Source of the DNA: Candidatus Kerfeldbacteria bacterium
GTDB taxonomy: Bacteria > Patescibacteriota > Patescibacteriia > UBA9570 > XYC2-FULL-38-9
Length of the DNA: 64,000 nucleotides
Direction of reading: 5' to 3'
Assembly (NCBI GenBank): GCA_016182555.1
Contig: JACPGJ010000004.1
Span: 14,751 to 78,750, forward strand
In this document: in pieces, positions 1 to 64,000 of the stretch
Layout of the letters: every line of letters begins with the position of its first letter
How positions within the stretch are numbered: position 1 is the stretch's first letter
Notes under the pieces: model-generated
Seen by the model: the letters and a program-made list of their open reading frames with translations, nothing else
What the model was told of the DNA's origin: nothing
Database searches by the model: none
Position numbers and translations under genes: made by a program

Positions 1-1
1 A

Positions 2-274
2 GTACAACGCGGGAACAACTATGCCACGATCTCTTGGAAAAAACCGAATGGCGGTGGCGTGAAAAAATACCGCGTACAACTATGGGTGAAGCAAGAGGGT
101 AAATATAAATTATTATCCACACAGGTGATAACGAAAAAATTGAAACGCAAAATGGTGCGTTCACGACTGCGATACTTAACTCCACAAACCCATTATCGTG
201 TGAAGCTTCGTGCGTTGTTTACCAATAGTGATATCGGTCCTTGGTCTTCATACCGAAAATTTTCTACCCGTTAA
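2..274 (+). CDS. C-terminal fragment of a fibronectin type III (FN3) domain protein; the 5' end lies outside the window
   Basis: The frame stays open from position 2. The sequence ...YATISWKKPNGGGVKKYRVQLW...YRVKLRALFTNSDIGPWS fits the FN3 pattern (W..P, Y.V, G.S). Confidence 0.45.
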   Translation, partial: VQRGNNYATISWKKPNGGGVKKYRVQLWVKQEGKYKLLSTQVITKKLKRKMVRSRLRYLTPQTHYRVKLRALFTNSDIGPWSSYRKFSTR

Positions 275-291
275 TCCACTTCCCAATCAAT

Positions 292-1704
292 TCATACCAT
301 CAATATTTTATCTCCGCGAACCAACACGATTTGCTTATCACGTTTTGCGTTATCAATCAACTCGCGTGTAAAACCAGACGTAGAACAAAGAATAAATTTT
401 TGTGCATAGTTTTTTGCGGAAAGATAACCAACAAACTGCGATTGCTCTTGTAGATGGTGCAACACTGCGGAACCAACGAGCTTGCGGCTATGCTTGGCTT
501 CCACAAAACTGATTATCCCCCGTTCATCATCTACTCCAACCATATCAATCTCAACATCTTTACTCCAAAACCGACGCGCACCCATTAAACGAAAACCCAG
601 GGTATCTTCTTGAGATTGGAGTATCGTCTTTATCATCTGTTCATACACTCCTGATTGAAAGAGTGAAAAATCTTTCTGAATCAATTTCACCATTTCCGCT
701 ACTCGACCTTCGGCGAGTACATCACGGTGCGGGAAAATATAACGAAACCAAAATTGAATAAAGTGTTCTTCCAAAAAATATAAACCGGATTTTGATTTTT
801 CTGGGTGGTGTCCAAATGGTACTTCGCGACGAATAAAATGCAGTCGTTGCAGATTGCTTAAATATTGCGTTATTGTTCCTTTTTGTAAACCACTACGTGC
901 AATAATTTCCGATAATTTATGCGCCCCAAACGCAATGCTGGAAAGCAGAGAAAAATAGATGGCGGGTTCGCGCAGCTCTTCCTGAATAAGAAATTCTACT
1001 TCATCTTTGAGTAGCGCATTTTTTGTAAGCGTCATCGCCGCGACATTTTCCCAAAATGATTTTTTTCTATCGTACTGTTCCCAATAAAGCGGAATCCCCC
1101 CGCAGAGCGAATAGATATTCAAGAGATCATCAAATTTCTTTACACCAAAATATTCTTTCAGTGGCTGATAGCTCATGGGAAGAACATGTAATATACCAGT
1201 TTTCCGGCCATACAACGGCGACTGATATTCCAGCGCTAATCGTTGCATCATACTCATACTGGAACCCGCAACAATGAGTTTAATTTTTCCCTGCCCGGTT
1301 GTTGTTGCGCGTGAATGAAAAAGATGATCGAGAATATATTGAAATTCGATCGCAATATTTTTATCAGACTCCACAAGATAGGGAAATTCATCAAGCACAA
1401 CCGTAATCGTTTTACCCTCTTTCAATAATCGTTCAAAGGCTTGTTTCCATGAAGAAAATCCGCGTTCGGCAATAAATGTATCTTTCAAGTACGCACCGGC
1501 TTGCTGTGAAAATTGAGCTAATTGTTGGACGCGCGGCAAGCGTTGTGCCATATAATAAAACCCTTCTTGTTTTTTAAGGATTTCTAACAATAACGATGTT
1601 TTCCCCACTCGCCTTTTCCCATACACCAGAATACATTCATTTTTTTTGCTCTGAATGGCTTGCTGCACATACGTTAATTCTTCGATTCTATTAACAAATT
1701 TCAT
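292..1704 (-). CDS. AAA+ ATPase of the archaeal-type ATPase/DUF234 family
   Basis: 470 aa. It has a Walker A motif (GKRRVGKTSLL) and a Walker B-like motif (VVLDEF). The overall architecture is typical of Arch_ATPase+DUF234 proteins. Confidence 0.75.
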   Translation of the reverse strand: MKFVNRIEELTYVQQAIQSKKNECILVYGKRRVGKTSLLLEILKKQEGFYYMAQRLPRVQQLAQFSQQAGAYLKDTFIAERGFSSWKQAFERLLKEGKTITVVLDEFPYLVESDKNIAIEFQYILDHLFHSRATTTGQGKIKLIVAGSSMSMMQRLALEYQSPLYGRKTGILHVLPMSYQPLKEYFGVKKFDDLLNIYSLCGGIPLYWEQYDRKKSFWENVAAMTLTKNALLKDEVEFLIQEELREPAIYFSLLSSIAFGAHKLSEIIARSGLQKGTITQYLSNLQRLHFIRREVPFGHHPEKSKSGLYFLEEHFIQFWFRYIFPHRDVLAEGRVAEMVKLIQKDFSLFQSGVYEQMIKTILQSQEDTLGFRLMGARRFWSKDVEIDMVGVDDERGIISFVEAKHSRKLVGSAVLHHLQEQSQFVGYLSAKNYAQKFILCSTSGFTRELIDNAKRDKQIVLVRGDKILMV

Positions 1705-1710
1705 TATTTT

Positions 1711-1745
1711 AGTCTATATATGATTATAATAATCGTGTATAGACT
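1711..1745. promoter_or_regulatory. Perfect 8-bp inverted repeat (AGTCTATA-N19-TATAGACT) immediately upstream of the DUF234 ATPase start; possible operator
   Basis: The repeat was seen directly in the AT-rich intergenic region 1705-1916. Confidence 0.3.
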
Positions 1746-1916
1746 AATTATAACATGCGCTAGAAATTTGTCTACTCCGCTTTGCAATATTAGTGAGCAC
1801 TTATGCTAAGAAAGTTGACAAATGTTAGTTTATATGTTATTTTAAGAATAATGATCTTCAAGAATGCTCTTAATTATAGGTTCGAAGTGAAATAAAATAA
1901 AAGTGTAATTAATCGT

Positions 1917-3053
1917 ATGGCAGAAAGACGAGTAGCTAGGCAAGAGCATTTTATAACACGAAATAGCAGGGAGTTATTTGATCTCGTTCATAAAATATCG
2001 TTACCGGTTTCAGCACTGAGACATGAAAAATCTGATGTATTAAATCAAGCGGTTCATATTTTAGCTAAACTTGAGATAAGTACAGAAGTTTTTATGAAAG
2101 GTTTTGCCATAGAACGATTATTGATTTTGTTATCAGTAGCAGATGAATATTTAAGTACAAAAAACATTTCTGAACGTAAAGCATTGTTAGAACTCATTAA
2201 ACAATTTGCGATAAATAAAGCTGAGAGTGGGAAGATTATTTCCATAAGTCCTTTTATTCAACGTTTTTCAAGAATGCCGATTCCTGAAGGTGAATCAACA
2301 GAATTACGCGATGGATTATTACGGGAGAAAACTCGTATGGCGCAATTTGATCCTGAAAAAGAGTATATCCAACCAGTGAATTCTCTACCACCAGAAAGTT
2401 TACTTTCAAATAGCAGAGAGAATATACAAATACTGCCAAAACAGTCTGAAGAATTAACGAGAGCATTAAACAATAGTCCCTCACCGTTAATTGATATAGA
2501 GGTGCAAAGATTGAGTGAAATTATGGAAAAACCATTTGTTTTTGGTCCAATCAAAGTAGAGGTATTGGATATGTCAGTAGCTGAATTTAAAAAGTATTTT
2601 GGAGGAGTGGGTTTTTGGAATCAGCCAAATATTATTATTGTTCCAAAAGACTATGGTGAAGACACGATTCGGCATGAATTTATACATATTCAAAGTGCAT
2701 TTAATGGATTTGGTGTTATGACAATAAGTTCTATTAAAAAACCACATTTATTTTTTTATCTTAATGAAGGATTAACAGAAAATTTAACACGTAAGCCAAG
2801 GCATTATAAGGCTGAGCGAAGAGTAATACAAAAATTAATTCAGCAAAATCCTGCTATAGAGAATATGTTGTATAAAGCATATCTTGATTTTCGTTATAGA
2901 CGTCAATTATATGATATGCTTATTACTCAGGTTGGGTTAAAAGGTTTTTTAGCCCTTGCGCGTATGAATAGTAGCTTTGAAGAAAATTATTATATGGGCC
3001 CGTTAGAGAAAAAAATTATGATTTCATGTGAGCAAGCCTATAATTTACTTTGA
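1917..3053 (+). CDS. Hypothetical protein with an HExxH motif (HEFIH); possible metallopeptidase-like protein encoded in an AT-rich island
   Basis: 378-aa ORF. It contains an HEFIH motif. Its GC content is markedly lower than that of its neighbours. A candidate promoter TTGACA-N17-TATTTT lies at about 1816-1844. Confidence 0.5.
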   Translation: MAERRVARQEHFITRNSRELFDLVHKISLPVSALRHEKSDVLNQAVHILAKLEISTEVFMKGFAIERLLILLSVADEYLSTKNISERKALLELIKQFAINKAESGKIISISPFIQRFSRMPIPEGESTELRDGLLREKTRMAQFDPEKEYIQPVNSLPPESLLSNSRENIQILPKQSEELTRALNNSPSPLIDIEVQRLSEIMEKPFVFGPIKVEVLDMSVAEFKKYFGGVGFWNQPNIIIVPKDYGEDTIRHEFIHIQSAFNGFGVMTISSIKKPHLFFYLNEGLTENLTRKPRHYKAERRVIQKLIQQNPAIENMLYKAYLDFRYRRQLYDMLITQVGLKGFLALARMNSSFEENYYMGPLEKKIMISCEQAYNLL

Positions 3054-3175
3054 ATAACCACTGCGCGTTTGTGGCTAAACAATCAGAAAGGTATCATACG
3101 CAATATAGAGTTTTAAGTTCTTGCTGTATGCTCTCTTTTTCTATACACTAAAGGAAAATCACTAAACGCTTTTTT

Positions 3176-4261
3176 ATGAAACCCATTCGCGAAGCACTCA
3201 CCTACGACGACGTACTTCTGGTTCCAAAATATTCAGAAATTTTACCGGCAGATGCCGTATTGAAAACACGACTTGGTTGGTTGGAACTAGAACTCCCCTT
3301 TATCAGCGCGCCAATGGATACAGTCACAGAAAGTGGAATGGCCATAGCCATGGCAAAACTCGGTGGTCTGGGTATTATTCATAAAAATATGAGTGCCGCC
3401 GATCAAGCTGGGCAAGTGAAAAAAGTAGCAACAAAAGGGTTAGCTGTGGGTGCGGCCATTTCGGTGAGCGATGAACAGTTTGAACGTGCAGCGCAGTGTG
3501 TGGAAGCAGGCGCTGCGGTCATTATCGTTGATTCTGCACATGGTCATTCCAAAGGGGTGTTGGCCCAGGTGAAACGTTTAAAAAAAACATTTAAAAAACG
3601 TGTGGTCGTGATTGGTGGAAATGTTGCCAGCAGTGAAGGAACACAAGCGCTTATCGCTGCTGGAGCAGATGTAGTGAAAGTGGGTATTGGTCCAGGTTCT
3701 ATTTGTACCACACGCATTGTGGCAGGTATTGGTGTTCCTCAACTAACTGCAGTGATGGATTGTGTAGAGGCAACCCGCAAAACAAAACGCCCCGTACAGA
3801 TTATTGCCGATGGTGGCATTAAATATTCTGGTGATGTGGTGAAAGCCATGGCCGCAGGTGCAGCAGCGATTATGGCTGGCGGATTATTTTCTGGTACCAC
3901 AGAAGCACCCGGCGAACTGGTGATGATCGATGGCCAAGAAATGAAACAATACCGCGGCATGGGTTCAATGGAAGCGATGGAAAAAGGTTCGAAAGATCGA
4001 TACGGCCAAAAAGAAACACGCGAAAAGAAAAAACTCGTACCAGAAGGGATTGTTGGGTACACACCATACAAAGGTTCAGTGAATGATATTGTTTATCAAC
4101 TTGCTGGTGGTTTACGTGCAGGTATGGGCTATAATGGTACCCGCACCATCGCCGCATTACAAAAAAACCCCACATTCGTGCGTATCACAAACGCTGGGTT
4201 AAGTGAATCGCATCCACACACATTGAAAGCCATTGTGCATGCGCCGAATTACAAACGTTAA
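3176..4261 (+). CDS. guaB: IMP dehydrogenase (IMPDH/GMP reductase family) that naturally lacks the CBS/Bateman subdomain
   Basis: The N-terminus ([11 protein letters not shown]) and the catalytic loop ([11 protein letters not shown]) match IMPDH. The segment YRGMGS...KLVPEGIVG also matches IMPDH. At 361 aa, the two CBS repeats are absent between the QAGQVKKV and [14 protein letters not shown] segments. Confidence 0.85.
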
Positions 4262-5919
4262 TCGACGTTGAAAATTTTCCGCATCTCCCACAAACGGCTC
4301 GAAATATACGGGCGACGTGTTTCTCCAGTTGTCACCATGAGCAATTTGGTAATTTTCAAATACTCAGCGTCCGTATATAACAGAATCAACATTTCACGAA
4401 TATAGTTCGTATTGAGAGTCACGTAATTATCTGTTCCTACTCCTAATTGCAAACCTTTTTTTTCCCACCAAGAAAATGGGTGATCTTTAAAATCTGGTAC
4501 GAAATGCGTGAGGCGGAAATTCGATGATGGCAGGGAAACAAGGGACACCTGTTTATTGATCATGCGATTCAAAATATCGTGCTGGTAATGTTCCACTTCA
4601 CGAGCCGTATGGAACTTCGCCTTCGTGAAGGTAATCATTTCTGTATACGACAGTCGTTGCCCGGCAATCAATTTATCACGCACACCCAAATCATCGTCAT
4701 ACCAGCCCATCTCCATCACTTCATCATATTCGATAGTTCCTTCTTTCAAAGCGCGACCATCGATATTCCATTGCACGACGCGTTGGAATAAACTATGAAA
4801 ATAGTAATTCGGGTTCACTCCTAATGCAAGACCGTGTTCGAGTGAATCAATATGCCATATATTCATGGCGTTATCTACAGCTTGAATACCGCGGCGCAGA
4901 GTTTTCCAGGTTTCCCCATGGTGACTGCGAATACGAAAACCCGCGAATTGCAGTTTGCGAAACGCCTTCGTCATATCTAAATAATGCTGTTTACGGTAAA
5001 AATATTTCTCATCGCCCACCGTATCTATTTCACACAAATGATCACGTAATTGTGGATGACGCTCAATCATTTGTAACATGGCATTCACTTGATCTTCCAC
5101 ATCTTCTTTTTTGGTGGCGAAACGAGATTGATCAAAATAGTCTGGTTCTTTTCTGAAGACTGGTGAAAGGATAAAGTTAAAATCTGGATGCGCGCGTTGA
5201 AATTGGGCGAATCCATCATACAACCCCAGGACCACGTCTTCGGGTGTCAACCGTTCAATGCCAGGAATAATTTCGGATTCACGCGTACTATTTTTGCGTG
5301 AAAGCGTAAATTTCAAACGCACGTGTCCTACATTATATTTTGTATAGAGTTCATTTGCCAAAAAGTACGCTGCTTCTTTATGCGCTGTTCTGTTCGTCAG
5401 TACGAGCTTGGTTAAAAAAACAATTTGTAGATATCGATCAAAATATTCATTCTTTTGTAACCGAATCAGCTTGTCAACATCTGCTTTGGAGCGAATATGT
5501 GCGCTGCCCGGACCATACACATGCTCAATCTGTTCTTTGATTCGTTTTCCGTTTTTGCCGACCAGAAGTTTTTTCAAACGCGGGTAGACAAAATCCGCCG
5601 TGAGTGCACCGGTCAAATGGGTATGGTCTTCTCGATATTTCAATGGGAAATGCTGAAAAAATTGAAACAGCGCAGCAGAAACTGGATGGTCCAAAAGTGC
5701 ACGAATATCCGCTTTACTAATTTGATACGCAAGCAACCGTTCACGAAAATCTGCCACAGATTTGACTGCACGCGCACTCACCTGCTCAACATGATAACTC
5801 GTCATGAGTTCCAAGGTGTCTTCCAAGCTAATACCATTGGTTTCACTAATGATACTGGTAAAAAAATGCGTCAGCTCTTTTACCAGCTTTGGGTCATGAG
5901 CACGTGTTTGTGTATTCAT
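4258..5919 (-). CDS. Adenosine/AMP deaminase family metal-dependent hydrolase
   Basis: 553 aa. Its motifs follow the A_deaminase pattern: HTHLTG (HxH), SHHGE, EHGLALG and GVGTDN. Confidence 0.65.
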   Translation of the reverse strand: MNTQTRAHDPKLVKELTHFFTSIISETNGISLEDTLELMTSYHVEQVSARAVKSVADFRERLLAYQISKADIRALLDHPVSAALFQFFQHFPLKYREDHTHLTGALTADFVYPRLKKLLVGKNGKRIKEQIEHVYGPGSAHIRSKADVDKLIRLQKNEYFDRYLQIVFLTKLVLTNRTAHKEAAYFLANELYTKYNVGHVRLKFTLSRKNSTRESEIIPGIERLTPEDVVLGLYDGFAQFQRAHPDFNFILSPVFRKEPDYFDQSRFATKKEDVEDQVNAMLQMIERHPQLRDHLCEIDTVGDEKYFYRKQHYLDMTKAFRKLQFAGFRIRSHHGETWKTLRRGIQAVDNAMNIWHIDSLEHGLALGVNPNYYFHSLFQRVVQWNIDGRALKEGTIEYDEVMEMGWYDDDLGVRDKLIAGQRLSYTEMITFTKAKFHTAREVEHYQHDILNRMINKQVSLVSLPSSNFRLTHFVPDFKDHPFSWWEKKGLQLGVGTDNYVTLNTNYIREMLILLYTDAEYLKITKLLMVTTGETRRPYISSRLWEMRKIFNVD

Positions 5920-6000
5920 TAACTACAGTATATCAAAAAATTGAACGAAATGCAAGTGCAAGTGCAAGTGCGAAGGGCCATCAACACCTGTGACGTAATC

Positions 6001-6038
6001 ATACAAAAACACCCGCTCGTGGAGAGCAGGTGTTTTGT
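6001..6038 (-). terminator. Rho-independent terminator downstream of rpoC
   Basis: Read on the minus strand: stem AAAACACC, a 15-nt loop, stem GGTGTTTT, followed by a T-run (GTTTTTGTAT). Confidence 0.5.
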
Positions 6039-6060
6039 GAAGAACAGTACGTGAATAGAT

Positions 6061-9000
6061 CTAACCGCGGAAACCCGTGCCGACAGGAATGAGCTTACCA
6101 ATGATGACATTTTCTTTCAGGCCACGGAGATGATCAATCTTTCCAGAAACCGCCGCATCAATCAAGATACGTGCTGTTTCTTGGAACGATGCCGCTGACA
6201 AAAATGAATCGACCGATAACGATGCTTTGGTAATGCCCAGCAATACTGGCTCAACCACTGCAGATTTTCCACTACGTGCTTTTGCTGCTTCATTTGCTTC
6301 GGTGAGCGTCATCTTCGACACAATATCACCAACCACTAAATCGGTATCCTTCGAATCGAGCACTTTCATGCGGGCAAACATTTGCCGAATAATGACCTCA
6401 ATGTGTTTATCATTCAACTTCTGTCCTTGGGAAGAATAGATATACTGAATTTCTTTGATGATGTATTTCTGTACAGCCTCTACTCCTTGCAATGTATACA
6501 ATTCATACAAATCTAAACTCCCTTCGGTCAATTGTTGCCCCATGCTGATGAGCTCACCTTTCTTCACCCAGACACCGTATCCTGCTGGCACGGTGAATTC
6601 TCGTACTTTCGTTTCTGGACCAAACAAGGTCATTTTGGTTTTTTCCACCGCAACAACACCAGACAATCGCGCTTTCACTGGGCCTTCTTCAGATTCATAC
6701 AATACCTCACCCTTCTTCACTTTCGCACCATCTTTCACCTTCACCTTATCTTCCGCTTTCACCGTGTATTTTTCTTTAACGTCGGAAGTGTATTCAACGC
6801 GAATAACTTTCTGCCGATCTTCTTCCACAATTTCTGTCACCGTACCATCGACATCGGCGATAATTGCCGCTTTCTTCAATGGGCGGGCTTCAAACAATTC
6901 TTCAACACGAGGAAGACCTTGGGTAATATCGGCTCCAGCAACACCTCCAGTGTGGAACGTACGCATAGTCAGCTGCGTGCCCGGTTCACCAATCGATTGA
7001 GCGGCGATAATACCAGCAGCAGTGCCCATAGCCACTAATCGGTTATGGCCTAAATCGTAACCATAACACTTTTGACATACCCCACGGTCAATCAAGCAGG
7101 TGAGCACGGAACGTACTACGGCTTGCTTAATCTTTTTATTCTTGAATTTTTCTAAATGCTCTGTTTCCACTAACTCACCCTTACCCACTAATACCTTACC
7201 TTTTTCATCAACTAAGTCTTCGACCAATGTGCGGCCCCAAACGCGTTCAATAATTGGCGTACCAAAATCTTCCGATTCTTCGGCAGATAAATGAACACCT
7301 TCCTTCGCTCCACAATCTTCGGACACAATCACCACATCTTGCGCAACATCGACTAAACGACGAGTGAGGTAGCCAGCATTCGCTGTACGTAGAGCGGTGT
7401 CAGACAACCCTTTACGCGCACCATGAGTAGAAATGAAATATTCCAACACATCAAAACCTTCTTTAAAGTTCGCTTTCACCGGCAACTCAATCGTTTCACC
7501 AGATGGGTTAATCACCAACCCTTTCATACCCATCATTTGGGTGGTCTGCCCCCACGAACCACGAGCACCCGAGTTGATCATGGAATAGGCCGGGCTATTA
7601 CGATCCAACGAATTCTGACAAATAATCGTTACATCATTTTTTGCTTTTGTCCAAATTTCAATCACTTTTGCACGACGTTCTTCGTCGGTCAGCAAACCCA
7701 TATTGAAATGCGTATACACTTCGTCAACAAGCAACTCCGCTTGCTTAATCACATCGTATTTTGCTTCCGGCACAATCAAATCATCCATGCCCCAACTCAT
7801 ACCAGATTGGGTGACATATTCAATCGCCAAATCTTTCACATCATCCAACAATTGCACGGTGCGTTCTTGACCAAGATGATTCAAACAATCGGCAATCAAT
7901 TCTTTCAACCCTTTCTTATCAATGACTTCATTCACATACTGCTGCTCCTTTGGCAAAATTTCGTTGAAAATAATGCGGCCCGGAGAAGTTTCCACCATCT
8001 CTTTGCCCATTTTCAATTTCACTAATTGTTGTAAACCAATACGTTCGGATTGATACGCGAATAATACTTCTTCTTTTGTAGCAAATGGCAACAATTCTTT
8101 ATCGTCAGTCTTCTGCGCGGTAAAGGTGAGGTAATAGGTTCCCAACACAATATCCTGAGATGGAGTAACAATCGGTTCACCGGTTGCTGGTTTCAGCAAA
8201 TTCTGGGTGGAGAGCATCAGTTCTTTGGCTTCCTTGCGTGCTTCTTTGGACAGCGGAACGTGCACAGCCATCTGGTCTCCATCGAAGTCGGCGTTGAACG
8301 CCGGACAGACCAATGGATGAACTTGAATCGCTTTTCCTTCAATCAGTAATGGTTGAAAGGCCTGAATACCCAAACGATGAAGAGTCGGAGCGCGGTTCAA
8401 GAGTACATGCGCATCTTTCGTTACCTCTTCCAAAATGTCCCATACTTCCGAACGATTCGATTCAATGAATCGATTCGCGGAACGTACATTATAGACATAT
8501 TCTCGTTCAATCAATTTTGCAATGACAAATGATTTAAACAATTCCAGAGCCATTTTCTTTGGAAGACCACATTGGTTCAATTTCAAGTGTGGACCAACAA
8601 CAATCACCGAACGGCCAGAGTAGTCAACGCGTTTACCCAACAAGTTTTGGCGGAAGCGACCTTGCTTCCCTTTCAACATATCAGCAAGTGATTTCAGTTG
8701 CCGTTTTTGACCAGTCGACGCTGTGACGGTTTTGCCATGACGGGCGCTGTTATCAATTAACGCATCAACGGCTTCTTGTAACATGCGTTTTTCGTTACGC
8801 TGAATCACCTCTGGTGCATTCAATTCCTGCAACCGCTTCAACCGATTGTTACGGTTAATCACACGGCGATACAAATCATTCAAATCCGAAGAGGCAAAAC
8901 GACCACCATCTAATTGCACCATGGGGCGCAAGTCCGGAGGAATAATGGGCACCACGCGCATAATCATCCACTCTGGTTTGATGCCATTCGTTTGCAGATT

Positions 9001-9921
9001 TTTCACCAATTTCAAACGACGACGCAACCGATGTTGCTGATTTTTGCTTGCTTCTGCCAATTCCAATTCCAACGCTTTTCCTAATTCAGTGAGGTCAATA
9101 CGTGCCAGTAGGCGGTGAATCGCTTCGGCACCAATGGCTGCTTCAAATACGTGCCCGTATTTCAAAGACAAATCATAGTATTGGCTTTCAGAAACAATTT
9201 GTAATGGCGCAAGTGATTGTAATTCTTTTCGTGCAATGCTAGCGGCTTCTTCAATATCTTTCACTTTTTCATCGCGCATAATAGCCGCGTTGATCAATTC
9301 CTGCTCAAATGCTTTTTCTTGTTTCGCGGCTTCAGCGGCTTTCATCGTCGCTCGTTCTTTCTCACTTTCTGCACGACGTTTCTTAATTTCGGCCACCACT
9401 TCGCTGCTTTCCTGACGAATCAATTTCTTCTTCTGTTCTAATTCCGATTCAATTTGTGCGAGTGTTTGTTCACGTAACTGATCGTTCACGTCACTAATAA
9501 TATAGTTCGCAAAATATACAACCTTCTCTAAACTTTGCGTAGACAAATTCAGCAACAATCCGATCTTCGATGGTACCCCACGGAGAAACCAAATATGCGT
9601 TACTGGGGCCGCAAGGTCGATGTGTCCCATGCGATCACGGCGAACAATCGAACGGGTAACTTCGACACCGCATTTGTCACAGACGATGCCCTTGTAGCGA
9701 ATGCGTTTATACTTTCCGCAGTAACACTCCCAATCTTTTGACGGACCGAAAATCTTTTCGCAGAACAATCCATCTTTTTCTGGTTTTTGTGTACGATAGT
9801 TAATCGTTTCTGGTCGCAGCACTTCGCCATAAGACCATTTGTGAATATCGTCCGGTGAAGCAAGCTTCAAACGAATGGCCGAGAAATCTGCAACTTGTGT
9901 GGTGTTATCATGAAATGACAT
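6061..9921 (-). CDS. rpoC: DNA-directed RNA polymerase subunit beta'
   Basis: 1286 aa. It carries conserved zinc-finger Cys residues, the NADFDGD catalytic motif and the conserved trigger-loop/bridge-helix regions. Confidence 0.97.
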
Positions 9922-9944
9922 AGGTATATATATTCGTTTAATGA

Positions 9945-12900
9945 TTAGTCGGCTTTCCGCTGCGTACTCGATTTGCTCACTTTGATCACGCCTTCCTCTT
10001 CCGAATATTCATTTGCCGTTTCTCGTGAATCATCTTGATCTCTGTCACGTGCCGCCGCCGCTCTTCCTCGTTCAGAGGTATCCACCGCTACACCCTGATC
10101 ATTCAACAACTCCACATCAAGACCTAATCCTTTCAACTCGCGCACCAACACATTAAATGATTCCGGCACATTCAATTTTTCAATTTCGTGTCCTTTAATG
10201 ACCGCTTCATACGCTTTTGAACGGCCAGGGACGTCGTCCGATTTAATCGTTAACATTTCTTGTAAAATATGAGCCGCGCCGTACGCTTCCAATGCCCACA
10301 CTTCCATTTCTCCAAAACGCTGGCCACCAAACTGCGCTTTACCACCTAATGGCTGCTGGGTCACCAGCGAGTATGGGCCAATCGAACGTTGGTGAATTTT
10401 ATCTTCCACCATGTGATTCAGTTTTAACATATAGGAATATCCACACATCACCGGCGACATGAATTTTTCACCCGTGCGGCCATCATGCAATTCAATTTTT
10501 CCAGCGCGCGGGAAACCAGCGCGCTCCAATTCTTCACGAATGGTTTCTGCCGGCACGCCATCAAACACCGGCGTTGCAACTTTGTAACCGAGCGCGTGCG
10601 CCGCCATACCCAAGTGGGCTTCAAGCACCTGGCCCAAGTTCATACGAGAAACGATACCGAGCGGGTTCAGCAACAAATCCACCGGCGTTCCATCAGCAAG
10701 AAATGGCATATCAGCAATAGGTACCACGCGAGAAATGACACCTTTATTTCCGTGACGACCAGCCATTTTGTCACCCACTTGAATTTTGCGTAATTGCGCA
10801 ATAGATACTTGAATGGTTTTAGTGACACCAGCCGGCAACTTGTCACCACTTTCTTTACTAAAAATTTTCACATCCACTACTTTGCCGTGTTCACCATGCG
10901 ACAAATACAGGGAAGAATCTTTCACATCTTTCGCTTTTTCGCCGAAGATCGCACGTAACAATTTTTCTTCCGCAGACAATTCGGTTTCTCCTTTTGGCGT
11001 AATTTTTCCAACAAGAATATCACCAGAAGATACTTGCGCACCAATGCGGATAATGCCGTCTTCGTCTAAATTCTTCAACTTCTCTTCCGAAACATTTGGA
11101 ATATCTCGTGTCACGACTTCTGGGCCCAGCTTTGTATCGCGTATATCCACAGAATAGTCTTCAATATGCACAGAGGTATAACGGTCATCTTGGACAATGC
11201 GTTCAGAAACTAAAATGGCGTCTTCGTAGTTACCACCTTCCCAGGGCATGTAGGCCACCAACACATTCTGTCCAAGCGCGAGTTCACCTTGGTCGGTGGA
11301 TGCACCGTCAGCAAGGACATCTCCTTTTTGAATTTTTTCTCCTTTTTCAACAATGGGGCGTTGGTTAATAGACGTGGAGGCGTTTGAACGCACAAATCGT
11401 TTCAAACGATATTCTTTCACGGTACCGCCATCTTCTTTGATGGTAATTTTATCTGCAGAAACAGCAGCAACACTTCCTCCTTCAGCGGCAACCACCACTT
11501 GCCCAGAATCTTTTGCGGCACGGTGTTCTACGCCAGTTCCAACAATCGGCGACTGTGGCACAATACACGGCACTGCCTGACGTTGCATGTTCGTTCCCAT
11601 CAATGCGCGCACCGCATCATCATGTTCCAAAAATGGAATCAACGCTGTTGAAATAGACACAATCTGCTTTGGCGACACATCCATATAATCAATCGTTTCG
11701 ACCGGCGCAATAATCGGTTTCATGTGTTGCCGTACTTCAGCGCGCTCTTTCACAAAATATCCCTGTTCATCAATCGGTGTTGTAGCGGCAGTCGTTGTCG
11801 TTTTTTCTTCCGTAAATGCGTCTAAATACACCACTTCTTTTGTGACACGCGGTTTCACTGGCACGGTAGCCAAATCGCTCATTTTCTTCACATGCTCTTT
11901 GCTCATTTTCTCTCCTGCTTTGACCACAACGTTCCCATTCACTTCAATATCTTTACGAGCAATCTCGCCTTCTGCGTCTTGTGGTTTTGGATCGTGGACG
12001 ACTTTACGGAAAGGGGTTTCAATAAATCCGAAATCATTAATGCGTGCAAATGAAGACAGGTGCCCTACTAAACCGATATTTGGTCCTTCTGGAGTCGCAA
12101 TCGGACAAATTCTGCCATAGTGAGTACGGTGCACATCGCGAACTTCAAAGCCAGCGCGTTCTCGTGTTAAACCACCGGGGCCCATCGCGCTTAAACGGCG
12201 TTTGTGTTCCAATTCTGCTAGTGGGTTTGTTTGGTCCATGAACTGCGACAACTGCGAAGACATGAAAAATTCTTTCACTGAACCAATCACCGGACGGGCA
12301 TTAATCAATTGGCCGGGAGTGAGCGTTTCAATATCTTTTGTCGACATACGATCTTTCACAATACGCTCCATGCGAGACAACCCAATACGGAATTTATTTT
12401 GCACCAATTCACCCACCGCACGAACACGACGGTTACCAAGATGGTCAATATCATCTGGTTCTTCTTGTGCGTTGTTCAAGCGAATCACTTCGCGAATAAT
12501 CGCCACTAAATCTTCACGACGTAATACACGTGTTTCCGGTGTATTCTCGATATCAAAACTAAACCGTTTGTTAATTTTGTAGCGACCAACGCGGCCAAAA
12601 TCATACCGATCAAAATTGAAGAACATCGCGTGAATCAAACTGCGTGCGTTATCGATCGTCGCCAAGTCCCCTGGGCGAATACGTTTATATACTTCTTTCA
12701 AGCCCTCTCCTTCAGATTTTGAAATATCTTTATCAATCGTTGCCTGAATGTATTGGTTATTTGGGTCAATATCAATATCTGTAAAGAGTGCGAGAATTTC
12801 CTCATCAGAGCCATACCCAAAGGCACGCAACAGCGCCGTTACCGCCACTTTACGTTTACGGTCAACTTTCACATAAATCACGTTATCGTGGTTTGTTTCA

Positions 12901-13430
12901 ATTTCTAGCCAGGCACCGCGGTTTGGAATAATTTTTGCACCATAGTACATGTTGCCTTTCAAAAATTCAGAAGTAAAAAAGACACCAGCAGAACGAATAA
13001 GCTGAGAAACAACCACGCGTTCGACACCGTTAATCACAAATGTTCCGCGGTCGGTCATGAGCGGGAAATCACCCAAAAATACCTCTTGTTCTTTTATTTC
13101 ATTCGTACGCTTGTTGACGAGTTTAGTATTCACACGCAACGCGGCTTCAAATGTGAGGTTCTTTTCACGCGCCGTTACTTCATCAAAACGGGGTTCGTCA
13201 AGATAATAATCTTGAAAAGAAAGCTCAAGGTCGCGACCAGTAAAATCTTGAATCGGCGAAATCTCTTCAAATAATTCTTTTAAGCCCTCTTTCAGGAACC
13301 AATCATAAGACGTTTTTTCAACCTCAATCAGGTCCGGCAACTGAGCTGCTTCATGGTTAGTGGTAAAGTACTTGCGCTGTCGCTTTGCTGTCGAGTTCGT
13401 GGATGGGGGTGTAGAAGATGTTTTCGGCAT
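9945..13430 (-). CDS. rpoB: DNA-directed RNA polymerase subunit beta
   Basis: The ORF is open from 13520. The likely start is the MPKTSS Met at 13430, by N-terminal alignment to RpoB (LPDLIEV...). Conserved regions are present throughout. Confidence 0.96.
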
Positions 13431-13640
13431 AAGGCGTCGTAAATAATTACTCGTAAGATTGGCCCATTTTTCCTTTTTTCTGATAATTTCTAGAGAACAA
13501 AAAAGCCGCATGCTGCCCATCTCTTAGATCGAGGGAGGGAAACAAACGTCAGAAAAAAGCTACTCAATTATCGGCGGTGTTGTATATGGATGATAGACAC
13601 GGCGTTTTCGTTGAGGTGGGATTGTTTATGTATCAAGAGT

Positions 13641-13670
13641 AAATGTACGGATTTTTGCAGCAGCTGTCAA
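13641..13670 (-). promoter_or_regulatory. Candidate sigma70-type promoter for rpoBC (TTGACA-N17-TACATT on the minus strand); it would give a leader of about 200 nt
   Basis: Read from the reverse complement of the 13521-13820 intergenic region. A plus-strand TTGTCA-N17-TATAAA also lies at about 13686-13715. Confidence 0.3.
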
Positions 13671-13820
13671 GGGGATATGGGTTTTTTTGTCAATAGGTTT
13701 TTCCACATGTATAAATTTGGCTAATGACAGCCAAGAACGAAACAAAAAAAGTTTGCAACTATTTTTTCCACCGCGAGCATGCATGAGGGTTACCCACATT
13801 CTCCACAGTGTTATGCACAG

Positions 13821-14861
13821 CTACTCATCAAAGTGTTTTTCTATCAAATATATAGGAGTTTCATTCCTCCCTATATCTTCGAATGTTAGGAGGCCCTGTT
13901 CACCGCTGCGCATTTTCACATGTGTTCCAGAAAATGTTGGTACATTTACCGTGTTTTCATACGGATCTCCTATTGTAAGTTGAGTATAAAGATACCGGGC
14001 AAACTCTCGATTCAATCCTAATCGTCCGAAATGATCTTTTGCCTCAAAGAATGCCTCTGCGGTGACGGGTAACAACTGACGTGGTAATATCCTCGTCTCC
14101 GCGTGTTGCCTCTGGGCAGTGTATGTTGCTTCTGCTATTTCAATAAACGCCCCGCCAAAACGTGTTTGTGGAATACTTACTTCTTTATTTTTAACGGTTG
14201 AACGCAGCACAATCTCTGGAGCAAGTGAAAACTGCGACTCTTGCTCTGCGCTGCAAGTCAAACGAAGAACCACTGTGCCTTCCGGAGGACGATGAACCAA
14301 AAAACGACGCTCTTGAAGAAAATTCAATGCGCCAGGAATTGATTGTAATTTAGACGGTGTTGCTTCTATTACGTTCCACTCTTTAGCTGATGCAATAACC
14401 CCATCCAGTGAAGGAACAGATTGAATATCTTCTAAAAATTTATTCTGCATTGCTCCTAACCGATCCATCCAATAGTCATCTCTTTTTAAGCTATCCAATC
14501 GTTCTATCGCACGCTCAACTGTTTTCAGACCATCTCGAGCCTCCTGCGCAAGCACTGGAGGAAGTGTTTGCAGTTTTGTTCTCAATTCTTGCACCAAATG
14601 ATAAACGTTTTGCTGTGTTTCCTTATTTTGTGCAATAACATGCTGTATTTGTCCACTATCAATACCATAACGCTGATGTATCTTCGTACTTAAACTTGGG
14701 TACTGATCGAGATATTTAGCATATTGAGGCAGTTGCATTCTCAATGCTGCAACAAGATCTGGCAACGGTGTTTGTTCCAATAGCGGCCGCGCCTCTGTTT
14801 GTGGTTCGAATTCTCTCCTTATCATAAATAATGTATGAATATTTACCAATATATTATACAC
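13821..14861 (-). CDS. Hypothetical protein (coiled-coil rich)
   Basis: 346-aa ORF with host-like composition and no recognisable motif. Confidence 0.45.
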   Translation of the reverse strand: MYNILVNIHTLFMIRREFEPQTEARPLLEQTPLPDLVAALRMQLPQYAKYLDQYPSLSTKIHQRYGIDSGQIQHVIAQNKETQQNVYHLVQELRTKLQTLPPVLAQEARDGLKTVERAIERLDSLKRDDYWMDRLGAMQNKFLEDIQSVPSLDGVIASAKEWNVIEATPSKLQSIPGALNFLQERRFLVHRPPEGTVVLRLTCSAEQESQFSLAPEIVLRSTVKNKEVSIPQTRFGGAFIEIAEATYTAQRQHAETRILPRQLLPVTAEAFFEAKDHFGRLGLNREFARYLYTQLTIGDPYENTVNVPTFSGTHVKMRSGEQGLLTFEDIGRNETPIYLIEKHFDE

Positions 14862-14874
14862 ATAAACCGCCTAT

Positions 14875-16122
14875 TTACAAGGAATGTATAATTTCACGCA
14901 AAACCTGACGGTCATCCCAATCAATTTTGCGGCCACCGGATACACACATTTTTTGTTCTGCCCCTTTGCACGGAATAATCACGACGTCACCAGGCCCCGC
15001 CAATGCACAGGCTTTCTGTATTGCTTCACGCCGATCTACAATTTCCCACATATTTTCACCCAACATTTTTCCGCCAGCACGGGTTCCTTCTGCCACCGCA
15101 TTCATAATGGTCCGTGGGTCTTCATCATACGGGTCTTCATCCGTCACAATCACCACATCACAATACTTCGCGGCCACCGCACCATTTTTTTGGCGCCGCG
15201 CCACATCGCGACCGCCACCCGTAGAACTAATGAGCGTAATCAATTTTTTGCCGCCAGATGCCGCGGACAAACGTTTACGCCAAAACGCATACAATAATTC
15301 TAAACTGCGCGGTTCGTGCGCGTAGTCTACAATCACGGTAAATGGTTGGCCTGCATCAATAAATTCCATACGCCCCGGCACTTGTGGAATAGAAGGAAGT
15401 GACGAAATGATTTGTTCCAATGGCACACCAACAGCCAACGCCGCACCGGCCGCAACAATCGCATTACTCACATTCCACCGGCCAAGCAGCGGAATAGTGA
15501 CCGTGTGCCCATTCAGGTCAAACACCGTATGGTTCAATTCTTCTTGAATATGTCCAATAACTAAATCATTTCCGGCCGCATCTCCAATACGGATTTTTCG
15601 GTAGTCGCCGATAGCTGCAAATTCCTGCGCATATTCTGAATCCATATTGAAGATGCCCGCTTTCTCCACGGGTTTGCCAGCAATGTTTTTCACTGGCAAT
15701 TGCGCCAACCGACGAAATAATTCTAACTTTGCTGCTTTATATTCGCTAAACCCACCGTGCGCTTCCAAATGTTCAGGGGTTAAATTGGTAAACACCGCAA
15801 TGTCATAGGCAATACCAATGTGGCGCCATTGTTTAATTCCTTCCGACGTGGTTTCCACAATCGCAATATCACAACCCGCATCTGCCATGCGCTTGAGCCA
15901 AGCCTGCAGTTTAAAGCGCCCGAGCATGGTCATTTTGTATGTGGACAATTCTTCGTAGGAACCCACGCGATAATTTAATGTGCCGGTAAGACCCACGGTA
16001 TGTCCGGCATCGGTAAGCAATTTCCATAAAATATTACTGGTCGTCGATTTTCCTTTGGTGCCAGTCACACCAATAACTACCATACGTCGAGATGGGTGCC
16101 CATAGCGAACATCTGCGCACAT
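14875..16122 (-). CDS. Mur ligase family protein (MurE-like C-terminal motifs) with a short N-terminal domain; the start is uncertain
   Basis: P-loop GVTGTKGKSTT. LPLLGRWNVSNA, PGRMEFI, IVDYAHEP and an EDPR motif (compare MurE DNPR) are present. The ORF is open to 16365, but it overlaps MgtC (16206-16670) in another frame, so a start at or below about 16200 is likely. Possible starts are the Met at 16122, the Met at 16083, or an upstream GTG/TTG. Confidence 0.7.
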   Translation of the reverse strand: MCADVRYGHPSRRMVVIGVTGTKGKSTTSNILWKLLTDAGHTVGLTGTLNYRVGSYEELSTYKMTMLGRFKLQAWLKRMADAGCDIAIVETTSEGIKQWRHIGIAYDIAVFTNLTPEHLEAHGGFSEYKAAKLELFRRLAQLPVKNIAGKPVEKAGIFNMDSEYAQEFAAIGDYRKIRIGDAAGNDLVIGHIQEELNHTVFDLNGHTVTIPLLGRWNVSNAIVAAGAALAVGVPLEQIISSLPSIPQVPGRMEFIDAGQPFTVIVDYAHEPRSLELLYAFWRKRLSAASGGKKLITLISSTGGGRDVARRQKNGAVAAKYCDVVIVTDEDPYDEDPRTIMNAVAEGTRAGGKMLGENMWEIVDRREAIQKACALAGPGDVVIIPCKGAEQKMCVSGGRKIDWDDRQVLREIIHSL

Positions 16123-16205
16123 GGCAAGCAACCGATGGTAGGTGGACAACCACGAAGCCGGAATAATTTTTTTGAGTACCGCTTTCACAATAAATATGTT
16201 ACCGA

Positions 16206-16670
16206 CTATTTTGTGCTCTTTGTTTTCCTGGCAACGGCATCGGATTCTGATGCAGTAAATAATGGCCCAATGACATGTAAAAGAAGTGCGATGAAGGCCG
16301 TGCCAAAAATAGCGACCATATACCATTGCGTCGCCACCGCCATACCAATCGCGGCACATACCCATAACCCCGCTGCCGTCGTAAGACCACGTACGCGTTC
16401 ATTACGAAAAATAATGACCCCCGCGCCGATAAACCCAATACCGGTGACAACTTCGGACATAATACGAGACGGATCGATAATCATCGTGGGTGACGTGAAC
16501 TGAACCAGCGCATGTAAGGCGATGAGCGTGAACAATGCTGAACCAAATGCAACCAGTGCATGCGTGCGCACTCCCGCTTCTTTATGGTGCGTTTCTCGTT
16601 CAAATCCAATCACCCCACCCAATGCCGCTGCCAAGATTAACTGTCCTAATACAATGAATTGAATATTCAT
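16206..16670 (-). CDS. MgtC/SapB family membrane protein
   Basis: 154 aa. The N-terminal region GGVIGFERE...AGVRTHALVAFGSALF is the MgtC signature. Confidence 0.85.
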   Translation of the reverse strand: MNIQFIVLGQLILAAALGGVIGFERETHHKEAGVRTHALVAFGSALFTLIALHALVQFTSPTMIIDPSRIMSEVVTGIGFIGAGVIIFRNERVRGLTTAAGLWVCAAIGMAVATQWYMVAIFGTAFIALLLHVIGPLFTASESDAVARKTKSTK

Positions 16671-16756
16671 AATGCTATTGTATCATCTGGATCAATGAAA
16701 TTCCAGCAATTGAGAGAATACAAAATATAAAACAGGCGAATATGTAATATTTTTAT

Positions 16757-16803
16757 ATCATGAATACCAATATTTTGACAAATTTTTGTATTCATGATAC
16801 TAT
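16757..16803. promoter_or_regulatory. 11-bp perfect inverted repeat (ATCATGAATAC-N20-GTATTCATGAT) spanning a TTGACA-N17-TACTAT promoter; the downstream ATPase gene looks leaderless
   Basis: Seen in the divergent intergenic region between mgtC and the AAA_14 ATPase. The -10 element ends 6 nt before the ATG at 16810. Confidence 0.35.
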
Positions 16804-16809
16804 TTTTTT

Positions 16810-17934
16810 ATGTTAAAACGATTTTTTCAGCTAGAATCATTGGTAGAACCTGGGCAGGTGTTGGTTATTTATGGGCCGCGTCGCGTTGGGAAAACAACCC
16901 TCCTGCAAGAGTTTCTCTCTTTTACTTCGTTACGATATAAGAGAGATTCAGGGGATAATATTCGTGTGCAGCATATATTGAGTTCTCAAGATTTTCCCAC
17001 TATTTTAGAGTATGTTGAAGGATATCAATTATTAGCTATTGATGAAGCACAAACAATTCCCCATGTTGGAAAAGGATTGAAAATTATTGTAGACGAAAGA
17101 CCCGATATGATGGTTATTGCCACTGGTTCATCGTCATTTGATTTAGCCAATACTATTGGCGAGCCTCTCACTGGACGCAAACGAACAATTACCCTCTATC
17201 CGTTTGCACAGATGGAATTATTGAATATCTATAACCGTCATGAATTACGAGAGCGTCTACCTGAATTTTTAGTCTACGGTTCCTATCCTCAGGTGGTGAC
17301 CGCGCAAACGCATGAGAAAAAAATAATTATTCTGCAAGAGTTGGTTGATTCTTATATTTTGAAAGATATTTTGCAGATGGAAAAAGTGAAAGGATCAAAA
17401 ATATTATTAAATCTGTTAAAATTGTTGGCTTTTCAGGTTGGTCAGGAAGTGTCATATCATGAATTAGCAACGCAGCTGGGGATAAATGTAAAAACCGTAC
17501 AGCGATACATCGATTTATTTGAAAAAACATTTCTTATTACGCACCTGAGTGGATTTAGTCGAAATTTGCGAAAGGAAATAACCAAGAAAAATAAATATTA
17601 TTTTCTCGATAACGGTATACGCAACGCGATCATTGCGCAATTCAATTCTCTAGAAAATCGAAATGATGTAGGTGCTCTGTGGGAAAATTTTGTGGTCATG
17701 GAACGCATGAAAAAACGGAGCTATCACACACTCATTGCGAATGCGTATTTTTGGCGAACATATTCTGGGCAAGAGATTGATCTTATTGAGGAGCGCGGAG
17801 GACAGTTGTATGCGTATGAATGTAAGTGGGCACACAATAAAAATATTCGCCCACCAAAAGAATGGAGCCAAACGTATAAGCATACATCTTTTGAAGTGAT
17901 CACCCCGCAAAATTATCTGGATTTTATAACGTAA
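16810..17934 (+). CDS. ATP-binding protein of the AAA_14/DUF4143 family
   Basis: 374 aa. It has a Walker A motif (GPRRVGKTTLL) and Walker B (LLAIDEAQ). The C-terminus resembles DUF4143. Confidence 0.8.
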   Translation: MLKRFFQLESLVEPGQVLVIYGPRRVGKTTLLQEFLSFTSLRYKRDSGDNIRVQHILSSQDFPTILEYVEGYQLLAIDEAQTIPHVGKGLKIIVDERPDMMVIATGSSSFDLANTIGEPLTGRKRTITLYPFAQMELLNIYNRHELRERLPEFLVYGSYPQVVTAQTHEKKIIILQELVDSYILKDILQMEKVKGSKILLNLLKLLAFQVGQEVSYHELATQLGINVKTVQRYIDLFEKTFLITHLSGFSRNLRKEITKKNKYYFLDNGIRNAIIAQFNSLENRNDVGALWENFVVMERMKKRSYHTLIANAYFWRTYSGQEIDLIEERGGQLYAYECKWAHNKNIRPPKEWSQTYKHTSFEVITPQNYLDFIT

Positions 17935-17950
17935 AAATCCTATAGTAAAA

Positions 17951-18721
17951 TCAAGTGTAATGGGAATAGTGATTATCAGGGCAAAAATCCCACATGTATT
18001 TGAACCAGATACGGAAAGAGTCAGCAATCTGTTGATTCACAATCACGGTAAACGAAAAATCTTCATCATCAAATCCACCGATTTGGATATTTGAAATAAT
18101 ATTCACCTGATCACCAAATATATCAATCGCTCCACCTGGAGCAGAATATCCGTTGGGAAGAAATTTATAGTTTTTTGTGATATCTTTCAAAATCTCAGGT
18201 AGTTGATCTTGTACTTCCCAATCAAACAGGTGATAAAATTCAATGTTCTTTCGCTTTGCTTCTTTCAAAAATTGCGGGTAGAAATGTTTCACGCGTTCAT
18301 CGAGCCAGCCACCTTTTGCGGCAATAAAATACGCAGGCTCTCCAATACGCAACATATCACGCATATAGTTTTTCCATCCTTCTGGGCCTTTATAGATATA
18401 CACCTCATTTTCCTTTGGTGTTGCCCGATAGAGCTTCTGTAAATCAGGGAGTGATTTTTGCAATTCTGTTTCCTTTTCTTTGAGTAATTCCAATAGTTTA
18501 TCAGGATCAACCGGTTTGTAGTTGCTTTCTCCTTTTTGGAGAATAGGGAAGACTAAGCCTTTATCCATCATGCGATTGAGCACATCATAGATATTGCGAC
18601 GGTTAATATTGGTCTCTATCGCTATTTTACTCACAGTCGCTTCACCGAATTCCAACAGAGTCTCATAGATTTGAGCCTCGTTTTTTGATAAGCCTAAGTT
18701 TTGTAAAAGCTCTAAATACAT
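17951..18721 (-). CDS. TrmB family transcriptional regulator
   Basis: The N-terminal HTH (LGLSKNEAQIYETLLEFGEATVSKIAIETNINRRNIYDVLNRMMDKGLV) is typical of TrmB. A C-terminal effector domain follows. Confidence 0.7.
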   Translation of the reverse strand: MYLELLQNLGLSKNEAQIYETLLEFGEATVSKIAIETNINRRNIYDVLNRMMDKGLVFPILQKGESNYKPVDPDKLLELLKEKETELQKSLPDLQKLYRATPKENEVYIYKGPEGWKNYMRDMLRIGEPAYFIAAKGGWLDERVKHFYPQFLKEAKRKNIEFYHLFDWEVQDQLPEILKDITKNYKFLPNGYSAPGGAIDIFGDQVNIISNIQIGGFDDEDFSFTVIVNQQIADSFRIWFKYMWDFCPDNHYSHYT

Positions 18722-18827
18722 AGATTATTTTTATAGTGGTGGTATATACAACATCGCGGTGGTCTTTGCCACTCATAAATAAGCGTATACAATCTGAGCA
18801 GTTTAAGCAAATAAGTTATTCACAGAT

Positions 18828-20381
18828 ATGAATCAGCTTCTCACTCTGACTACCAAGCAAGGATACCTACTCTTGGTTGCCTACGGACTATTCATGATTG
18901 TCATTACGTATTTTTTTGCTCGCTGGAAGCGATATCGAAGTATTCAAGGTTTTTTGGTTGCTGAGCGTAATATAAGTTGGTGGCTTGGTGCAACCAGTAT
19001 TGCTGCATCATGGATTTGGGCACCTGCATTATTTATCTCTGTACAAATGGCCTATCAAAAAGGGTTGGCTGGAATTTTTTGGTTTACGTTTCCGAATATC
19101 ATTGCTTTGCTGCTCTATATTTTTCTTGCCCCAAAAATTCGTGAAAAATTGCCGTACGGATATACACTCCCACAGTGGATTCGCTATCGATTACAAAGTG
19201 AACGAGTTCATAAAATATATCTATTTCCCTATTTCTTTTATCAATTGATGGCTGTAACAGTACAGTTATATGCAGGCGGGAGCCTTGTTGCATTGCTTAC
19301 AGGGATTCCATTGATCCATGCCATGCTGATTATGGCTATCACCGTGTTGATCTATGCATTAATCTCTGGTTTGGAGTCATCCTTTGTAACAGATTTTATA
19401 CAATTCATTCTCATTGTTATTGGTGTAGGAGTTGTGGTTCCATGGGCGATTCATAGTGCTGGTGGATGGGCGCAAGTAACTCAAGGGTTTGGGGGGATAA
19501 CTGGTGAATTTGGAAATATTTTTGATTCCTCAGTAGCGTTTTCATTTGGAATTGTCACAGCTATTGGGTTAATTTCAGGAGCTATTTCAGATCAACAATA
19601 TTGGCAAAGAGCTTTTGCCATCAAAAAAGAAAATCTTGTCCCTTCATTTGTCTTTGGAGCAATAATGTTTGGCATTGTACCAATAGCGCTATCAAGTTTA
19701 GGGTTTTTAGCCGCAAATCAACAACTTGGAATTCAACTTCCTGCAGGAGTAGATATTTCAATGATTGGAGTTGCAACAGTCAGTCACTTATTGCCTGTTG
19801 GTGCGATTGGATTATTTGTTATTATGCTCTTGAGTGCATTGTATTCGACACTCGATTCAGGAGTCGTTGCCACAAGTTCACTATATGTGACAGATGTAGT
19901 GAAATATACAGAGAAGGAACAAGAAATATTGAAAAAAATTGATCGAGACGAAAAACTTCCCCCAGAAGAAGCTGAGATCGGCAAGATGCTTGATGATCGA
20001 GGAGTGTGGCATTCACGAAAGGCCATGCTCATGATTACTATCCTTGGGTTTTTTGTTGCATTAACCACACAATATATTCCTGGGTTTGGATTGAAGCATT
20101 TGTGGTGGATATTTAATACCGTGGCAGCGTGTGTAGTAGTACCAACAGTACTCAGTTTATATTGGGAACGTTTAGATGCGCGTGGGGTATTTTGGGGAGT
20201 ACTGGTTGCTTTTATTATTGGAGTACCTCTTTTTGTGTATGGAAACATTATTGACAAGCCTTCGTGGATTGTTGGTGCATCAGTATTCATTATTGCTGTG
20301 AGTACAGGATTTTGTTTGGTGTTTTCTGCGGGGTGGTCGTTTTTTAATAAAACTAATACACCCAACCCGAAGCGACGGTGA
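18828..20381 (+). CDS. Sodium:solute symporter family (SSF) transporter
   Basis: 517 aa with 13-14 predicted TM helices. The sequence resembles SSF proteins (PutP/PanF-like). Confidence 0.75.
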   Translation: MNQLLTLTTKQGYLLLVAYGLFMIVITYFFARWKRYRSIQGFLVAERNISWWLGATSIAASWIWAPALFISVQMAYQKGLAGIFWFTFPNIIALLLYIFLAPKIREKLPYGYTLPQWIRYRLQSERVHKIYLFPYFFYQLMAVTVQLYAGGSLVALLTGIPLIHAMLIMAITVLIYALISGLESSFVTDFIQFILIVIGVGVVVPWAIHSAGGWAQVTQGFGGITGEFGNIFDSSVAFSFGIVTAIGLISGAISDQQYWQRAFAIKKENLVPSFVFGAIMFGIVPIALSSLGFLAANQQLGIQLPAGVDISMIGVATVSHLLPVGAIGLFVIMLLSALYSTLDSGVVATSSLYVTDVVKYTEKEQEILKKIDRDEKLPPEEAEIGKMLDDRGVWHSRKAMLMITILGFFVALTTQYIPGFGLKHLWWIFNTVAACVVVPTVLSLYWERLDARGVFWGVLVAFIIGVPLFVYGNIIDKPSWIVGASVFIIAVSTGFCLVFSAGWSFFNKTNTPNPKRR

Positions 20382-23313
20382 TGGGACCGGTGAAACCACC
20401 GAACGGGAAAAGTGTTTTTTCTAAAATACCGCCTGTCGCATTAAATACTTGAATCGTCGCTTGGCGGTCACCATTACTACCAACCACAATACGGTCGCTC
20501 CCAATTTGCGAAATATTTCCGGCCGCAATCGTACCGCCTCCGGTATAGGTTTGCACAAAACCGAAGAACCCTGGTTGCACCAACCGTGCATGACCATTGG
20601 CATTCATTCGGAATCGTTGCACAAGCACCTTTCCATTTACTGGTGTCGTCACCATATCTTCTTGCGCACTCCCACTACGCGCGACAGATGCCAAACGAAT
20701 ACCATCTTGCCCGAGATTATTTTCATACGGAGTAAATCGATCGAGTAATTTGCCAGTACTTGAAAAAATAAACACTTGCCCATGCCCACCCGCATCTTGT
20801 GCTACGGCAATTTCATCAGAACCAATGCCATCCCAATTGACCGCGGTAATAAATGCGCCAGTCAATAGTGAACGATCAAAGGCAAAAAAAGAATCTTGTT
20901 TTTTCCCATCTGCGTCAAACAGTCGCACTTCCGCTGGCCGTCCCGGCCCAGGTACGGTCGCGATTTCATCAATACCATCCGCATCAAAATCACCCACGGC
21001 AACACGCACTCCACCAGTGAATAATTTTTCATACGCGTTAAAATGAGCCACTTCACGGCCACTAGCTTCAAATATTTTCACGGTCGGGACACCACTCCCA
21101 GCCGCAGTCATCACTTCATCATGCAAATCACCATCTGTGTCACCTACGGCTGTTTCCATACGCGTCATACTTCCCGGTGCAAATGGTTGAAATGTTTTTT
21201 CGTACGTATTCGATTTTATGTTATACACGCGCACCGTCGGCACATCGTTATAGACGCTAGAAATCACCAAGCGTTCACGGGGTGTAAAGCGAATCGTTTT
21301 CTTTTTTGACACAGCAGTGTTGTCTAAATCATCCACCGCTTGAACTTGGTAGAGATATCGAGCGCCTGGTTTTACTTTTTTATCAATAAACGCTTTCTTC
21401 GGTTGCTTGACCGTGGCAATACGACGTAATGGTTCAACGGCACTCAGATGTGAATCATTATCGCGTTTCACAACACGAGTACGCAATACACGATACTGCG
21501 TAACATGTTCATTCCGTACCTTTGCCCATGAAACTTTCACACCATTACTGGTTTTCTGCAATGTCACCTGCTGTGGTTTTGCCACGCTCGTATCGATAAT
21601 ATAGGTCAATGCTGCAGCTGAATTTGAACGATTGCCCACACCATCTTCTGCCACAACACGCAGATAATATTGTACTTGATCACCGGAAATTTCTTCCGGT
21701 GAAAACGTCGTGCCCGTTTGAAATGTCCCTTTATTCACTGGCTTCGCATGTTGATCTTTTCCAAAATACACATAATACCCTGCAATACCATCATCATCCG
21801 AAACAGCAGACCAGGTAAAATACGGCGTGGTCTCGCTGCTACGTGTGTTTTGTTTGATTGCAGTCTTCTTCTTGCTGTCTATATACGCTTTCATATTGCT
21901 TGGCGCATCTGGGTTGTCGGCAAGAGCAATCCCCTCTACCGCAGCGGCCGCATCTACACGACCAGTGCCGTACGCACTACCCATATCTATATCATCAGCA
22001 GTGAGAGTAATAACGTCATGCAATTCGCTGATGCTCAGTGTCGGATCTTGCGATAATAATAACGTAGCCACGCCACTCACCACGGGTGTTGCCATAGATG
22101 TCCCTGATAGTTCTCCATACAAATTATCAAATCCATATCCATTATCATCGCTATAAAAAGTGGAATAAATATATTCACCGGGCGCCGCAACATCAACACA
22201 TGCATCGCCATAATTTGAAAAAGTAGATGCTTCTCCTGCTTCAGATGTCGATGCCACACCAATGACTTGCGGATAACAGATCGGGTAAAATTCGTTCTGG
22301 TTAATATTCACTCCATCGTTGCCAGCAGCGGCAATCACCGCTACACCGTGATCAATGGCGTAATTCACTCCTTCTTCTAAAACATCTGTTGAACCATATC
22401 CTCCCAAACTCATGTGTACAATGTTTGCCCCATTATCAACAGCATATTGAATACCGGCCGCAATCGCACTATCGGTTCCAGCACCTTCATCATCGAGTAC
22501 TTGCACAGCCATAAGAGAAGCATGCCACGCGACACCACTCAGACCAACACCGTTATCACCAACAGCGGCCACAATTCCTGCCACGTGTGTACCATGAGTG
22601 ACGCCCGTATCAGCACCCGCATAACCGTCGTTATCACGACCATCTGGTGACGGACTAGGATTACCATTATCATCCACAAAATCGTATCCATTCACATCAT
22701 CGACATAGCCATTCCCATCATCATCAATATCATTATCAGGAATTTCTCCATCATTCACCCACAAATTGTCGGCAATATCCGGGTGATCGGTATCGACGCC
22801 GGTATCGATAATCGCCACAACCACATTACGTGAACCTGTTTGCGTATCCCAAGCCTCAGCGGCGTTAATTCCTCCAGCCGCCGCTTCTTGCAAATGCCAC
22901 TGATCGGAAAAATTGGGGTCATCGGGGAGTACCGTGATATGACGAAGCTGATCTTGTTGAACATTCGCAATACCTGGAGTGTGTTGTAATTCTTTCATCA
23001 GCTGTGCACGGGCATCTACATTTTCGGCCGTCACTGTAATAAATGTCTTCCCATTGAGTTGGGTAATCTGGTCTGCATGCTGAACAATGGTGCGGTACAG
23101 TGCCAGGTTATGTGCGGCAAGCGCTGCCACACCAAAGGCAGATGGCCGATATTCAATAACCAACGTATTGGTGATATCTGTGGCAGGCAGGGTAGACCCT
23201 TCGGTTTTGGCATAGCTGGTAGCTGGTAAAAATAAAAAAACAAGCAGCAGTAGGCATGCTCGAAAAATCAAAATATGCTTTATTTGTGTTAAAAAAGAAG
23301 ATAACCTCCTCAT
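20353..23313 (-). CDS. Secreted subtilisin-like S8 serine peptidase with FN3 and C-terminal FG-GAP/VCBS-like repeats
   Basis: 986 aa. It has a signal peptide and the S8 catalytic triad motifs (AIIDTGVD, HGTHVAG, GTSMATP). The C-terminus carries repeated DFDADG/NWDGIGSDE beta-propeller motifs. Confidence 0.85.
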   Translation of the reverse strand: MRRLSSFLTQIKHILIFRACLLLLVFLFLPATSYAKTEGSTLPATDITNTLVIEYRPSAFGVAALAAHNLALYRTIVQHADQITQLNGKTFITVTAENVDARAQLMKELQHTPGIANVQQDQLRHITVLPDDPNFSDQWHLQEAAAGGINAAEAWDTQTGSRNVVVAIIDTGVDTDHPDIADNLWVNDGEIPDNDIDDDGNGYVDDVNGYDFVDDNGNPSPSPDGRDNDGYAGADTGVTHGTHVAGIVAAVGDNGVGLSGVAWHASLMAVQVLDDEGAGTDSAIAAGIQYAVDNGANIVHMSLGGYGSTDVLEEGVNYAIDHGVAVIAAAGNDGVNINQNEFYPICYPQVIGVASTSEAGEASTFSNYGDACVDVAAPGEYIYSTFYSDDNGYGFDNLYGELSGTSMATPVVSGVATLLLSQDPTLSISELHDVITLTADDIDMGSAYGTGRVDAAAAVEGIALADNPDAPSNMKAYIDSKKKTAIKQNTRSSETTPYFTWSAVSDDDGIAGYYVYFGKDQHAKPVNKGTFQTGTTFSPEEISGDQVQYYLRVVAEDGVGNRSNSAAALTYIIDTSVAKPQQVTLQKTSNGVKVSWAKVRNEHVTQYRVLRTRVVKRDNDSHLSAVEPLRRIATVKQPKKAFIDKKVKPGARYLYQVQAVDDLDNTAVSKKKTIRFTPRERLVISSVYNDVPTVRVYNIKSNTYEKTFQPFAPGSMTRMETAVGDTDGDLHDEVMTAAGSGVPTVKIFEASGREVAHFNAYEKLFTGGVRVAVGDFDADGIDEIATVPGPGRPAEVRLFDADGKKQDSFFAFDRSLLTGAFITAVNWDGIGSDEIAVAQDAGGHGQVFIFSSTGKLLDRFTPYENNLGQDGIRLASVARSGSAQEDMVTTPVNGKVLVQRFRMNANGHARLVQPGFFGFVQTYTGGGTIAAGNISQIGSDRIVVGSNGDRQATIQVFNATGGILEKTLFPFGGFTGPITVASGWVY

Positions 23314-23376
23314 ACATAATACATTCTACCATTTTTTTGAATCTTTTGCAAATTTTTATATGAAAAAAAGCTTATT

Positions 23377-23464
23377 TTCGGTTTTTATTCGGTTATCCAC
23401 AGGTAATATTTGACGTTCGGTTTTTATTCGGATATAGTGGTTTTACCGAATAATAACCGAATAT
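23377..23464. promoter_or_regulatory. Candidate LexA operators: three copies of TTCGGTT(T/A)TTATTCGG (two direct, one inverted) overlapping a TTGACG-N17-TATAGT promoter of lexA
   Basis: Copy A lies at 23377-23396 and copy B at 23416-23435. Copy B fills the spacer and overlaps the -10 element. Inverted copy C lies at 23445-23464. All sit immediately upstream of lexA. Confidence 0.4.
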
Positions 23465-23468
23465 CTCT

Positions 23469-24095
23469 ATGAGCAAAATTCTGCCAAAAAAGAAACAACA
23501 AGTTCTAAAATATCTCGCTGAGTTTATGAAAGAACATGGCTATGCTCCCCCACTCACAACTATTGCCGCACACTTTGGTCTTTCATCTACCGCCACCGTA
23601 CATGAACACATCGAATATCTCGAACAACACGGCTTTCTCACACGCGTGAATGGTGAAATGGAAATTGTAAAAAAAACAAATACGCAATTGAAGGAAGAAA
23701 CATATATGCCGGGGAGTGCATTTCAACTCCCTGTTGTCGGGCTTATTACCGCAGGCAGTCCCATTGAAGCGATTGAAGATCGCAGTGAAATATTAAGCGT
23801 GCCACGCGAACTCGCTCGCAATCCCAATTCGTATATTTTGAAGGTAAAAGGTGATTCAATGATTGAGAGCTTTATTGATGACGGAGATTTCGTGGTTGTT
23901 CAGAAACAAGATTATGCACGTGATGGAGATATTGTGGTCGCACTACTTGATGATGGGTCCGCAACGTTGAAAGAATATCATAAAGAAAAACGCTATGTTC
24001 GTTTGCAACCGCGCAATGCCAACTACGATCCTATTCGCGTAAAGAGCGTCGTCATTCAAGGAAAAGTCGTCGGCATCATTCGTCGCTTTCAATAA
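23469..24095 (+). CDS. lexA: LexA repressor (S24 peptidase)
   Basis: 208 aa. It has an N-terminal wHTH and a C-terminal S24 domain with GDSM (Ser nucleophile) and a Lys in VKGDSMIE...RVKS. Confidence 0.85.
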   Translation: MSKILPKKKQQVLKYLAEFMKEHGYAPPLTTIAAHFGLSSTATVHEHIEYLEQHGFLTRVNGEMEIVKKTNTQLKEETYMPGSAFQLPVVGLITAGSPIEAIEDRSEILSVPRELARNPNSYILKVKGDSMIESFIDDGDFVVVQKQDYARDGDIVVALLDDGSATLKEYHKEKRYVRLQPRNANYDPIRVKSVVIQGKVVGIIRRFQ

Positions 24096-24107
24096 ATATC
24101 ATCACTT

Positions 24108-24416
24108 ATGTCATTCGCACAAAATACCCCTATACAATTTCTGCCTGGTATTGGCGTACGAACCGCCCACGTGTTGCATGAATTAGATATTCATACGGCT
24201 GGGCAGTTAGCGCGCATTCCAGAAAAAATGTTAATTGAATTATTTGGCCCAAGTATTCGTTCTGTGCTCATGCTTGTGCATGGAACAACAAAAACGTTAC
24301 CCATCATGCAAAAAAAATTTAGCCCACGTGTCACAGTTGAAACGACACATATGCGACCAAAAAAAACATTCTTTCGGCGTTTACAACTCGCAACACAATT
24401 TATTGGCATGCTCTAA
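24108..24416 (+). pseudogene. Truncated Y-family DNA polymerase (DinB/Pol IV-like) remnant containing only the thumb/HhH region
   Basis: 102 aa. FLPGIGVRTAHVLHELDIHTAGQLARIPEKMLIELFGPS aligns to DinB residues ~180-260 (LAKIPGVGKVSAAKLEAMGLRTCGDVQKCDLVMLLKRFG). The palm/fingers and most of the little finger are absent. Confidence 0.5.
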
Positions 24417-24425
24417 ATATCTCTG

Positions 24426-24944
24426 TTGGAGGAATACGAAGATGCGTTTCTGGCCGCATGCTATGAACAAATTTTAATATCAAATCCAATGACACAAAAC
24501 ACTCATGAAACACGGCCTACACTCCGTGCTGCTGCCCATGTATTTCTTCGCAAAGGCAATGAAGTATTATTGTTGCGCCGATATCAAACCGGATATGAAG
24601 ATGGGAATTACAGCACGATTGCGGGGCATGTAGAAAACGGAGAAAGCTGTACCGAAACCGCCATACGTGAAGCTAAAGAAGAAGCGGGTGTGCAATTGCG
24701 AAAAGAAGATTTACAGCTGGTGCATATTATGCATCGCAACGGCCTGAATTTTGATAGCATTGATACATTTTTTGTCGCCAAACGTTGGGATGGTGAGCCA
24801 AAAAATGTTGAACCAGAAAAAAGCGACGACGTGCGCTGGTATCCAGTCGATGCACTACCTGAAAACACCATTCCCTATATTCGCGCTGCACTCCAACAAA
24901 TTGACTCCCCTCTCACCTACAGCGAATTTGGTTGGCACAATTAA
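24426..24944 (+). CDS. NUDIX hydrolase
   Basis: Nudix box GHVENGESCTETAIREAKEEAGV. An alternative start is the Met at 24489. Confidence 0.8.
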   Translation: MEEYEDAFLAACYEQILISNPMTQNTHETRPTLRAAAHVFLRKGNEVLLLRRYQTGYEDGNYSTIAGHVENGESCTETAIREAKEEAGVQLRKEDLQLVHIMHRNGLNFDSIDTFFVAKRWDGEPKNVEPEKSDDVRWYPVDALPENTIPYIRAALQQIDSPLTYSEFGWHN

Positions 24945-24952
24945 AAAATTTA

Positions 24953-25804
24953 TCATTGAAACGAAGAATGATGAAAGGCTTTTTTAAACATACGCTGTAA
25001 TCGTGCGGCTTTTTTTGAATTGTGTGAAATGATTAACTTGCTTCTCCCTGCCGATTCAACAATATGACGCAAATCAATTGCACACTGCGTATTCAATTGT
25101 TTTGTTGTCCGATAAAATGCATCGACACGTTGAGCAATATATTTATCAATTCGTACTTCAATAATAAAATTGCCAATCATGTTCATATAATACTGTTGCG
25201 GGAATACTGGTGTTGGTCGCATATAATATTGCACATGAGTTCCATCAGCAAACTTTGCCATAGCGCGATCTAGTGGGGTGTGTGCACCAACAGTCATAAA
25301 GAATGGATGATGTGTACGACGTGCATGGTCAATCAATGCTTGCTCACTATTATAGCGTGCAATCATAAACCACCAATGCGGATTATATAAATATAATGGA
25401 TCTGTTGCCGGAAATGTTTCGAGCAATACGAACAGTACATGGGTCCAAAACACATCCGTGCTTGCGGGACTTTGAAAATAGTATTGAATTTTTTCTCCAT
25501 CTTGAAGATCAAGAAAATGACCCGTGCCTTGCTCGGAATGGGTATATTGATGTTCCGCAATAGAAAAAAAACGATTCATCTCTTTTAACCAGCGTATATT
25601 CAGTGATGCAGCACCATTGTGAATAACAACCATTTCCGATTTTTTCAAATTCCGTAATGCAGCATAGACGGCTTGTTTAGTGGTCTGTGGACGTGTGGAT
25701 TGTACAACCTTTATCATATCTAAAATGAGTATCGGCCCTTGTTGAAGGTAGACGATAATCAAATCTTCAATACGTTGTTTGCTATGCAATTTCATGCATA
25801 ACAC
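24953..25804 (-). CDS. Hypothetical protein with a possible N-terminal winged-helix domain
   Basis: 283-aa ORF with host-like composition. Confidence 0.45.
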   Translation of the reverse strand: MLCMKLHSKQRIEDLIIVYLQQGPILILDMIKVVQSTRPQTTKQAVYAALRNLKKSEMVVIHNGAASLNIRWLKEMNRFFSIAEHQYTHSEQGTGHFLDLQDGEKIQYYFQSPASTDVFWTHVLFVLLETFPATDPLYLYNPHWWFMIARYNSEQALIDHARRTHHPFFMTVGAHTPLDRAMAKFADGTHVQYYMRPTPVFPQQYYMNMIGNFIIEVRIDKYIAQRVDAFYRTTKQLNTQCAIDLRHIVESAGRSKLIISHNSKKAARLQRMFKKAFHHSSFQ

Positions 25805-25924
25805 TATAACAGAAAAAAGTATTTGAGTAAAAACATTTTTTACTGCGCCCCTCTTTTATCATTATGTCTTGCCTAAAATGAATACCCCATTCAGGATGGA
25901 CGGGTACAATATATTTCTACCATT

Positions 25925-26290
25925 ATGAAACACTTATCAACCTGGAAAAATTTAGCTCCACAGCTTGTGCGTCAACGTATTCTTATTGAGGGAACAACAA
26001 AACACATTGTTGATCCGGAGCTCATTAAAAAATATTTACTCGCTCTGTCAACATGTGTACAAATGCGGCCACTACAACAGCCATTTTCCTACCCAGCAGA
26101 AAACATGGGGTATGGCGGATGGATCCATTGGATCACCTCTGGTGCGCATTTTTATTCGTATCCAACGAATCCTCCACTATTTACTGTAGATGCGTATACA
26201 TGCAAACCATTCGATGCTGAAGTGGCCGCTGAATTTACTCGTGACTATCTTCATGCTATCGAAATCGTTTGGAAAGAAATTGAGGTTTAA
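25925..26290 (+). CDS. S-adenosylmethionine decarboxylase-family (AdoMet_dc/SpeH-like) small protein
   Basis: 121 aa. HWITSGAHFYSYPTNPPLFTVDAYTCKPF matches the AdoMet_dc core ESHxxxHTWPExxxxxxDxFTC. Confidence 0.45.
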   Translation: MKHLSTWKNLAPQLVRQRILIEGTTKHIVDPELIKKYLLALSTCVQMRPLQQPFSYPAENMGYGGWIHWITSGAHFYSYPTNPPLFTVDAYTCKPFDAEVAAEFTRDYLHAIEIVWKEIEV

Positions 26291-26299
26291 ATAATCATG

Positions 26300-27100
26300 C
26301 TAAAACAAGCTGCCTTGGTGCGCAAACACAGCACCGGTGTCGGCAATATTCCACACATTGGCGAGCGTGAATTTACTTTTGTTATTGAGCAGATGACAGT
26401 ATGCCTCAAACCGTTCGCCATCAAATGAAAGTATTTCAATTTTGCGCTTCGTTATTTTAGCTTTTCCTGCTTCGTCTACTTCAAAATATTCAATGTCGAG
26501 CTGTTGATGTTTTTTAAAGGCCTCGGCTAATTGTTCACGAATAGATGGTGTGCGACCCCATGGAATTTCAATCGGTCGACGTTCGCCACCTGCGGGATAA
26601 TAAATGCGACCGTGTCGTAAACCGTATTCATACACATCTCGAGTTACCGCAACGTCGTCTAAACAATATTTTGCCAACGCATCCATATTCCCTTCGCGGT
26701 ACCACCGAATGGCATCCAAACCGCTCGCCGATTTTCCGGTATGAATCGTTGCTTGTGCCACATTATCCAGTTTCACCCGGTGACCCAATACTTTTTCAAT
26801 TTCTTTCAAAATATCGAGTTGCGGCAGACTGGCAAGTTTCAGTTGTTGAAAATAGGGCTGCAATACAGGCACGTCAAAATGAATGGAGTTAAAGCCAATG
26901 AGCAGTGGTTGTTCTTTAATGAGTATTTTTTCCAGTATCGGCAGGTCATCTTCAAAAAAACCAAATAGTTTCTGCTGCGAGTATGAATACACACCAACAT
27001 ACGACACGCCCAATTTTTCGCGATTTTGCACACCACCCACCTCGTCAAATGTTTTTTGGGTTTCGATATCGAAGACGATGATGTTTTGTGGGTTGATCAT
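26300..27100 (-). CDS. DEDD-family 3'-5' exonuclease related to the PolB exonuclease domain
   Basis: Exo I motif (IVFDIET), Exo II motif (IGFNSIHFDVPVL) and Exo III motif (YCLDDVAVT). The ORF is open from 27136; the start was taken at the MINPQN Met. Confidence 0.65.
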   Translation of the reverse strand: MINPQNIIVFDIETQKTFDEVGGVQNREKLGVSYVGVYSYSQQKLFGFFEDDLPILEKILIKEQPLLIGFNSIHFDVPVLQPYFQQLKLASLPQLDILKEIEKVLGHRVKLDNVAQATIHTGKSASGLDAIRWYREGNMDALAKYCLDDVAVTRDVYEYGLRHGRIYYPAGGERRPIEIPWGRTPSIREQLAEAFKKHQQLDIEYFEVDEAGKAKITKRKIEILSFDGERFEAYCHLLNNKSKFTLANVWNIADTGAVFAHQGSLF

Positions 27101-27116
27101 AAACCAGATAGTACCA

Positions 27117-27899
27117 TTACCACTCAACGTTTTCAAGAAAAGACGGGAACCCCTCTACGCGGTCTGTATCCGCTGGTGAAAATAAGAATGGTTGAACATC
27201 TTGCGCTAAATCACCAAAATCTAATGTGCGGCAGTGTGCAAGTAATCGCTCTTTCACCTGTTGTGGCTCACCAGTACCAATCTTTTCTTCCAGATAGGCA
27301 TAGCTTGGTTTTGTGCGCGCACTTAAAAATACGATATCAAAAAAATCTCTTCCTTTTGCACGCTTTCGTTCAAGCGCAGCAAGAATTTTTTGTGCTAATA
27401 GTAAATCGAGCGGTGTCACAAAAATTTGTGCAAATATATCAAATTTATTGATCTCTTTTTGATCTGGTGTATATACAAAATGGTGTGGTGCGGAATCAAT
27501 TTGAATGAGAATTTTTTCTTCTGTCTTTTCTGAGAGTTGATTATCGAATAATACTCGTGGGAATTTCATATAACAACGGTAAGCACCTTTTGCGATATGG
27601 CGCATTTCAACAATATACCCTTCCAATTCCAAATCGCGTTTTACTAACTGCGCAATCTCTTGAAAATCGTGTTCACTTAATCCAAAATGATCAAAGTCCA
27701 AATCTTCGGAGAAGCGAGTATTGTTGTACACAATGCGAAGAGCCGTACCGCCAAGAAATGACAACTGACGAGCGTATGGTGAGCGAAAAATACTGCGCAA
27801 TATTTTGTATTGCATGTATTCGCGCAATATGTGGCGCTTGAATTGACGCAAGTGCGGTGGATATTGTTGCTCAATTTCGGTGATGTTCAGCATAATCAA
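27117..27899 (-). CDS. AbiEii/AbiGii-family nucleotidyltransferase toxin (type IV toxin-antitoxin)
   Basis: FLGGTALRIVYNNTRFSEDLDFD is the AbiEii signature. 260 aa. Confidence 0.8.
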   Translation of the reverse strand: MIMLNITEIEQQYPPHLRQFKRHILREYMQYKILRSIFRSPYARQLSFLGGTALRIVYNNTRFSEDLDFDHFGLSEHDFQEIAQLVKRDLELEGYIVEMRHIAKGAYRCYMKFPRVLFDNQLSEKTEEKILIQIDSAPHHFVYTPDQKEINKFDIFAQIFVTPLDLLLAQKILAALERKRAKGRDFFDIVFLSARTKPSYAYLEEKIGTGEPQQVKERLLAHCRTLDFGDLAQDVQPFLFSPADTDRVEGFPSFLENVEW

Positions 27900-28506
27900 T
27901 AGATGTTAAAAAATGATGTATACGTTTTTCAAGCGCTGGACTATGAAATTCTTCAAGATAGCGAAATAATTTTTGACTATCTATGCTCTCTGTGCATTCT
28001 TGTTCATTAAAACGCATGCCTTCCATGTCTTCGAGCGTATTCAGATGCGAATGAATGTAGAAATAATCAAGGATTGTTTTTTCTGGTTCAGCCATGCGTA
28101 TGGTTCGTCCGTGATATTGCGCTAAATGATAGCCAAAAAATAACGCTGGTTTGATTGTGTGATAAAAAAAAGTTGTATGTAATGCATTCCGTAGTGTCGC
28201 TGTTTTTTTTGTTGTCGCAGACGTAATGCTATAGACTCCTTCCGGAATAAAACCATAATACGACAAGGCGCTTTCAAAAGAAACATAGGAGGGTGAATAG
28301 ACGGTATTGGCAATAAAAAAGAGGGTTTGTTCGTTCAATGGCAAGTCAGAAAAAATATAATACCCTCGAGCCACCCGCTGAATATAGCCTTTTTTGAACC
28401 ATTGCGTTAACTGCTTCTTGTCAAAATTTGGCTCAAGTAAGCGAATATCTGCAATAGAAAACACACCATATTTCTGAAATTTTTCCTTAAATTGAATATA
28501 ATTCAT
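27871..28506 (-). CDS. AbiEi-family antitoxin/transcriptional regulator
   Basis: 211 aa. It has an N-terminal wHTH-like region (LTQWFKKGYIQRVARGYY). It overlaps the downstream toxin gene by 29 nt, which is the classic AbiEi-AbiEii arrangement. Confidence 0.7.
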   Translation of the reverse strand: MNYIQFKEKFQKYGVFSIADIRLLEPNFDKKQLTQWFKKGYIQRVARGYYIFSDLPLNEQTLFFIANTVYSPSYVSFESALSYYGFIPEGVYSITSATTKKTATLRNALHTTFFYHTIKPALFFGYHLAQYHGRTIRMAEPEKTILDYFYIHSHLNTLEDMEGMRFNEQECTESIDSQKLFRYLEEFHSPALEKRIHHFLTSIDYAEHHRN

Positions 28507-28516
28507 TTCTATTGGA

Positions 28517-28557
28517 TACTAAAAATAGTAACTAATGGAATTATATAGTATTCTACT
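28517..28557. promoter_or_regulatory. Two palindromes sharing the TAGTA half-site (TACTA-aaaa-TAGTA at 28517-28530; AGTA-ttc-TACT at 28547-28557) upstream of abiEi; candidate autoregulatory operators
   Basis: Seen in the 66-bp intergenic region upstream of the antitoxin. AbiEi proteins are known to bind paired inverted repeats in their own promoter. Confidence 0.4.
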
Positions 28558-28572
28558 GAGTATGTCAATAAC

Positions 28573-29331
28573 CTACAACTCCCCGGCCTCGATCATCACT
28601 TCCACTTGCGCGCGGGCAGGGCAAATAGGTAAATAGTCACAGCTTTTGCAATAGGTATTTGGGGTTGGAGTAAATTCTTTTTCTTGGCGAATTTGTTCCA
28701 CTTGTTCTTTTACCAAATCGACAGCGGCTTCAGCCTCTTCTTGGCTAATATCCACGGAGTGCCATTCCCAGGTAGGCAAAAAGAGATAACTCGCTTTCGT
28801 GACTGGTCGTTTCTGATTGGCAGAAACGATGAGCGCATACAAAATCAATTGCAAATTCGACACATCGTCGGGGGTATACTTTCCGGTTTTGTAATCAATC
28901 ACGTGCAACGTACCATCTTCTAACTGGTCAGCGCGGTCAATGCGGCCAAGAATTTTGAGTGTTGGGTCAACTTCAATATCATAATAATCTTCTAACATTA
29001 CCGGCGTCACTTGCATATCCATGCGGTGCACAAATAAGCGCAACATATTCAGCGCTTTCACACCCCATTTTGCTTCGTCTTCGCGCGTGGCAAATCCTTT
29101 GCGGTTTTCCAACCAGCGTTTGCGTAACATTTTTTCGAGCCGTTCATACGTGCGGTCTTCGGGTTCGAGTTGTTCATAAAAATCTTTCAACGCATTGTGA
29201 ACATGCGCTCCCATGGTGAGGTATGGTTTCGGTTTTTTGTATTCTTTGTCCAAGTGGTCAATATACGAAAACTTGTACTGCTGCGGGCAAGTTTCGTACA
29301 TGCGCAATTTAAATGGCGAGGCTTTGAACAT
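28573..29331 (-). CDS. PD-(D/E)XK nuclease superfamily protein, Cas4/RecB-like with a Cys cluster
   Basis: 252 aa. It has an N-terminal Cys (YETCPQQY), the D-EXK core (IDRADQ...VIDYKTGK) and a C-terminal CKSCDYLPIC cysteine triad, as in Cas4/AddB Fe-S nucleases. Confidence 0.65.
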   Translation of the reverse strand: MFKASPFKLRMYETCPQQYKFSYIDHLDKEYKKPKPYLTMGAHVHNALKDFYEQLEPEDRTYERLEKMLRKRWLENRKGFATREDEAKWGVKALNMLRLFVHRMDMQVTPVMLEDYYDIEVDPTLKILGRIDRADQLEDGTLHVIDYKTGKYTPDDVSNLQLILYALIVSANQKRPVTKASYLFLPTWEWHSVDISQEEAEAAVDLVKEQVEQIRQEKEFTPTPNTYCKSCDYLPICPARAQVEVMIEAGEL

Positions 29332-29344
29332 AGGGGAAATATCA

Positions 29345-30310
29345 CTATTGTTTCTCTTCTACTAATGAACGAAAATATTCTGCATAGCTGTGTAAAATAG
29401 CCGTACGCTGTGTAGCAAATTCATCAGGCCAGTAAATATCAATGCCATTACTTAATTCTATAAGCTTTGGCTTTCCTTTTTCATTAAAAAAGAAATCGAC
29501 CATAAATAGTTTATGCGGAAATAACGCAAAATGATTTTGTATTTTTTTAATAATCACCAGAATAGATTTTGGTATTTTTGCTATTGGCACAAGAATCATT
29601 TTACCATTCTGTTGTAGGTTACACAGCAGTTTTCCTGGCGCAGGAATACGCATATAGGAAATGATTATCGTATCATCAATGAGCACTACTCGAAAATCAT
29701 GCGTACCAATGTACAGATTCGGCACTCCGGCACGCGTATCGATGAATTCTTGCACAATCGAAGGAACACTCACCTGCACTGTAGCGGTTTGTGAACGTAA
29801 AACAATTTGGATACCCTTCCCACCAGAACCAAAACGCGGTTTTACGACTATGCGTGTTGTACGAATTTTTTTTGCTGCTGCCTGTAACTCTTGTGCATTA
29901 TTCACTGGAATAGTTTGTGGGACATCATCCGGAAATAACAGCGGAACAAAAATTTTATCTGAAGTGATGAGTTGTAATTCCACGGGGTTAATAACTGTCG
30001 TATACGCTTCAAGTCGTTGAATATCTGCTAAAAATTCGTAAGATATTCGTGTTTTATCGTGTACAATATCAGGTTGAATAGAACGATGTATTTTATTCCA
30101 TTGACCTTTTTTGAATTCCCAATATTTTGTAAACTGCTTTCCATCAAACCAACTCAAACACACCCGTACCATACGCACATGGTAATCTTTATCCGCGATA
30201 TTATACAATTCTTCATAACATTTACGTTGTAATGTATTGCTAAATGGATGTTCTTTATGCCAATCACTTCCTAAAAATAGCATGGCGACAACTGGCTTCT
30301 TTTTGCGCAT
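29345..30310 (-). CDS. ATP-grasp ligase, paralog 1 of 3
   Basis: VVKPRFGSGGKGIQIV, HDFRVVLI and DFFF...LIELSNG are ATP-grasp motifs. Its N-terminal domain is shared with paralogs 2 and 3. Confidence 0.7.
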   Translation of the reverse strand: MRKKKPVVAMLFLGSDWHKEHPFSNTLQRKCYEELYNIADKDYHVRMVRVCLSWFDGKQFTKYWEFKKGQWNKIHRSIQPDIVHDKTRISYEFLADIQRLEAYTTVINPVELQLITSDKIFVPLLFPDDVPQTIPVNNAQELQAAAKKIRTTRIVVKPRFGSGGKGIQIVLRSQTATVQVSVPSIVQEFIDTRAGVPNLYIGTHDFRVVLIDDTIIISYMRIPAPGKLLCNLQQNGKMILVPIAKIPKSILVIIKKIQNHFALFPHKLFMVDFFFNEKGKPKLIELSNGIDIYWPDEFATQRTAILHSYAEYFRSLVEEKQ

Positions 30311-30389
30311 AGACGTATAAAGTAAAATCTTAAAATGTGGCTAATGTTACTATAGCACACTCTCGAGATCTATATGACAAAAAATAGCT

Positions 30390-31364
30390 CTACTTCACTT
30401 TGAATGTTTTTTGCTCTATCAACTCTGTAAAATACTGTAAATACGTATGTGCAAGATAATAAAATTCTTTATCAAATTCCTTTGGCCAATAAATATTAAT
30501 ACCGGTATTCATTTCAATAAGCAATGGTTTATTTTTAAAAAAGAAAAAATCAATCATGAAAATGGCATGAGGGAATATAGAAAAACGGTTTTGAATTATT
30601 TGAACCGATGATCGCACAGATGATGGCAATTGATTCAAACGTAACCGCACTAATTCTGCACCCTGTGAAACATTGCACAATAGCTGATTTGTTTTTGCCG
30701 CACGAATATACGTGAGTACCACCCTTCCTCCAACCACAATACATCGTAAATCATGGATACCTTTGTACACACCAGGGATACCGGCTCGCGAATTAATAAA
30801 AGACTGAACAATCATGTGTGGACCAATTCGAAGCGTAGCAATATCGTGGCGATCTACAATTTGAATACCCAGCCCACTGTGACCAAAACGAGGTTTCACA
30901 ATAATTTTTTTTGTGGGTATTTTTTTCACTGCCAGCACTAAATCGTGCTCGGTATTAACGGCATAGGTTGGTGGCACCAGGTCGGGAAAAGCAATCGCAG
31001 GAAATAATTTATCTGAAATTTGCATTTCTAATTCCCACGGATTCACCACAAGAAATCGTTCACACATACTTTGCAACAGCGGTAGTGCTTCATATCGAAA
31101 TGAAGCTTTATTGTGAATCAAGTCAGGCACAATAGCTTTATTCATTTTTTTCCATTTTCCATGAGTGAATGTCCAATATTTTTTAAATGCTTTACCATCA
31201 AACCATTCTATAGCCACACGAATGCATTGAATATCATATTCATTATTAGCCAATGTATAAAAATCTTCATAACGCTTGCGTTGAAGTTCGTTAGAAAATG
31301 GTTGAGACTTCTCCCAATCACTCCCTGCATATAGTAGTGCAACAATATAACGATTCTTTTTCAT
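30390..31364 (-). CDS. ATP-grasp ligase, paralog 2 of 3
   Basis: IVKPRFGHSGLGIQIV, HDLRCIVV and DFFFF...LIEMNTG. Its N-terminus (LLYAGSDWEKSQPFSNELQRKRYEDFY) aligns with paralogs 1 and 3. Confidence 0.7.
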   Translation of the reverse strand: MKKNRYIVALLYAGSDWEKSQPFSNELQRKRYEDFYTLANNEYDIQCIRVAIEWFDGKAFKKYWTFTHGKWKKMNKAIVPDLIHNKASFRYEALPLLQSMCERFLVVNPWELEMQISDKLFPAIAFPDLVPPTYAVNTEHDLVLAVKKIPTKKIIVKPRFGHSGLGIQIVDRHDIATLRIGPHMIVQSFINSRAGIPGVYKGIHDLRCIVVGGRVVLTYIRAAKTNQLLCNVSQGAELVRLRLNQLPSSVRSSVQIIQNRFSIFPHAIFMIDFFFFKNKPLLIEMNTGINIYWPKEFDKEFYYLAHTYLQYFTELIEQKTFKVK

Positions 31365-31367
31365 AAT

Positions 31368-32237
31368 TTATTTCGTCATATGCTCATTCACAAGCTTCGA
31401 GAGTGCTTCTGTATCTGGAATCCAATAATATAGCTCCTTGCCAAAAGCTGGTGTATATATCTTCCCGCTTGCACCCGGTACAGAAGCTTCAACAATATCA
31501 CCAGTGGAAAAATGGCCATTCCGTGCAATACCAGCGCCCACGGCAAAACGAATCGATTGCAGTTGCGAATACCGTAACCGTGCTTGATTTGAATCTTCAA
31601 AATATTGCAGTAGCATGCGCATCTTCGTTGGAGTGACTGCTTTCATCACTAAAGAGCGCAATACTTCACGTTCATCGGCTTGTCGATTAAAATCTGAACG
31701 ACCATTGGTAAAGCGATCGCGAATAATTGCCAAGGCTGCAGCACCGTTTGTTGTCGTGCCGTCGACTGTTGTTCCGCCCAAATTATTCACAATCTCTTCA
31801 AAACTTCTGAATGTCACTTCAACCGTGGTGTCTATATGCATACTAATCAGCGTTTCAACCTGCTGTTGAGTAAGTTCGATGTTGCCCAACTCTTTCCCGT
31901 CATCTGGTCGTTCACCAAATGCATAAAAATGAGTGATTTTTTGCAATCCCCACTCCTGGTCATCAATTTTCGTATCACGAGGAATGCTCAATAAAAATAT
32001 TGGCTGTTTTGGATTTTTTGGAATAGACAACAAAAACAAAACATCTGATCGTGCACGCTCCGTACCACGTTGATCTGAACCAACAAACAAGATCGTATAA
32101 CGCTCCGGCGCAGTAATATAAACAAAAAAGAGAGTAGAAATAATAAGAATACACATCGTGAACAGAAATCCAAACAGAAATGCATTCACCCTCTTCATAC
32201 TAGGCAACAAGTGTTGAAAAATAACGTAAATATGCAT
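31368..32237 (-). CDS. LytR-CpsA-Psr (LCP) family cell-envelope phosphotransferase
   Basis: It has an N-terminal TM helix. FVGSDQRG...RSDVLFLLSIP...SIPRDT is the LCP core. Confidence 0.8.
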   Translation of the reverse strand: MHIYVIFQHLLPSMKRVNAFLFGFLFTMCILIISTLFFVYITAPERYTILFVGSDQRGTERARSDVLFLLSIPKNPKQPIFLLSIPRDTKIDDQEWGLQKITHFYAFGERPDDGKELGNIELTQQQVETLISMHIDTTVEVTFRSFEEIVNNLGGTTVDGTTTNGAAALAIIRDRFTNGRSDFNRQADEREVLRSLVMKAVTPTKMRMLLQYFEDSNQARLRYSQLQSIRFAVGAGIARNGHFSTGDIVEASVPGASGKIYTPAFGKELYYWIPDTEALSKLVNEHMTK

Positions 32238-33153
32238 GATATAATTTCGTTCGATTTTTCAGAAATTCTGGTGGGAAGAAAAAATCTGCCTTGGCGTTCA
32301 ATTCAACAATGAGTGGTCGACCGTTAGTAAAGAAAAAATCTGCTGTATACACTTTATAAGGAAACAAAGAAAGAGATTTTTGAATTGAGCGAATGATTGG
32401 AAAAACTGTTTTGGGAATTTCGGATATGGAAATAAACCGTGCCCCACCCTGTTGGGACATATTACATAATAATGTTCCAGGAGCAGGGGTACGAATATAG
32501 GCACCAATGATTTTTTCTCCTGTAAAAAGCATCCGCAAATCATGGATAGATGGATAGACATTGGGAATACCTTTCTGCGTATCAATGAATTCTTGCACAA
32601 TAATTGGAAATCGAATCTGTTTCTCACGAATTGCTGACTTTGCAGCGATAATAATTCCCGCACCACCTAAACCAATGCGCGGTTTAATCACTACTTTTTT
32701 TCCAGGAACACGCCGCAGTGCAGCACGTAACTCTTCTGAAGTGTTAGCATGTGTTGTATACGGAATATATTGTGGAAAAAGAATAGGTAAAAATAATTTA
32801 TCACTGACTAACAATTCTAATTCCCAGGGATTCACCAGCACATACTGTGTGGCGATTTCTTTTTTCACTGGAATCGTTTCATATGCAAATGCGGATTTAT
32901 CTAAAATAATATCTGGAATAATAGAACGTGTTATTTTTTGCCAACGTTTATTTTTATATGCCCAAAATTGTCGAAAAGACTTACCCTGAAACCAATCAAT
33001 GCATACACGCACAATGGTCATCTGATATTCTTTTTCAGCCAATGCGTACAACTGTTCATAACATTCGCGCTGAATGCTATTTGTAAAAGGTATTTTTTTT
33101 CGCGCGTCATCGCCTGAATACAGGATAGCGAGAATTTTATTTTTCATAGGCAT
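32200..33153 (-). CDS. ATP-grasp ligase, paralog 3 of 3
   Basis: VVIKPRIGLGGAGIIIA, HDLRMLF and DFFF...LIVELNA. Its N-terminus (ILYSGDDARKKIPFTNSIQRECYEQLY) aligns with paralogs 1 and 2. Confidence 0.7.
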   Translation of the reverse strand: MPMKNKILAILYSGDDARKKIPFTNSIQRECYEQLYALAEKEYQMTIVRVCIDWFQGKSFRQFWAYKNKRWQKITRSIIPDIILDKSAFAYETIPVKKEIATQYVLVNPWELELLVSDKLFLPILFPQYIPYTTHANTSEELRAALRRVPGKKVVIKPRIGLGGAGIIIAAKSAIREKQIRFPIIVQEFIDTQKGIPNVYPSIHDLRMLFTGEKIIGAYIRTPAPGTLLCNMSQQGGARFISISEIPKTVFPIIRSIQKSLSLFPYKVYTADFFFTNGRPLIVELNAKADFFFPPEFLKNRTKLYHAYLRYFSTLVA

Positions 33154-34164
33154 TTATTTATTCATCCACGCTTGAATGAGTAATCGTTTGACATTGACCC
33201 CCTGCCCTTCCACTATCGGTTTTTCATGAATAGCGTAATCTGGATTATTATTCATTTCAATAACAGCGTAGCATTGTTTTGGATTATTCGATGTAATATC
33301 TTCAGTCACTAAATCGATACCAACAAAATCTACCCCTAACGTACGAGCACTATCAATCGCTACTTTTTTAAATCGAGCACTGATACGATCCGTATAATCT
33401 ATTGCTCGCCCACCCTGACTAATGTTTGCCACAGCACGTACTTGCACCTGTTGACCTTTCGGTAATATGGATGAGAGCTTGAGAGAACACCGCTTGAGTG
33501 TCGCTCGCACTTCTGCATCGACGATCAATTGAAAAGCATCTGGGCGATCCTGATTCAATGCAAAAATCAATTCATGAATGGAAGACGTGCCGTCTCCAAT
33601 CAATGTTGCTGGAATTCGCATGACACAAGCAATCACTTTGCCCCGCAATACCAACACACGATGATCATTGCCAGGAACCATCTCCTCAATTAAACAATGT
33701 CGCGGATGTTCTGGGTTCAAGCTTTGCTTTTTTGTATAGAGGCTCAAAACAGCATTCATCGCGGCTTGTAATTCGGAATTATTTTTTATATTGAGATGTA
33801 CCCCCATTCCCTTCCATAAATCAATCGGCTTCACGACGACAGGAAATTTGAGATGTGCTTTTTTTCTTTGCTGAACCGCTTCTTGGGGCGTCGTTGCTGT
33901 GGTCCCTTTTGGCGTAGAAATACCCTGTCGAGAGAGCAACATTTTTGTTAACTCTTTGTTGATCGTAAAATAACTATTGGGTTGAGTATTAAAAAATAAT
34001 TCTTCATTATATAAATACGCTTTTTTTCCTTTGTAACTCAGCTCAATTAAACGAAATTGCTCTGCAATAAAACGCATCTTTACTCCCATCTGCTGCATTT
34101 CCATGCACAGGTTTTTTTTATACGGATGTTCCAGTGAGTTAATATATCTGTTTATTGCGTTCAT
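33154..34164 (-). CDS. ATP-grasp ligase (RimK/GshB-like, a subfamily distinct from paralogs 1-3)
   Basis: 336 aa. VVVKPIDLWKGMGVHL, GNDHRVLVL and DFVGIDLV...VIEMNNNP. The start codon directly abuts the stop of the upstream ORF. Confidence 0.7.
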   Translation of the reverse strand: MNAINRYINSLEHPYKKNLCMEMQQMGVKMRFIAEQFRLIELSYKGKKAYLYNEELFFNTQPNSYFTINKELTKMLLSRQGISTPKGTTATTPQEAVQQRKKAHLKFPVVVKPIDLWKGMGVHLNIKNNSELQAAMNAVLSLYTKKQSLNPEHPRHCLIEEMVPGNDHRVLVLRGKVIACVMRIPATLIGDGTSSIHELIFALNQDRPDAFQLIVDAEVRATLKRCSLKLSSILPKGQQVQVRAVANISQGGRAIDYTDRISARFKKVAIDSARTLGVDFVGIDLVTEDITSNNPKQCYAVIEMNNNPDYAIHEKPIVEGQGVNVKRLLIQAWMNK

Positions 34165-34175
34165 AATACTATAGA

Positions 34176-35147
34176 CTATTCAGTTATAGACGCTCGAGAT
34201 AAATCTGGACCGGAGAAGAATGTAGCTCCTGTAAAAAATAGAAGAATCAGCAACGCATACGTATGGCTTTCAATAGCTCTATACTCTGCGTCTGTTTCTA
34301 GTGTTTCAAAAGATATGTAGTCATCAACAACACTCTGTAGCATTGCCCACGCTTCTGCATACTGAACCTCAAAATGACATAATTTCATACATAATGCAAC
34401 TTCAATAAGTGTATCGATATCGGTGCGCTGGCGGATTTCTTCAATATGATTCGCGAAATACATGATGATCCATTCGTATTGCCCAGGTAAATCGTGCTCA
34501 TAATACTGAGTATCCGCCAAAATAATATGGGTCATGCTATATATCACGGAATGATATTCGTCATCCGTGAGGTCCGCGACTAATTCATCACTGGCGTTAA
34601 AATAGATCTTTCGAAATAGCTGCTGTGCTTCTTCGAATAATGCTGAAGAAACGTGAATGTGTTTGAGAAAGGCTAACGTGTTGAATGTAAAAGAACTATT
34701 ATACCGAATCGCCTCTTCATTGATATACAGCGTTCTCAGCTCATCGAGAGACAATTGGGAAAGGAGTTGCGGATATTGCTGCGCATACATTGTCATATGC
34801 AATCCATATTTCTGTATAAAAAAAAGATGGTGGATAAAACGATCAAAAAATTGTAACTTGGGTTGCTGTTGATACAGGTCTTCTCTTTTTTTTCTGCGTT
34901 CACTGAATTTTTTATAATAATAATGACGCGTATAGGAAAACTGACCAGTTTTCAATAGCGCCAAATCAGCAACAATTCGCGGTTGCTTCACCAAAAAAAA
35001 ATAAAACGCGATAATTTTTTTATACTGCTCTTCACCGGTCACCTTATATGCTCGATAGGCAAAATGCGCCAGGTTATCTAGAGGAAGTGATGCACAGTTT
35101 CTATTGTAGATATCCAGAATGCGTTTTGAAGAGATTGCGCTATGCAT
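34176..35147 (-). CDS. Hypothetical protein (alpha-helical) co-operonic with the ATP-grasp genes
   Basis: 323-aa ORF, 11-nt gap to the downstream ATP-grasp gene, 14-nt gap from xseB. Confidence 0.45.
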   Translation of the reverse strand: MHSAISSKRILDIYNRNCASLPLDNLAHFAYRAYKVTGEEQYKKIIAFYFFLVKQPRIVADLALLKTGQFSYTRHYYYKKFSERRKKREDLYQQQPKLQFFDRFIHHLFFIQKYGLHMTMYAQQYPQLLSQLSLDELRTLYINEEAIRYNSSFTFNTLAFLKHIHVSSALFEEAQQLFRKIYFNASDELVADLTDDEYHSVIYSMTHIILADTQYYEHDLPGQYEWIIMYFANHIEEIRQRTDIDTLIEVALCMKLCHFEVQYAEAWAMLQSVVDDYISFETLETDAEYRAIESHTYALLILLFFTGATFFSGPDLSRASITE

Positions 35148-35161
35148 AGATTGCGGGAATA

Positions 35162-35374
35162 CTATTGATATTTATTTTTGAGCGTTTGAATCGTATTCTC
35201 AGTTTCCTGTAACACTTTCTTTAATTGCTGAGCGATTTTGAGGCCACGTTCAAATTCTTTCAAACCTTCGGTGAGATCCAGTTCATCGGTTTCAAATTTC
35301 TGCACAAGCTGCTCTAATTCTTCAAATTGTTGAGCAAAGGTGGCGGTTGGTGTAACCTGTTTCTTTTTTGGCAT
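35162..35374 (-). CDS. xseB: Exodeoxyribonuclease VII small subunit
   Basis: 70 aa. The sequence FEELEQLVQKFE...LTEGLKEFERGLKIAQQ matches the XseB pattern. Confidence 0.8.
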   Translation of the reverse strand: MPKKKQVTPTATFAQQFEELEQLVQKFETDELDLTEGLKEFERGLKIAQQLKKVLQETENTIQTLKNKYQ

Positions 35375-35385
35375 ATAAACGAAAA

Positions 35386-36546
35386 TTATTTTTTGACAAT
35401 TGAACGCACTCTACCATCCAGCAACACCGTCGTCAATTCGTCACCAGTATGAGTAGCGGCTGCTGTTTTGAGTACGCGACCTTGAGCGTCAAGCGTAAGA
35501 CTGAAACCACGCTTGAGAATATGGCGTGGATTCAACGATTCAAGCAAACGGACAACATGATCAATCCGCTGCTGCTGTGATTGAATGCGGTTCGTGAACT
35601 GGTTGAACGCCTGGTCGAGACGACGTTCCATGGTTTGAAAAGTGGTAAGCTGTGTTCGTGTATAGACTTCGAGCGTATTCACCGCGTCATGTAAACGCTG
35701 TTGGTGGTTATAGACAGCTGATTCGAAAGAGCGTTCACAACGATTCAGCAGATGACCAATCTCTGCTGTGACGTCATCACGATGCGGCACAACAAGCTCA
35801 GCCGCGTTGGATGGCGTGGATGCACGAACATCAGCCGCCAAGTCAGCCAGAGTAATATCGCGTTCGTGGCCAACAGCGGAAACCACGGGAATAGTAGAAG
35901 CAAAAATCGCGCGCACCACCTCTTCGGTATTAAACGCTTGCAAATCTTCAAGCGAACCACCACCACGAGTAAGAATAAGCGCGTCCAGTTCGGGCATTTC
36001 TTCATTGAATGCCGCAAGCGCGGCCACAATACTATTTGCGGCGGCTGCGCCTTGCACCTGAGCGTTCACATGATAAATCTGCAATCCACTCCAACGATTA
36101 TTCAAAATGCGCAGCACGTCGGTATACGCCGCGGCGTCACGACTAGTCACCAGCCCAATGTGACGAGGGAAACGTGGGAGCGAGCGTTTACGGCTGTCAT
36201 CAAACAACCCTTCTTTGCTGAGTTTTGTTTTGAGTAACTCATACGCTTTTTGTAATGAGCCTTCACCAACAAGTTCAACGCTGCGTGGCTGAAAAACAAA
36301 TTGTCCCTTTTTGAACAATGTTGGCGAGCCGACAATGCGAACTTCCATCCCTTCTTCCAGCGGCACCTGCAGTTTGAACGCGAGCATAAAACATTTAAGC
36401 ACCGTTGAATCATCCACAATCGAAAACCAGACAAAGCGATTTTGGGAAATATGAAAATCGGAAATCTCTCCTTGGATCGCTACCGTTACTTGGCCAAGGA
36501 GTTCATTTATTTCGGTGCGGAATTCTGAAACAGTGTAGATGCGCAT
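35386..36546 (-). CDS. xseA: Exodeoxyribonuclease VII large subunit
   Basis: 386 aa. It has an N-terminal OB fold (VSEF...VWFSIVDD...KCF) and a conserved catalytic C-domain. Confidence 0.85.
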   Translation of the reverse strand: MRIYTVSEFRTEINELLGQVTVAIQGEISDFHISQNRFVWFSIVDDSTVLKCFMLAFKLQVPLEEGMEVRIVGSPTLFKKGQFVFQPRSVELVGEGSLQKAYELLKTKLSKEGLFDDSRKRSLPRFPRHIGLVTSRDAAAYTDVLRILNNRWSGLQIYHVNAQVQGAAAANSIVAALAAFNEEMPELDALILTRGGGSLEDLQAFNTEEVVRAIFASTIPVVSAVGHERDITLADLAADVRASTPSNAAELVVPHRDDVTAEIGHLLNRCERSFESAVYNHQQRLHDAVNTLEVYTRTQLTTFQTMERRLDQAFNQFTNRIQSQQQRIDHVVRLLESLNPRHILKRGFSLTLDAQGRVLKTAAATHTGDELTTVLLDGRVRSIVKK

Positions 36547-36785
36547 TAATATCCTGCCCCTACTTCAAACTGATAATTATCCAAACGTGAAATATAGTGT
36601 GCTTTTCCTGTATATGTTGAACGAATATACTGCTGTTTTCCACCTAATAACTCATTCCACTGCTGCACATTATTTGGATCGGCAAAAAATGCAGCGAACC
36701 CATCAACTGTTCCCTGGTCAACCGTATCAGCCCCAATAAATATGCGTTCTGCTCGATCAATATAACTTTTAGCGGAATACGCCAT
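36546..36785 (-). CDS. Small hypothetical protein translationally coupled to xseA
   Basis: 79-aa ORF. Its stop overlaps the xseA start in a TAATG arrangement. Its start overlaps the upstream HAD gene by 17 nt. Confidence 0.35.
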   Translation of the reverse strand: MAYSAKSYIDRAERIFIGADTVDQGTVDGFAAFFADPNNVQQWNELLGGKQQYIRSTYTGKAHYISRLDNYQFEVGAGY

Positions 36786-37362
36786 AATAAAATTCGGTTA
36801 ATGATTGAATGGTGATGTCGGCGCGATGACACGGTTCATGCTCATAGGGGTTCCCCGATCTGCGAATCCAGATGGTTTGTATGCTCGGAAGCACCTGTTT
36901 CATGCGGTCAATCTCGCTACCGCGATCACTAATATAAAGTGTATCACTGCCAGAGGCAATATTCAACTGCTCTATATGCAGCTCTTTTGCGGTGTCAACC
37001 AGGACAATATCATCAAAGAAATGGACCAATCCAGATCCATCAATTTTTCTTCGTTGCCATTGTGGATTGCCGAAAGAAAACAACATTATTCTTTTCCCTT
37101 TTTCAACTGTGATCTGTTCTAAAAATGCTATCGCGTCAGGGTAGACACAATCTTGAGCATCATCAACAATGTGATACGCTTTTTGTAGCGGGTAGCCAGC
37201 CAACAATTGCATATGTGCTTCCAGTGTATACAACTGAGTTTTTTTTAATTCAGCCTCTGCCTTGCGGTATTCATCCTCTGAAACATGAAGGGCGGCCACC
37301 AGCTTTCGCCGCAAACATTCTGTATCAAACAATGTGTAATCAAAATCGATTATGAGTTGCAT
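36769..37362 (-). CDS. HAD-superfamily hydrolase
   Basis: IDFDYTLFDT is the DxDxT motif I. 197 aa. Confidence 0.7.
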   Translation of the reverse strand: MQLIIDFDYTLFDTECLRRKLVAALHVSEDEYRKAEAELKKTQLYTLEAHMQLLAGYPLQKAYHIVDDAQDCVYPDAIAFLEQITVEKGKRIMLFSFGNPQWQRRKIDGSGLVHFFDDIVLVDTAKELHIEQLNIASGSDTLYISDRGSEIDRMKQVLPSIQTIWIRRSGNPYEHEPCHRADITIQSLTEFYYGVFR

Positions 37363-38186
37363 AATTTCATAATGACGGCGGCGGCTTTTGGTCCAGAAAC
37401 CAACGCGGGATTATTGTCATTTGCGATATCATCAACGATCATCTCATCTAATTTCGCTGGAGCGAGATACCGCTCTACCGTGGCATAAAAATCCTGCGGC
37501 GTAAAATGATCTGTTTCGCCCGGTTTTGTAGAACGGTTACAGATATAGACCACTCGTGCCTTGCTTTGCGCAATCGCTTGTGTTACTCCAGCGACTAATA
37601 AATTCGGAATCAAGCTGGTAAACAGATCGCCCATCGAAAGAACAACCATATCTGCGTCTGCAATCGCTTGGCGTACTTGTGGAGTGGTGGTTGCAGCCGG
37701 ATCTAGCCACACAGATTCGATCCGCAACGAAGGATCGTGCTTGGGAATGTCGATATTCGTTTCGCCGCGGACAATTGAACCATCTTCCAAGCGCGCAATG
37801 AGATTGGTTTGTTCAAGTGTCACTGGTAATACGTTTCCACGAATCTGATATCGCTCTTGAATATGCTGCAATGCTTCATGAACATCGCCATATTTCTGAA
37901 AAGCTTCTAACAATACTAAATTTCCAACCGTATGCCCAGCATTCGGACCATCCGAAAAACGATGCTCCCATTCGGAAACGAGTTCAGGCCGCGCAGAAAG
38001 CGCAGCGAGACATCGACGAATATCCCCTGGCGGTAAAATGCCATACTTTTCACGTAAGCGTCCACTTGAACCACCATTATCAATAGTTGTCACAATCGCC
38101 GTGAGATCAACATCATACTCACGCAACCCACGCAACAACTCTGGCTGACCGGTGCCTCCACCAATGGTGACAATTCGCTTACGCAT
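37350..38186 (-). CDS. YvcK/CofD-family protein (gluconeogenesis factor / 2-phospho-L-lactate transferase family)
   Basis: IVTIGGGTG N-terminal motif and IDNGGSSGRLR, with family-wide similarity. Confidence 0.75.
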   Translation of the reverse strand: MRKRIVTIGGGTGQPELLRGLREYDVDLTAIVTTIDNGGSSGRLREKYGILPPGDIRRCLAALSARPELVSEWEHRFSDGPNAGHTVGNLVLLEAFQKYGDVHEALQHIQERYQIRGNVLPVTLEQTNLIARLEDGSIVRGETNIDIPKHDPSLRIESVWLDPAATTTPQVRQAIADADMVVLSMGDLFTSLIPNLLVAGVTQAIAQSKARVVYICNRSTKPGETDHFTPQDFYATVERYLAPAKLDEMIVDDIANDNNPALVSGPKAAAVIMKLCNS

Positions 38187-38191
38187 AGAGT

Positions 38192-38908
38192 TTAAGAAAA
38201 ATGTTCTTGAATAAATTGCTCAACCAACGGCAGATCTTCTGGTTTGCCCAATTCAATTCCAGCGCCAGCTGGCAAAGAAACCACTTTCACCAGATGCTGC
38301 GCCGCCAATGCATTAATGGCATCTGGAATTTCATATTCACCACGAGGAGACGGAACAACAGCATCAATGGCTGGAAAAATAGCTGGAGTAAAAGAATATA
38401 ATGCATTATTAATTTCGTATGTACCTGGTTCTGAAGATTGTTCGACGATGCGTTTCAACCATCCGTTTTTTTGCTCCACGATACCAAATTGATGGGGCAC
38501 CTGGTATGGCATACTACTGGCACGGCAAAAACCATCTTCAACGCGAAGCGGTGCATACACCTCTGGCGTATAGACCCAATCGCCCATTTGATACACAAAT
38601 GATTGTTCACCAATACTATGGCGAGCGGCTTCAACAACAGAAGCCGTACCATATTTTTCTCCAACGACTTCTGCTTGATCTACCACTTCCACTGGGTAGG
38701 GCAATGATGACAGAAACTCACGCATGCGTGCTGCATGGTGCCCAACGACGACAATAATTCGTTGAAAACCAGCAGCACGAATACTGGACAATGTGTAATA
38801 AAAAAATGGTCGCCCGGCAATTTCGACTAAGTGTTTAGAATGATTCTGCGCCAGGTGCTTCATGCGCGTACCCCGCCCAGCAGCAGCCAGAACAATCGTG
38901 CGAATCAT
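38192..38908 (-). CDS. Sugar-phosphate nucleotidyltransferase (NTP_transferase family)
   Basis: IVLAAAGRGTRM is the G-x-G-T-R motif. The ORF is open to 39004; the start was taken at the MIRTIV Met. Confidence 0.7.
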   Translation of the reverse strand: MIRTIVLAAAGRGTRMKHLAQNHSKHLVEIAGRPFFYYTLSSIRAAGFQRIIVVVGHHAARMREFLSSLPYPVEVVDQAEVVGEKYGTASVVEAARHSIGEQSFVYQMGDWVYTPEVYAPLRVEDGFCRASSMPYQVPHQFGIVEQKNGWLKRIVEQSSEPGTYEINNALYSFTPAIFPAIDAVVPSPRGEYEIPDAINALAAQHLVKVVSLPAGAGIELGKPEDLPLVEQFIQEHFS

Positions 38909-38909
38909 A

Positions 38910-39944
38910 TTATGACCGTAAACGTTTAGCCAGTACGTACAGCCTATACCAGAAACGAGAAAAAGGAAATTCAAAGGTGCCAGGGTAATCCACGCTTGTT
39001 CCACAGAAACCGATTTTGAAATCTGTCACTGTTGCCAAGCGATGCGTGCTATCACCTTCTGGACCGATGCCATAAAAATCGTACCATCGAAAACCAGCTA
39101 CCTTTGCACGACGAATGGTCTCCCATTGCAAGCCATACGCGGCTTTTAAATTTGTTTTGTGACGCGTGGACCCGGCATGCAGATAGGTCACGGTGTCTCC
39201 ATAGCGAACCATCATATTCATAATCAATAAATCTCCTTCATGCCAGGCTTGTCCAAATTCGATCATTCCCTGTGAAACGAGTGCTTCACAAATGGCGATG
39301 TAGTGCTCTTTCGGATGCTGACGAATACCGTGCCGGGCGCTTGTTTCACCAAGCAGTTGCCAAAACTGCTCAACGAGTGGCGCGATCTCCGCGGAATTTT
39401 TTGGCGCATGAAAACGCATCTCGACGCCTTTCTTTACGGCGAGGCGAACATTGTACCGCGTGCGCATTTTCATCGCCGCCAACAATTCTTCTTCTGTATG
39501 TGTGAGATCTAAAAGATGAGTGCGTGACGGTTCCACATCTGAAACTCGGTGACAACGCTGTGAAAAATTCGTAGCAGAAAACGGTGCATCTGCTGCGGGT
39601 TCAAAGCGCCAAAATACCACGCGTTCATTTCGAATAATATCTTGCACAACAGCACTCGTACTCAGCGCAGTATATACTTCACCTGAATCCACGCCAGGCG
39701 CACAAATTGGACCACGTGGAGAAAACAAAAACGCTCTTCCATAAGGCAACGGCAACAACACACATAACGCGGCGCCCACTGCTACACTTGCTTCATTCTG
39801 CACCAAGAAACGATACACTTGTCGCCCTTCTTTCTCATACATTTCTCCCCACTGCCAGGATTGTAAAAACGAAATATGTTCACCCGATTGGTGAAGTAAA
39901 AAATCTTCCCATTTTTCTTTATTCTGACACTGAACGATTTGCAT
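38910..39944 (-). CDS. FemAB-family peptidyltransferase (peptidoglycan branch/bridge formation, aminoacyl-tRNA dependent)
   Basis: 344 aa. TRYNVRLAVKKGVE, HAGSTRHKTNLKAAYGLQWETIRRAK and FKIGFCG match FemABX/MurM family motifs. Confidence 0.7.
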   Translation of the reverse strand: MQIVQCQNKEKWEDFLLHQSGEHISFLQSWQWGEMYEKEGRQVYRFLVQNEASVAVGAALCVLLPLPYGRAFLFSPRGPICAPGVDSGEVYTALSTSAVVQDIIRNERVVFWRFEPAADAPFSATNFSQRCHRVSDVEPSRTHLLDLTHTEEELLAAMKMRTRYNVRLAVKKGVEMRFHAPKNSAEIAPLVEQFWQLLGETSARHGIRQHPKEHYIAICEALVSQGMIEFGQAWHEGDLLIMNMMVRYGDTVTYLHAGSTRHKTNLKAAYGLQWETIRRAKVAGFRWYDFYGIGPEGDSTHRLATVTDFKIGFCGTSVDYPGTFEFPFSRFWYRLYVLAKRLRS

Positions 39945-40042
39945 AATATGCTACGGCCGGTAGCGGCAATTCCGGAGAGAGCACGTATTTGCGAAGCAAA
40001 ACGAAGCTCTCGAGGAATTGGCGCGAGAGGCCAAAAAACGGA

Positions 40043-40630
40043 TTAGGTTGCATGAAATGTACGTAACGCTTGGCGAACCTGTTCTTCCACCGGCAATGTC
40101 GAGTCAATACCCTGTAATGCGGCCACGGCTTCAGACTGACTATACCCAAGTGCGAGTAACGCATCAATGGCATTCACTGTTGCACGTTCTGTACCCGCCA
40201 CCGAGGCGACACCGTCACTCGCCGCACCAGAAAACGCGACCTGTTCTTTTAAATCCAAAATCATTCGCTGTGCCGTCTTCTTCCCAATCCCGGAAATGCT
40301 CGTCAAAAATGTGGTATCACTATGAATAATAGCCCGCTTCACTTCGTCTGCTGAAAATTGCGACAAGACGGCTAACGCAATTTTTGGCCCCACGCCAGAA
40401 ACACTAATCAACTGCTCAAAAAACTGGCGGTCTTCTGCCACAGTAAATCCATACAAATCCAACGCGTCTTCACGAATATGTTGATACGTATATAATTCAA
40501 CCGCTGCACCAACAATTAACGATTCAGCAACACGCGAAGGAACACGAACACCATACCCAATACCCGCAACGAGCACAATCAGCTCATCTATATCCTTGGA
40601 ATGAAGCGTTCCAGTAATAAATCGAATCAT
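40043..40630 (-). CDS. ruvA: Holliday junction DNA helicase RuvA
   Basis: It has an N-terminal OB domain and an HhH domain (SGVGPKIALAVL...ISGIGKKTAQRMIL). Confidence 0.9.
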   Translation of the reverse strand: MIRFITGTLHSKDIDELIVLVAGIGYGVRVPSRVAESLIVGAAVELYTYQHIREDALDLYGFTVAEDRQFFEQLISVSGVGPKIALAVLSQFSADEVKRAIIHSDTTFLTSISGIGKKTAQRMILDLKEQVAFSGAASDGVASVAGTERATVNAIDALLALGYSQSEAVAALQGIDSTLPVEEQVRQALRTFHAT

Positions 40631-42105
40631 AGGGTTGTCATGGTTGGCGTCGCTGGTTTTGGAGTGCCATTCTTTTTTGCTGCGACTTTTTTGATAGAAC
40701 GCTTTGTGGGGTCAATCAAGAAACGAGTTAAATTCCTATTGCCAATGAGCAAAGGGTATTCTAACCGTGATCGATCGAAGACATTCGGTTCAATACTCAT
40801 TTTATGCCCCGCTAGGAAAATAGACAATGGAATATGAAAACGAATCGAGGCACCATGAGAAGAGTGCACTTTCGATATGCGGGCAATTTGTGGGTGGGCT
40901 TTGGGCAAACGTTGTTGCAAATCTTCTAATAACCGCTTGGCCTCTTCTTCACTTAATTCTTCCGGAATATGTTCTGCCGCGAATGCATCAATCGCGTCTC
41001 CGAAACCGAGTTCGCGAGCGAGCGCCATATCAATCGAACTATCGTCAGCTCCGGTATCAATTTTTGCTTTCACCTGTTTTTGCTTGTCTTCCACACCATA
41101 AACGGTCACCGACTCTACCAATCCCACCACCTGCCGACCCGTCACGCTTGTCACTTCAGCTTGAAAATGACCACCGAATAAATCTTTCGCAATTGTAATC
41201 CCATGTTCTGGGCTTTCAACACGCAATCCTTTAATACGATCCAAACGCTCACGCAAAGGAATCATGTTCGCCACTTGAATACCTAAACCTGGCCGCGCAT
41301 TTAATTCCAATACTACTGGCCCTTTTTTCTTATCGATCGAAATGTCCACCCGCGTGTACTTCAACTTTACCGATTGCGATGCGAGCACCGCTGTTTTCAA
41401 AATTTCTTCCCAATACGGAATACGCATACCGCGCAACAGTACATCATTATCTGGGTGACGTTCAATTTCTCTCTCTCCCCACCACGCCTTCATCACAACA
41501 TGTGTTGTTAAGCCGGTCGAGATATCAATACCGATTGCTAAGCCGCCTTGCATCAAATTTGCTTTTCCACCTGATTTTTTCGTGGGCACGCGAATAAAGG
41601 CCATCACCGGTACCAAATTATAGACAACCACACCAATATCTGGAATGCCGTATTCACCAAAACGTTTGAACAAGGGGTCAATGGATAAGCGTGATTCCAA
41701 AAAAGCAATATCGGGAGTGTTCAATAATGAATAATCACCGTCTAAAATGTCCGCTACATGCACCACAAAATCTTCTACCGTCAATTGCCGTTTATTGGTC
41801 GTTAGCCAATTTCCATTTTTCAATCGGTTGTAGACCACCACAATTCCTTCACCACCTAACCCACGGTTGGGTTTAATCACAAAACTGGAAGGTAGTGATT
41901 CCCAATCAAATTCACGCAATTCATGACGATTCCGAATGACGGCAATTAAATCAGCGGTAGGAATGCCGATGTTTTTCATACACGCTTTCGTCGCTAATTT
42001 ATCATCAGCGCGTTTGCGGGCAGATGGTTTATTCTCGCGCAGGTATATACTGCTGCGCGCATTGATACCAAGGACCGCTTTATGATTTTTCCACATGGCG
42101 CGCAT
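40627..42105 (-). CDS. Fusion protein: a RimK-like ATP-grasp ligase (ATPgrasp_ST type) joined to a retropepsin-like aspartic protease domain (so-called ATP-dependent zinc protease / RimB-like)
   Basis: 492 aa. The N-terminal domain has FVIKPNRGLGGEGIVVV...VLELNARPG. The C-terminal domain has IDTGADDSS (a DTG aspartyl protease motif). Confidence 0.7.
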   Translation of the reverse strand: MRAMWKNHKAVLGINARSSIYLRENKPSARKRADDKLATKACMKNIGIPTADLIAVIRNRHELREFDWESLPSSFVIKPNRGLGGEGIVVVYNRLKNGNWLTTNKRQLTVEDFVVHVADILDGDYSLLNTPDIAFLESRLSIDPLFKRFGEYGIPDIGVVVYNLVPVMAFIRVPTKKSGGKANLMQGGLAIGIDISTGLTTHVVMKAWWGEREIERHPDNDVLLRGMRIPYWEEILKTAVLASQSVKLKYTRVDISIDKKKGPVVLELNARPGLGIQVANMIPLRERLDRIKGLRVESPEHGITIAKDLFGGHFQAEVTSVTGRQVVGLVESVTVYGVEDKQKQVKAKIDTGADDSSIDMALARELGFGDAIDAFAAEHIPEELSEEEAKRLLEDLQQRLPKAHPQIARISKVHSSHGASIRFHIPLSIFLAGHKMSIEPNVFDRSRLEYPLLIGNRNLTRFLIDPTKRSIKKVAAKKNGTPKPATPTMTTL

Positions 42106-43780
42106 GTTTAAAAACGTTTCTAAAACGAATATATTCGACCAACCGCAAACCAGAAAATTTTCCGATAATGTAATTGAAGATCAACGTTAACAAAATGAGT
42201 TCCGGATAGGCAAGCAGCAAGGATTTAAATAATGTCCAATCTCCAATGAAATAACCCAACAACGATAACACCACTGTTTCAATCATCAGCTTGATCGCCG
42301 CTTTGTAGCCTTGTTCAATTTGCACCGAAACGAAATGTTCGGTCAGGACGGTCATAATGAGAATCGGGAAAATAGATATCGCGATGAAACCGGTTTTATG
42401 GAAATAGGCACCAACAAAAAAGAGCGCGAAAATAGCGAGGGCAATAATCGAGAGCACAATCGCCATACGTGGTAAATACAGCAAGCGAAATTTGCGTGCG
42501 AAAATACGCGATAATGTTCCCACCGCGACAACCACAAAAAATACGGTCAAGCCATATTTCAAACCAGTGGACAAAAATGACAATGCAATAACCGTTGGCG
42601 CAAAAATACCGAATGCTTTAATCCCGACTAGCTGGCGTGCGGTCGCAATAATCGTCGCCATCACCGGCAACATGAGAATCAAGAAGAGTGAGTTGATTGG
42701 CACACCGCGGTGGATCATAAAATTCATCGCGTAGGACATGAAATTCAGTGGAGTGAGGCGATCAAATCCACGAGCCGTATACGCACTAATAATTTGGTAC
42801 TCCGCCCGGACCTGCGATAATCGATCTTCCAACCGGCTCGATGTGCCCGCAGCGACCACGTCATCTAAAATATCGTTCGTCGACACCACAATAAATTTCG
42901 GTTGGACCACTTGAAATGCGCGCTGGGCACTTTTGATACTCGACACACGCGGTTGATTATTCACCGCCACAATCGCTTTGGAATCAAAATCGAAACGGTC
43001 AACAGCGGTGTTGCTCAGCGTAGAAATTTGCGATAAGGCGATAAGAGAGTTCAACCCAACATCACCAGAGGTCCAGGTGATAATAATATCTGATGCAATA
43101 AGATCTTCTTCACTTTTCAATAATTGCTGGGCAATATTTTGGACCGTCAAATATTCTTGATCTACGCCAGAATCACGAATGGGAATGACCAATGTTCCGC
43201 GGGTGAGTCCATAATCTTGTAACCGCTGAATCTCTTTTTCTGGCACACTCTGGTCAGAAATCAAAATCACTAGGTGTTCTTGAACAGACACGGTAATACT
43301 ATCTTCACTCGTCTGCGCATCTGCGCCTTCTCCAGTGGTCACCTGCAGTACCACTTTATACGTACCCGCTGATTTATACGCATGGGTTGCATCAATGCCT
43401 TTTGCGCTGGTGTTATCTCCAAAATCCCAGTGATAAAACAATGCGGCTCCTTCTGGCCCCGTCGATGCCGATGCATCAAACAACACCGTGCGACCAATGG
43501 CCACATTTCGATCTTTTCCCGCTTTTGCTTTCAGCAGCGTTTCCTCCACAATGACTTCTGGTATTGACTCTGAAGGGGGCGTTATTTCTTCACCAGTTTG
43601 CTGGTCTGTCGGCGTTGCTGATTCCTGAGCATGAACGTTTACTGGAATGAAGAGAAAGAACAAGGTGAATATGCTCAAGGATAGTATCGCTCGCGAAGCC
43701 CCCGAGAGCAAAAAAGCCCGATGCCTATGAGGGCTTTTTGCGTATGGGGTAGCGAGCACGCAGTTTCTATACATAATCAT
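42080..43780 (-). CDS. Membrane protein with signal peptide, extracellular PKD domain and a C-terminal polytopic (about 7 TM) domain of the type associated with ATP-grasp/retropepsin systems
   Basis: 566 aa. The PKD-like segment is FDASASTGPEGAALFYHWDFGDNTSAKG...YKVVLQVTT. Six or seven hydrophobic helices lie between residues 360 and 560. It overlaps the downstream fusion gene by 26 nt. Confidence 0.65.
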   Translation of the reverse strand: MIMYRNCVLATPYAKSPHRHRAFLLSGASRAILSLSIFTLFFLFIPVNVHAQESATPTDQQTGEEITPPSESIPEVIVEETLLKAKAGKDRNVAIGRTVLFDASASTGPEGAALFYHWDFGDNTSAKGIDATHAYKSAGTYKVVLQVTTGEGADAQTSEDSITVSVQEHLVILISDQSVPEKEIQRLQDYGLTRGTLVIPIRDSGVDQEYLTVQNIAQQLLKSEEDLIASDIIITWTSGDVGLNSLIALSQISTLSNTAVDRFDFDSKAIVAVNNQPRVSSIKSAQRAFQVVQPKFIVVSTNDILDDVVAAGTSSRLEDRLSQVRAEYQIISAYTARGFDRLTPLNFMSYAMNFMIHRGVPINSLFLILMLPVMATIIATARQLVGIKAFGIFAPTVIALSFLSTGLKYGLTVFFVVVAVGTLSRIFARKFRLLYLPRMAIVLSIIALAIFALFFVGAYFHKTGFIAISIFPILIMTVLTEHFVSVQIEQGYKAAIKLMIETVVLSLLGYFIGDWTLFKSLLLAYPELILLTLIFNYIIGKFSGLRLVEYIRFRNVFKHARHVEKS

Positions 43781-43795
43781 AGTGAATAATTGATT

Positions 43796-44278
43796 TTATT
43801 TTTTCATGTGATATCGCGCTGCGGCCGTGAGAGCAATGGCAATGGCATCAGCAGCGTCGTCTGGTTGTGGCGGCGCAGTTAACTGAAACCGCAATTGAAT
43901 CATCCGTTGTACCGCTTTTTTGTCCGCATGACCAGATCCAACAATGGCCGATTTCACTTCCACGGGTTTCACTTCCTCTATTGTGCAGCCAGATTGCTGC
44001 AATGTAAAGAGAATCACCCCGCGCGCCTGGCCAACGACGAACGCTGTTTTCGCATTCTTCGCAAAAAATAACTCTTCTACCCCCACACACACAATGTCTT
44101 GATGCCGCGAAAGTAACTCGCTTAAATCTGTATGCAACATCTCCAAACGTTCCGGCAACGTGAGTGTCCGTGGTGTGCGCAACACGCCATATTCGAGTAA
44201 ACGATGATGCGCTCGGTCAATATCAACGATGCCAAAGCCTGTAATTTCTATTCCCGGGTCTATACCCAAAAATTTCAT
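43796..44278 (-). CDS. ruvC: Crossover junction endodeoxyribonuclease RuvC
   Basis: 160 aa. LGIDPGIEITGFGIV N-terminus, with catalytic acidic residues present. Confidence 0.9.
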   Translation of the reverse strand: MKFLGIDPGIEITGFGIVDIDRAHHRLLEYGVLRTPRTLTLPERLEMLHTDLSELLSRHQDIVCVGVEELFFAKNAKTAFVVGQARGVILFTLQQSGCTIEEVKPVEVKSAIVGSGHADKKAVQRMIQLRFQLTAPPQPDDAADAIAIALTAAARYHMKK

Positions 44279-44283
44279 AGTGT

Positions 44284-45009
44284 TTACAATTGCGCGTTGG
44301 AGTACACATTCATCACATCCTCATTCTCCTCAATTGCTTCAATCAATTGCGCTACTTTTTCTTTCTGGCTTGAGTCTGGTTCAATCATATTCTGTGTGAT
44401 CCACTCCACTTCGCTTGAAGCAAGCGTGCACCCATGTTGCTCCAGTGCCGTTTTTACCTCCACTAATTTTTCACGCGCCGTAAAAATAGTACACCCCTCT
44501 TCTTCAATCTGAATATCATCTGCACCTGCATCAATTGCTACCAATGCAATCGCTTCAGTATCTTGCGCTTGACCTTCTGGCTTGGCAATACGAATGACTC
44601 CTTTTTGCTCGAACATGTAGAGCACGCTGCCACTGTTTCCCAGTGAACCACCAAACTTCGTGAGTAACGCGCGAAGATCAGATACCGTCCGGTTGGTATT
44701 ATCTGTCACACAATCGATAATCAACGCCACGCCTGCCGAACCATAGGCTTCGTAGCGCACTTCTTCATATGTCACACCCGGCAATTCGCCCGCTCCTTTC
44801 AGAATCGCTTTTTCAACATTCTCTTTCGGCATATTCGCTGCTTTTGCCGCATCTATCGCCGTGCGGAGTGCAGGGTTCATATCGGGGTCTTTTCCGTTTT
44901 TTGCCGCAAGCGCAATATTTTTCACCAAACGCGTAAAAATCGCGCCTTTTTTCGCGTCAGTGACTGCTTTTTTTCTTTTAATCGTTGCCCATTTGGAATG
45001 TCCAGACAT
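44284..45009 (-). CDS. YebC/PmpR family DNA-binding transcriptional regulator
   Basis: MSGHSKWATIKRKK N-terminus. The ORF is open to 45060. Confidence 0.9.
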   Translation of the reverse strand: MSGHSKWATIKRKKAVTDAKKGAIFTRLVKNIALAAKNGKDPDMNPALRTAIDAAKAANMPKENVEKAILKGAGELPGVTYEEVRYEAYGSAGVALIIDCVTDNTNRTVSDLRALLTKFGGSLGNSGSVLYMFEQKGVIRIAKPEGQAQDTEAIALVAIDAGADDIQIEEEGCTIFTAREKLVEVKTALEQHGCTLASSEVEWITQNMIEPDSSQKEKVAQLIEAIEENEDVMNVYSNAQL

Positions 45010-45207
45010 AAAATAGTATTGTGTTATGCGTATACATACTATACACTTATTCGAAACCAATCAAGCGGCATCGCATGAGTACAAATTTCTGCTTGACGCT
45101 GTCATAACACCATGATAGTTTCAACGCAGTGTTCCCGGAAATGGAGGAAAAAGAGCGGGAACTGCTCCCGCTACACCCATGCTGAGTAGCGGGAGATTTC
45201 ATATTAT

Positions 45208-46884
45208 ATGCCAGAGCACCCATTCAACACACTCAAACACTATTGGCGTCAATATCCGTTACTTGGAACCGCGACCGTATGCTGTTTGTCCGCACTTGCT
45301 TATGCATGGTGGATTGCCGCACCCACCTTTACGGATCCCGATTCGTTCTACCATATACAGATGACACAGCTCATCATGAAGCATCACCGTGCGGTTACCA
45401 ATTTTGTTTGGCTTCCGTATACCACCCTCGCCCATTCTTACGTTGACCATCATTTTCTCTACCACATTTTTCTCATTCCCTTTTTTCTCGTATTCAATGC
45501 CGTGCTCGGCATGAAAATCGCCACCGTGGTGCTTGCCGCGTCTACCAGCGTGTTATTTTACCTTGTTCTGCGTTCACTCAATGTTCGCTACAGCTTCCTA
45601 TTCACCTTATTGTTAATCACCACAGAAGGATTTTCCTTTCGCATAGGCCTCTCCAAAGCGCCCAGTTTCAGTTTTCTGTTTATGATGGCGGGCGCATACG
45701 CCATTATTCACTACAAACCAAAACTCATCGCGATTCTTTCTTTCTTTTTTGTGTGGTCATACGGCGGTTTTTTACTCATGCTCATTTTAACCGGCGTTCA
45801 TGCAAGCGTTGGTTTCTTACGTGCGTATCTTCGTGGAGTACCACTCACGCGACAGGAAAAAAAAGAACGCCTAGTCATGGTTACCGGAGCATTCTCGGGC
45901 ACGCTCATGGGTCTGCTGATTCACCCCTCATTTCCGCAACACCTGCGCTTTTATTGGGAACAAATTATTCAAATTGGTTTAGTCAATTACCGGGGTGTAA
46001 TTGGTGTTGGCGGTGAATGGTATCCCGCGAATGTTCCCAATCTCATTGGCGAACACACCATCTTTTTTTTAGTGCTCATTATCAGTATGATCGCTTTTGG
46101 TTTCACCGCCGGAAAACAACGCGCCTATAGCTGGACCATCGGTGGCATGTTTTTTTTCTTCTTCGTGTTCACGCTCAAATCTCAACGCTATATTGAATAT
46201 GCCATGCCCTGGGGCTATCTCTTCTCTGCGTGTGCCTTACAAGAAAGTGGCTGGCTGAACCATGTACACCACGTTGTGCAACGAGCGCTCTATCGTTCCA
46301 CCGCTCATGTGTTCACGCTCAGCGCCGCGCTACTCCTTATTGCGTATGGGTTGTTTATTATTCCTGGCATGATGATTGATACCAGCCTGAACCTTGAGCA
46401 CGACCTCCACCGTGGCAGATCGGTTGATGAATTTGCGGCAGTAGGAAAATGGCTCCGCGACCACAGCACCACCGGTGACATTGTTTTTCACAGCGATTGG
46501 GATGAATTTCCAGCGTTATTTTACCAAGTACCAAAAGACCGGTTTATTGCCGGCCTAGATCCCACATTTTTTTACCGAGAGCACCCAGCAGATAACGACC
46601 TCTATTGGGAATGGGTGAATATCACCACCGGAAAACAAAGCGACCAGCTTCTAGAAACGCTGCAACAACATTTTCATGCGCGCTTTGTCTTCATCGCCGA
46701 CGGACACAACAGTATGCGTGCTAACTTCATTCGTGATGGTCGTTTCCGAAAAGTGTATGAAGATGATGAAGCGACTATTTTCCGGGTTCCGCGCCGTGCA
46801 CAAGACGTGGAGCAGAGCCAAACGGCCGATGATACACCAATAACTCCGGTGTCGCCTGTTCCAGAATCAAATCCTGCGCTGTAA
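45208..46884 (+). CDS. Polytopic membrane protein, glycosyltransferase-like (PMT/ArnT-type fold suspected)
   Basis: 558 aa with about 12 TM helices and a DPDSFYH motif near the N-terminus. Its 3' end overlaps the convergent downstream gene by 110 nt. Confidence 0.55.
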   Translation: MPEHPFNTLKHYWRQYPLLGTATVCCLSALAYAWWIAAPTFTDPDSFYHIQMTQLIMKHHRAVTNFVWLPYTTLAHSYVDHHFLYHIFLIPFFLVFNAVLGMKIATVVLAASTSVLFYLVLRSLNVRYSFLFTLLLITTEGFSFRIGLSKAPSFSFLFMMAGAYAIIHYKPKLIAILSFFFVWSYGGFLLMLILTGVHASVGFLRAYLRGVPLTRQEKKERLVMVTGAFSGTLMGLLIHPSFPQHLRFYWEQIIQIGLVNYRGVIGVGGEWYPANVPNLIGEHTIFFLVLIISMIAFGFTAGKQRAYSWTIGGMFFFFFVFTLKSQRYIEYAMPWGYLFSACALQESGWLNHVHHVVQRALYRSTAHVFTLSAALLLIAYGLFIIPGMMIDTSLNLEHDLHRGRSVDEFAAVGKWLRDHSTTGDIVFHSDWDEFPALFYQVPKDRFIAGLDPTFFYREHPADNDLYWEWVNITTGKQSDQLLETLQQHFHARFVFIADGHNSMRANFIRDGRFRKVYEDDEATIFRVPRRAQDVEQSQTADDTPITPVSPVPESNPAL

Positions 46885-48295
46885 TCAATTGCGCTAATCG
46901 TTGTTGTGCGCCAGGGAAACGCGATAACTCTTGCTGATCAACAACCAACCAATCGATATATGCTGGAGGAATGTAGGGTTCATTCGAATAATGTTGAGTG
47001 CCGTGCAATAAGTGTATTGTTGGATATATCCGCTCTCTGTTCGATAGTTGAGGATACAGCACCGGAGAAACCATCACCGCATCATCTGGAGCAATGTCTT
47101 GAAGCACACTCACCATCGTTGCTCGGTCTCGATCGTGACGATGCATGAATAATACGCCGAAGCGATACCATGGGCCGAAAAGAGTTACCTGCACCAGAAT
47201 AATTGCTAGGAGACCCATACGGCACATCGAATATAGGTAAATGTAGTCTGCTTTCGTGTCCAACCAAGTGAATAGTTTCGTCACACCGTAGAGTGAAGCA
47301 ATCATCAGCCACGGAAAAATAATCGCGGAATAATGCGCATGAAAAAATGCATCAAATAACGATCGATCGATCAACAAATATTCTACAGCTGGCCCAGCCA
47401 ATGGCAAAAGATAACGCGGACGAAGCAATGGTAAAAAGGCACATGAGGAAAAAAGCAATACAAGAACAAGGACATGATCTTCGCCAAATGCCCCATGAAG
47501 TGTTTGGATTGGATGAGAGAACATAAATCGACCATATTCCCAAGGTCCATTCCCCATCCAAGAATAAAATGCACCAAATTTTAGGGCCTGTTTTGGAGCA
47601 AGAGCTGCACCGAAACGTGCCATGATAATGAACCACAGCACACTCACCGCCATGATACCAAAACCGATCCAACGCCATCGCTTGTTGTTTTGCATACCCT
47701 GACCAAATACCAATAACAGCAATCCCACACCAGATGTCATGACTGCCACATCATCACGCACCAACAACAATAGAATAAATATCACTATGGTACGAAGACG
47801 CTGGCCGCTTATCATACACAACCACCACCACAACGTAAGCGGCAACACAAAAGAGAGCGCATGAAATTCAAATAACACTACCGCATGAGTCAACGGATGC
47901 AAAAGATATACCACCACACTGACAAGCGCCAACCGATCACGCCCACGCACAGACAAACCTTGGGCAATTTGCCGCGCCAAGAGATAGGTGGGAATAGCGC
48001 CGGTCGCGATAACCGCGGTTTGCAATACCAACAACGTCATCGGGTGTTGCACCAACGCATACACCGGGAGTAATAACAGCACGCCCCATTCACGATGATC
48101 AACCAGATATGAATACGGATTAAAAGAATATTGAAACCACCGCCCATGCACGCTATTCCAAAATACTTGATTATAAATGCCTAAATCATATTGGTTGTAA
48201 AAAAAGAAATGATACTGAAACCAGCAAGCTACTATAGAAAAAACAAAAAAAACTATTACCAGCCTCCATACACGTTTTGGAACATTCAACAACAT
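46775..48295 (-). CDS. DUF2079-family polytopic membrane protein (predicted membrane glycosyltransferase-like)
   Basis: 506 aa. YNQYDLGIYNQ motif. Multiple TM helices. Confidence 0.6.
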   Translation of the reverse strand: MLLNVPKRVWRLVIVFFVFSIVACWFQYHFFFYNQYDLGIYNQVFWNSVHGRWFQYSFNPYSYLVDHREWGVLLLLPVYALVQHPMTLLVLQTAVIATGAIPTYLLARQIAQGLSVRGRDRLALVSVVVYLLHPLTHAVVLFEFHALSFVLPLTLWWWLCMISGQRLRTIVIFILLLLVRDDVAVMTSGVGLLLLVFGQGMQNNKRWRWIGFGIMAVSVLWFIIMARFGAALAPKQALKFGAFYSWMGNGPWEYGRFMFSHPIQTLHGAFGEDHVLVLVLLFSSCAFLPLLRPRYLLPLAGPAVEYLLIDRSLFDAFFHAHYSAIIFPWLMIASLYGVTKLFTWLDTKADYIYLYSMCRMGLLAIILVQVTLFGPWYRFGVLFMHRHDRDRATMVSVLQDIAPDDAVMVSPVLYPQLSNRERIYPTIHLLHGTQHYSNEPYIPPAYIDWLVVDQQELSRFPGAQQRLAQLITAQDLILEQATPELLVYHRPFGSAPRLVHGAEPGK

Positions 48296-48327
48296 ATTCT
48301 TCTAGTATAAAGAAAATACACAGAAAT

Positions 48328-48362
48328 AAAAAACCCGCTTCTTAAGAAACCGCGGGTTTTTT
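48328..48362. terminator. Bidirectional intrinsic terminator (stem AACCCGC/GCGGGTT flanked by an A-run and a T-run)
   Basis: The sequence AAAAACCCGCttcttaagaaacCGCGGGTTTTTT lies between convergent genes. Confidence 0.5.
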
Positions 48363-48378
48363 ATATTGCTGTTGTGTA

Positions 48379-48780
48379 CTAGACAAAATAGACCATACCT
48401 TGAATATTAGCGTTGGTAGACTCAGCCAACTTACCAATAACGTATGTTGCGAGCGCCCAAGAGATCATCACGAATGCCAAACCGATAACAGCGGCAACCA
48501 ATAATTTCTTGGCTTTATCTACTTTACCAGGGTCTCCTGCTGCAGTCATCCATTTGAAACCACCAATAATAATGATGATGACGGCGACCAGCGCGAGTAA
48601 CGAAAGTGCGAGATTTACGATATCAGTCACAATATTCACTGGGTCATTTGTCCCAAGATTATCAGAGATTTCATCATAACCATCACCGCTCGTCGTAATC
48701 TGAGCGAATGCTGTTGTTGCTGTTGCCACCCATCCTAATGTGATAGCGGCACCAGAAGCGAATTTTTTTGAAATTTTCAT
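48379..48780 (-). CDS. TrbC/VirB2-like (T4SS-type) pilin family protein, paralog 1
   Basis: Signal peptide, then a hydrophobic helix, then GGFKWMTAAGDPGKVDKAKKLLVAAVIGLAFV. A strong SD (GGAGGTGA, 6-nt spacer) precedes the ATG at 48780. The ORF is open to 48873. Confidence 0.65.
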   Translation of the reverse strand: MKISKKFASGAAITLGWVATATTAFAQITTSGDGYDEISDNLGTNDPVNIVTDIVNLALSLLALVAVIIIIIGGFKWMTAAGDPGKVDKAKKLLVAAVIGLAFVMISWALATYVIGKLAESTNANIQGMVYFV

Positions 48781-48862
48781 TGTTTCACCTCCTTTCTGAA
48801 AGTTAATGAATAAAAACAGAGGTTTCTGTATTCCTGTATTGTGACAGATCATGAAATAACGG

Positions 48863-49219
48863 TCAATATCCAAGATATTTCACCACAGACTTTGTGACCG
48901 CCCATGCAATCATCACCAGCACGATCCCAAACATCGCACCCATTAACAAGCCACGGGCCTTATCTGCCACCGGGTGATTCCCTGAAGATGTTAACAATTT
49001 AAACGTGCCGACCATTAAACAGATAATCGATATCAAAGCAATCAACGATAATATCAAATTCACGGTTGTAATAATCAGATCACCGGTTCCTGAATCATCT
49101 GGCGTATCAACCGCTGTATTATCCGGCACATATCCACCGTTGATATTCGTTTGCGCAGAAGCGATTGCTGGCGCAACAAAAAAAATACCAACAAAAAAAA
49201 TACTACTCACTATACTCAT
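48863..49219 (-). CDS. TrbC/VirB2-like pilin family protein, paralog 2
   Basis: Signal peptide (MSIVSSIFFVGIFFVAPAIASA) and conserved core (MVGTFKLLTSSGNHPVADKARGLLMGAMFGIVLV). The ORF is open to 49522. Confidence 0.6.
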   Translation of the reverse strand: MSIVSSIFFVGIFFVAPAIASAQTNINGGYVPDNTAVDTPDDSGTGDLIITTVNLILSLIALISIICLMVGTFKLLTSSGNHPVADKARGLLMGAMFGIVLVMIAWAVTKSVVKYLGY

Positions 49220-49328
49220 CTTGGTGATACGTGAAACACCTATATACATACAATAAAAAAATGCACTCTTATTGTGACAAAGAATATCATTGCGGTCAAT
49301 GTAGCGGAACGTTGCTAAACAGATAAAG

Positions 49329-50102
49329 ATGTGGTATAGTGTATTCAATATGATGCAACGAATATTTTTTATTCTGGTCGGAATCTGCGCTCCTATTGCT
49401 GCCTCTGCCGCAACTTCCAAATTATTGAGTGGGGATACTGGGAAAGCATTGGATAGTACCGGTCTTGGCAAAACCGACCCGGTCAAAGCTACCGCATTTA
49501 TTATCAATACCGTTTTGGGCATTATCGCGTTGTTGGCGGTTGCATTACTTATTTATGGTGGGTTTCGGTATATGTCATCTCGCGGAAATCCTCAGGAAGT
49601 AGATAAAGCAAAAAATGTACTCAAGGCAACCATTGCTGGTTTGGTATTAGTCATGGTGGCGTGGTCCATTACTACCTACGTCATCGGAAAAATTCAAAAA
49701 GCAACCAACGGAGAATCTACTTCTTCGACACCAACGTCAGAAGAAGACCCAGATGTGCAGCAAGATACTGAAGATAATACCTACGAAATAGGATATAATG
49801 ATGGGTGGAATATCGGATATGGTGATGAAGGTGAGGGCGGATATGCAGACGGGTATGGCAATGGGTATGAGACCGGTTATAATACAGGATATACAGAAAC
49901 GGGTATATATCAAACAAGCTACGATGATAGTGATAAAGGAACAGATGTGGAATATGACGAATCTATTGGTTTAGGTGATTATGCTGATGGGTATGCTGAT
50001 GGAAAAAATGACGGCGAGCAATCGGGATATTATTATGGTTATGAAGATGGATATGCAGACGGGTACGACACAGGATGGGCTAAGAAAGTGAATGGTTTAT
50101 GA
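49329..50102 (+). CDS. TrbC/VirB2-like pilin family protein, paralog 3, with a C-terminal Gly/Tyr/Asp-rich repetitive tail
   Basis: Core GGFRYMSSRGNPQEVDKAKNVLKATIAGLVLV. The tail of about 120 aa is built from GY(A/N/E)DG-type repeats. Confidence 0.65.
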   Translation: MWYSVFNMMQRIFFILVGICAPIAASAATSKLLSGDTGKALDSTGLGKTDPVKATAFIINTVLGIIALLAVALLIYGGFRYMSSRGNPQEVDKAKNVLKATIAGLVLVMVAWSITTYVIGKIQKATNGESTSSTPTSEEDPDVQQDTEDNTYEIGYNDGWNIGYGDEGEGGYADGYGNGYETGYNTGYTETGIYQTSYDDSDKGTDVEYDESIGLGDYADGYADGKNDGEQSGYYYGYEDGYADGYDTGWAKKVNGL

Positions 50103-50494
50103 TAAACACTCTCGTAAAAAAACAATGGCACATCATCTTCTCTCGTCTATTGTTTATTGTTGTTGGTAGCTGTTATCTATCCTTACCAGCCCATGCTACT
50201 GAATTGATTGATGAAGATGCTGCCAGTAGCGCTACTACACTTGGCACACAATCACCCGTAGAAGTCGCGGCGTTAATTATTAGCGCATTTCTTGGTTTGC
50301 TGGGCATTATCGCGGTCACCTATATTATTTATGCCGGTTTTTTGTGGATGACTGCCGGTGGTAACCCACAAAAAGCAGACAAAGCGAAGGGTATTTTGAA
50401 ATCGGCGGTGATTGGGTTAGTGTTGATCATGGCTTCATACAGTCTCGCGACCTACGTTTTTGGCGCATTAGAACAAGCAACCGGTTATCAATAA
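50099..50494 (+). CDS. TrbC/VirB2-like pilin family protein, paralog 4
   Basis: Core AGFLWMTAGGNPQKADKAKGILKSAVIGLVLI. ATGA overlap with the upstream gene. Confidence 0.65.
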   Translation: MINTLVKKQWHIIFSRLLFIVVGSCYLSLPAHATELIDEDAASSATTLGTQSPVEVAALIISAFLGLLGIIAVTYIIYAGFLWMTAGGNPQKADKAKGILKSAVIGLVLIMASYSLATYVFGALEQATGYQ

Positions 50495-50495
50495 T

Positions 50496-50876
50496 ATGTA
50501 CAAAACACGCACCATGAAAAAATGGATTCCTCTCGTTTTTGAGAGTGTTCTATTGTTCACGGTCGGGTTCATTCTCTTGCACCCGTACATCGCATTTGGT
50601 GTTGAATTTGATCCAGGCGGAACCCTCAAAAGCTCCACCGAACTTTCGAATACCGATGCGAATACCTATGTATTCACGATTATTAAAGGTTTTTTAACCC
50701 TTGTTGGAGTCGTGGCGTTGGTGCTCATTATCTATGGTGGTTTTATTATTCTTATTGCGCGTGGTGACAACAATAAAATTCAAAAAGGAAAAGATACACT
50801 CTTTTGGGCGATTATTGGTACACTCATTATTCTCGCTTCCCTCGGTATTGTAAATTTCCTCGAAGGAATTTTGTAA
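50496..50876 (+). CDS. TrbC/VirB2-like pilin family protein, paralog 5 (more divergent)
   Basis: Core GGFIILIARGDNNKIQKGKDTLFWAIIGTLIIL. Confidence 0.55.
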   Translation: MYKTRTMKKWIPLVFESVLLFTVGFILLHPYIAFGVEFDPGGTLKSSTELSNTDANTYVFTIIKGFLTLVGVVALVLIIYGGFIILIARGDNNKIQKGKDTLFWAIIGTLIILASLGIVNFLEGIL

Positions 50877-50882
50877 GACGTA

Positions 50883-51224
50883 TTACCCTAACGCCTTGAA
50901 GAGCGTGCTGGCAAGAGCGTAAGAACCAAAAATGATAATCAGGCCGACGAGTGCCCAGGTAAGGGTATCGCGGCCTTTTTTAACGTAGTTGGAATCGCCA
51001 TGAGAAATCAGCATCATCACCCCCCCATAAATAAAAATAAGCAACGTAATGCCGCCCACTACACCAAGAAGTGTTTTGATTACATTCCCAATTAAGGCAT
51101 TTGGGTCTTTTGCGCCATTCTCACCCAATGGATTTGCTAGCTCACTCGCAAAGACGGGTAAGGCTGTACAAAAATACCAAACAACGAAAGCGGTGAATAA
51201 GCGATGAAAAAATGTTTTGCTCAT
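50883..51224 (-). CDS. TrbC/VirB2-like pilin family protein, paralog 6
   Basis: Core GGVMMLISHGDSNYVKKGRDTLTWALVGLIII. Confidence 0.6.
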   Translation of the reverse strand: MSKTFFHRLFTAFVVWYFCTALPVFASELANPLGENGAKDPNALIGNVIKTLLGVVGGITLLIFIYGGVMMLISHGDSNYVKKGRDTLTWALVGLIIIFGSYALASTLFKALG

Positions 51225-51243
51225 ACAGACAAATAATTATTGA

Positions 51244-51993
51244 TTAAGGTGTGCAGCACACTTGACCCGTGGGACACAACGATTCATCTGTACTTTCTGT
51301 GCCGATACAATAGTTATTATCACCATCCACATCTTTAACACAATAGGCGCCTGTATTCTGTGTATTTCCGAGGTACTGACAATCGGGCATACAAGAGCGG
51401 CCGAGACACACACAATTCTCTGCACAACTCTCTGTCGTGCATGTTTGCCCATCTGGCGTACCAGAGCATACTTCCGTATCATCAGATTCGTCTGCAACAG
51501 TGCTGGTTGAAGAAGCTCCGGTATCTTTTGGCGCACGTTCTTTGCAATATTCCGACCAATGGTTTTTCCCAAATAGTTTCACATCTGTCCCAATTTTCGA
51601 CGCATCTAACCCCAAAAATGCAGCGATAATAAAATTGATTAACACATACGACACAAACACCAGCGTAATACCAATAATCGACCCCGTCATCACGGCTTTG
51701 CCTTTATTTACACGGTCAGGCTTACCGGCAGAAATCACAAAATAGAACCCTCCAAGGACAAACGTAAATAATGCGACGCCGCTTGCCCATTGTTGAATCA
51801 CCGAAGCCGCGTTGCCAACAAAGTCGAGTATATCACACGTATCACAACTTCCATCTCCTACGGCACAATCGGGTAAAAATGTTTGGTCTGCAGCATGCAC
51901 ATCTGGAGTAATGCTCAAGGAGAACCCAAAGAGAATGAGGGCGATGAAGAAAGAAAAAATGAAACGACGATTCTTCATATTATTGCTTTTCAA
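51244..51993 (-). CDS. TrbC/VirB2-like pilin family protein, paralog 7, with a Cys-rich C-terminal tail
   Basis: Core GGFYFVISAGKPDRVNKGKAVMTGSIIGITLV. The C-terminal 110 aa carry about 14 Cys. An alternative start is the Met at 51978. Confidence 0.6.
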   Translation of the reverse strand: MKSNNMKNRRFIFSFFIALILFGFSLSITPDVHAADQTFLPDCAVGDGSCDTCDILDFVGNAASVIQQWASGVALFTFVLGGFYFVISAGKPDRVNKGKAVMTGSIIGITLVFVSYVLINFIIAAFLGLDASKIGTDVKLFGKNHWSEYCKERAPKDTGASSTSTVADESDDTEVCSGTPDGQTCTTESCAENCVCLGRSCMPDCQYLGNTQNTGAYCVKDVDGDNNYCIGTESTDESLCPTGQVCCTP

Positions 51994-53377
51994 TCGTCAA
52001 CTGTACTTTCTGCGCACCAATATTCACAATGTCTTCCATGGGCATCGTTCGTTGATTTGCTGTGTCAACCATTTCAGCAAAGGCTTCAATCGCCGCATCT
52101 GGATCAAAACCATGGTACCAGGTTTTTGCTGTCAACGCTTGTTGCACATAAGAACCCAAAATAGGATCTCGCTGTAACTCAGAAATCAATGCGCGGCGTG
52201 CAGAAATACGGCCTGTCGTTTCGGTAAACTTTCTATTTTGTTCTTCTGAAGCCGCAAAATGAATAAAATTCCATGCGTGTTCTTTTTGTGGACTATTGAT
52301 AAACACGGTCTCCACCGGATAACTGGCAATAGTGACAGGATTATCCGGGTTGGTTTGCGGGAATGTGGTAAATGAAAAATTCAAATTCGGAGCCCGCTGT
52401 TCAATGACTGGTAAATCGTGATAATAGCCAATGTAAAAACCTAAATTTCCAGCAGTAAATGATTCCAATGCATCCGGTTTTGTATCGTCCCACGTATATG
52501 GTTTCACTGCCGGGTTGCTAAAGGCCGTATAGAAATTCAACGCTAATGCACCCGGTAATTGTTTGTTTGCGTCTTCCAGAGAAAATGTCACTTGCCCACG
52601 ATCTGTTGCCATTGTTGCACCGGTTTGCATCATAATGGTTCCGAGAATATCAAAAAAGTAGGGGACATTATTCGCAGTCCCCAACGCCGCCGCTGGTTGC
52701 ACTACTTTACGATCTTTATCTAAAACTACCATCGCCTCCACGGCATTCACAAACTCTTGCATGGTTTTCGGTGGAACAGCAATATTCGCTCGAGCGAGCA
52801 AATCATAATTATAAAATAATGTCAGTGTATCAAAACTCAATGGCAACCCATACACCTGATCATCAAATACCACATCCTTTGGTACGGCATCAACATAGCT
52901 ATCTTTGAGACGGCTTGCTCCAATGAATGTCACTGTTCGTTCATCTATGACGGTTTTACTGCCAAACAATGTTTTTTTCGTTTGCGGTCTAGTAATCTTC
53001 ACACTTTGCGGCATCGGTGCAATAAATTCCTTAAACTTCCCCAAACGCATGTTGGGAACAGAAAAAATATCCGGCCCCTCTCCTTTCGCCCACGCCGAAA
53101 CTAATGCATCTTCATATTCATCTTTCTTCAATGTCTTGTAGGTAATGCTCACATTAGGATATTGTGCTATATATGCCGCAATCGTATCTGCAAAATCATC
53201 TTCACTATCTTCGCTGCGCCAAATCAACAGTTTCACACCAGCAGGAGGCGTGACATCTTTGGAACACCCCGCACCAACAGTGCTCAGTACCACAAAAAAA
53301 AGTGACAGTACAAAGAATGCTTTCCGAACAGCGGGAAAGCGAAGATGGCGGCGTATTGAGTGAAGAGAAGATATCAT
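51980..53377 (-). CDS. Extracellular solute-binding lipoprotein (ABC transporter SBP family 1-like)
   Basis: 465 aa. Signal peptide with a lipobox-like VGAGC. The overall similarity is to sugar-type SBPs. Confidence 0.65.
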   Translation of the reverse strand: MISSLHSIRRHLRFPAVRKAFFVLSLFFVVLSTVGAGCSKDVTPPAGVKLLIWRSEDSEDDFADTIAAYIAQYPNVSITYKTLKKDEYEDALVSAWAKGEGPDIFSVPNMRLGKFKEFIAPMPQSVKITRPQTKKTLFGSKTVIDERTVTFIGASRLKDSYVDAVPKDVVFDDQVYGLPLSFDTLTLFYNYDLLARANIAVPPKTMQEFVNAVEAMVVLDKDRKVVQPAAALGTANNVPYFFDILGTIMMQTGATMATDRGQVTFSLEDANKQLPGALALNFYTAFSNPAVKPYTWDDTKPDALESFTAGNLGFYIGYYHDLPVIEQRAPNLNFSFTTFPQTNPDNPVTIASYPVETVFINSPQKEHAWNFIHFAASEEQNRKFTETTGRISARRALISELQRDPILGSYVQQALTAKTWYHGFDPDAAIEAFAEMVDTANQRTMPMEDIVNIGAQKVQLTIEKQ

Positions 53378-53394
53378 GCGTATATGTATTTTTA

Positions 53395-54261
53395 TTAAAG
53401 AGAATCGATATAGTTACGCACATCTGGACCAATATCCTTGTGTTTCAGTGCAAATGAAATCACCGCTTTTACATATTCTAACTTATTGCCACAATCACGA
53501 TACACGCCTTCATATTGCTTTGCGTATCCTGTACGTGTGTGAATAAGTGCACGAACTGCATCGGTTAATTGAATCTCTCCACCATTACCCGGCTTCACTT
53601 GCTCTAAATGTTCAAAAATATCTGGCGTCAGTAACCAACGTGCGGTGGCGGCGTAGGTAGATGGCGCTTCCTCCACAGATGGTTTTTCAATAATATCTTT
53701 TAAACGAAAAATTCCCTCTTCAATCGTTTCTACCGGGTCAATTACTCCGTACCGGTTCACTGTTTCTCGTTCCACTTGAATGACTCCCATCACCGGCCCA
53801 TCAAAACGCATATACACATCGATAAGCTGTTGGCTGGCTGGAATATCTGATTCAATAATGTCATCACCACCGTAAACAATAAACGGTTCATCGCCTACCA
53901 CCTCTTTTGCCAGCAACACCGCATGACCAAACCCGAGCGGCTCTGCCTGGCGAACATAAATAAAATTTGCCATGCTTGATAGGGCTTTGATTTTGGAAAT
54001 CTCTTCCTGCTTCTGCCGCTGTTCTAAAATACACTCCAACGCAGAATCACGATCAAAATATTGTTCAATCGCTATTTTATCTTCGCTCGTAATAAAAATA
54101 ATATCTTCAATACCGGATTGAACCGCTTCTTCAACGATATATTGAATCACTGGCGTATCAACCAATGGCAATAATTCCTTTGGCACCGCTTTAGTGGCAG
54201 GAAGAAAACGAGTTCCTAAGCCCGCAACCGGAATAACGGCTTTACGAATTTTTTTTGGCAT
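53395..54261 (-). CDS. galU: UTP--glucose-1-phosphate uridylyltransferase
   Basis: AVIPVAGLGTRFLPATKAVPKELLP N-terminus and VEKP motif. Confidence 0.9.
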   Translation of the reverse strand: MPKKIRKAVIPVAGLGTRFLPATKAVPKELLPLVDTPVIQYIVEEAVQSGIEDIIFITSEDKIAIEQYFDRDSALECILEQRQKQEEISKIKALSSMANFIYVRQAEPLGFGHAVLLAKEVVGDEPFIVYGGDDIIESDIPASQQLIDVYMRFDGPVMGVIQVERETVNRYGVIDPVETIEEGIFRLKDIIEKPSVEEAPSTYAATARWLLTPDIFEHLEQVKPGNGGEIQLTDAVRALIHTRTGYAKQYEGVYRDCGNKLEYVKAVISFALKHKDIGPDVRNYIDSL

Positions 54262-54335
54262 AATAATCTCTAGTATTCCTCCATGATTAACCTATTCTTC
54301 AAACATATTATAAAATAGACGAGCACAAAATGCAA

Positions 54336-54758
54336 TTATTTATGATATGGGTGGCCAACCAGCAGTGTTTGGGCACGATAGAGTTGTTCCAATATAAGCA
54401 CGCGCGCTAATTCATGGGGGAAAGTCAGTGGGGAAAGCGACACTGCCTGCACGTATGTAGCACGTATATCCGCAGGAATACCCGCCGCGTCACCAATCAC
54501 AAACACCGCACTCTTTGCGCTGCGGGTCAACCGATCCATATAGCGCGCAAACGTTGGAGTATCCATCTGCTTTCCACGCTCTTCAAGTAAAATGACTGTC
54601 GCTGAGGTCTCTTGCAAGTATTTCCGCAACTCTTTTTCATTCTTCACATAGTGTCGGCGGCAACTAAAACGCCCACGAATACGGCGTTCGTAGGTATCTT
54701 CCAAGCTGCGGCATTGCGAAGATGTTGTTTTTCCAATAGAGAGGAGAATGATCTGCAT
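54336..54758 (-). CDS. rlmH: 23S rRNA (pseudouridine1915-N3)-methyltransferase RlmH (SPOUT)
   Basis: MQIILLSIGK N-terminus and C-terminal LLVGHPYHK. The ORF is open to 54791. Confidence 0.85.
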   Translation of the reverse strand: MQIILLSIGKTTSSQCRSLEDTYERRIRGRFSCRRHYVKNEKELRKYLQETSATVILLEERGKQMDTPTFARYMDRLTRSAKSAVFVIGDAAGIPADIRATYVQAVSLSPLTFPHELARVLILEQLYRAQTLLVGHPYHK

Positions 54759-54809
54759 AGTCGGTTTGGCTTGCTTGTATACTCCGTACACGATATCATA
54801 TATCTATCT

Positions 54810-55121
54810 ATGCATATAGTTTTACAACCAAATGAAACCATTGTGAAACAAGGATTTGGTACGCATTTTGTTCGCATGATGGCGATGACCGGAAAACTAT
54901 TTTTGACTAATCAGCGTGTGTATTTTGTTACACATCCTTTGAATTTTCAGCGATATGATTTGTCGTTTTCTTTTGATACGATTGACCGAGTATACGCGAA
55001 GAATAATTTGCGTATTTTCCCACAGGGCTTAGTAATTCGGCTGCGAGATGGGCAAGAGCACCGGTTTGTAGTGTGGGGCCGCAAACAGTGGAAAACCGCT
55101 ATTGAGGAGTATTTGCAGTAA
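54810..55121 (+). CDS. Bacterial PH (bPH/GRAM-like) domain protein
   Basis: GKLFLTNQRVYFV motif. 103 aa counted from the Met at 54810. The upstream part of the ORF (from 54612) overlaps rlmH and was rejected. Confidence 0.45.
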   Translation: MHIVLQPNETIVKQGFGTHFVRMMAMTGKLFLTNQRVYFVTHPLNFQRYDLSFSFDTIDRVYAKNNLRIFPQGLVIRLRDGQEHRFVVWGRKQWKTAIEEYLQ

Positions 55122-55189
55122 ATTTGGCATTCCTTAGCGGAATATTTTTACCGTTTTTTCCCTAACTTTACAAAAATTTTTAGATATGT

Positions 55190-55490
55190 TAGAACTTCTG
55201 CATCTTGAAGCGAGCGGAGAGATTTTTAGGTGCATGGCGCACCGCAAAGGTCTCTCCGACGAGGAGGTGATATGCAAAGATTTGTGAGAGTACCGGCCTC
55301 GCCTGTCGTGGCGACCGAACCGGCGAGTGTTCGATGCCCGCCGGTGATTCCCGTGTCTTCTCGGAAAGAAATTCCCGAGAAGGCAGTTGAGCTCTCGCGC
55401 GATCTGCGCGCCCGCCGAGAGGCGCGCAGTGACTGAGAGAGCCGAGGGGTCGGAAACCACACCGTTGTGGCATCCGACCCTTCTTTTTTT
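55190..55490 (+). ncRNA. GC-rich (about 60%), heavily base-paired element of unknown class. It may be a structured ncRNA, a 3' UTR, or a horizontally acquired sORF (54 codons, 55272-55436, with consensus SD GGAGGTGA)
   Basis: It contains multiple perfect GC hairpins: GGAGAGA...TCTCTCC, GGTGCatggGCACC, ACCGGCG...CGCCGGT, CTTCTCGG...CCGAGAAG and CTGCGCGCC...GCGCGCAG. It ends in a strong terminator. No Rfam-like conserved motifs (RNase P, SRP, tmRNA) were recognised by eye. Confidence 0.3.
55447..55490 (+). terminator. Strong rho-independent terminator (GGGTCGGAaaCCACAccgtTGTGGcaTCCGACCC + TTCTTTTTTT)
   Basis: Seen directly in the sequence. Confidence 0.65.
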
Positions 55491-55520
55491 CCAAGCGTAG
55501 TGAGCCCTGGCTGCACAGGC

Positions 55521-55847
55521 TTAAAACAAAGGCATCTGCTGTTCAATACTTTTTGCCTTTTCTTGAACGCGTTGTGCGGCAGAAATAAAATCTTTCAATG
55601 GTAAATACTCTGTGGTTAAACCAAAATATTTTACTTTATTTTTCACCTCTTGTTCTTCAATAATTCCAGCGTCTTTTAACGGTTTAATATAATACGTGGA
55701 TATATTTGATTGAAATGTACCGAATTTTTTTGCAATGTCTTTTTGAGTGACTGTTCGTTCGTGGTCTATGATATAACGTAAAAATTCTTTTCGTTTATCC
55801 GTGAATGCAATGGTCTGTTCAATGCGTTCCCATAATTCTTTTCCCAA
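55521..55847 (-). CDS. Winged-helix DNA-binding protein (putative transcriptional regulator)
   Basis: 108 aa. TQKDIAKKFGTFQSNISTYYIKPLKDAGII is a wHTH-like segment. Confidence 0.5.
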   Translation of the reverse strand: MGKELWERIEQTIAFTDKRKEFLRYIIDHERTVTQKDIAKKFGTFQSNISTYYIKPLKDAGIIEEQEVKNKVKYFGLTTEYLPLKDFISAAQRVQEKAKSIEQQMPLF

Positions 55848-55850
55848 TAG

Positions 55851-56114
55851 TCATAATGCTTCATCGATAGAGAGGGCGGTTCCTCCTGGTGTGGAGTATT
55901 GTAATAGAATACTATTCAAAGCAGACATAATAGAACGAATATCTCCGTGATATAAATCATAGAGCCGAAAAATCACCTCATCTTCAAATGGCTTAATGTA
56001 TCCTTGCACTTCATCGGATTGTAATAAACTCATACGTTCATTGAATGCCTGAATAATTTCTGTTTTCGACAATGGTTGTAATAGGATGGGCGATTGGAGA
56101 AATACACTTTTCAC
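55851..56114 (-). CDS. Hypothetical protein; possibly the N-terminal half of a split gene together with 55521-55847
   Basis: 87-aa ORF. Its stop lies 3 nt from the start of the downstream ORF. Confidence 0.35.
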   Translation of the reverse strand: MKSVFLQSPILLQPLSKTEIIQAFNERMSLLQSDEVQGYIKPFEDEVIFRLYDLYHGDIRSIMSALNSILLQYSTPGGTALSIDEAL

Positions 56115-56210
56115 CCGTTAGTGTGGCGCAATGATATGCTGAAAAGAGAGAGATCATTTCCTTCTACAAGTGGGCGATAGTATATATATGTTATACGTTT
56201 ATATATATAT

Positions 56211-57431
56211 TTATTCTCCCCAAATCGCATCAATAATATGCATGCGCAATGTTTTGTGAATCGGAATATAGGCCCCTAAAAATGACACAATCAATAATGC
56301 CAACGCTCGCATATACATCACGCCCGTATCAATAATCAGCGACACATTGCCCACCGGCAAATGGAGCGGCCGGCGAATAAACATCGGAATAATCACAACA
56401 TTAAATAATATCATTCCCAGAATAATACCAACCACCGCATACAACAGAGCACGCAACAAATAAGAAATGGCAATGGAATTTTCCGCAATACCAATCGCTC
56501 GCAAAATACCAATTTGTTTGCGGCGGTTTACCACATCCACATACATCACAATAAAAATGGTAATGCCAGCGACGATAATTCCCACAATACTCACAATAAA
56601 ATTCACAATGGTGAAGCTTGCGGTAAAACTTTCGACTACGCCGGCCGTGTCTTTCCAAGTGCGAATGTTTGCATCAATCGAACGTGATTCAATATCACTC
56701 ACCACCGCATCTACATCATACACATCGCTATGATCCATGCGAACGGCCATTTCCGATGCCTGATTTTTTAACTCCGGGAATAAAGAAAAATATTCATCGG
56801 CATTCACAAAAAACCGGTTATCCGCTTGCACAAAATCATTATCAAAAATACCCACCACGGTATAAGTTTTCTCTAATCCGTTCGCAAATGTCATCTTCAC
56901 CGCATCACCCACCTGCACATTTTTCAACGAATATTCATGCAGTTCCACGTCTTCACCGCCCGTAATTTGGTTTCCTAAAATAACCGCATTTGTATCATCG
57001 GGTTCCAAAAATCGACCAGCAACAACATGATTTTTTACCGTCGTTACTGCCGCCTCTTTTTCTGTATCAATGGCAACACCGCGGTACGACCCTTTCTCAC
57101 CGTTGTATTCTAACTCCGCAGAAAAATTCGTGCGCGGACTCACGTGTGATATTCCGTTTACGTGCATCAATTCTTTCTCAACAGCCGTCGCATCCGCAAG
57201 AGACCCTTTCCCTGCGGCTGGTTCCACTAAAATATGACCAGTCAATGTTTCAATAATTTGGTTATAGGCAGTATGCACCAGGCCGTTAATAATGGAGGTT
57301 AAAAAAATGAGATTCACAAAAATCATCGCCATCATGAAAATAGTCATCAACGTAGTGCTCACATTACCCCGTGTCAATGAACGCACGGTGAGAAAAAACC
57401 CCACTTTCCATGTACGCAATGTCTGTTTCAT
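56211..57431 (-). CDS. ABC transporter permease, FtsX/MacB-like
   Basis: 406 aa. N-terminal TM helix, a large extracytoplasmic domain, then three C-terminal TM helices with the FtsX signature. Confidence 0.85.
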   Translation of the reverse strand: MKQTLRTWKVGFFLTVRSLTRGNVSTTLMTIFMMAMIFVNLIFLTSIINGLVHTAYNQIIETLTGHILVEPAAGKGSLADATAVEKELMHVNGISHVSPRTNFSAELEYNGEKGSYRGVAIDTEKEAAVTTVKNHVVAGRFLEPDDTNAVILGNQITGGEDVELHEYSLKNVQVGDAVKMTFANGLEKTYTVVGIFDNDFVQADNRFFVNADEYFSLFPELKNQASEMAVRMDHSDVYDVDAVVSDIESRSIDANIRTWKDTAGVVESFTASFTIVNFIVSIVGIIVAGITIFIVMYVDVVNRRKQIGILRAIGIAENSIAISYLLRALLYAVVGIILGMILFNVVIIPMFIRRPLHLPVGNVSLIIDTGVMYMRALALLIVSFLGAYIPIHKTLRMHIIDAIWGE

Positions 57432-58108
57432 ATCGCGGTTTTATGGTGAATCAATTTACCATCTTTCATCCAAAGCGTTTTGTGCAAATACCGTTCATCA
57501 TCTGGTTCATGCGTCACTAATATAATGGTTTGTTTCAATTCTTTGTTTAATTTTTGAAATGTTTCCATCACAATTTTGCTCGATGTTGAATCTAAGCTGG
57601 CCGTGGGTTCATCTGCAAATAATACCTTTGGGGTGTTAATCAAGGAACGCGCAATGGCCACGCGTTGCTGCTGACCGCCAGACAATTGCTTTGGTCGGTG
57701 ATGGATGCGATCACCTAAATCGACAATTTCCAATAATTCTGTAGCGCGACGTTCGTAATCTTCCCGTTTTTCTCCTTTCATCATTCCTGGCAACATGACA
57801 TTTTCCAGCGCGGTCAATTCCGGAATGAGTGCAAACTCTTGAAAAATATACCCAAGGTAGGTTAACCGAAAATGTGAACGCTCTCGTAATGACAACTCAT
57901 GGGTGGGTTTATCGTCATAAAAAATTTCCCCTTTTGTTGGTTCATCAATCAGACCTAACTGGCGAAGCAAGGTCGATTTTCCTGAACCACTTTTTCCCAT
58001 AATCCCAACAAATTCACCGTCTGCAATTTCAAAACTCACACCGCGCAAGGCATGAACCTGCACTTCGCCCATCACAAATGTTTTATAAAGATTTTCAACG
58101 CGGATCAT
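57428..58108 (-). CDS. ABC transporter ATP-binding protein (MacB/LolD-like)
   Basis: Walker A (GKSGSGKST), signature motif (LSGGQQQRVAIARS) and Walker B (LFADEPT). Confidence 0.9.
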   Translation of the reverse strand: MIRVENLYKTFVMGEVQVHALRGVSFEIADGEFVGIMGKSGSGKSTLLRQLGLIDEPTKGEIFYDDKPTHELSLRERSHFRLTYLGYIFQEFALIPELTALENVMLPGMMKGEKREDYERRATELLEIVDLGDRIHHRPKQLSGGQQQRVAIARSLINTPKVLFADEPTASLDSTSSKIVMETFQKLNKELKQTIILVTHEPDDERYLHKTLWMKDGKLIHHKTAI

Positions 58109-58119
58109 AGACCAGTAAT

Positions 58120-58794
58120 TTACTCAGCAACGATCACATCACCTTCTTTTAGACCATCCGTAATTTCGGTATAGTCATCGCCTTCAAACCCAATCTGTAC
58201 CTCGACCGATTCTATTGTTTGGTCTGTTTTATCAATCCCAAGACGTTTCAAATGCACTCGGCGTTCTTCCACCACGCGGTTCACATAATACTGTTCATCT
58301 TGTGTATATAAGCTGGCATTCGGTACGGCTAGAACGTCATCAGCGGTGGAATCGAGCACAATATGCACATCCGCATGCATTCCGTTACGCACATGTTCAG
58401 GAATTTCATCAACATCTACAATCACTTCATATTCCGTGACATCACCAGAAATGGTGGGGTCATCAGCAATAGTATAAATAGTTCCCTGCTCTTCTGCATC
58501 AATCGCATCAATACTTAAGTCTACTTCTTGATCGGTGGATAGGCTATCAACATCATCTTCATCAACAAAAAATTGAACCACTTGCTGATCTGCATCATCA
58601 ATAGTTCGTTTGGTAATAACGCCTGTGTCGTCGAGTGTTCGTTCAATAGAGCGCTGGGTCACGGTTGCGGTGGTATAGGCAGTAGCTTGCGATTTGGGTT
58701 TCCAGGTAATGAGGACAATGAGTACCGCAATGACGAGTATGAAAAATATTGCATAGAGTATTTTTCGAAGCCAAGAAGAGACATGTTTACGCAT
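58120..58794 (-). CDS. Efflux transporter periplasmic adaptor subunit (HlyD/MacA-like)
   Basis: N-terminal TM helix, then beta-barrel/lipoyl-like segments. The ORF is open to 59046, but that would overlap the divergent sigma factor gene. The start was taken at the MRKHVSS Met. Confidence 0.6.
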   Translation of the reverse strand: MRKHVSSWLRKILYAIFFILVIAVLIVLITWKPKSQATAYTTATVTQRSIERTLDDTGVITKRTIDDADQQVVQFFVDEDDVDSLSTDQEVDLSIDAIDAEEQGTIYTIADDPTISGDVTEYEVIVDVDEIPEHVRNGMHADVHIVLDSTADDVLAVPNASLYTQDEQYYVNRVVEERRVHLKRLGIDKTDQTIESVEVQIGFEGDDYTEITDGLKEGDVIVAE

Positions 58795-58899
58795 AGAAAA
58801 AAATTCATTGCTTAAATTCTTATTTATACAGTATAATATTTGTACTAATTCGTCTAGTACAGCAGGTACTGTAACCTGTCTACAACTATTGATTAATGT

Positions 58900-59481
58900 A
58901 TGGACAAAAGTGCTAAAGTGCTTGCTCAGGCCCGCAAAGGGGTACCAGCAGCTCTGACGGAACTCTATGAAACCAACATACGGGAGGTCTATCGTTTTAT
59001 TTACTATAAAGTTGGGAATAAAGAAGACGCCGAAGACCTTGCCCAAGATGTGTTTATTGCGGCTTTTGCGGGGTTAAAAAAATTCCGTGGCGAAGCAAGC
59101 TTTCGCAACTGGTGCTACGAAATTGCTAAACGCAAAATTGCCGATTTGTGGAGAGAAAAATATGGCATGCCAACCGTAGATATTGAAGCGGTGCTCGGCA
59201 TTCATACCACAATCGAAACGGCAGAAATGCAAGCAGAAGCAGCGGAGCAGGACACCGTAAAAATGACCGCCGTGGAACAGGTGCTTGGACAGCTCAAAGA
59301 CAATTATCGCGAGATATTAGAATATCGTTTTCTGAAAAATTATTCTATCAAAGAAACAGCTGACGCGATGGGTATTAGTGTCAGTAATGCGAAGGTATTA
59401 CAACATCGCGCGCTGAAAAAAGCGGCAACTCTGGAATCCTCCCCCCTGCTCATCACTCCAACTACTTCATCACCATTATGA
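58900..59481 (+). CDS. ECF-type sigma-70 family RNA polymerase sigma factor
   Basis: Region 2 (EDLAQDVFIAAF...FRNWCYEIAKRK) and region 4 (YSIKETADAMGISVSNAKVLQHRALKK). Confidence 0.85.
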   Translation: MDKSAKVLAQARKGVPAALTELYETNIREVYRFIYYKVGNKEDAEDLAQDVFIAAFAGLKKFRGEASFRNWCYEIAKRKIADLWREKYGMPTVDIEAVLGIHTTIETAEMQAEAAEQDTVKMTAVEQVLGQLKDNYREILEYRFLKNYSIKETADAMGISVSNAKVLQHRALKKAATLESSPLLITPTTSSPL

Positions 59482-60215
59482 AATCAGAAAAAATATCATT
59501 GGCACAAGACACCGCACACGCAGAACAGTTGAACAATGCACTCGACGATCTTCGTGCTGGCCGTTCACCAGAATATTTTTCTGCCGAGCCAGCATTTCAA
59601 ACCGCGTTGCGTTTACATATTTCTAGTTCACCAACATCTGCAGAAATCGATGATGCGTATGAGGAACAATTACAGCACCGATTATTGCGTCAATTCACCG
59701 AGGAAGAACCCTCTCGCGGCTTGCGGTGGTGGATGCCACGTATCGCCCCCGTAATTGGATTGGCTCTCGTATTGGTTATTGCATTAAATGTGAATACTGC
59801 TGTTGATGACCAACCAAACCAATTGGCAATACAAACAAACAATACCAATACATCCACATCCAACAACAATGCTGAAGGCGAAACCGTACAAGGGCTACAG
59901 CCAAATATGGCCAACAACAATGTTGAAACAACGTCCGATAACACAAATATAGATGATGGTGTGACCACAAACAATGACGATGGTGGAAATGAAAACGTGA
60001 ATATCAATACCACAAACGACAATGCTCATGTGTTAGACGCCGACATTGCGAGCGCAGACCTGACTGCGGATGATATAACTGCCGCTTCCACTACGCTCAC
60101 CACAACACTCACCGGTGCGGAAACTGACGTGGATGACAGTGTGGCTTATTCAGATATTTCAACTATCGGGACTACAGATATCGATTTGATGATGACTTCT
60201 CTTTCATCGTTATGA
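59478..60215 (+). CDS. Putative anti-sigma factor: a single-pass membrane protein with an Asn/Thr/Asp-rich extracytoplasmic low-complexity region
   Basis: ATGA overlap with the sigma factor gene. One TM helix (IAPVIGLALVLVIAL). Confidence 0.45.
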   Translation: MKSEKISLAQDTAHAEQLNNALDDLRAGRSPEYFSAEPAFQTALRLHISSSPTSAEIDDAYEEQLQHRLLRQFTEEEPSRGLRWWMPRIAPVIGLALVLVIALNVNTAVDDQPNQLAIQTNNTNTSTSNNNAEGETVQGLQPNMANNNVETTSDNTNIDDGVTTNNDDGGNENVNINTTNDNAHVLDADIASADLTADDITAASTTLTTTLTGAETDVDDSVAYSDISTIGTTDIDLMMTSLSSL

Positions 60216-60916
60216 AACGCCTATTCACCGTTATCATCAGCATGAATATTCTACTGGTAATGACATTCCCACACGTACTTTTTGCTGCACCGCAAACCCC
60301 GGGACAGATACCACCAGTACAGATCACTAATGATACCACTGCCCCAGATAATGAAGTGATGGTGCAACAACTTCGATCACGCGTGGACCAAGCTATCGTT
60401 ATGATGCTTGCTAAACTCACCCAACGCGAGAATACGATTCACCAACATGCGAAATTACGACCAACATTACAACAGGAACTATTGTCCGACACTGCTGAGA
60501 CACGGTCATTCCTTGTTGCTCAACAACAAGCATTACATAACACCTCAACGCTAGAAGGTGTTCGCGGCATTGCGCAAAAAATCCGTGAATTCATGCAACA
60601 ACAAAAAGATCAATTAGTGCAACGCCAAACAGAACTCAATGAAAAAAATATTGCCATTATTAACCGTGTTCAGGAGGCGGCCACGGCTCTGTTTCGGATA
60701 CTCAACCGCGCTGTCGCCCAATTAGAACGGAGTGGTCAAGATACCACTGAACTGAAAACGCTCATGACTCAACTGCAAACAGATATTGATGCGCTATCAA
60801 AAGAAGATGTTCATAATGACCCAGTAAAATTACAATCGACACTACGAACTATTCATAGCGAACTTTCTACAGTCATTCAAAAAATAAATACGGCGCTGAC
60901 AGCTGAAGATGAATAG
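60212..60916 (+). CDS. Secreted coiled-coil protein co-transcribed with the ECF sigma/anti-sigma pair
   Basis: Signal peptide. The remainder is Q/L-rich coiled coil. 4-nt overlap with the upstream gene. Confidence 0.45.
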   Translation: MKRLFTVIISMNILLVMTFPHVLFAAPQTPGQIPPVQITNDTTAPDNEVMVQQLRSRVDQAIVMMLAKLTQRENTIHQHAKLRPTLQQELLSDTAETRSFLVAQQQALHNTSTLEGVRGIAQKIREFMQQQKDQLVQRQTELNEKNIAIINRVQEAATALFRILNRAVAQLERSGQDTTELKTLMTQLQTDIDALSKEDVHNDPVKLQSTLRTIHSELSTVIQKINTALTAEDE

Positions 60917-60970
60917 GTGATACGATAACACGGGTTGTCGCTCTGCTCGAACCTCTTGTATAATAGCCGT

Positions 60971-61930
60971 ATGATAAAAAAACTCCTGTGTGGTATCGTT
61001 GCATTCTTGTTATTAATGCCGACCACTGCCTCTGCGCATGTCAAATGGTTTGTGGATGAAGATACCGTTATACCCAATCCGATAGAACATTTTTCTCTGA
61101 CCAATTCTGCCGTTATTATTTGGATTGTTATTCTATTTTGCATCATATTAGTGGCGTGGTGGTTAGACGGACGCCTTGCCGGGTTACCAGATGCGTGGGT
61201 AAAAAAAAGCACACAACGCCGAAAACAATTGTTATGGATAGTTCAATTATGCGTTGGCGTATGGTTACTCAATACTACCTGGCATGGAGCAGTGATTGCT
61301 CCACCATTACACGGCCATAGTGGTGATCTATTCAGCCAAATCTTATTGGGCACACAATTGGCGGCTGGCATACTGCTGATTATCAATCTCCTGGTTCCGC
61401 TGAGCGGCGCATTGTTGCTCTTATTATTTACTGGGGCCTGTATAACATTCGGTTTTTTGGAAATGTTGGAGCATGTGTTTGTGGTGGGTCTGGGGTTGTT
61501 TCTCATCATACAAAAAAGTAAACGCCGAACCGCCATAGGAAAAAAATTAATGTGGGCTACACCGTTATTGCGTGTGACGACCGGAATTTCACTCATAACC
61601 CTTGCCTTGGATGAAAAATTACTTCATCCAGAATTGGGGTTGACCTTTCTCCAAACGCATCAATGGAATTTCATGCAAATACTTGGTATGGCTGGTTTTA
61701 GCAACCAACTATTTATTCTGTCCGCCGGGTTCATGGAATTAACATTTGGCCTCCTCTTCGTTCTCGGATTAGTCACTCGTTTGAATACATTCGCAATGAG
61801 CATATTCTTTATCGGTTCGGCAATCATGTTGGGGCCCCGGGAAGTGATTGGCCACCTACCGATATTTGCCATAGCGATGGTCTTGCTTATCTATGGGTCC
61901 GGTACACGGTTGAAACTCAAACGCCAATAA
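60971..61930 (+). CDS. Polytopic membrane protein of unknown function
   Basis: About 8 TM helices. A TATAAT at 60959-60964 lies 6 nt before the ATG at 60971, suggesting a leaderless start. The ORF is open from 60935. Confidence 0.5.
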   Translation: MIKKLLCGIVAFLLLMPTTASAHVKWFVDEDTVIPNPIEHFSLTNSAVIIWIVILFCIILVAWWLDGRLAGLPDAWVKKSTQRRKQLLWIVQLCVGVWLLNTTWHGAVIAPPLHGHSGDLFSQILLGTQLAAGILLIINLLVPLSGALLLLLFTGACITFGFLEMLEHVFVVGLGLFLIIQKSKRRTAIGKKLMWATPLLRVTTGISLITLALDEKLLHPELGLTFLQTHQWNFMQILGMAGFSNQLFILSAGFMELTFGLLFVLGLVTRLNTFAMSIFFIGSAIMLGPREVIGHLPIFAIAMVLLIYGSGTRLKLKRQ

Positions 61931-62076
61931 ATTGATATGTTTGGGCAAACCATTTATGCGATTGACAAGTATCAGCACTCACCCTGACTACCCGTAACCC
62001 AGCGGCGACTACATTTTTTTATAGTCATACGGGTCATGCTATACTGATTATATACTTACCGTATCACACTTACGCT

Positions 62077-62343
62077 ATGAAAAAAAACACATTTGCCGAG
62101 AAAGTCTATGCTGTGGTCAAAGCCATTCCAAAAGGAAAATATATGACCTACCAAGAAGTTGCACGACGCGCGGGAAGTCCGCGTGCCTACCGCGCTGTTG
62201 GAAATATTTTGAGTAAAAATTGGGATCCGGCGATTCCCTGTCACCGGGTTGTACGATCAGATGGGACGCCTGGGGGATATAACCGCGGCGCATCTCGCAA
62301 AGTGACATTATTACAATCTGAACAAGCTATTCGCTCTCGTTAA
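62077..62343 (+). CDS. ogt: Methylated-DNA-[protein]-cysteine S-methyltransferase, DNA-binding/active-site domain only
   Basis: 88 aa. The PCHRVV active-site motif retains its Cys. Confidence 0.75.
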   Translation: MKKNTFAEKVYAVVKAIPKGKYMTYQEVARRAGSPRAYRAVGNILSKNWDPAIPCHRVVRSDGTPGGYNRGASRKVTLLQSEQAIRSR

Positions 62344-62347
62344 CGCT

Positions 62348-62842
62348 ATGGCCACACCATCAACGCACCCATTTAATTGTAGTCGCTGTGCAAACCACAA
62401 TGTTTCAGAATTTGCTATTTATGAACCCACAGATAATTGGCTCATTGTCTATCCAAAAATTCGTCTCATTCATGCGCACTTGGGTATTGCCACCTGGGAC
62501 GATCGTTCCAGTACAGAAGAAGCTGCATGGATACAAGCAACATTAGAAAAAATATATACACAACATTCACCGACGACATTTCTTATTTTTGTTGATTTAA
62601 CGCGTAGTGATGACAGTGAGTTTCCTTCTCGCAAAGCGTTAAAAATCTACGCTGAAATTTTTAAACATACGCAAACTGCCTCGATGGTGCTCTATGGCGT
62701 ATCGACTGCTATGCAAGGCATTATCCAAATCGTTTTACATCTCTCTGGGGCACATAAAAAAGTACAAGTCGTAAAAAATATTCACCAAGCTGATACCTGT
62801 TTTCGTGAATGGAGTAAAAAAAATAAAACACGAGCTGTATAG
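62348..62842 (+). CDS. Hypothetical protein
   Basis: 164-aa ORF. It ends within the terminator stem. Confidence 0.45.
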   Translation: MATPSTHPFNCSRCANHNVSEFAIYEPTDNWLIVYPKIRLIHAHLGIATWDDRSSTEEAAWIQATLEKIYTQHSPTTFLIFVDLTRSDDSEFPSRKALKIYAEIFKHTQTASMVLYGVSTAMQGIIQIVLHLSGAHKKVQVVKNIHQADTCFREWSKKNKTRAV

Positions 62843-62856
62843 GCTCGTGTTTTTTA
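62828..62856 (+). terminator. Rho-independent terminator (ACACGAGC-tgtatag-GCTCGTGT + TTTTTT)
   Basis: Seen directly. It overlaps the stop codon of the upstream gene. Confidence 0.65.
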
Positions 62857-62880
62857 TTGTAGAACAGAAAACGGAAAAAT

Positions 62881-63375
62881 TTATTCTTCAACAACCAAGC
62901 TGCCGGTCATTTCTGTGTGCCCCGCGCCACAAACAACATTACAAGCAAAGGAGAACGTTCCTGCTTTGTCAGCAACAAACTCAACAGTCACTGTTTTTCC
63001 TGGCGTAAGTGTTTCGCTGATATTAAAATCGGGGAGAGAAAATCCATGGGTAGTATCGTTGCTCTTCAAATTCAACGTCACGGTATCACCTTTTTTCACG
63101 GTGATGGTGGAAGGGCTGAATGTAAATTGGCTGGCTTCAATCGTAAATGTTTTCTGTGTACTAGCCGTATCGCCGGTGGTGACATTCGCATTTTCAGCCA
63201 ACCGTGAATCATCACTGCTGTTTGCATTACTGGTATTGGTGCTATTTACATTTGTTGTGTTTGTACTGTTCGTGCTGTTGGTATTGCTTGCCGTATTCCC
63301 ACAACCAGCGCCAACGAATAAGATCGTGGCAACAAACAAGGTAGCGAGGGAGAGTCTTTGTGATGTGCTCTTCAT
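62881..63375 (-). CDS. Cupredoxin-fold lipoprotein with a CuA-type (COX2-like) copper-binding motif
   Basis: Signal peptide with lipobox (GAGC). Asn/Ser/Thr-rich linker. HGF...CNVVCGAGHTEM matches H...C-x3-C-x3-H-x2-M of CuA centres. Confidence 0.6.
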   Translation of the reverse strand: MKSTSQRLSLATLFVATILFVGAGCGNTASNTNSTNSTNTTNVNSTNTSNANSSDDSRLAENANVTTGDTASTQKTFTIEASQFTFSPSTITVKKGDTVTLNLKSNDTTHGFSLPDFNISETLTPGKTVTVEFVADKAGTFSFACNVVCGAGHTEMTGSLVVEE

Positions 63376-63427
63376 AATGCGTATCTACTAATAATTATTA
63401 TAGCTCGTAGTATATCACAGCGTTGAA

Positions 63428-64000
63428 CTACTGAAAACCTGCGTATTCTGAACAACCTTTCGCGACTACATTGGCTGCCACATCATATCCAAATTCTTGC
63501 GTCCATTCGTTGATACGTGCTTGTAAAATCTGATTGCCAATTTCGGGGTTCGTTGCACCAGCAATTTCGGCTGCAAACTTCGCATTCCGTTTTTGTTCAT
63601 CTTCTGATGCACCACCAAAATCATAGCCATAAAAATCAACAGTGGTCACCAATGATTTGTTTACCAGTTCCGCGGCGGTGTTCGGCAAATCTTTATTTTT
63701 GTTAAATGCCACATTCGCAAATGCCACCAACTTGTCTTCTCGGTTGATATCACCAAACACAGTAATCTTATCCGGCGTTATTTTTGCTTGCGTCAACAAT
63801 TCTTGGCTATTATCAATATTCTGCCAAGAAACAATCGCGCACTCTTCTTTGTAAATACGCACACCGCGGTCGAGCAGTTGTTTCGTGTCCACAATGCTGT
63901 TGAAGTAGGCATTCATTGATTCTGCTTCTGAAGTATCTTTCAAGCTGGAATAGCTACCGGTAAACACCACTGCATCTACGCCATTCTGTTCATCGGTGAC
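63428..64000 (-). CDS. Hypothetical protein, 5'-truncated by the window edge
   Basis: The frame remains open through 64000. The apparent start at 63970 is a GTG. Confidence 0.4.
   Translation of the reverse strand, partial: VTDEQNGVDAVVFTGSYSSLKDTSEAESMNAYFNSIVDTKQLLDRGVRIYKEECAIVSWQNIDNSQELLTQAKITPDKITVFGDINREDKLVAFANVAFNKNKDLPNTAAELVNKSLVTTVDFYGYDFGGASEDEQKRNAKFAAEIAGATNPEIGNQILQARINEWTQEFGYDVAANVVAKGCSEYAGFQ

Follow-up and report, generated by a model that had tools for sequence, protein, structure and literature searches.

Three paralogous ATP-grasp ligases with an embedded LCP transferase in Candidatus Kerfeldbacteria: a possible accessory cassette of a Rlo-like amidoligase system

Introduction

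In this article, I will discuss an array of ATP-grasp ligases in a Patescibacterial genome and the system to which it may belong. The closest described relative is RloABC of Pseudomonas aeruginosa, whose genetics indicate that a ligase and a membrane protein make something that a peptidase must trim (PMC12239564, mBio 2025); loss of the protease is rescued by deletion of rloB or rloC, and RloA cuts runs of at least 8 Glu residues (PMC12239564). Proteobacteria hold 96% of the RloB hits (PMC12239564). In many Patescibacteria, an unnamed, fast-changing cassette lies next to a Rlo-like envelope system that has hardly been studied, and I put at about one in two (0.5) the probability that the array described here is a displaced, expanded accessory cassette of this Patescibacterial amidoligase system. 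Its modular, fast-evolving ligases would add amino acids to the carboxylate of an anionic, envelope-bound peptide or polymer.

Organization of the locus

The window, meaning the whole 64,000-nucleotide stretch of Candidatus Kerfeldbacteria DNA that was analyzed, carries six packed minus-strand genes within positions 29345-35147, and an ORF check recovered all of them where the preliminary description had placed them (Table 1). They are transcribed in the order DUF3541, CphG-like ligase, PAR-A, LCP transferase, PAR-B and PAR-C, where PAR labels the three paralogous ATP-grasp proteins of 317-324 aa and CphG-like the ATP-grasp protein that resembles the G domain of cyanophycin synthetase. The gaps along transcription measure 11, 0, -38, 3 and 79 nt. 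The spacing of 0-79 nt given earlier holds, whereas the 38-nt overlap of PAR-A and LCP is probably an artefact of choosing the longest ORF: the likely LCP start, as read from the sequence, is the ATG at 32198 (Met14 of the longest ORF), which sits 1 nt past the PAR-A stop codon, and the alignment of the LCP homolog in locus L002 begins only at residue 14.

Table 1. Features of the array and of the Rlo-like pair (positions in the window)
Feature	Position	Strand	Evidence
DUF3541 protein, 323 aa, all-helical	34176-35147	-	Pfam DUF3541 E 6.6e-20
CphG-like ligase, 336 aa ATP-grasp	33154-34164	-	NCBIfam 5e-58, PDB 7lg5
PAR-A, 317 aa	32200-33153	-	weak RimK and GSH-S_ATP matches only
LCP (LytR-CpsA-Psr)	31368-32198 (longest ORF to 32237)	-	LytR_cpsA_psr 4.5e-19
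PAR-B, 324 aa	30390-31364	-	ATP-grasp paralog, AF2 and Foldseek
PAR-C, 321 aa	29345-30310	-	ATP-grasp paralog, alignments
RloC-RloA-like fusion	40627-42105	-	Pfam ATPgrasp_ST 2e-57, Zn_protease 2.3e-11, TIGR02291 3.3e-72
RloB-like membrane protein, PKD and 7TM_transglut	42080-43780	-	Pfam 3e-32 (7TM_transglut), 7e-22 (PKD_4)

The array was said to continue upstream into FemAB, NTP-transferase and YvcK genes, and a co-directional run does lead to FemAB, NTP-transferase and CofD-YvcK; however, the continuation is not immediate, with xseB, xseA, a 79-aa ORF and a HAD hydrolase in between. The surrounding region is variable and low in GC, and beside the array it holds a Cas4-like nuclease, a syntenic neighbor kept by sister genomes, and an AbiE toxin-antitoxin pair, an insertion missing from them. 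A Mur ligase is found elsewhere in the window, at 14875-16365.

The ligases and the LCP transferase

All three PARs are intact ATP-grasp enzymes with three domains, and their structural type is that of RimK/LysX/GshB. The earlier count of four ATP-grasp ligases is borne out, and the close kinship of three among them shows in 40-45% mutual identity over the full length (PAR-B 40% to PAR-A and 45% to PAR-C; PAR-C 44-45% to the other two) and by a paralog profile that scores PAR-B and PAR-C at 598-599 bits, far above chance. The AF2 model of PAR-B (pLDDT 96.3) finds LysX/ArgX, GshB and RimK as its best Foldseek matches, end to end, followed further down the list by PsnB and MdnB, macrocyclases of graspetides. 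The N-terminal consensus noted earlier for the paralogs is present, but the domain is not distinctive, being an ordinary ATP-grasp N-domain that aligns in the AF2 comparison with these same enzymes. Across 60 family members, columns K119, K157, D205, R221, N231, D272 and E284 are invariant; the alignments show that PAR-A retains the catalytic Lys/Asp/Arg/Asn/Glu columns and that PAR-C has Ser at the nearly invariant Mg-binding Asn (ELN to ELS-N).

None of the ligases reaches the cut-off of a curated NCBIfam family of housekeeping ATP-grasp enzymes: for the PARs this covers RimK, GshB and every other named family, with RimK_fam at 25-37 bits (cut-off 143), GshB at 22-35 (cut-off 272-299) and no match to Ddl. 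The PAR family is unnamed and comprises about 1,000 clusters at 50% identity; its name-bearing members come from Patescibacteria (Kerfeldbacteria, Moranbacteria), and PAR-B is listed at NCBI as a hypothetical protein of Candidatus Kerfeldbacteria. PARs in positions 1, 2 and 3 each belong to an old clade of their own, with an order that is kept in several loci, and one protein of 640-648 aa, in P0003 and P0008, consists of two fused PAR domains.

The preliminary description called the fourth ligase RimK/GshB-like; it is an ATP-grasp protein, but its sequence makes it, more precisely, a stand-alone homolog of two domains, the G domain of cyanophycin synthetase and the C-terminal one of GshAB. 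NCBIfam aligns it with cyanophycin synthetase region 214-469 (5e-58) and with GshAB (4.5e-47), both scores lying far under the full-length cut-offs, and PDB entry 7lg5 matches at 7.5e-34; it also resembles the Ngg ligase and has no Mur-ligase-like M domain. Its cluster, c6, adjoins PAR genes in 22 of 84 loci. The DUF3541 protein has homologs at L029 (PAR-DUF3541-CphG-PBP1A) and L067 (DUF3541-CphG-PAR), again beside a CphG-like ligase; its structure model (pLDDT 48) is too low for use, no PDB relative was found, and a literature search on DUF3541 gave no paper.

The LCP transferase is genuine, with a Pfam score of 69.5 bits against a cut-off of 24.6, matches to TagU/Lmo1026 in the PDB at about 1e-15, aligned RSD, SIPRD and R.R..GRSDF.R motifs and an N-terminal membrane anchor. 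Its pairing with a PAR is conserved and tightly coupled in five Kerfeldbacteria-type loci (L002, L042/43, L086, L088/89); the two genes overlap by 4 nt in L086 and L088, and PAR-A is 42, 39 and 39% identical to the PAR directly upstream of LCP in L002, L086 and L088, respectively. The linkage is limited to such loci and is no general trait of the PAR family.

Neighborhoods of PAR genes

In metagenome loci, a RloB-like 7TM protein, a RloC-RloA fusion and a PAR directly adjoin in that order in 31 of the 47 informative loci (those with at least 1.5 kb upstream), a fraction skewed to one PAR subclade because the scan motif is typical of it; the fusion occurs anywhere in the locus in 36 of 47. Adjacency is weaker evidence here than elsewhere, since Patescibacteria often have long runs of co-directional genes. 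The usual order is YebC-RuvC-RloB-RloCA-PAR(1-4)-[CphG/YdjC/MATCAP/GT2/DUF3541]-PBP1A, with one to four PAR copies per locus and companion genes that differ between loci: PBP1A is a neighbor in 36 loci, a MATCAP metallopeptidase (cluster c12) lies near the ATP-grasp ligases in 10, as well as in L087 and L088, and in L088 a FemAB_like protein (weak Pfam match) occupies the CphG-like slot. Among ORFs of 60 aa or longer, the cassettes show no conserved carrier or target. PAR relatives also occur in contexts free of Rlo genes (L090, L091, L068-L082).

The RloB/RloCA pair is also present in the window (40627-43780), 5.5 kb upstream of the array. In the fusion, an ATPgrasp_ST ligase is followed C-terminally by a retropepsin-like peptidase (motif DTGA at residue 350; 8e-10 against RloA models), and the PKD and 7TM architecture of the RloB-like protein recurs in L086 and L088. 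This context was absent from the preliminary description and is regarded here as decisive for reading the PAR family. The triple array is placed as a lineage-specific expansion of a cassette whose gene content turns over between sister genomes. Since PAR-LCP recurs in Kerfeldbacteria-type loci, CphG-PAR and DUF3541-CphG recur elsewhere, and no ligase is assigned to a housekeeping family, the earlier proposal withstands the two objections that the ligases might be housekeeping enzymes or the arrangement unique to this genome.

What the cassette may do

In the Rlo-accessory reading, every chemical step of which comes from homology, each ligase would convert a carboxylate to an acyl-phosphate and join it to the amino group of an amino acid, and the set would build or lengthen a short, probably acidic peptide stepwise, at its C-terminus or a side-chain carboxylate. 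The acceptor would end in the cell envelope, either as a lipid-linked wall precursor or polymer later moved to peptidoglycan by LCP, or as a peptide on which the RloB-like membrane protein acts; the same chain would be trimmed by the retropepsin domain and, in sister loci, by the MATCAP carboxypeptidase. PAR number and type would determine peptide length and composition, and fast cassette turnover would make the peptide differ between strains. LysX/ArgX, GshB and RimK, aligned full length with the AF2 model, all attach an amino acid to the carboxylate of a peptide or carrier, the cyanophycin-synthetase G domain matched by the CphG-like ligase extends a peptide C-terminus, and the FemAB_like replacement in L088 is another peptide-bond former. 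An acidic substrate is suggested by the poly-Glu cleavage of P. aeruginosa RloA and by the pI of 9.5-9.8 of the PARs, the CphG-like ligase and RloCA, against 5-8 for housekeeping neighbors, part of which may reflect Lys-rich, low-GC genes. The stepwise addition of amino acids to an envelope component, proposed earlier, fits these data and the context of retropepsin, MATCAP, PBP1A, LCP and the FemAB_like swap. However, unrelated genes (ruvA, femAB-like, NTP-transferase, cofD-like, HAD and xseAB) fill the 5.5 kb between array and RloB/RloCA, LCP enzymes transfer glycopolymers rather than peptides and are linked only in Kerfeldbacteria-type loci, PAR-C is missing its conserved Mg-binding Asn, and some PAR relatives sit in loci without Rlo genes.

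The PARs might instead join amino acids to the acidic-sugar (uronic or other) carboxyls of a lipid-linked wall polysaccharide, which LCP would then anchor to peptidoglycan. Glucuronate-amidating ATP-grasp enzymes are known from capsule synthesis, and the tight PAR-LCP coupling in five loci, the sugar enzymes in or beside cassettes (YdjC, GT2, NTP-transferase, Wzy_C) and the placement of the partner ligase in the Pfam family 'sugar-transfer associated ATP-grasp' all agree with this. I nevertheless consider it unlikely: the nearest structures are all ligases for peptide or carrier-protein carboxylates, the recurring partners, retropepsin and MATCAP carboxypeptidase, are peptide-bond enzymes, and LCP or a glycosyltransferase is missing from most PAR loci. 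Direct tailoring of peptidoglycan appears quite unlikely; here, as with the enterococcal ATP-grasp D-aspartate ligase and acting with a FemAB-like transferase, the enzymes would put amino acids on free stem-peptide carboxylates of UDP-MurNAc-peptide or lipid II, so that uncommon side chains or cross-bridges result. No test connects the PARs to the Mur or Ddl families, the retropepsin domain is joined to a predicted cytoplasmic ligase, and PBP1A, by dnaA/dnaN, may be mere conserved synteny near the origin, although its frequency, together with FemAB, the FemAB_like swap and the Mur ligase of the window, speaks for such a role, and a tie to peptidoglycan homeostasis has been suggested purely as a hypothesis for Rlo (PMC12239564).

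Very improbable is a cytoplasmic product, be it a soluble oligopeptide (glutathione-like, a NAGGN-like osmolyte or poly-Glu) or a RimK-like extension of a protein C-terminus, with envelope genes adjoining by accident. Homology with GshB, RimK and the Ngg ligase would allow it, as would the osmotic phenotypes of Rlo mutants (PMC12239564) and the retropepsin domain, whose fusion to the ligase leaves it with no secretion signal of its own and which in this recalls cytoplasmic RimB. However, a 7TM membrane protein accompanies the ligases consistently from locus to locus, translation of PAR is coupled in L086 and L088 to that of an LCP with a membrane anchor, and a conserved carrier or target ORF of 60 aa or more is lacking in the cassettes. 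Scarcely credible is a RiPP (graspetide-type) or anti-phage defence cassette, to which the PsnB and MdnB matches and the AbiE and Cas4-like neighbors could point: gaps of at most 11 nt, one of 79 nt excepted, leave no space for a precursor gene, PADLOC gave zero matches among the cassette proteins, and the nuclease is a conserved syntenic gene in sister genomes, with the inserted AbiE pair absent there.

Comparison with known systems

The closest known system is RloABC, with the related RimK-RimB pair, in that an ATPgrasp_ST/TIGR02291-type ligase, a 7TM_transglut protein and a DTG-motif retropepsin-like peptidase are encoded together. However, the peptidase is here fused C-terminally to the ligase whereas that of Pseudomonas is secreted, the membrane protein of the window has a PKD domain and no detected inactive transglutaminase domain, and in many Patescibacteria loci the RloB-like protein is limited to about 217 aa, which correspond to the 7TM part alone of its counterpart in the window; the three-gene Pseudomonas operon also has no counterpart to the one to four extra PAR ligases and the CphG-like, MATCAP, YdjC and DUF3541 genes. 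The PARs share with RimK, LysX/ArgX and GshB the three-domain fold over the full length (TM 0.6-0.78), the conserved ATP/Mg residues and a size of about 300 aa, but only 13-17% identity and no S6, LysW or glutathione context. Similarly, the CphG-like ligase aligns with CphA1 at about 214-469 and GshAB at 438-747 (E 1e-34 to 1e-58) but, unlike CphA1, stands alone without the N domain or the Mur-ligase-like M domain, and therefore cannot produce cyanophycin by the known mechanism. The meeting of ATP-grasp ligases and a MATCAP metallopeptidase in PAR loci recalls the cycle of tubulin tyrosine ligase and MATCAP, in which a ligase and a carboxypeptidase act on a protein C-terminus, although the setting is bacterial and a MATCAP gene is absent from the window. 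Finally, the LCP protein has the domain, membrane anchor and conserved Arg/Asp motifs of TagTUV and Cps2A, but at about 276 aa it is short, and its coupling is to an ATP-grasp ligase, not to genes for teichoic acid or capsule.

The array and its gene calls

The six tightly packed minus-strand genes recognized in the preliminary description are borne out, ORFs and domain calls alike, by Pfam and NCBIfam, and the three paralogous ATP-grasp ligases among them, here called PAR-A, PAR-B and PAR-C (with their relatives, the PAR family), share 40-45% mutual identity. The window belongs to a Candidatus Kerfeldbacteria metagenome-assembled genome; the NCBI entry for PAR-B is HYV32_01245, a hypothetical protein, and the window DNA is also present in a Logan contig. 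The 38-nt overlap described between PAR-A and the gene for the LytR-CpsA-Psr (LCP) transferase does exist in the longest-ORF calls, but is probably an ORF-calling artefact, since an ATG at 32198 sits 1 nt beyond the PAR-A stop codon and homologous LCPs in other loci either start at the equivalent ATG or share 4 nt with the PAR gene. A promoter and terminator scan of 28-37 kb gave no more predicted sites than shuffled sequence, and operon boundaries could therefore not be set. In base composition, the PAR genes (29345-33153) have a GC content of 0.36-0.37 and a GC3 of 0.28-0.30, the embedded LCP gene 0.415 and the flanking genes 0.43-0.49; such low GC suggests that the PAR genes either came from a lower-GC relative or are under different constraints.

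Genes of the array and of the Rlo-like pair, with positions in the window
Feature	Position	Strand	Length	Domains and matches
DUF3541	34176-35147	minus	323 aa	
ATP-grasp, CphG-like	33154-34164	minus	336 aa	
PAR-A	32200-33153	minus	317 aa	
LCP transferase	31368-32237	minus	289 aa (longest ORF)	
PAR-B	30390-31364	minus	324 aa	
PAR-C	29345-30310	minus	321 aa	
RloB-like	42080-43780	minus	566 aa	PKD + 7TM_transglut (Pfam)
RloCA	40627-42105	minus	492 aa	ATPgrasp_ST + Zn_protease (retropepsin-like), DTGA at residue 350 (Pfam; TIGR02291 3e-72)

An unnamed family of ATP-grasp ligases

The PARs match the RimK, GSH-S_ATP, MptN and ATPgrasp_ST models weakly (E 1e-5 to 1e-11). Since PAR-A, PAR-B and PAR-C pass the gathering score of 21 for the Pfam RimK domain (28.4, 34.5 and 23.7 bits, respectively; the GSH-S_ATP threshold is also passed) and stay below the NCBIfam cut-off of 143.4 bits for the RimK family alpha-L-glutamate ligase TIGR00768 (24.8, 37.3 and 36.1 bits), they are RimK-domain carriers outside the curated RimK family. 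They score 22-35 bits against a curated GshB cut-off of 272-299 bits, have zero matches to the Ddl (D-Ala-D-Ala ligase) HMMs and reach none of the curated NCBIfam family cut-offs, and a housekeeping RimK, GshB or Ddl reading is rejected on these grounds. No rpsF gene lies in the array neighbourhood.

The preliminary description had singled out the N-terminal region of the PARs as distinctive, and this does not hold up: an AlphaFold2 model of PAR-B (60-sequence alignment, pLDDT 96.3) can be overlaid from end to end on LysX/ArgX, GshB and RimK at 13-17% identity, and the region is thus the normal N-domain of the ATP-grasp fold. Foldseek places the same model against RimK structures 5zct/7qyr with an E of about 1e-13. 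The ATP- and Mg-binding columns K/K/D/R/N/D/E are invariant across the family, PAR-C excepted. Near residue 286 of PAR-C, Ser replaces a Mg-binding Asn kept in at least 90% of the family (ELN to ELS-N), and catalysis by this paralog may be altered or reduced.

A three-paralog profile searched against 1.84 billion representative proteins recovered 1,059 proteins at E ≤ 1e-3, of which 256 reach E ≤ 1e-30, mostly of 300-330 aa with a few tandem double-PAR fusions of 640-648 aa; the family comprises ~1,000 clusters at 50% identity, and its named members belong to Kerfeldbacteria, Moranbacteria and 'Patescibacteria group' bins. Neither Pfam nor NCBIfam has a model for it, no literature on it was found, and a literature search for Candidate Phyla Radiation with ATP-grasp came back empty. 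Word-indexed homolog searches with PAR-B and with the 60-sequence alignment returned essentially the query alone and were uninformative, while two N-domain peptide patterns against GTDB species-representative genomes, and a degenerate DNA pattern for Q-x-[FY]-[IVL]-D-x3-G-[IV]-x7-H-D-[LF]-R against the same representatives, found no relative, these patterns being possibly too narrow; the sole GTDB pattern match, in Hyphomicrobium (L005), was rejected as a chance match. Two of the fusions, P0003 (640 aa, locus L087 5010-6932) and P0008 (648 aa, L091 8001-9947), carry two PAR domains in one protein, the former directly after RloB and RloC and ahead of YdjC, MATCAP and PBP1A. More distant relatives at ~30% identity (L068, L069, L074, L077, L079 and L082) have no Rlo genes, adjoin methyltransferases and small membrane proteins, and possibly belong to other lineages.

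The other members of the array

The fourth ligase carries the ATP-grasp G domain of cyanophycin synthetase CphA1 (NCBIfam 5e-58, model positions 214-469; 7.5e-34 against PDB 7lg5) and is a stand-alone relative of this domain and of the GshAB C-terminal domain, hence the label CphG-like. In its 336 aa the G region alone is matched, with neither the N domain nor the Mur-ligase-like M domain of CphA1, and it scores 196 bits where a full-length CphA1 would need at least 850; lacking the M domain, it is therefore not a cyanophycin synthetase. Against the Ddl cut-offs of about 243 bits it reaches 33-41 bits.

For the LCP protein, LytR_cpsA_psr scores 69.5 bits against a Pfam gathering score of 24.6, TIGR00350 scores 61.0 bits, slightly under its cut-off of 62.3, and the motifs RSD, SIPRD and R.R..GRSDF.R align with Lmo1026 (3nro). 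Its translation also contains an N-terminal hydrophobic segment, FLFGFLFTMCILIISTLFFVYI, as a membrane anchor, and domain, Arg/Asp motifs and anchor together mark it as a genuine LCP transferase. The DUF3541 protein gave less: a word-indexed homolog search returned essentially the query alone and was uninformative, a PDB profile search yielded only noise, a single-sequence structure model was discarded at pLDDT 48, and literature searches for DUF3541, and for DUF1704 or MATCAP with ATP-grasp, were empty.

An Rlo-like system in the same window

Between ruvC and ruvA, 5.5 kb upstream of the array, lie genes for a 7TM membrane protein (RloB-like; 7TM_transglut 112.5 bits vs 25, with a PKD domain) and for an ATP-grasp::retropepsin fusion (RloCA; ATPgrasp_ST 195 bits vs 31.4, TIGR02291 243 bits vs a cut-off of 314), which on sequence grounds are the counterparts of Pseudomonas aeruginosa RloB, RloC and RloA. 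The two versions differ in that Pseudomonas RloB has an inactive transglutaminase domain, whereas no match to such a domain was detected in the RloB-like protein of the window, and in that RloA is a separate secreted retropepsin with a signal peptide, whereas here ligase and peptidase are one polypeptide, with the peptidase domain (residues ~319-470) at its C-terminal end. In P. aeruginosa, the secreted retropepsins RloA1-3 cut stretches of eight or more glutamates, and cells lacking all three have osmotic, morphological, antibiotic-resistance and biofilm defects, which deletion of rloB or rloC rescues (PMC12239564). The product of RloB and RloC is not known, and 96% of RloB hits fall in Proteobacteria (PMC12239564).

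A metagenome scan gave 80 PAR loci, which were compared with the window proteins by tblastn and ORF clustering. Their common order is YebC, RuvC, the 7TM protein, the ATPgrasp_ST::retropepsin fusion and one to four PARs, followed by optional genes (CphG-like, YdjC, a MATCAP-family metallopeptidase, GT2 with an uncharacterised protein, a methyltransferase or DUF3541), a class A PBP and, on the opposite strand, DciA, DnaN and DnaA. The fusion lies directly upstream of the first PAR in 31 of the 47 loci with enough upstream sequence and anywhere in the locus in 36 of 47, both fractions being biased because the scan motif is typical of, and favours, one PAR subclade. The number of PAR ORFs per locus is one (46 loci), two (22), three (14) or four (a single locus). 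The first, second and third PARs belong, in several loci, to separate old clades whose order is kept, which suggests distinct roles and not redundancy. Some PAR relatives sit in unrelated gene contexts. The PAR family is placed as an accessory of the Rlo-like system. An AAA_14/DUF4143 ATPase gene (window 16810-17934) has relatives scattered within or beside the ligase cassettes of other loci, among them the cluster c14 copies of L008, L053 and L040, and looks like a mobile or selfish gene favouring variable regions.

A rapidly changing cassette in Kerfeldbacteria

The gene arrangement highlighted in the preliminary description recurs: four more Kerfeldbacteria-type loci (L042/43, L086 in GCA_043813585.1, L088/89 and the short L002) have both the PAR-LCP coupling and the window backbone, which runs RloB, RloCA, RuvA, FemAB, NTP-transferase, CofD, HAD, small ORF, XseA and then LCP, PD-(D/E)XK nuclease, RNase H-like exonuclease, LexA. 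Each genome has its own set of ligase genes between XseA and the nuclease. Window and L042 share 55-74% identity in the flanking genes and 28-33% in the ligases, while direct coupling of a PAR to the LCP gene is the sole constant; hence the cassette turns over quickly without losing its PAR-LCP link. PAR-B and PAR-C, both encoded downstream of LCP, are a lineage-specific addition, and the triple PAR array is a snapshot of a cassette in rapid change.

Gene content of the XseA-to-nuclease interval in Kerfeldbacteria-type loci
Locus	Genes
Window	XseB, DUF3541, CphG-like, PAR-A, LCP, PAR-B, PAR-C
L042	CphG-like, PAR, XseB, PAR, 93-aa CphG-like fragment, LCP
L086	CphG-like, XseB, 289-aa ATP-grasp, PAR, LCP
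L088	FemAB_like (weak Pfam match), 255-aa protein, XseB, PAR, LCP, MATCAP

Several further features of these regions deserve mention. Ligase or FemAB_like genes split xseA from xseB in L042 (4293-7491), L086 (7819-9982) and L088 (8096-9995); in the window the two are adjacent and the cassette follows both. The 93-aa ORF just upstream of the LCP gene in L042 (7497-7778) clusters with CphG-like ligases (c6) and appears to be a decayed remnant of one, consistent with cassette turnover. An AbiEii/AbiEi toxin-antitoxin pair (window 27117-28506, GC 0.36-0.40), between the Cas4-like PD-(D/E)XK nuclease and the RNase H-like exonuclease, is a recent insertion, given its absence at the equivalent position in L042, L086 and L088. 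The HAD gene and xseA are separated by a 79-aa ORF that matches no family (window 36546-36785, minus strand), and the same three loci have unannotated ORFs of 84-93 aa at this position; the L042 ORF did not cluster with that of the window (c74 vs c315), and their homology is not established. An S8 subtilase of 986 aa with an Fn3 domain (window 20353-23313) and a Mur-ligase-family gene (14875-16365) also occur downstream of the L086 cassette, and lend the region further envelope-related context.

Proposed function and its rivals

Each of the four ligases falls in a clade in which the enzymes studied so far activate a carboxylate, on a peptide, a carrier protein or a cofactor, and attach an amino acid. 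The genes that recur beside them encode peptidases (the retropepsin and the MATCAP carboxypeptidase) and enzymes of the envelope (the 7TM protein, PBP1A, LCP, YdjC and GT2); in one genome, the CphG-like slot is taken by the FemAB_like protein. The ligases are also strongly basic, with a pI of 9.5-9.8 next to housekeeping neighbours of 5-8, a faint hint that their substrate is acidic, like the poly-Glu that RloA cleaves. The simplest model, to which I give a probability of roughly 0.5, would be a modular ligase set that would build or lengthen a short acidic peptide on an acceptor bound for the envelope, with the retropepsin and MATCAP peptidases trimming this peptide and, in Kerfeldbacteria, the predicted LCP transferase fixing its carrier to peptidoglycan. 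The preliminary description, which had suggested the sequential addition of different amino acids or an oligo-amino-acid modification of a wall polymer or protein, was reasonable as far as it went and incomplete, having missed both the large unnamed PAR family and the Rlo-like system of the window.

The rivals differ from this model chiefly in the acceptor: it is unlikely that the amino acids are added to an acidic sugar of a wall glycopolymer, rather improbable that they are added to the stem peptide of peptidoglycan, and highly improbable that a cytoplasmic peptide or protein tail receives them. A RiPP or defence cassette is essentially excluded, because a precursor gene is absent and PADLOC gives no hit. 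The intergenic gaps, at most 11 nt except for one of 79 nt, hold no graspetide or microviridin precursor gene, no small ORF of 60 aa or more is conserved in the cassettes, and with no precursor-peptide gene adjacent the RiPP ligase reading is rejected; no PADLOC HMM matches RloB, RloCA or any of the six array proteins, and the anti-phage defence reading is rejected with them.

Beyond the envelope-peptide model, the observations may be joined into a bolder and, taken whole, rather doubtful picture, in which stand-alone ATP-grasp ligases form a template-free peptide assembly line. Which subtypes of PAR and CphG-like genes a locus carries, how many (one to four or more, sometimes fused) and in what order would dictate a defined oligopeptide, assembled on an envelope precursor and exported or organised by the RloB-like 7TM protein, which in Kerfeldbacteria the LCP transferase would anchor to peptidoglycan and which the retropepsin and MATCAP would edit, and rapid cassette replacement between sister genomes would make of it a hypervariable surface determinant of Patescibacteria, a peptide counterpart of O-antigen loci. 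If true, this would also disclose the product of the RloBC system in Pseudomonas and Vibrio.

Significance and relation to known systems

Patescibacteria are episymbionts, and to our knowledge their surface chemistry is almost unexplored; an envelope decorated with variable peptides by modular ligases would be a new piece of their surface biology. The place of the PAR family in this phylum is conserved, between ruvC with the Rlo-like genes and PBP1A/dnaA, and the array and the Rlo-like pair carry a poorly understood, clinically relevant system into a distant phylum, with a testable route to its product. Unlike RloABC of Pseudomonas, the Patescibacterial version has extra ligases attached, and comparing the accessory genes of this richer version may help to identify the Rlo product. 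The array belongs with the ATP-grasp amidoligase systems of the RimK/Rlo type.

Follow-up and report, generated by a model that had tools for sequence, protein, structure and literature searches.

The analyzed window, a stretch of 64,000 nucleotides from a Candidatus Kerfeldbacteria contig, carries between ruvC and ruvA a two-gene module that we interpret, with a probability of roughly 55%, as the Patescibacteria (CPR) form of an rloABC-type system with the acidic-peptide make-and-trim mechanism proposed below. Its combination of a fused cytoplasmic ligase–protease with a seven-transmembrane (7TM) protein is a real, conserved variant that is widespread in CPR and not an oddity of a single genome. 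The most likely role of the module, we infer, is that of an enzyme docked at the membrane that synthesizes acidic peptides destined for the cell envelope and also trims them. The 7TM, ATP-grasp and retropepsin triad, correctly identified in an earlier sequence-only reading, corresponds to rloABC, a recently described stress-tolerance system of Pseudomonas aeruginosa (Lormand et al. 2025, mBio; PMC12239564).

Both genes are intact, overlapping and on the minus strand (Table 1), as first described. The 26-nt overlap given earlier holds for the longest ORFs and shortens to 17 nt with the second ATG, the fusion start in the NCBI record; either overlap implies translational coupling. The two genes overlap, abut or are separated by a short gap in most of ~60 orthologous loci, and the fusion gene overlaps ruvA by 4 nt. 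All four domain matches (ATPgrasp_ST, Zn_protease/RimB-like, 7TM_transglut and PKD_4) exceed Pfam gathering thresholds, bearing out the proposed architecture of a PKD–7TM protein beside an ATP-grasp ligase fused to a DTG retropepsin. AF2 models of both proteins were confident (mean pLDDT 83.9 and 83.3). The genes are not pseudogenes, a possible objection that the sequence-only reading had raised itself: orthologues at ~60 loci are of consistent length, a single apparent frameshift (L037) aside, and catalytic residues are invariant.

Table 1 Features of the module and its surroundings, in window positions
Feature	Position	Strand	Remarks
yebC	44284..45060	-	Pfam YebC 9e-53; conserved upstream of ruvC
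ruvC	43796..44278	-	Pfam RuvC 1e-39; conserved upstream neighbour of module in 33 CPR loci
PKD / α-β / 7TM membrane protein gene (RloB-like 7TM domain)	42080..43780	-	longest ORF, 566 aa
Predicted signal peptide	43625..43711	-	ends …AILSLSIFTLFFLFIPVNVHA, cleavage before QE; AXA-type motif, common to homologues
PKD domain, extracytoplasmic	43289..43528	-	PKD_4 7e-22, aa 85-164
Second ectodomain, alternating β/α (flavodoxin/CheY-like) fold, ~165 aa	42782..43276	-	AF2 model
7TM_transglut domain, seven TM helices	42083..42751	-	PF14402 3e-32, aa 364-556
Cytoplasmic C-terminal tail motif G-x3-G-x-R-x5-R-F	42122..42163	-	G540, G544, R546, R552, F553
Gene overlap	42080..42105	-	26 nt for longest ORFs; 17 nt if fusion start is ATG 42096
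Cytoplasmic bifunctional ligase–protease (fusion) gene, RloC-type ATP-grasp + retropepsin-like protease	40627..42105	-	492 aa
ATPgrasp_ST domain, RloC-type, α-L-glutamate-ligase-like	41230..42054	-	PF14397 2e-57, aa 18-292
Retropepsin-like (RloA/RimB family) aspartic protease domain	40696..41151	-	PF05618 2.3e-11; no signal peptide
Catalytic DTGA motif	41047..41058	-	preceding K348 = RloA K46
Two-helix segment after DTG loop, specific to fused CPR form	40897..41028	-	AF2 helices 357-373, 383-400
ruvA	40043..40630	-	Pfam RuvA_N 4e-19; directly downstream of fusion gene in Kerfeldbacteria only
AG1, cyanophycin-synthetase/GshB-like ATP-grasp ligase	33154..34164	-	
AG2, RimK/glutathione-synthase-like ATP-grasp ligase	32200..33153	-	
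AG3, RimK-like ATP-grasp ligase	30390..31364	-	
AG4, RimK-like ATP-grasp ligase	29345..30310	-	

The ligase half matches the RloC-type model TIGR02291 with 243 bits, below the equivalog cutoff of 314 bits, and is 39% identical to Pseudomonas RloC over 334 aa (4e-68). Its ATP-grasp signature and Mg/ATP residues (K78, the G-rich loop, D254, E267 and N269) are invariant in homologues. The fold resembles ArgX, LysX and RimK, ligases acting on C-terminal Glu, and also Ddl; it is this family resemblance that suggests glutamate as the substrate. By hydropathy, the fusion protein is predicted to lack both TM segments and a signal peptide.

RloA, the protease of the Pseudomonas system, is a polyglutamate-cleaving retropepsin with solved structures (9g58/9g59) that cuts stretches of at least 8 Glu (PMC12239564); the earlier statement that the triad is biochemically uncharacterized thus fails for RloA but stands for the biochemistry of RloB and RloC. 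The protease domain of the fusion matched 9g58 (1.5e-6) as well as 9g59, is 31% identical over 176 aa to the protease of the Pseudomonas rloABC locus (4e-10) and, by NCBIfam, lies nearer to RloA (38.6 bits, 8e-10) than to RimB (16.8 bits, 4e-3; cutoff 200 bits). D[T/S]GA was found in all 120 homologues matched. RloA residues binding polyglutamate include K46, R114 and R137 (PMC12239564); in an HMM alignment to 9g58, these map to K348, R422 and R445, and D48 maps to D350, all four being invariant among fused homologues. In the same alignment, the two-helix segment stands where RloA has a β-rich segment bearing R92, and protease specificity could therefore differ from that of RloA. Proteobacterial RloA proteins all carry a signal peptide. 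Because the fused protease has none, it would trim in the cytoplasm, RimB-like and unlike secreted RloA; should the toxic product of Pseudomonas be located in the periplasm, the cytoplasmic protease of CPR would point to a system whose logic differs in part.

The start codon of the membrane protein is uncertain, with ATG 43780 (566 aa), TTG 43711 (543 aa) and TTG 43681 (532 aa, NCBI) as candidates, among which TTG 43711 best matches the signal peptides of homologues. Hydropathy and the positive-inside rule predict an N-out/C-in topology with an N-terminal signal peptide and seven TM helices. The suggestion that PKD takes the place of an inactive transglutaminase was partly right: PKD is present and transglutaminase absent, but a second α/β domain accompanies PKD, with a fold that is not transglutaminase-like and no match in Pfam or NCBIfam. 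Most CPR partner proteins are bare 7TM proteins without any ectodomain. The 7TM domain matches the C-terminal part of the NCBIfam RloB model (1.9e-23) and is 27.5% identical to Pseudomonas RloB over 229 aa (6e-28). Residues kept across every 7TM form fall mainly at two sites: TM helices 1 and 2 together with cytoplasmic loop 1, and the cytoplasmic C-terminal tail. The tail motif recurs in PKD-type proteins, in bare-7TM proteins and in proteobacterial RloB, and may form a docking surface for the ligase. Since structural comparison of the 7TM bundle gave no informative relative, an export role for this protein is a guess.

The ligase–protease fusion, initially regarded as atypical, is the rule in Patescibacteria. 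Among the 80 best genome loci, ~60 have it, as does every CPR locus recovered, and the fused forms group as one clade; a ligase–protease hybrid on one polypeptide, RimBK, has moreover been published as active (Little et al. 2025, JBC; PMC11957791). A 7TM partner is encoded alongside 59 of 64 clustered sequences (63 CPR loci and the window), exceptions being mostly at contig ends. In five lineages, the fusion polypeptide carries an additional MATCAP-type metallocarboxypeptidase domain, and four of these lineages show a decayed retropepsin DTG, a pattern that fits obligate pairing of ligase and peptidase; the window protein contains no MATCAP domain.

Further ATP-grasp genes accompany the module. 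They directly follow the fusion gene in 37 loci, and most CPR genomes encode one to three RimK-like or CphA-like ligases at this position. The Kerfeldbacteria window has its array (AG1–AG4) ~6 kb downstream (29.3–34.2 kb), with six unrelated genes between. It is synteny that suggests a link between these genes and the module; AG1 is probably a displaced member of the system, because genes of the AG1 family come immediately after the fusion gene at many CPR loci. The surroundings also include envelope genes: a class A PBP gene 1–3 kb downstream in 18 CPR loci, a FemAB-family transferase gene adjoining ruvA in Kerfeldbacteria, an LCP-family transferase gene within the ATP-grasp array of the window and a Mur ligase gene after the array in one Kerfeldbacteria relative (L083). 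These recurrent neighbours raise the possibility, to which we assign a minor share of the probability, that the fusion ligase and the extra ligases add amino acids to a lipid- or nucleotide-linked cell-wall intermediate, which the 7TM protein flips or presents and whose peptide the protease edits, amounting to wall decoration and not a polyglutamate system. The Ddl-like aspect of the ligase fold and the cell-shape, β-lactam and hypo-osmotic phenotypes of Pseudomonas rlo mutants (PMC12239564) would agree with such a role. However, the protease retains exactly the polyglutamate-binding basic residues of RloA, wall neighbours are not constant, with none upstream at ribosomal-operon loci, and chance adjacency of housekeeping genes is common in small CPR genomes. 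Wall decoration would be compatible with an rloABC-type system if the product were a wall-attached acidic peptide.

The ribosomal-operon loci, 9–10 CPR loci in which the module comes directly after nusG-rplK-rplA-rplJ-rplL, bear on another, rather unlikely explanation, a RimK/RimB-type ribosome modification system. It would account for two cytoplasmic catalytic domains, as with RimK and RimB, and has a precedent in the active RimBK hybrid. Against it, the ligase reaches only 37 bits with the RimK family model (cutoff 143), compared with the 243 bits of the RloC-type model, and the RimB score falls far below its cutoff. The domain order is opposite to that of RimBK, and Rim has no counterpart of the 7TM partner with its conserved cytoplasmic motifs. 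A search of the window for acceptors, which bears on the favoured reading as well, turned up neither rpsF nor any ORF that carries an acidic tail or a polyE run.

Most bacteria have ruvC and ruvA next to or near each other. The sequence-only reading had viewed the location in the ruv operon as unusual and as an insertion. Synteny points the other way: the order yebC-ruvC-7TM-fusion is kept in 33 CPR loci, in deep as well as derived parts of the ligase tree, and the placement after yebC-ruvC is, judging from this conservation, ancient and not local. The Kerfeldbacteria order, in which ruvA comes immediately after the fusion gene, is kept between genomes only ~60% identical. In L003 and L008, extra ligase genes come first and then ruvA; the whole cluster therefore appears to have long stood between ruvC and ruvA. 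A recent lineage-specific insertion disrupting the ruvC-ruvA operon, by horizontal transfer or as a mobile cassette, might be read from the usual closeness of the two genes and from a hairpin with a U-run separating ruvC from the module in the window, but it is contradicted by the synteny data and highly improbable, given also that the hairpin is absent in relatives, that GC content (0.42–0.49 throughout) and GC skew continue unchanged from the flanks and that no integrase or repeats were seen.

For the favoured rloABC-type system, we propose the following mechanism. The two proteins would be made together through translational coupling, and the ligase would dock onto the 7TM protein at its conserved cytoplasmic loop and tail. 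Using ATP, it would build α-linked, glutamate-rich (acidic) chains, RimK-like, on an acceptor or as free polymer. The protease domains would dimerize, as retropepsins must, and cut chains of roughly at least 8 acidic residues, thereby limiting chain length, recycling product and possibly stimulating the ligase in the way that RimB stimulates RimK. The 7TM protein might pass the product to the envelope or, alternatively, sense the envelope state through its ectodomain and couple it to ligase activity. The extra RimK-like or CphA-like ligases would probably extend or diversify the peptide. Because the CPR protease is cytoplasmic, trimming would precede export, as opposed to the periplasmic RloA of Pseudomonas.

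Compared with rloABC, the CPR module has the same three protein modules, with adjacent 7TM and ligase genes in the same order, an RloB-type 7TM domain with common cytoplasmic motifs and a retropepsin with DTG(A) and polyglutamate-binding Lys/Arg residues. It differs in that the protease is joined to the ligase C terminus and cytoplasmic, whereas RloA is secreted; in the ectodomain, which is PKD plus α/β in the window, none in most CPR, and lacks the inactive transglutaminase domain; in gene order, B-(C::A) versus A-B-C; in its usual extra ATP-grasp ligases; and in its position within housekeeping operons. In Pseudomonas, ΔrloB or ΔrloC suppresses the loss of all three proteases (ΔrloA1-3), and RloB was reported as 96% proteobacterial (PMC12239564). 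The Rim systems likewise pair an ATP-grasp ligase with a cytoplasmic retropepsin-like, polyglutamate-recognizing endopeptidase, even as a hybrid polypeptide; RimB trims products and stimulates poly-α-Glu synthesis by RimK fourfold, and RimBK occurs chiefly among Flavobacteriales and Rhodobacterales and not in CPR (PMC11957791). In RimBK, however, the protease is N-terminal, the window ligase is of the PF14397/TIGR02291 type and not of the RimK family, the protease is nearer RloA, and Rim lacks a 7TM partner. Iyer, Abhiman, Burroughs and Aravind reportedly predicted in 2009 (Mol Biosyst) an association of 7TM-inactive-transglutaminase, ATP-grasp and protease, and that work is said to be the source of Pfam families PF14402 and PF14397, which are adjacent as genes in the window; CPR genomes were barely available at that time. 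In eukaryotes, tubulin tyrosine-ligase-like enzymes are paired with MATCAP or cytosolic carboxypeptidases. The likeness there is one of logic only, an ATP-grasp ligase extending acidic tails and opposed by a dedicated peptidase, although some CPR homologues, unlike the window protein, have a MATCAP-family domain within the ligase polypeptide itself.

In the window, ruvC and ruvA are separated by two minus-strand genes encoding a membrane protein and a fusion of an ATP-grasp ligase with a retropepsin-like protease. Both proteins have identical entries from a 146.8-kb contig of a Candidatus Kerfeldbacteria MAG, which places the window in a CPR/Patescibacteria genome. Gene coupling is tight: as the sequence-only reading had stated, the longest ORFs overlap by 26 nt (17 nt with the second ATG at 42096, the start in the NCBI record), and the fusion ORF overlaps ruvA by 4 nt. 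All domains proposed by that reading (7TM_transglut, ATPgrasp_ST and Zn_protease, plus PKD) scored over the Pfam gathering thresholds, AF2 models of both proteins were confident (mean pLDDT 83.9 and 83.3), and pseudogenization of the two ORFs was rejected. The observation is confirmed, and the interpretation first placed on it is partly supported.

Genes of the module and its surroundings in the window
Feature	Position	Strand	Remark
yebC	44284-45060	minus	ORF in window
ruvC	43796-44278	minus	ORF in window
Membrane-protein ORF, 566 aa	42080-43780	minus	longest ORF
Fusion ORF, 492 aa	40627-42105	minus	longest ORF
ruvA	40043-40630	minus	ORF in window
FemAB-family gene	38910-39944	minus	ORF in window
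DUF3541 gene	34176-35147	minus	just upstream of AG1
AG1, CphA/GshB-like ATP-grasp	33154-34164	minus	tandem array
AG2, ATP-grasp	32200-33153	minus	tandem array
LCP-family wall-polymer transferase	31368-32237	minus	inside tandem array
AG3, ATP-grasp	30390-31364	minus	tandem array
AG4, ATP-grasp	29345-30310	minus	tandem array

The closest known counterpart of the ligase is RloC, the cytoplasmic ATP-grasp protein of the Pseudomonas aeruginosa rloABC system named in 2025 by Lormand et al. (PMC12239564), which also comprises the secreted retropepsin RloA and the inactive-transglutaminase-7TM protein RloB. In a comparison with a Pseudomonas rloABC locus, the ligase shared 39% identity (4e-68 against Pseudomonas sp. 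RloC), the protease 31% and the 7TM domain 27.5%. ATPgrasp_ST (PF14397) spans aa 18-292 of the fusion protein (2e-57, 195 bits versus a Pfam cutoff of 31.4), and the best NCBIfam model for the ligase, TIGR02291 (‘α-L-glutamate ligase-like’), gave 243 bits, under its hypothetical-equivalog cutoff of 314. The ATP-grasp signature, comprising K78 in FVIKPNRGLGGEG, D254 and E267/N269 in LELNARPG, is invariant in homologues and aligns with the matching RimK motif. Foldseek searches with the fusion model related the predicted ligase fold to ArgX, LysX, RimK, Ddl and cyanophycin synthetase. The RimK family model TIGR00768 reached 37.4 bits versus a cutoff of 143, placing the ligase outside that family, and PF08443 matched only aa 234-275, right at threshold.

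For the C-terminal domain, the Pfam match was Zn_protease (2.3e-11), ‘RimB-like’ in precomputed annotations. Among NCBIfam models, RloA was best (8e-10) and well ahead of RimB (4e-3), whose model NF052261 gave 16.8 bits versus a cutoff of 200, so that the domain falls outside RimB. Because the RloA1-3 models scored 28-39 bits, far under their cutoffs of 210-280, we regard the fused protease as a distant RloA member. Its catalytic DTGA motif is encoded at 41047-41058 (minus) and is intact, as are the polyglutamate-binding residues: K46, D48, R114 and R137 of RloA, experimentally important for polyglutamate cleavage (PMC12239564), map to K348, D350, R422 and R445 of the fusion, all four invariant in the fused family. 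The AF2 model shows a β-rich retropepsin core that, together with the DTGA form of the D-T/S-G-A loop, would match clan AA retropepsins, single-lobe proteases active as homodimers; two helices after the DTG loop are modeled in place of the β-rich segment of RloA. ATP-grasp matches dominated the Foldseek results, giving no separate structural support for the protease domain, whose identity is based on sequence evidence. All five proteobacterial RloA proteins that we extracted carry a signal peptide, an impossible arrangement for a C-terminally fused domain. In two relatives, L002 and L033, a second retropepsin-type sequence lies directly downstream of the fusion gene (4341-4784 and 2843-3334 of the respective loci), in L033 as a separate 163-aa ORF without signal peptide. 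These sequences hint at a dimeric protease and could represent heterodimer partners of the fused domain.

Hydropathy and the positive-inside rule bore out the polytopic partner of the sequence-only reading, predicting a signal peptide, seven TM helices, an N-out/C-in orientation and a basic cytoplasmic C-terminal tail; the fusion protein has no TM or hydrophobic segment, and both of its catalytic domains are cytoplasmic. 7TM_transglut (PF14402) covers aa 364-556 of the membrane protein (3e-32, 112.5 bits versus a cutoff of 25), and the C-terminal half matches the NCBIfam entry ‘osmotic stress tolerance membrane protein RloB’ (1.9e-23). PKD_4 (aa 85-164, 7e-22, Pfam) corresponds to a β-sandwich of ~80 aa with a WDFGDG motif, as in the PKD families PF18911/PF00801. 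A fold search with the 7TM bundle gave no informative match. A word-indexed protein search with the middle ectodomain (42782-43276) alone returned 0 matches even though the same database holds >100 family members containing it; such searches, which also missed known family members, are uninformative for short, weakly conserved domains, probably through an index limit. Patescibacteria (CPR) have two forms of this partner, a bare 7TM protein of ~215-230 aa at most loci and a PKD + α/β + 7TM protein of ~515-550 aa in Kerfeldbacteria, Falkowbacteria and some others, with PKD-type partners on the deeper CPR branches of the ligase tree. Invariant positions of the 7TM domain recur in proteobacterial RloB. 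Common to all three 7TM kinds are P372, R382, G386, G391, P395 and G410 as well as G540, G544, R546, R552 and F553 in the cytoplasmic tail, a pattern that would be expected if the cytoplasmic face served as a docking surface.

The fusion belongs to a large family. Of 8,000 candidates that were scored, more than 1,300 were relatives at E ≤ 1e-5. Apart from one 675-aa protein, the top 120 are fusions of 450-530 aa, and D[T/S]GA occurs in each of the 120. A scan of one genome per species yielded at least 598 loci, of which the best 80 (L001-L080) were analyzed. In L001-L063 of these, the ligase bears a C-terminal peptidase extension, and the record titles mostly name Patescibacteria (Kerfeld-, Falkow-, Moran-, Pacei-, Dojka-, Shapiro-, Peregrini-, Gracili- and Saccharibacteria). 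Some fused loci bear other labels, for example, ‘uncultured Bdellovibrionales’, which we suspect to be binning labels. L064-L080 are unfused RloC genes adjoining RloB, mostly from Proteobacteria, and a rough neighbor-joining tree of ligase domains placed the fused ligases in one clade apart from the unfused ones. Fusion of ligase and protease, earlier considered atypical, has a precedent in the natural RimB-RimK hybrid, which is active and carries the protease at its N-terminus (PMC11957791), and within its lineage the module is nothing unusual.

The peptidase varies within the family. Five loci (L032, L057, L059, L060 and L062), from Peregrinibacteria, Gracilibacteria and others, encode 775-800-aa proteins that combine ATPgrasp_ST and the retropepsin-like domain with a C-terminal MATCAP/DUF1704 metallocarboxypeptidase domain (1e-63); their fusion ORFs start near locus position 6001, or at 3486 or 4817. 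Four of the five have a degenerate retropepsin DTG (DTT, DPG, DTS or SLE), so that the ligase retains a peptidase on its own chain, whichever type that is. To our knowledge, published MATCAP enzymes are eukaryotic tubulin carboxypeptidases, and our literature search found no paper joining MATCAP/DUF1704, ATP-grasp and bacteria.

Gene neighborhoods, counted for CPR loci among the best 80 of at least 598, included recurrent ligase and cell-wall genes. In 33 loci, ruvC lies directly 5′ of the 7TM gene, usually preceded by yebC, while in 9-10 others the module follows nusG-rplK-rplA-rplJ-rplL instead (L012, L017, L018, L041, L043, L045, L048, L049 and L052, several labeled Dojkabacteria/Saccharibacteria). 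The next gene after the fusion gene is an extra ATP-grasp ligase in 37 loci; these ligases form two families, one present in 28 loci and the other in 20, and 2-3 copies per locus are common. In 18 loci (for example, L008, L016, L025 and L063), a class A PBP gene (~855 aa) comes after the ATP-grasp genes on the same strand, 1-3 kb past the fusion gene, and in the Kerfeldbacteria relative L083 a Mur ligase gene follows the ATP-grasp array. Most CPR loci have relatives of the four ATP-grasp ligases in the window (AG1-AG4) immediately behind the fusion gene. The order in Kerfeldbacteria is yebC-ruvC-PKD7TM-fusion-ruvA-FemAB-NTP_transferase-CofD-HAD-xseA followed by the ATP-grasp array, so that in this group specifically ruvA and five genes up to xseA split the module from its usual ligase companions. 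This order holds among genomes whose proteins are only ~60% identical. At two loci, L003 and L008, ruvA is located past the extra ligase genes, implying that the ligase cluster stood between ruvC and ruvA before the lineages diverged. The arrangement is old and vertically inherited. Recent horizontal transfer or insertion of the module was rejected on composition, with GC (0.42-0.49) and skew showing no break from the flanks, and on synteny in relatives. The ‘insertion between ruvC and ruvA’ of the sequence-only reading, therefore, survives as an ancient event and is contradicted by CPR synteny as a local, recent one.

Additional features were noted in the surroundings. The FemAB/NTP_transferase/CofD (YvcK-like)/HAD block, at 36769-39944 (minus) in the window and at 13.6-17 kb in the Kerfeldbacteria relatives L081 and L083, is kept beside ruvA in Kerfeldbacteria and is possibly a cell-wall precursor module. 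In the Kerfeldbacteria relatives L081-L083, the region upstream of yebC (0.4-3.5 kb) has small T4SS_pilin/TrbC-like genes in clusters of four to six, along with a gene for a DUF2079 membrane protein. The ORF after the fusion gene has about twice the usual length in L003 (7417-9195, 592 aa), with an ATP-grasp match in the N-terminal half only, and in L010 (7416-9323, 635 aa), where it consists of two tandem ATP-grasp modules. Within the window, a hairpin with a U-run (AAAAAGCCC…GGGCUUUUUU) at 43708-43741 (minus; ΔG -21.4 kcal/mol, z -3) falls between the ruvC stop and the likely membrane-protein start, and its U-run includes a candidate start, TTG 43711; with ATG 43780 as the start, the hairpin may be intra-ORF. 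It was not among the calls of a consensus scan, and an Rfam scan of the window gave 0 matches. A conserved terminator between ruvC and the module was rejected, as the hairpin is missing in L001 and the spacer itself in other Kerfeldbacteria. The hairpin could act in termination or in translational control, or be no more than coding sequence.

How the parts might act together is suggested by the characterized systems. RloA, with solved structures, cuts runs of eight or more Glu; low-osmolarity medium kills the triple protease mutant, which is also defective in cell shape, biofilm formation and β-lactam tolerance, and deletion of rloB or rloC suppresses this phenotype (PMC12239564). Because loss of RloB or RloC rescues loss of the proteases, this epistasis fits a ligase/7TM product that is the protease substrate. 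RimB, a retropepsin-like endopeptidase, trims polyglutamate tails and also raises the synthesis of poly-α-L-glutamate by RimK, about fourfold, as shown by Little et al. in 2025 (PMC11957791). In the CPR module, a ligase docked on the 7TM protein would build acidic chains, probably α-glutamyl, and dimerized protease domains would shorten long chains and, like RimB toward RimK, might stimulate the ligase. The 7TM protein might pass the product outward or couple envelope state to synthesis, with the extra ATP-grasp ligases extending or diversifying the product. As an alternative, the protease might act on an unrelated periplasmic protein. Fusion ties the protease physically to a cytoplasmic ligase, so that its target must be reachable in the cytoplasm beside the ligase; this strengthens and favors the reading in which ligase product and protease substrate are the same. 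A search of the 64-kb window for a candidate acceptor turned up no acidic-C-terminus ORF, no polyE/D run and no rpsF, the gene for S6, whose Glu-rich C-terminus is the RimK substrate.

A bolder reading, which we consider improbable, takes module and ATP-grasp ligases as a core, ancient Patescibacteria pathway. An acidic, polyglutamate-like polymer would be made in the cytoplasm, set in length by the built-in protease and delivered by the 7TM protein to the cell wall as an anionic polymer functionally replacing teichoic acids. The fused cytoplasmic form would then be ancestral and proteobacterial rloABC with its secreted protease derived; the published proposal runs the other way, with rlo descending from rim within Gammaproteobacteria.

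The three Rlo modules are widespread in Patescibacteria, within housekeeping operons, which contradicts the reported restriction of RloB to Proteobacteria (96%; PMC12239564). The implication for CPR bacteria is a conserved, so far unstudied envelope-associated peptide pathway. At ~490 aa the fusion is compact, which allows both activities, ligase and protease, to be tested on the same chain, and the MATCAP-added, DTG-decayed variants serve as natural tests of which of the steps is indispensable. The literature search found no paper linking Patescibacteria to RimK, RimB or retropepsin-like proteases. Description of the Rlo system dates from 2025 only, and the earlier statement that such systems lack biochemical characterization no longer applies to the protease and the genetics (PMC12239564); for ligase and 7TM protein it remains valid, as RloC and RloB are without known biochemistry.

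Compared to known systems, the module shares with rloABC an RloC-type ligase, an adjacent RloB-type 7TM gene and a DTG retropepsin with basic polyglutamate-binding residues. It differs in two defining features: its membrane protein has no inactive transglutaminase domain on the periplasmic side, ahead of the 7TM region, and its protease is the C-terminus of the ligase, without signal peptide, whereas RloA is a separate secreted protein. Ligase and protease both lie under the RimK and RimB family thresholds, and the order of ligase followed by protease is the reverse of that in the RimB-RimK hybrid. With both rloABC-defining features missing, membership is broad only, and the module is best described as a phylum-wide variant of a Rlo-like class.

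Follow-up and report, generated by a model that had tools for sequence, protein, structure and literature searches.

Seven paralogous VirB2/TrbC-superfamily pilins form the distal part of a conserved galU-SBP-pilin locus in a Candidatus Kerfeldbacteria genome

The chromosome of a Candidatus Kerfeldbacteria bacterium encodes seven paralogous pilins of the VirB2/TrbC superfamily (T4SS_pilin). The array is the distal part of a conserved locus that consists of galU, the gene of an SBP lipoprotein, a cysteine-rich pilin (P7), a P6-type pilin and further pilins. Probably, these pilins act as specialised subunits of a conjugative-type filament, with the SBP as their partner. Divergent VirB2-like pilin arrays in Patescibacteria have already been published (Wang, 2023; Quinonero-Coronel, 2025), and the new aspect here is the position of the array, remote from the genes of any secretion machine and in tight linkage with the gene of an orphan sugar-binding lipoprotein. 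An SBP linkage of pilin arrays is absent from the text of the published survey (Quinonero-Coronel et al., 2025; PMC12102498), and the conserved galU-SBP-pilin linkage, the special P7 subtype, the positional orthologues in other lineages and the lack of a VirB4-like ATPase near related loci all go beyond what the first-pass annotation of this DNA had described.

The window, i.e., the whole stretch of DNA analysed, comprises 64,000 nt of contig JACPGJ010000004.1 (GCA_016182555.1, positions 14,751-78,750) from this MAG, an ultrasmall genome of the Patescibacteria (CPR), and is a housekeeping stretch. Exactly seven pilin-type ORFs lie on both strands between 48379 and 51993 (P1-P7, Table 1), all of them where the first-pass annotation had placed them. 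A profile built from the seven cores recovers exactly P1-P7 among the 761 six-frame ORFs of the window (E between 1e-31 and 1e-35). As the next-best ORF only reaches E = 0.7, the membership of the array is not due to chance. The alignable core consists of helix 1, (G/A)G(F/V)...G(N/D)xxxxxK(A/G)(K/R) and helix 2, and the motif quoted in the first-pass annotation holds as an approximate consensus of P1-P7 and is not exact in each protein. Core identity ranges from 17 to 50% (mean 30%), and the exposed mature N-segments and C-tails are wholly unlike each other, as had been remarked of the regions outside the shared layout. Other contigs with these genes are all 100% identical to the window, leaving no strain variation to measure.

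Table 1. Genes and candidate regulatory features of the locus; coordinates are positions in the window.
Feature	Coordinates	Strand	Description
Intrinsic-terminator-like hairpin and U-run	48335-48366	-	Predicted end of the P2-P1 transcription unit (RNA fold)
P1	48379-48780	-	133 aa pilin; PF18895 48.1 bits, NF045849 40.8 bits
P2	48863-49249	-	128 aa, or 118 aa from 49219; most divergent short pilin; PF18895 22.4 bits
Divergent intergenic region P2(-)/P3(+)	49250-49328	.	Promoter-like sites both ways, consensus matches only
P3	49329-50102	+	257 aa, or 250 aa from 49350; PF18895 48.8 bits
P4	50099-50494	+	131 aa; MBI2410530.1, HYV32_01355; PF18895 48.9 bits
P5	50496-50876	+	126 aa; PF18895 38.0 bits, NF045849 40.4 bits
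P6	50883-51224	-	113 aa short pilin; PF18895 35.3 bits, PF04956 34.4 bits
P7	51244-51978	-	244 aa, or 249 aa from TTG at 51993; PF18895 23.6 bits
Orphan sugar-type SBP lipoprotein (SBP_bac_1/8)	51980-53377	-	Lipobox ..GAGC; Pfam SBP_bac_8 and SBP_bac_1
galU-like UTP-glucose-1-phosphate uridylyltransferase	53395-54261	-	First gene of the conserved locus; Pfam NTP_transferase E = 5e-28

The T4SS_pilin/VirB2-like assignment made from the letters alone is borne out by the scores against PF18895, PF04956 and NF045849. Five of the seven proteins (P1, P3, P4, P5 and P6) reach the gathering cut-off of PF18895 (T4SS_pilin, 26.6 bits). P2 and P7 fall just under it, and are tied to the family through the window profile (E = 7e-31 and 1e-31, respectively). 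The cut-off of PF04956 (TrbC/VirB2, 27.9 bits) is passed by P6 alone, with P5 (21.3 bits) and P4 (18.1 bits) below it and the other four without a match. NF045849, the NCBIfam model of the Mbov_0395 family pilin-like conjugal transfer protein (cut-off 40 bits), is barely passed by P1, P3 (41.1 bits) and P5, while the remaining paralogs score below. The ICE setting of the latter family is not found here, the window being without integrase, relaxase or VirB4. PF18895 is present in every one of the 120 P4 homologues, which in some sources go by the name of pilin or VirB2.

PF18895 proteins are small and have a signal peptide followed by two long hydrophobic helices with a short polar loop between them, a layout that is seen in hydropathy, charge and AF2 models alike. 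All of P1-P7 begin with a hydrophobic signal segment that has an AxA-type site, and a net-positive loop separates their two long hydrophobic helices. The shared order is thus Sec signal peptide, helix 1, short basic loop and helix 2, in agreement with the signal peptide and two hydrophobic helices reported before. The mature N-segment is acidic in all except P3, where it is neutral. AF2 yields a confident two-helix hairpin for P4 (mean pLDDT 82.3; helices 3-27, 53-84 and 90-128) and for P7 (pLDDT 81-89 in the hairpin and 41-63 in the tail). In fold searches the hairpin is not distinguishable from thousands of generic helical hairpins. Type IV pilus (PilA-type) pilins were considered and ruled out, as the proteins have Sec-type AxA-like signals and two helices instead of a class III G|F..E leader; P1-P7 also lack any T4P Pfam match.

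The gene junctions indicate an operon-like packing with translational coupling at three points. The SBP stop codon lies 1 nt ahead of the P7 ATG, the P3 stop and P4 start overlap (ATGA), and P4 and P5 share TAATATG. A strong AGGAGGTG ribosome-binding site, as read from the sequence, precedes P1, and the 128-aa gene call of P2 was taken from an identical Logan contig. The region between P2 and P3 contains promoter-like sites that are consensus matches, namely TTGACC-17-CACAAT with TG on the minus strand (49299-49271) and TTGCTA-17-TATAGT with TG on the plus strand (49312-49340). The latter reaches 12 nt beyond 49328 into the first annotated P3 start, and is compatible only with the start at 49350. 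The minus-strand element recurs upstream of P1 (48837-48867; 31-mer, 74% identical), and the terminator-like hairpin below P1 has a 13-bp stem with a folding energy of -19.9 kcal/mol (z = -4.44; 0 of 200 shuffles fold as well). P5 and P6 are of the same sequence type (39% core identity). The P3 C-terminal tail of about 130 aa is rich in Gly, Asp, Tyr and Glu with a net charge of -27; weak Yae1_N and FliH matches of P3 stem from the Gly repeats of this tail.

To place the array in its wider context, we used 80 related loci from other species that were found through the SBP alone, 74 of which had enough downstream sequence. A pilin starts between -200 and +300 nt from the SBP stop in 70 of these 74, and a galU homologue lies immediately upstream of the SBP in 42. 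The same gene order is found in Uhrbacteria, Magasanikbacteria and a further CPR MAG (L007), and the complete Falkowbacteria chromosome CP066698.1 carries the same locus type. In Kerfeldbacteria UBA9570 (L010) the place of galU is taken by the non-homologous UDPGP family PF01704. The galU-like protein of the window scores slightly under the cut-off of TIGR01099 galU (322.7 vs. 326.8 bits). The nearest solved relatives of the SBP are sugar or maltose ABC-transporter SBPs, and its orthologues share 35-40% identity and keep G-x-G-C; in the window and in three related loci (L003, L005 and L007), the SBP has no neighbouring genes for an ABC permease or ATPase. Related loci hold from 1 to 16 pilin copies, with a mode of 6-7, and related polyproteins hold 2-8 pilin domains per chain. 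Arrays of close homologues without any SBP also exist, such as L089, which adjoins dnaA.

The paralogs show partial positional orthology across CPR lineages. In other candidate phyla, 33 of 45 loci have the best match of P7 as the pilin directly behind the SBP and 30 of 45 have that of P6 as the second pilin (the P6/P5 type), and the P1/P3 type holds a fixed position in 23-25 of 45. P7, P6 and the P1/P3 type are thus represented by positional orthologues in other lineages of the CPR, so that a good part of the paralogy is old.

P7 is a distinct, conserved cysteine-rich pilin subtype next to the SBP. An N-terminal LPxC..GxCxTCD is followed by the pilin hairpin and LFGxxWxxxC, and the C-terminal domain, of about 100 aa, has some 11 conserved Cys and is homologous across lineages. 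At E <= 1e-3, an exhaustive HMMER search returned 5294 homologues, with many full-length ones among them. The Cys pattern is kept in 21 orthologues and in the SBP-adjacent pilins of other loci, and at least two Cys precede helix 1 in 93% of SBP-adjacent pilins vs. 8.5% of 281 others. One may speculate that disulfides between the three N-terminal Cys and the Cys just after helix 2 tie the ends of P7 together.

As had been stated for VirB4, VirB6 and VirD4 in the first-pass annotation, Pfam scans detected no VirB4, VirB6, VirD4, VirB11 or type IV pilus genes in the window; they covered 50 further ORFs, including all of at least 200 aa outside the array and leaving out a handful of shorter ones. 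The T4SS machinery (VirB3, VirB4, VirB6 and others) with which PF04956 pilins are expected to be encoded was not seen in the 64-kb window. The surroundings of the 80 related loci, out to 10 kb, are free of VirB4-like and VirD4-like ATPase genes, so the locus has no genetic tie to a T4SS machine.

These observations may be combined as follows. Each pilin would enter the membrane through Sec and have its signal peptide cleaved, by analogy with VirB2, TraA and CedA1/TedC, giving a hairpin whose Lys-rich loop is cytoplasmic and whose N- and C-termini are both outside. A putative monoderm-type T4SS (VirB4, VirB6, VirB3-like) encoded elsewhere in the genome would extract the pilins, probably with lipid, and assemble P1-P7 into a filament or stalk of the conjugative type where the cell touches a host cell. 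The paralogs would be specialised subunits and not interchangeable antigenic variants: the short pilins (P1/P3/P4 type and P5/P6 type) may be bulk subunits, while P7, with its possibly disulfide-stapled ends and Cys-rich C-terminal domain, and P3, with its acidic Tyr/Gly tail, may be low-copy subunits that display extra domains outside. The SBP lipoprotein, presumably co-translated, would be the partner of P7, most plausibly as a glycan-binding receptor or adhesin, or else as an assembly factor. We infer these roles of the SBP, P7 and P3 from gene order and domain layout only. None of the cited papers shows an image of a filament built of PF18895 proteins. The archaeal CedA1/TedC VirB2-like pilins form pili that contain lipid and arise from a single membrane (PMC9905601), and VirB2-like filaments therefore need no outer membrane.

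The pilins could instead be seven fast-evolving, interchangeable major-pilin variants, expressed alternately or together, which evade recognition or match host strains. The same idea has been put forward for the arrays of Patescibacteria with reference to Bartonella and Anaplasma, whose tandem VirB2 paralogs are proposed to serve immune evasion or a wider host range (PMC12102498), and the low core identity, the entirely different exposed segments, the range of copy numbers among related loci and the three separate transcription units, each with promoter-like sites, would all suit the antigenic or host-range diversification suggested in the first-pass annotation. However, the fixed positions of P7, P6/P5 and P1/P3 in other candidate phyla show that these types are older than the divergence of the lineages concerned. 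A stable modal copy number is also seen, and the array and its vicinity, including the flanks of the opposite-strand block, lack inverted repeats and switch elements as well as recombinase genes. Diversification is therefore an unlikely main explanation. The SBP-pilin locus, the P7 subtype, the positional orthologues and the lack of a nearby VirB4-like ATPase favour old, specialised subunits over fast antigenic variation.

Another possibility is that these proteins are not pilus subunits, but small two-helix membrane subunits that work with the SBP lipoprotein in a sensing, uptake or surface-display complex independent of a T4SS. The SBP-pilin junction is present in 95% of loci, yet none of the 80 has a VirB4-like ATPase within 10 kb; T4SSs of monoderms are mostly without pilins (PMC12102498), the hairpin fold is generic, and polyproteins with several pilin domains fit poorly with a simple helical filament subunit. 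We still find a non-pilus complex rather improbable, given the significant profile similarity to TrbC/VirB2 and the ICE pilin-like family, the close-homologue arrays that lack an SBP, and an SBP without adjoining ABC permease or ATPase genes. Moreover, a pilin is found near virB4 in 1135 of 1948 assemblies (PMC12102498), and the Saccharibacteria counterpart is a pilin series within a T4SS cluster which is essential (PMC10633639). The locus might also derive, as a remnant or as cargo, from an ICE, plasmid or similar conjugative element with its own mating-pilus genes, since conjugative elements typically carry VirB2-like pilins and P1, P3 and P5 marginally pass NF045849, which is built on Mycoplasma ICE proteins. 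This is very improbable considering the housekeeping neighbours (rpoBC, Mur ligase, ruvABC, yebC, galU, rlmH-like), the lack of an integrase, a relaxase, a coupling protein and VirB4 in the window, the match in G+C content between the array (0.41-0.43) and the window, and the synteny of the locus across many species.

The proposed filament of specialised subunits can be compared with several known systems. The likeness to multi-pilin loci of CPR/Patescibacteria pointed out in the first-pass annotation agrees with the CPR origin of the window and with reports of such arrays of the T4SS_pilin family (PMC12102498; PMC10633639; PMC12857230). Arrays in Southlakia epibionticum ML1 (SEML1_0006-0019) and Nanosynbacter lyticus TM7x and the 441 arrays in PMC12102498 belong to the same phylum-level group and Pfam family as the array described here, and likewise contain tandem, structurally similar and sequence-divergent pilins without a relaxase. 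In that survey an array is at least two PF18895/PF04956 genes in Patescibacteria, in tandem or with one non-pilin gene between them and of low mutual identity, which also describes the seven adjacent genes in this MAG. The surveyed arrays have 2-11 genes each with a mean identity of about 25%, compared to seven and 30% here. The Southlakia pilin genes, which are essential, lie inside the T4SS cluster (PMC10633639), whereas the present array has no VirB4-like gene within 10 kb, follows galU and an orphan SBP lipoprotein, holds a long Cys-rich pilin and is split over both strands. Saccharibacteria T4P multi-pilin loci are also multi-gene and may likewise serve as a host-contact surface filament, but their pilins are an unrelated family in which PilD cleaves a class III leader (G|F/M..E) and there is only one helix, at the N-terminus.

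VirB2 (T-pilus), TrbC (RP4) and TraA (F) share the signal peptide, the two hydrophobic helices, the short basic loop and the expected topology with both termini outside; at the profile level this likeness is seen in P6, which passes PF04956, and in the weak matches of P4 and P5. These systems usually have one pilin gene adjoining virB3/virB4 and a diderm envelope, as opposed to seven genes without adjacent machinery in a monoderm-type cell. While head-to-tail cyclisation joins the ends of T- and P-pilins, P7 might, speculatively, use disulfides instead. The archaeal CedA1/TedC pilins (Ced/Ted) are VirB2-like according to their published description, but their genes adjoin VirB4-like and VirB6-like genes, with one pilin per system and a function in DNA import. 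The Mycoplasma ICE protein Mbov_0395/MMCAP2_0565 is a small two-helix protein of a wall-less monoderm that P1, P3 and P5 match at threshold level; it is ICE-borne and single-copy, whereas the present locus is chromosomal, multi-copy and outside a mobile element. Finally, the virulence T4SSs of Bartonella and Anaplasma resemble the array in the tandem amplification and divergence of VirB2. In these intracellular pathogens, which are diderm, the paralogs form part of the virB loci, while several paralog types of the present array recur in different lineages, and this conservation speaks for fixed roles.

The seven ORFs of the array, P1 to P7, can be aligned over a core of ~85 residues that consists of helix 1, (G/A)G(F/V), a loop with G(N/D)xxxxxK(A/G)(K/R), and helix 2. 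Core identity among them is 17-50% (mean 30%), with P1, P3 and P4 (45-50%) and P5 and P6 (39%) forming sub-groups and P2 and P7 as outliers. A profile of the seven cores recovered exactly these ORFs among the 761 six-frame ORFs of the window (E = 1e-31 to 1e-35), and no eighth pilin was found there, the next-best ORF not falling below E = 0.7. Because the profile recovers P1-P7 alone, the array is real, complete and not due to chance, which confirms the seven related ORFs that the first-pass annotation had placed at 48379-51993. The motif it proposed for them is a fair consensus, although an exact match is not present in every copy. P4 is the same protein as MBI2410530.1 (HYV32_01355), and P7 the same as MBI2410533.1 (HYV32_01370), both annotated as "hypothetical protein" in a Candidatus Kerfeldbacteria MAG (Patescibacteria group) and both recorded on one 146,769-bp contig. 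The only other contigs with these genes, L001 and L002 from Logan, are 100% identical to the window.

Coordinates of the pilin array and the adjoining genes, with the position at which each pilin most often finds its best match in other arrays
Feature	Position in window	Strand	Length (aa)	Alternative start	Best-match position (loci)
P1	48379-48780	-	133		3 (25/45)
P2	48863-49249	-	128	49219 (118 aa)	scattered
P3	49329-50102	+	257		3 (23/45)
P4	50099-50494	+	131		scattered
P5	50496-50876	+	126		2 (24/45)
P6	50883-51224	-	113		2 (30/45)
P7	51244-51978	-	244	51993 (TTG)	1 (33/45)
SBP	51980-53377	-			
galU	53395-54261	-			

PF18895 (T4SS_pilin) is the best match for all seven proteins. Its gathering score of 26.6 bits is exceeded by five of them, with P2 (22.4) and P7 (23.6) slightly under, and the earlier assignment as T4SS-type pilins is borne out by this HMM check. 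P6 also scores above the cut-off of PF04956 (TrbC/VirB2; 34.4 bits vs. 27.9). NF045849, a model of the Mbov_0395 family of pilin-like conjugal transfer proteins from Mycoplasma ICEs, is marginally passed by P1, P3 and P5 (40.4-41.1 bits vs. a cut-off of 40), and its matches to P2, P4 and P6 are sub-threshold. PF18895 is present in all 120 database homologues of P4, to which a few sources give a pilin or VirB2 label. PHROGs returned no meaningful phage or holin match, and the sole matches of the profile in PDB sequences, "Pizza" designer repeats aligned through a 21-residue motif, were dismissed as spurious. Membership in the pilin family is thus founded on profile similarity and architecture rather than on a discriminating structural match.

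Each of P1-P7 begins with a hydrophobic signal segment that ends in an AxA-like site, and two hydrophobic helices (~25-35 residues each) come after it. Net charge is negative in the mature N-segment (-2 to -5; 0 in P3) and positive in the loop between the helices (+1 to +3), and by the positive-inside rule the termini should therefore be outside and the loop cytoplasmic. The AlphaFold2 model of P4, from a 77-sequence alignment, is a confident hairpin (mean pLDDT 82.3; helices 53-84 and 90-128), and the core hairpin of P7 is likewise confident (pLDDT 81-89). P3 carries a C-terminal tail of ~130 aa that is rich in Gly, Asp, Tyr and Glu and has a net charge of -27.

The minus-strand gene order is galU, SBP, P7 and P6, where SBP is an orphan sugar-type solute-binding lipoprotein (SBP_bac_1/8). 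A single base separates the stop codon TAA of SBP from the ATG of P7, and P6 starts 19 nt after P7. On the plus strand, the stop and start codons of P3, P4 and P5 overlap or abut (ATGA; TAATATG). P2 and P1 terminate at a strong hairpin-plus-U terminator (z = -4.4), and both are preceded by a promoter-like TTGACC-17-(TG)CACAAT in a 31-nt direct repeat (48837-48867 and 49270-49300; copies 74% identical). Each of these two duplicates seems to have retained a promoter of its own. An invertible switch for the opposite-strand block P3-P5 was rejected, since only short, low-identity inverted repeats are present. The immediate neighbours of the array are a 558-aa multi-pass membrane protein (45208-46884) with no Pfam or NCBIfam match and, convergent with it and overlapping by ~110 nt, a DUF2079 membrane protein (46775-48295). 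The former was discarded as a conserved partner because it has no similarity to the uncharacterised proteins of ~550 aa that flank the arrays of L003 and L007, two loci with P4 homologues.

Pfam scans of 50 further window ORFs, including every non-array ORF of at least 200 aa, identified ordinary chromosomal genes such as rpoB/rpoC, a Mur ligase, ruvA/ruvC, yebC, DUF2079 and galU, together with a SPOUT methyltransferase, lexA, IMPDH, an ECF sigma factor and an AbiE toxin-antitoxin pair. No VirB4, VirB6, VirD4, VirB11, relaxase, integrase or type IV pilus genes were found among these 50 ORFs, and the reported lack of VirB4, VirB6 and VirD4 is correct for this window. The array has the G+C content of the window, and no tRNA genes or Rfam families at gathering score occur anywhere in the 64 kb.

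Some other window genes deserve mention. Four RimK/GSH-S-like ATP-grasp paralogs (29345-30310, 30390-31364, 32200-33153 and 33154-34164), interrupted by a LytR_cpsA_psr gene (31368-32237) and followed by a DUF3541 gene (34176-35147), suggest that the run at 29345-35147 is a peptide-ligase cluster, which may serve to modify the cell envelope. The ruvA-ruvC interval (40627-43780) holds a PKD and 7TM_transglut membrane protein (42080-43780) and an ATPgrasp_ST and Zn_protease fusion (40627-42105). The AbiEii toxin/AbiEi antitoxin pair (27117-28506) adjoins a PD-(D/E)XK/Cas4-like nuclease (28573-29331) and an RNase_H_2/PolB-exo-like gene (26300-27136). The gene at 20353-23313 encodes a subtilase (Peptidase_S8) of 986 aa that also has a fibronectin type III domain and is probably a secreted or surface protease.

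The genomic settings of three close P4 homologues (from Uhrbacteria, Magasanikbacteria and the CPR MAG locus L007) were the entry point for the comparison of loci. All three share the order NTP_transferase (GalU), an SBP_bac_1/8 protein of 457-465 aa, and 5-11 pilins, with no T4SS genes within 10 kb. Their SBPs and that of the window are orthologues, with 35-40% identity over the full length and a conserved G-x-G-C lipobox, and their closest solved relatives are binding proteins of sugar or maltose ABC transporters. No permease or ATPase genes lie beside SBP in the window or the three loci. We then used the SBP alignment as sole bait in species-representative genomes and scored the 80 resulting loci, the best 80 of 439 SBP relatives, with the window-derived pilin profile. 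Kerfeld-, Uhr-, Falkow-, Magasanik-, Buchanan- and Kuenenbacteria and other Patescibacteria are represented among them. Of the 74 loci in which at least 400 nt follow the SBP gene, 70 (95%) have a same-strand pilin ORF starting -200 to +300 nt from the SBP stop, a figure that applies to the orthologous clade and not to all sugar SBPs, as the loci are the best of the 439 relatives. The other four have pilins as well, at a distance of 0.5-4 kb.

GalU lies directly upstream of SBP in 42 of the 74 loci. In the Kerfeldbacteria UBA9570 locus L010, it is replaced by a non-homologous UTP-glucose-1-phosphate uridylyltransferase of the UDPGP family (PF01704; L010:592-1776) of equal function. This replacement hints that the supply of UDP-glucose is important for the locus. 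GalU may provide UDP-glucose for glycosylation, or the link may be merely historical. The 46 loci with at least 9 kb downstream usually have 6 or 7 pilins (range 1-16). The both-strand layout of the window is unusual, as opposite-strand pilins occur in only 3 of these 46 loci; the other Kerfeldbacteria locus, L010, has it too. In Falkowbacteria-type loci, SBP is accompanied by one pilin and six others follow 4.5 kb onward past unrelated genes. This split is seen in L022 (Falkowbacteria CP066698.1, 9974-18917) and about ten similar loci, where the first pilin is of the Cys type. The 4.5-kb gap was rejected as a T4SS site, since it encodes an HTH protein, a methyltransferase, UPF0102, GT2 and a 528-aa uncharacterised protein. 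An apparent SBP-pilin fusion ORF in locus L080 proved to be an artefact of a masked run of N.

The pilin adjacent to SBP is of a particular kind. At least two Cys are found in the 60 residues before helix 1 in 93% of 72 SBP-adjacent pilins vs. 8.5% of 281 others from the same loci, and a C-terminal extension of at least 40 aa in 31% vs. 4%. The extension of P7 aligns with those from Uhrbacteria and other lineages, down to the terminal ...LCPxG..(V/Q)CC. In an alignment of 21 P7 relatives, the Cys of LPxC..GxCxxC before helix 1 and a W...C directly after helix 2 are invariant, and ~11 Cys are conserved in the C-terminal domain (pLDDT 41-63 for this tail in the P7 model, too low to compare folds). 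P7 is thus a distinct, conserved pilin subtype. A word-indexed homologue search with P7 returned the query itself only, while exhaustive HMMER against 1.84 billion representatives gave 5,294 relatives at E <= 1e-3, many of them full-length with 31-46% identity. The empty search therefore reflects a sensitivity limit, and for short, divergent membrane proteins such a result is no evidence of orphan status.

The paralogs are also old. When the best BLASTP match of each window pilin was located in each of 45 loci with at least five pilins, most pilins had a preferred position (see table), and at least three pilin types are therefore older than the split between these candidate phyla. P5/P6 and P1/P3/P4 resemble products of later duplication within a type. 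Antigenic or host-range diversification, as suggested by the first-pass annotation, is rather improbable, though it may apply to such later duplicates. The pattern of best-match positions fits a specialised subunit set better than rapid antigenic turnover.

The 80 loci were also surveyed for ATPases. We collected all ORFs that reach 450 aa and contain a Walker A motif; these 50 ORFs fell into eight similarity clusters, whose representatives were identified by Pfam as SMC, ComM/Mg-chelatase-like, GyrA, ABC exporter, DnaA, IF-2 and two surface proteins. With no VirB4-like or VirD4-like ATPase among these ORFs, the SBP-linked arrays stand apart from the T4SS ATPase throughout. Close homologues are also encoded in settings that lack SBP: seven pilins adjoin dnaA/dnaN in L089, and L090 has a single pilin. 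The lineages sampled here presumably belong to the ABY1 class by GTDB taxonomy. Since this class has T4SS loci, next to comF, recG and radA (PMC12102498), a machine encoded elsewhere in the source genome is plausible.

The boldest reading of the locus is tentative, and we rate its chances as rather low. SBP and a dedicated Cys-rich pilin, with disulfide-tied ends and a Cys-rich C-terminal domain, would form a conserved co-translated module in Kerfeld-, Uhr-, Falkow-, Magasanik-, Buchanan- and Kuenenbacteria that forms the tip or base of a T4SS-type filament and recognises host glycans there. The remaining old paralogs would make up its heteromeric shaft, giving a "conjugative" pilus of several kinds of subunit, built by a monoderm cell and with no genetic coupling to its ATPase. 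In the mechanism that we consider the most likely, and fairly probable, Sec would export each pilin, the signal peptide would be cleaved, and the hairpins would be pooled in the membrane, from which a distant monoderm-type T4SS could extract them into a filament or stalk at host contact. The short paralogs would be the shaft subunits, and P7 with its Cys-rich domain and P3 with its acidic tail could be low-copy subunits that display their extra domains outside. The SBP lipoprotein would be the partner of P7, most plausibly as a glycan-binding receptor or adhesin, or else as an assembly factor.

The same genes could instead encode a non-pilus membrane complex that acts with SBP, in line with the absent machinery and with the polyproteins of 2-8 tandem pilin domains per ORF found in related CPR genomes (L068:16246-17571, L053:5002-5631, L010:5827-6726, and the proteins P0149 of 606 aa and P0184 of 820 aa), which sit poorly with the role of a plain filament subunit, except if they undergo processing. 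Profile homology to pilins and the Saccharibacteria data, where VirB2-like pilins were unexpected members of an essential T4SS, speak against such a complex, and we consider it quite improbable. That the array derives from a mobile element is hardly credible, as this is contradicted by its housekeeping, syntenic context.

The resemblance to Patescibacteria multi-pilin loci seen at first reading holds, and the phenomenon is published (PMC10633639; PMC12102498; PMC12857230). Quinonero-Coronel et al. (2025; PMC12102498) applied PF04956 and PF18895 to 3,035 Patescibacteria genomes and reported VirB2-like pilins and VirB4 in 1,948 assemblies, in 1,135 of which a pilin is near virB4. They described 441 arrays of 2-11 pilin genes with a mean identity of 25% (maximum 54%) and already offered the antigenic or host-range idea. 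A 2025 review restates these arrays and speculates on a pilus-like conduit (PMC12857230). The window array is therefore a further example that by itself adds little. SBP is not mentioned in the text of PMC12102498, and our literature search found no SBP-pilin combination; what is new is modest, namely a conserved module of SBP and Cys-pilin and paralog types that are fixed. Together with the conserved galU-SBP-Cys-pilin order and the absence of machinery nearby, they make pilin function easier to test. Should the SBP-pilin module prove to be functional, nutrient or host sensing would be tied to a filament of the conjugation type in a large, uncultivated part of bacterial diversity.

The mechanism we propose is modelled on VirB2/TraA and on the archaeal CedA1/TedC pili, lipid-containing filaments that arise from a single membrane (PMC9905601). 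Gram-positive T4SSs are normally without a pilus (Wang et al., PMC10633639). The topology predicted for P1-P7, with termini outside and the loop in the cytoplasm, is the same as that of VirB2 and TraA. As the N-segment and the post-helix-2 segment of P7 should both be outside, their four Cys could, speculatively, staple the two ends together, and such a putative disulfide staple might be to P7 what head-to-tail cyclisation is to T- and P-pilins.
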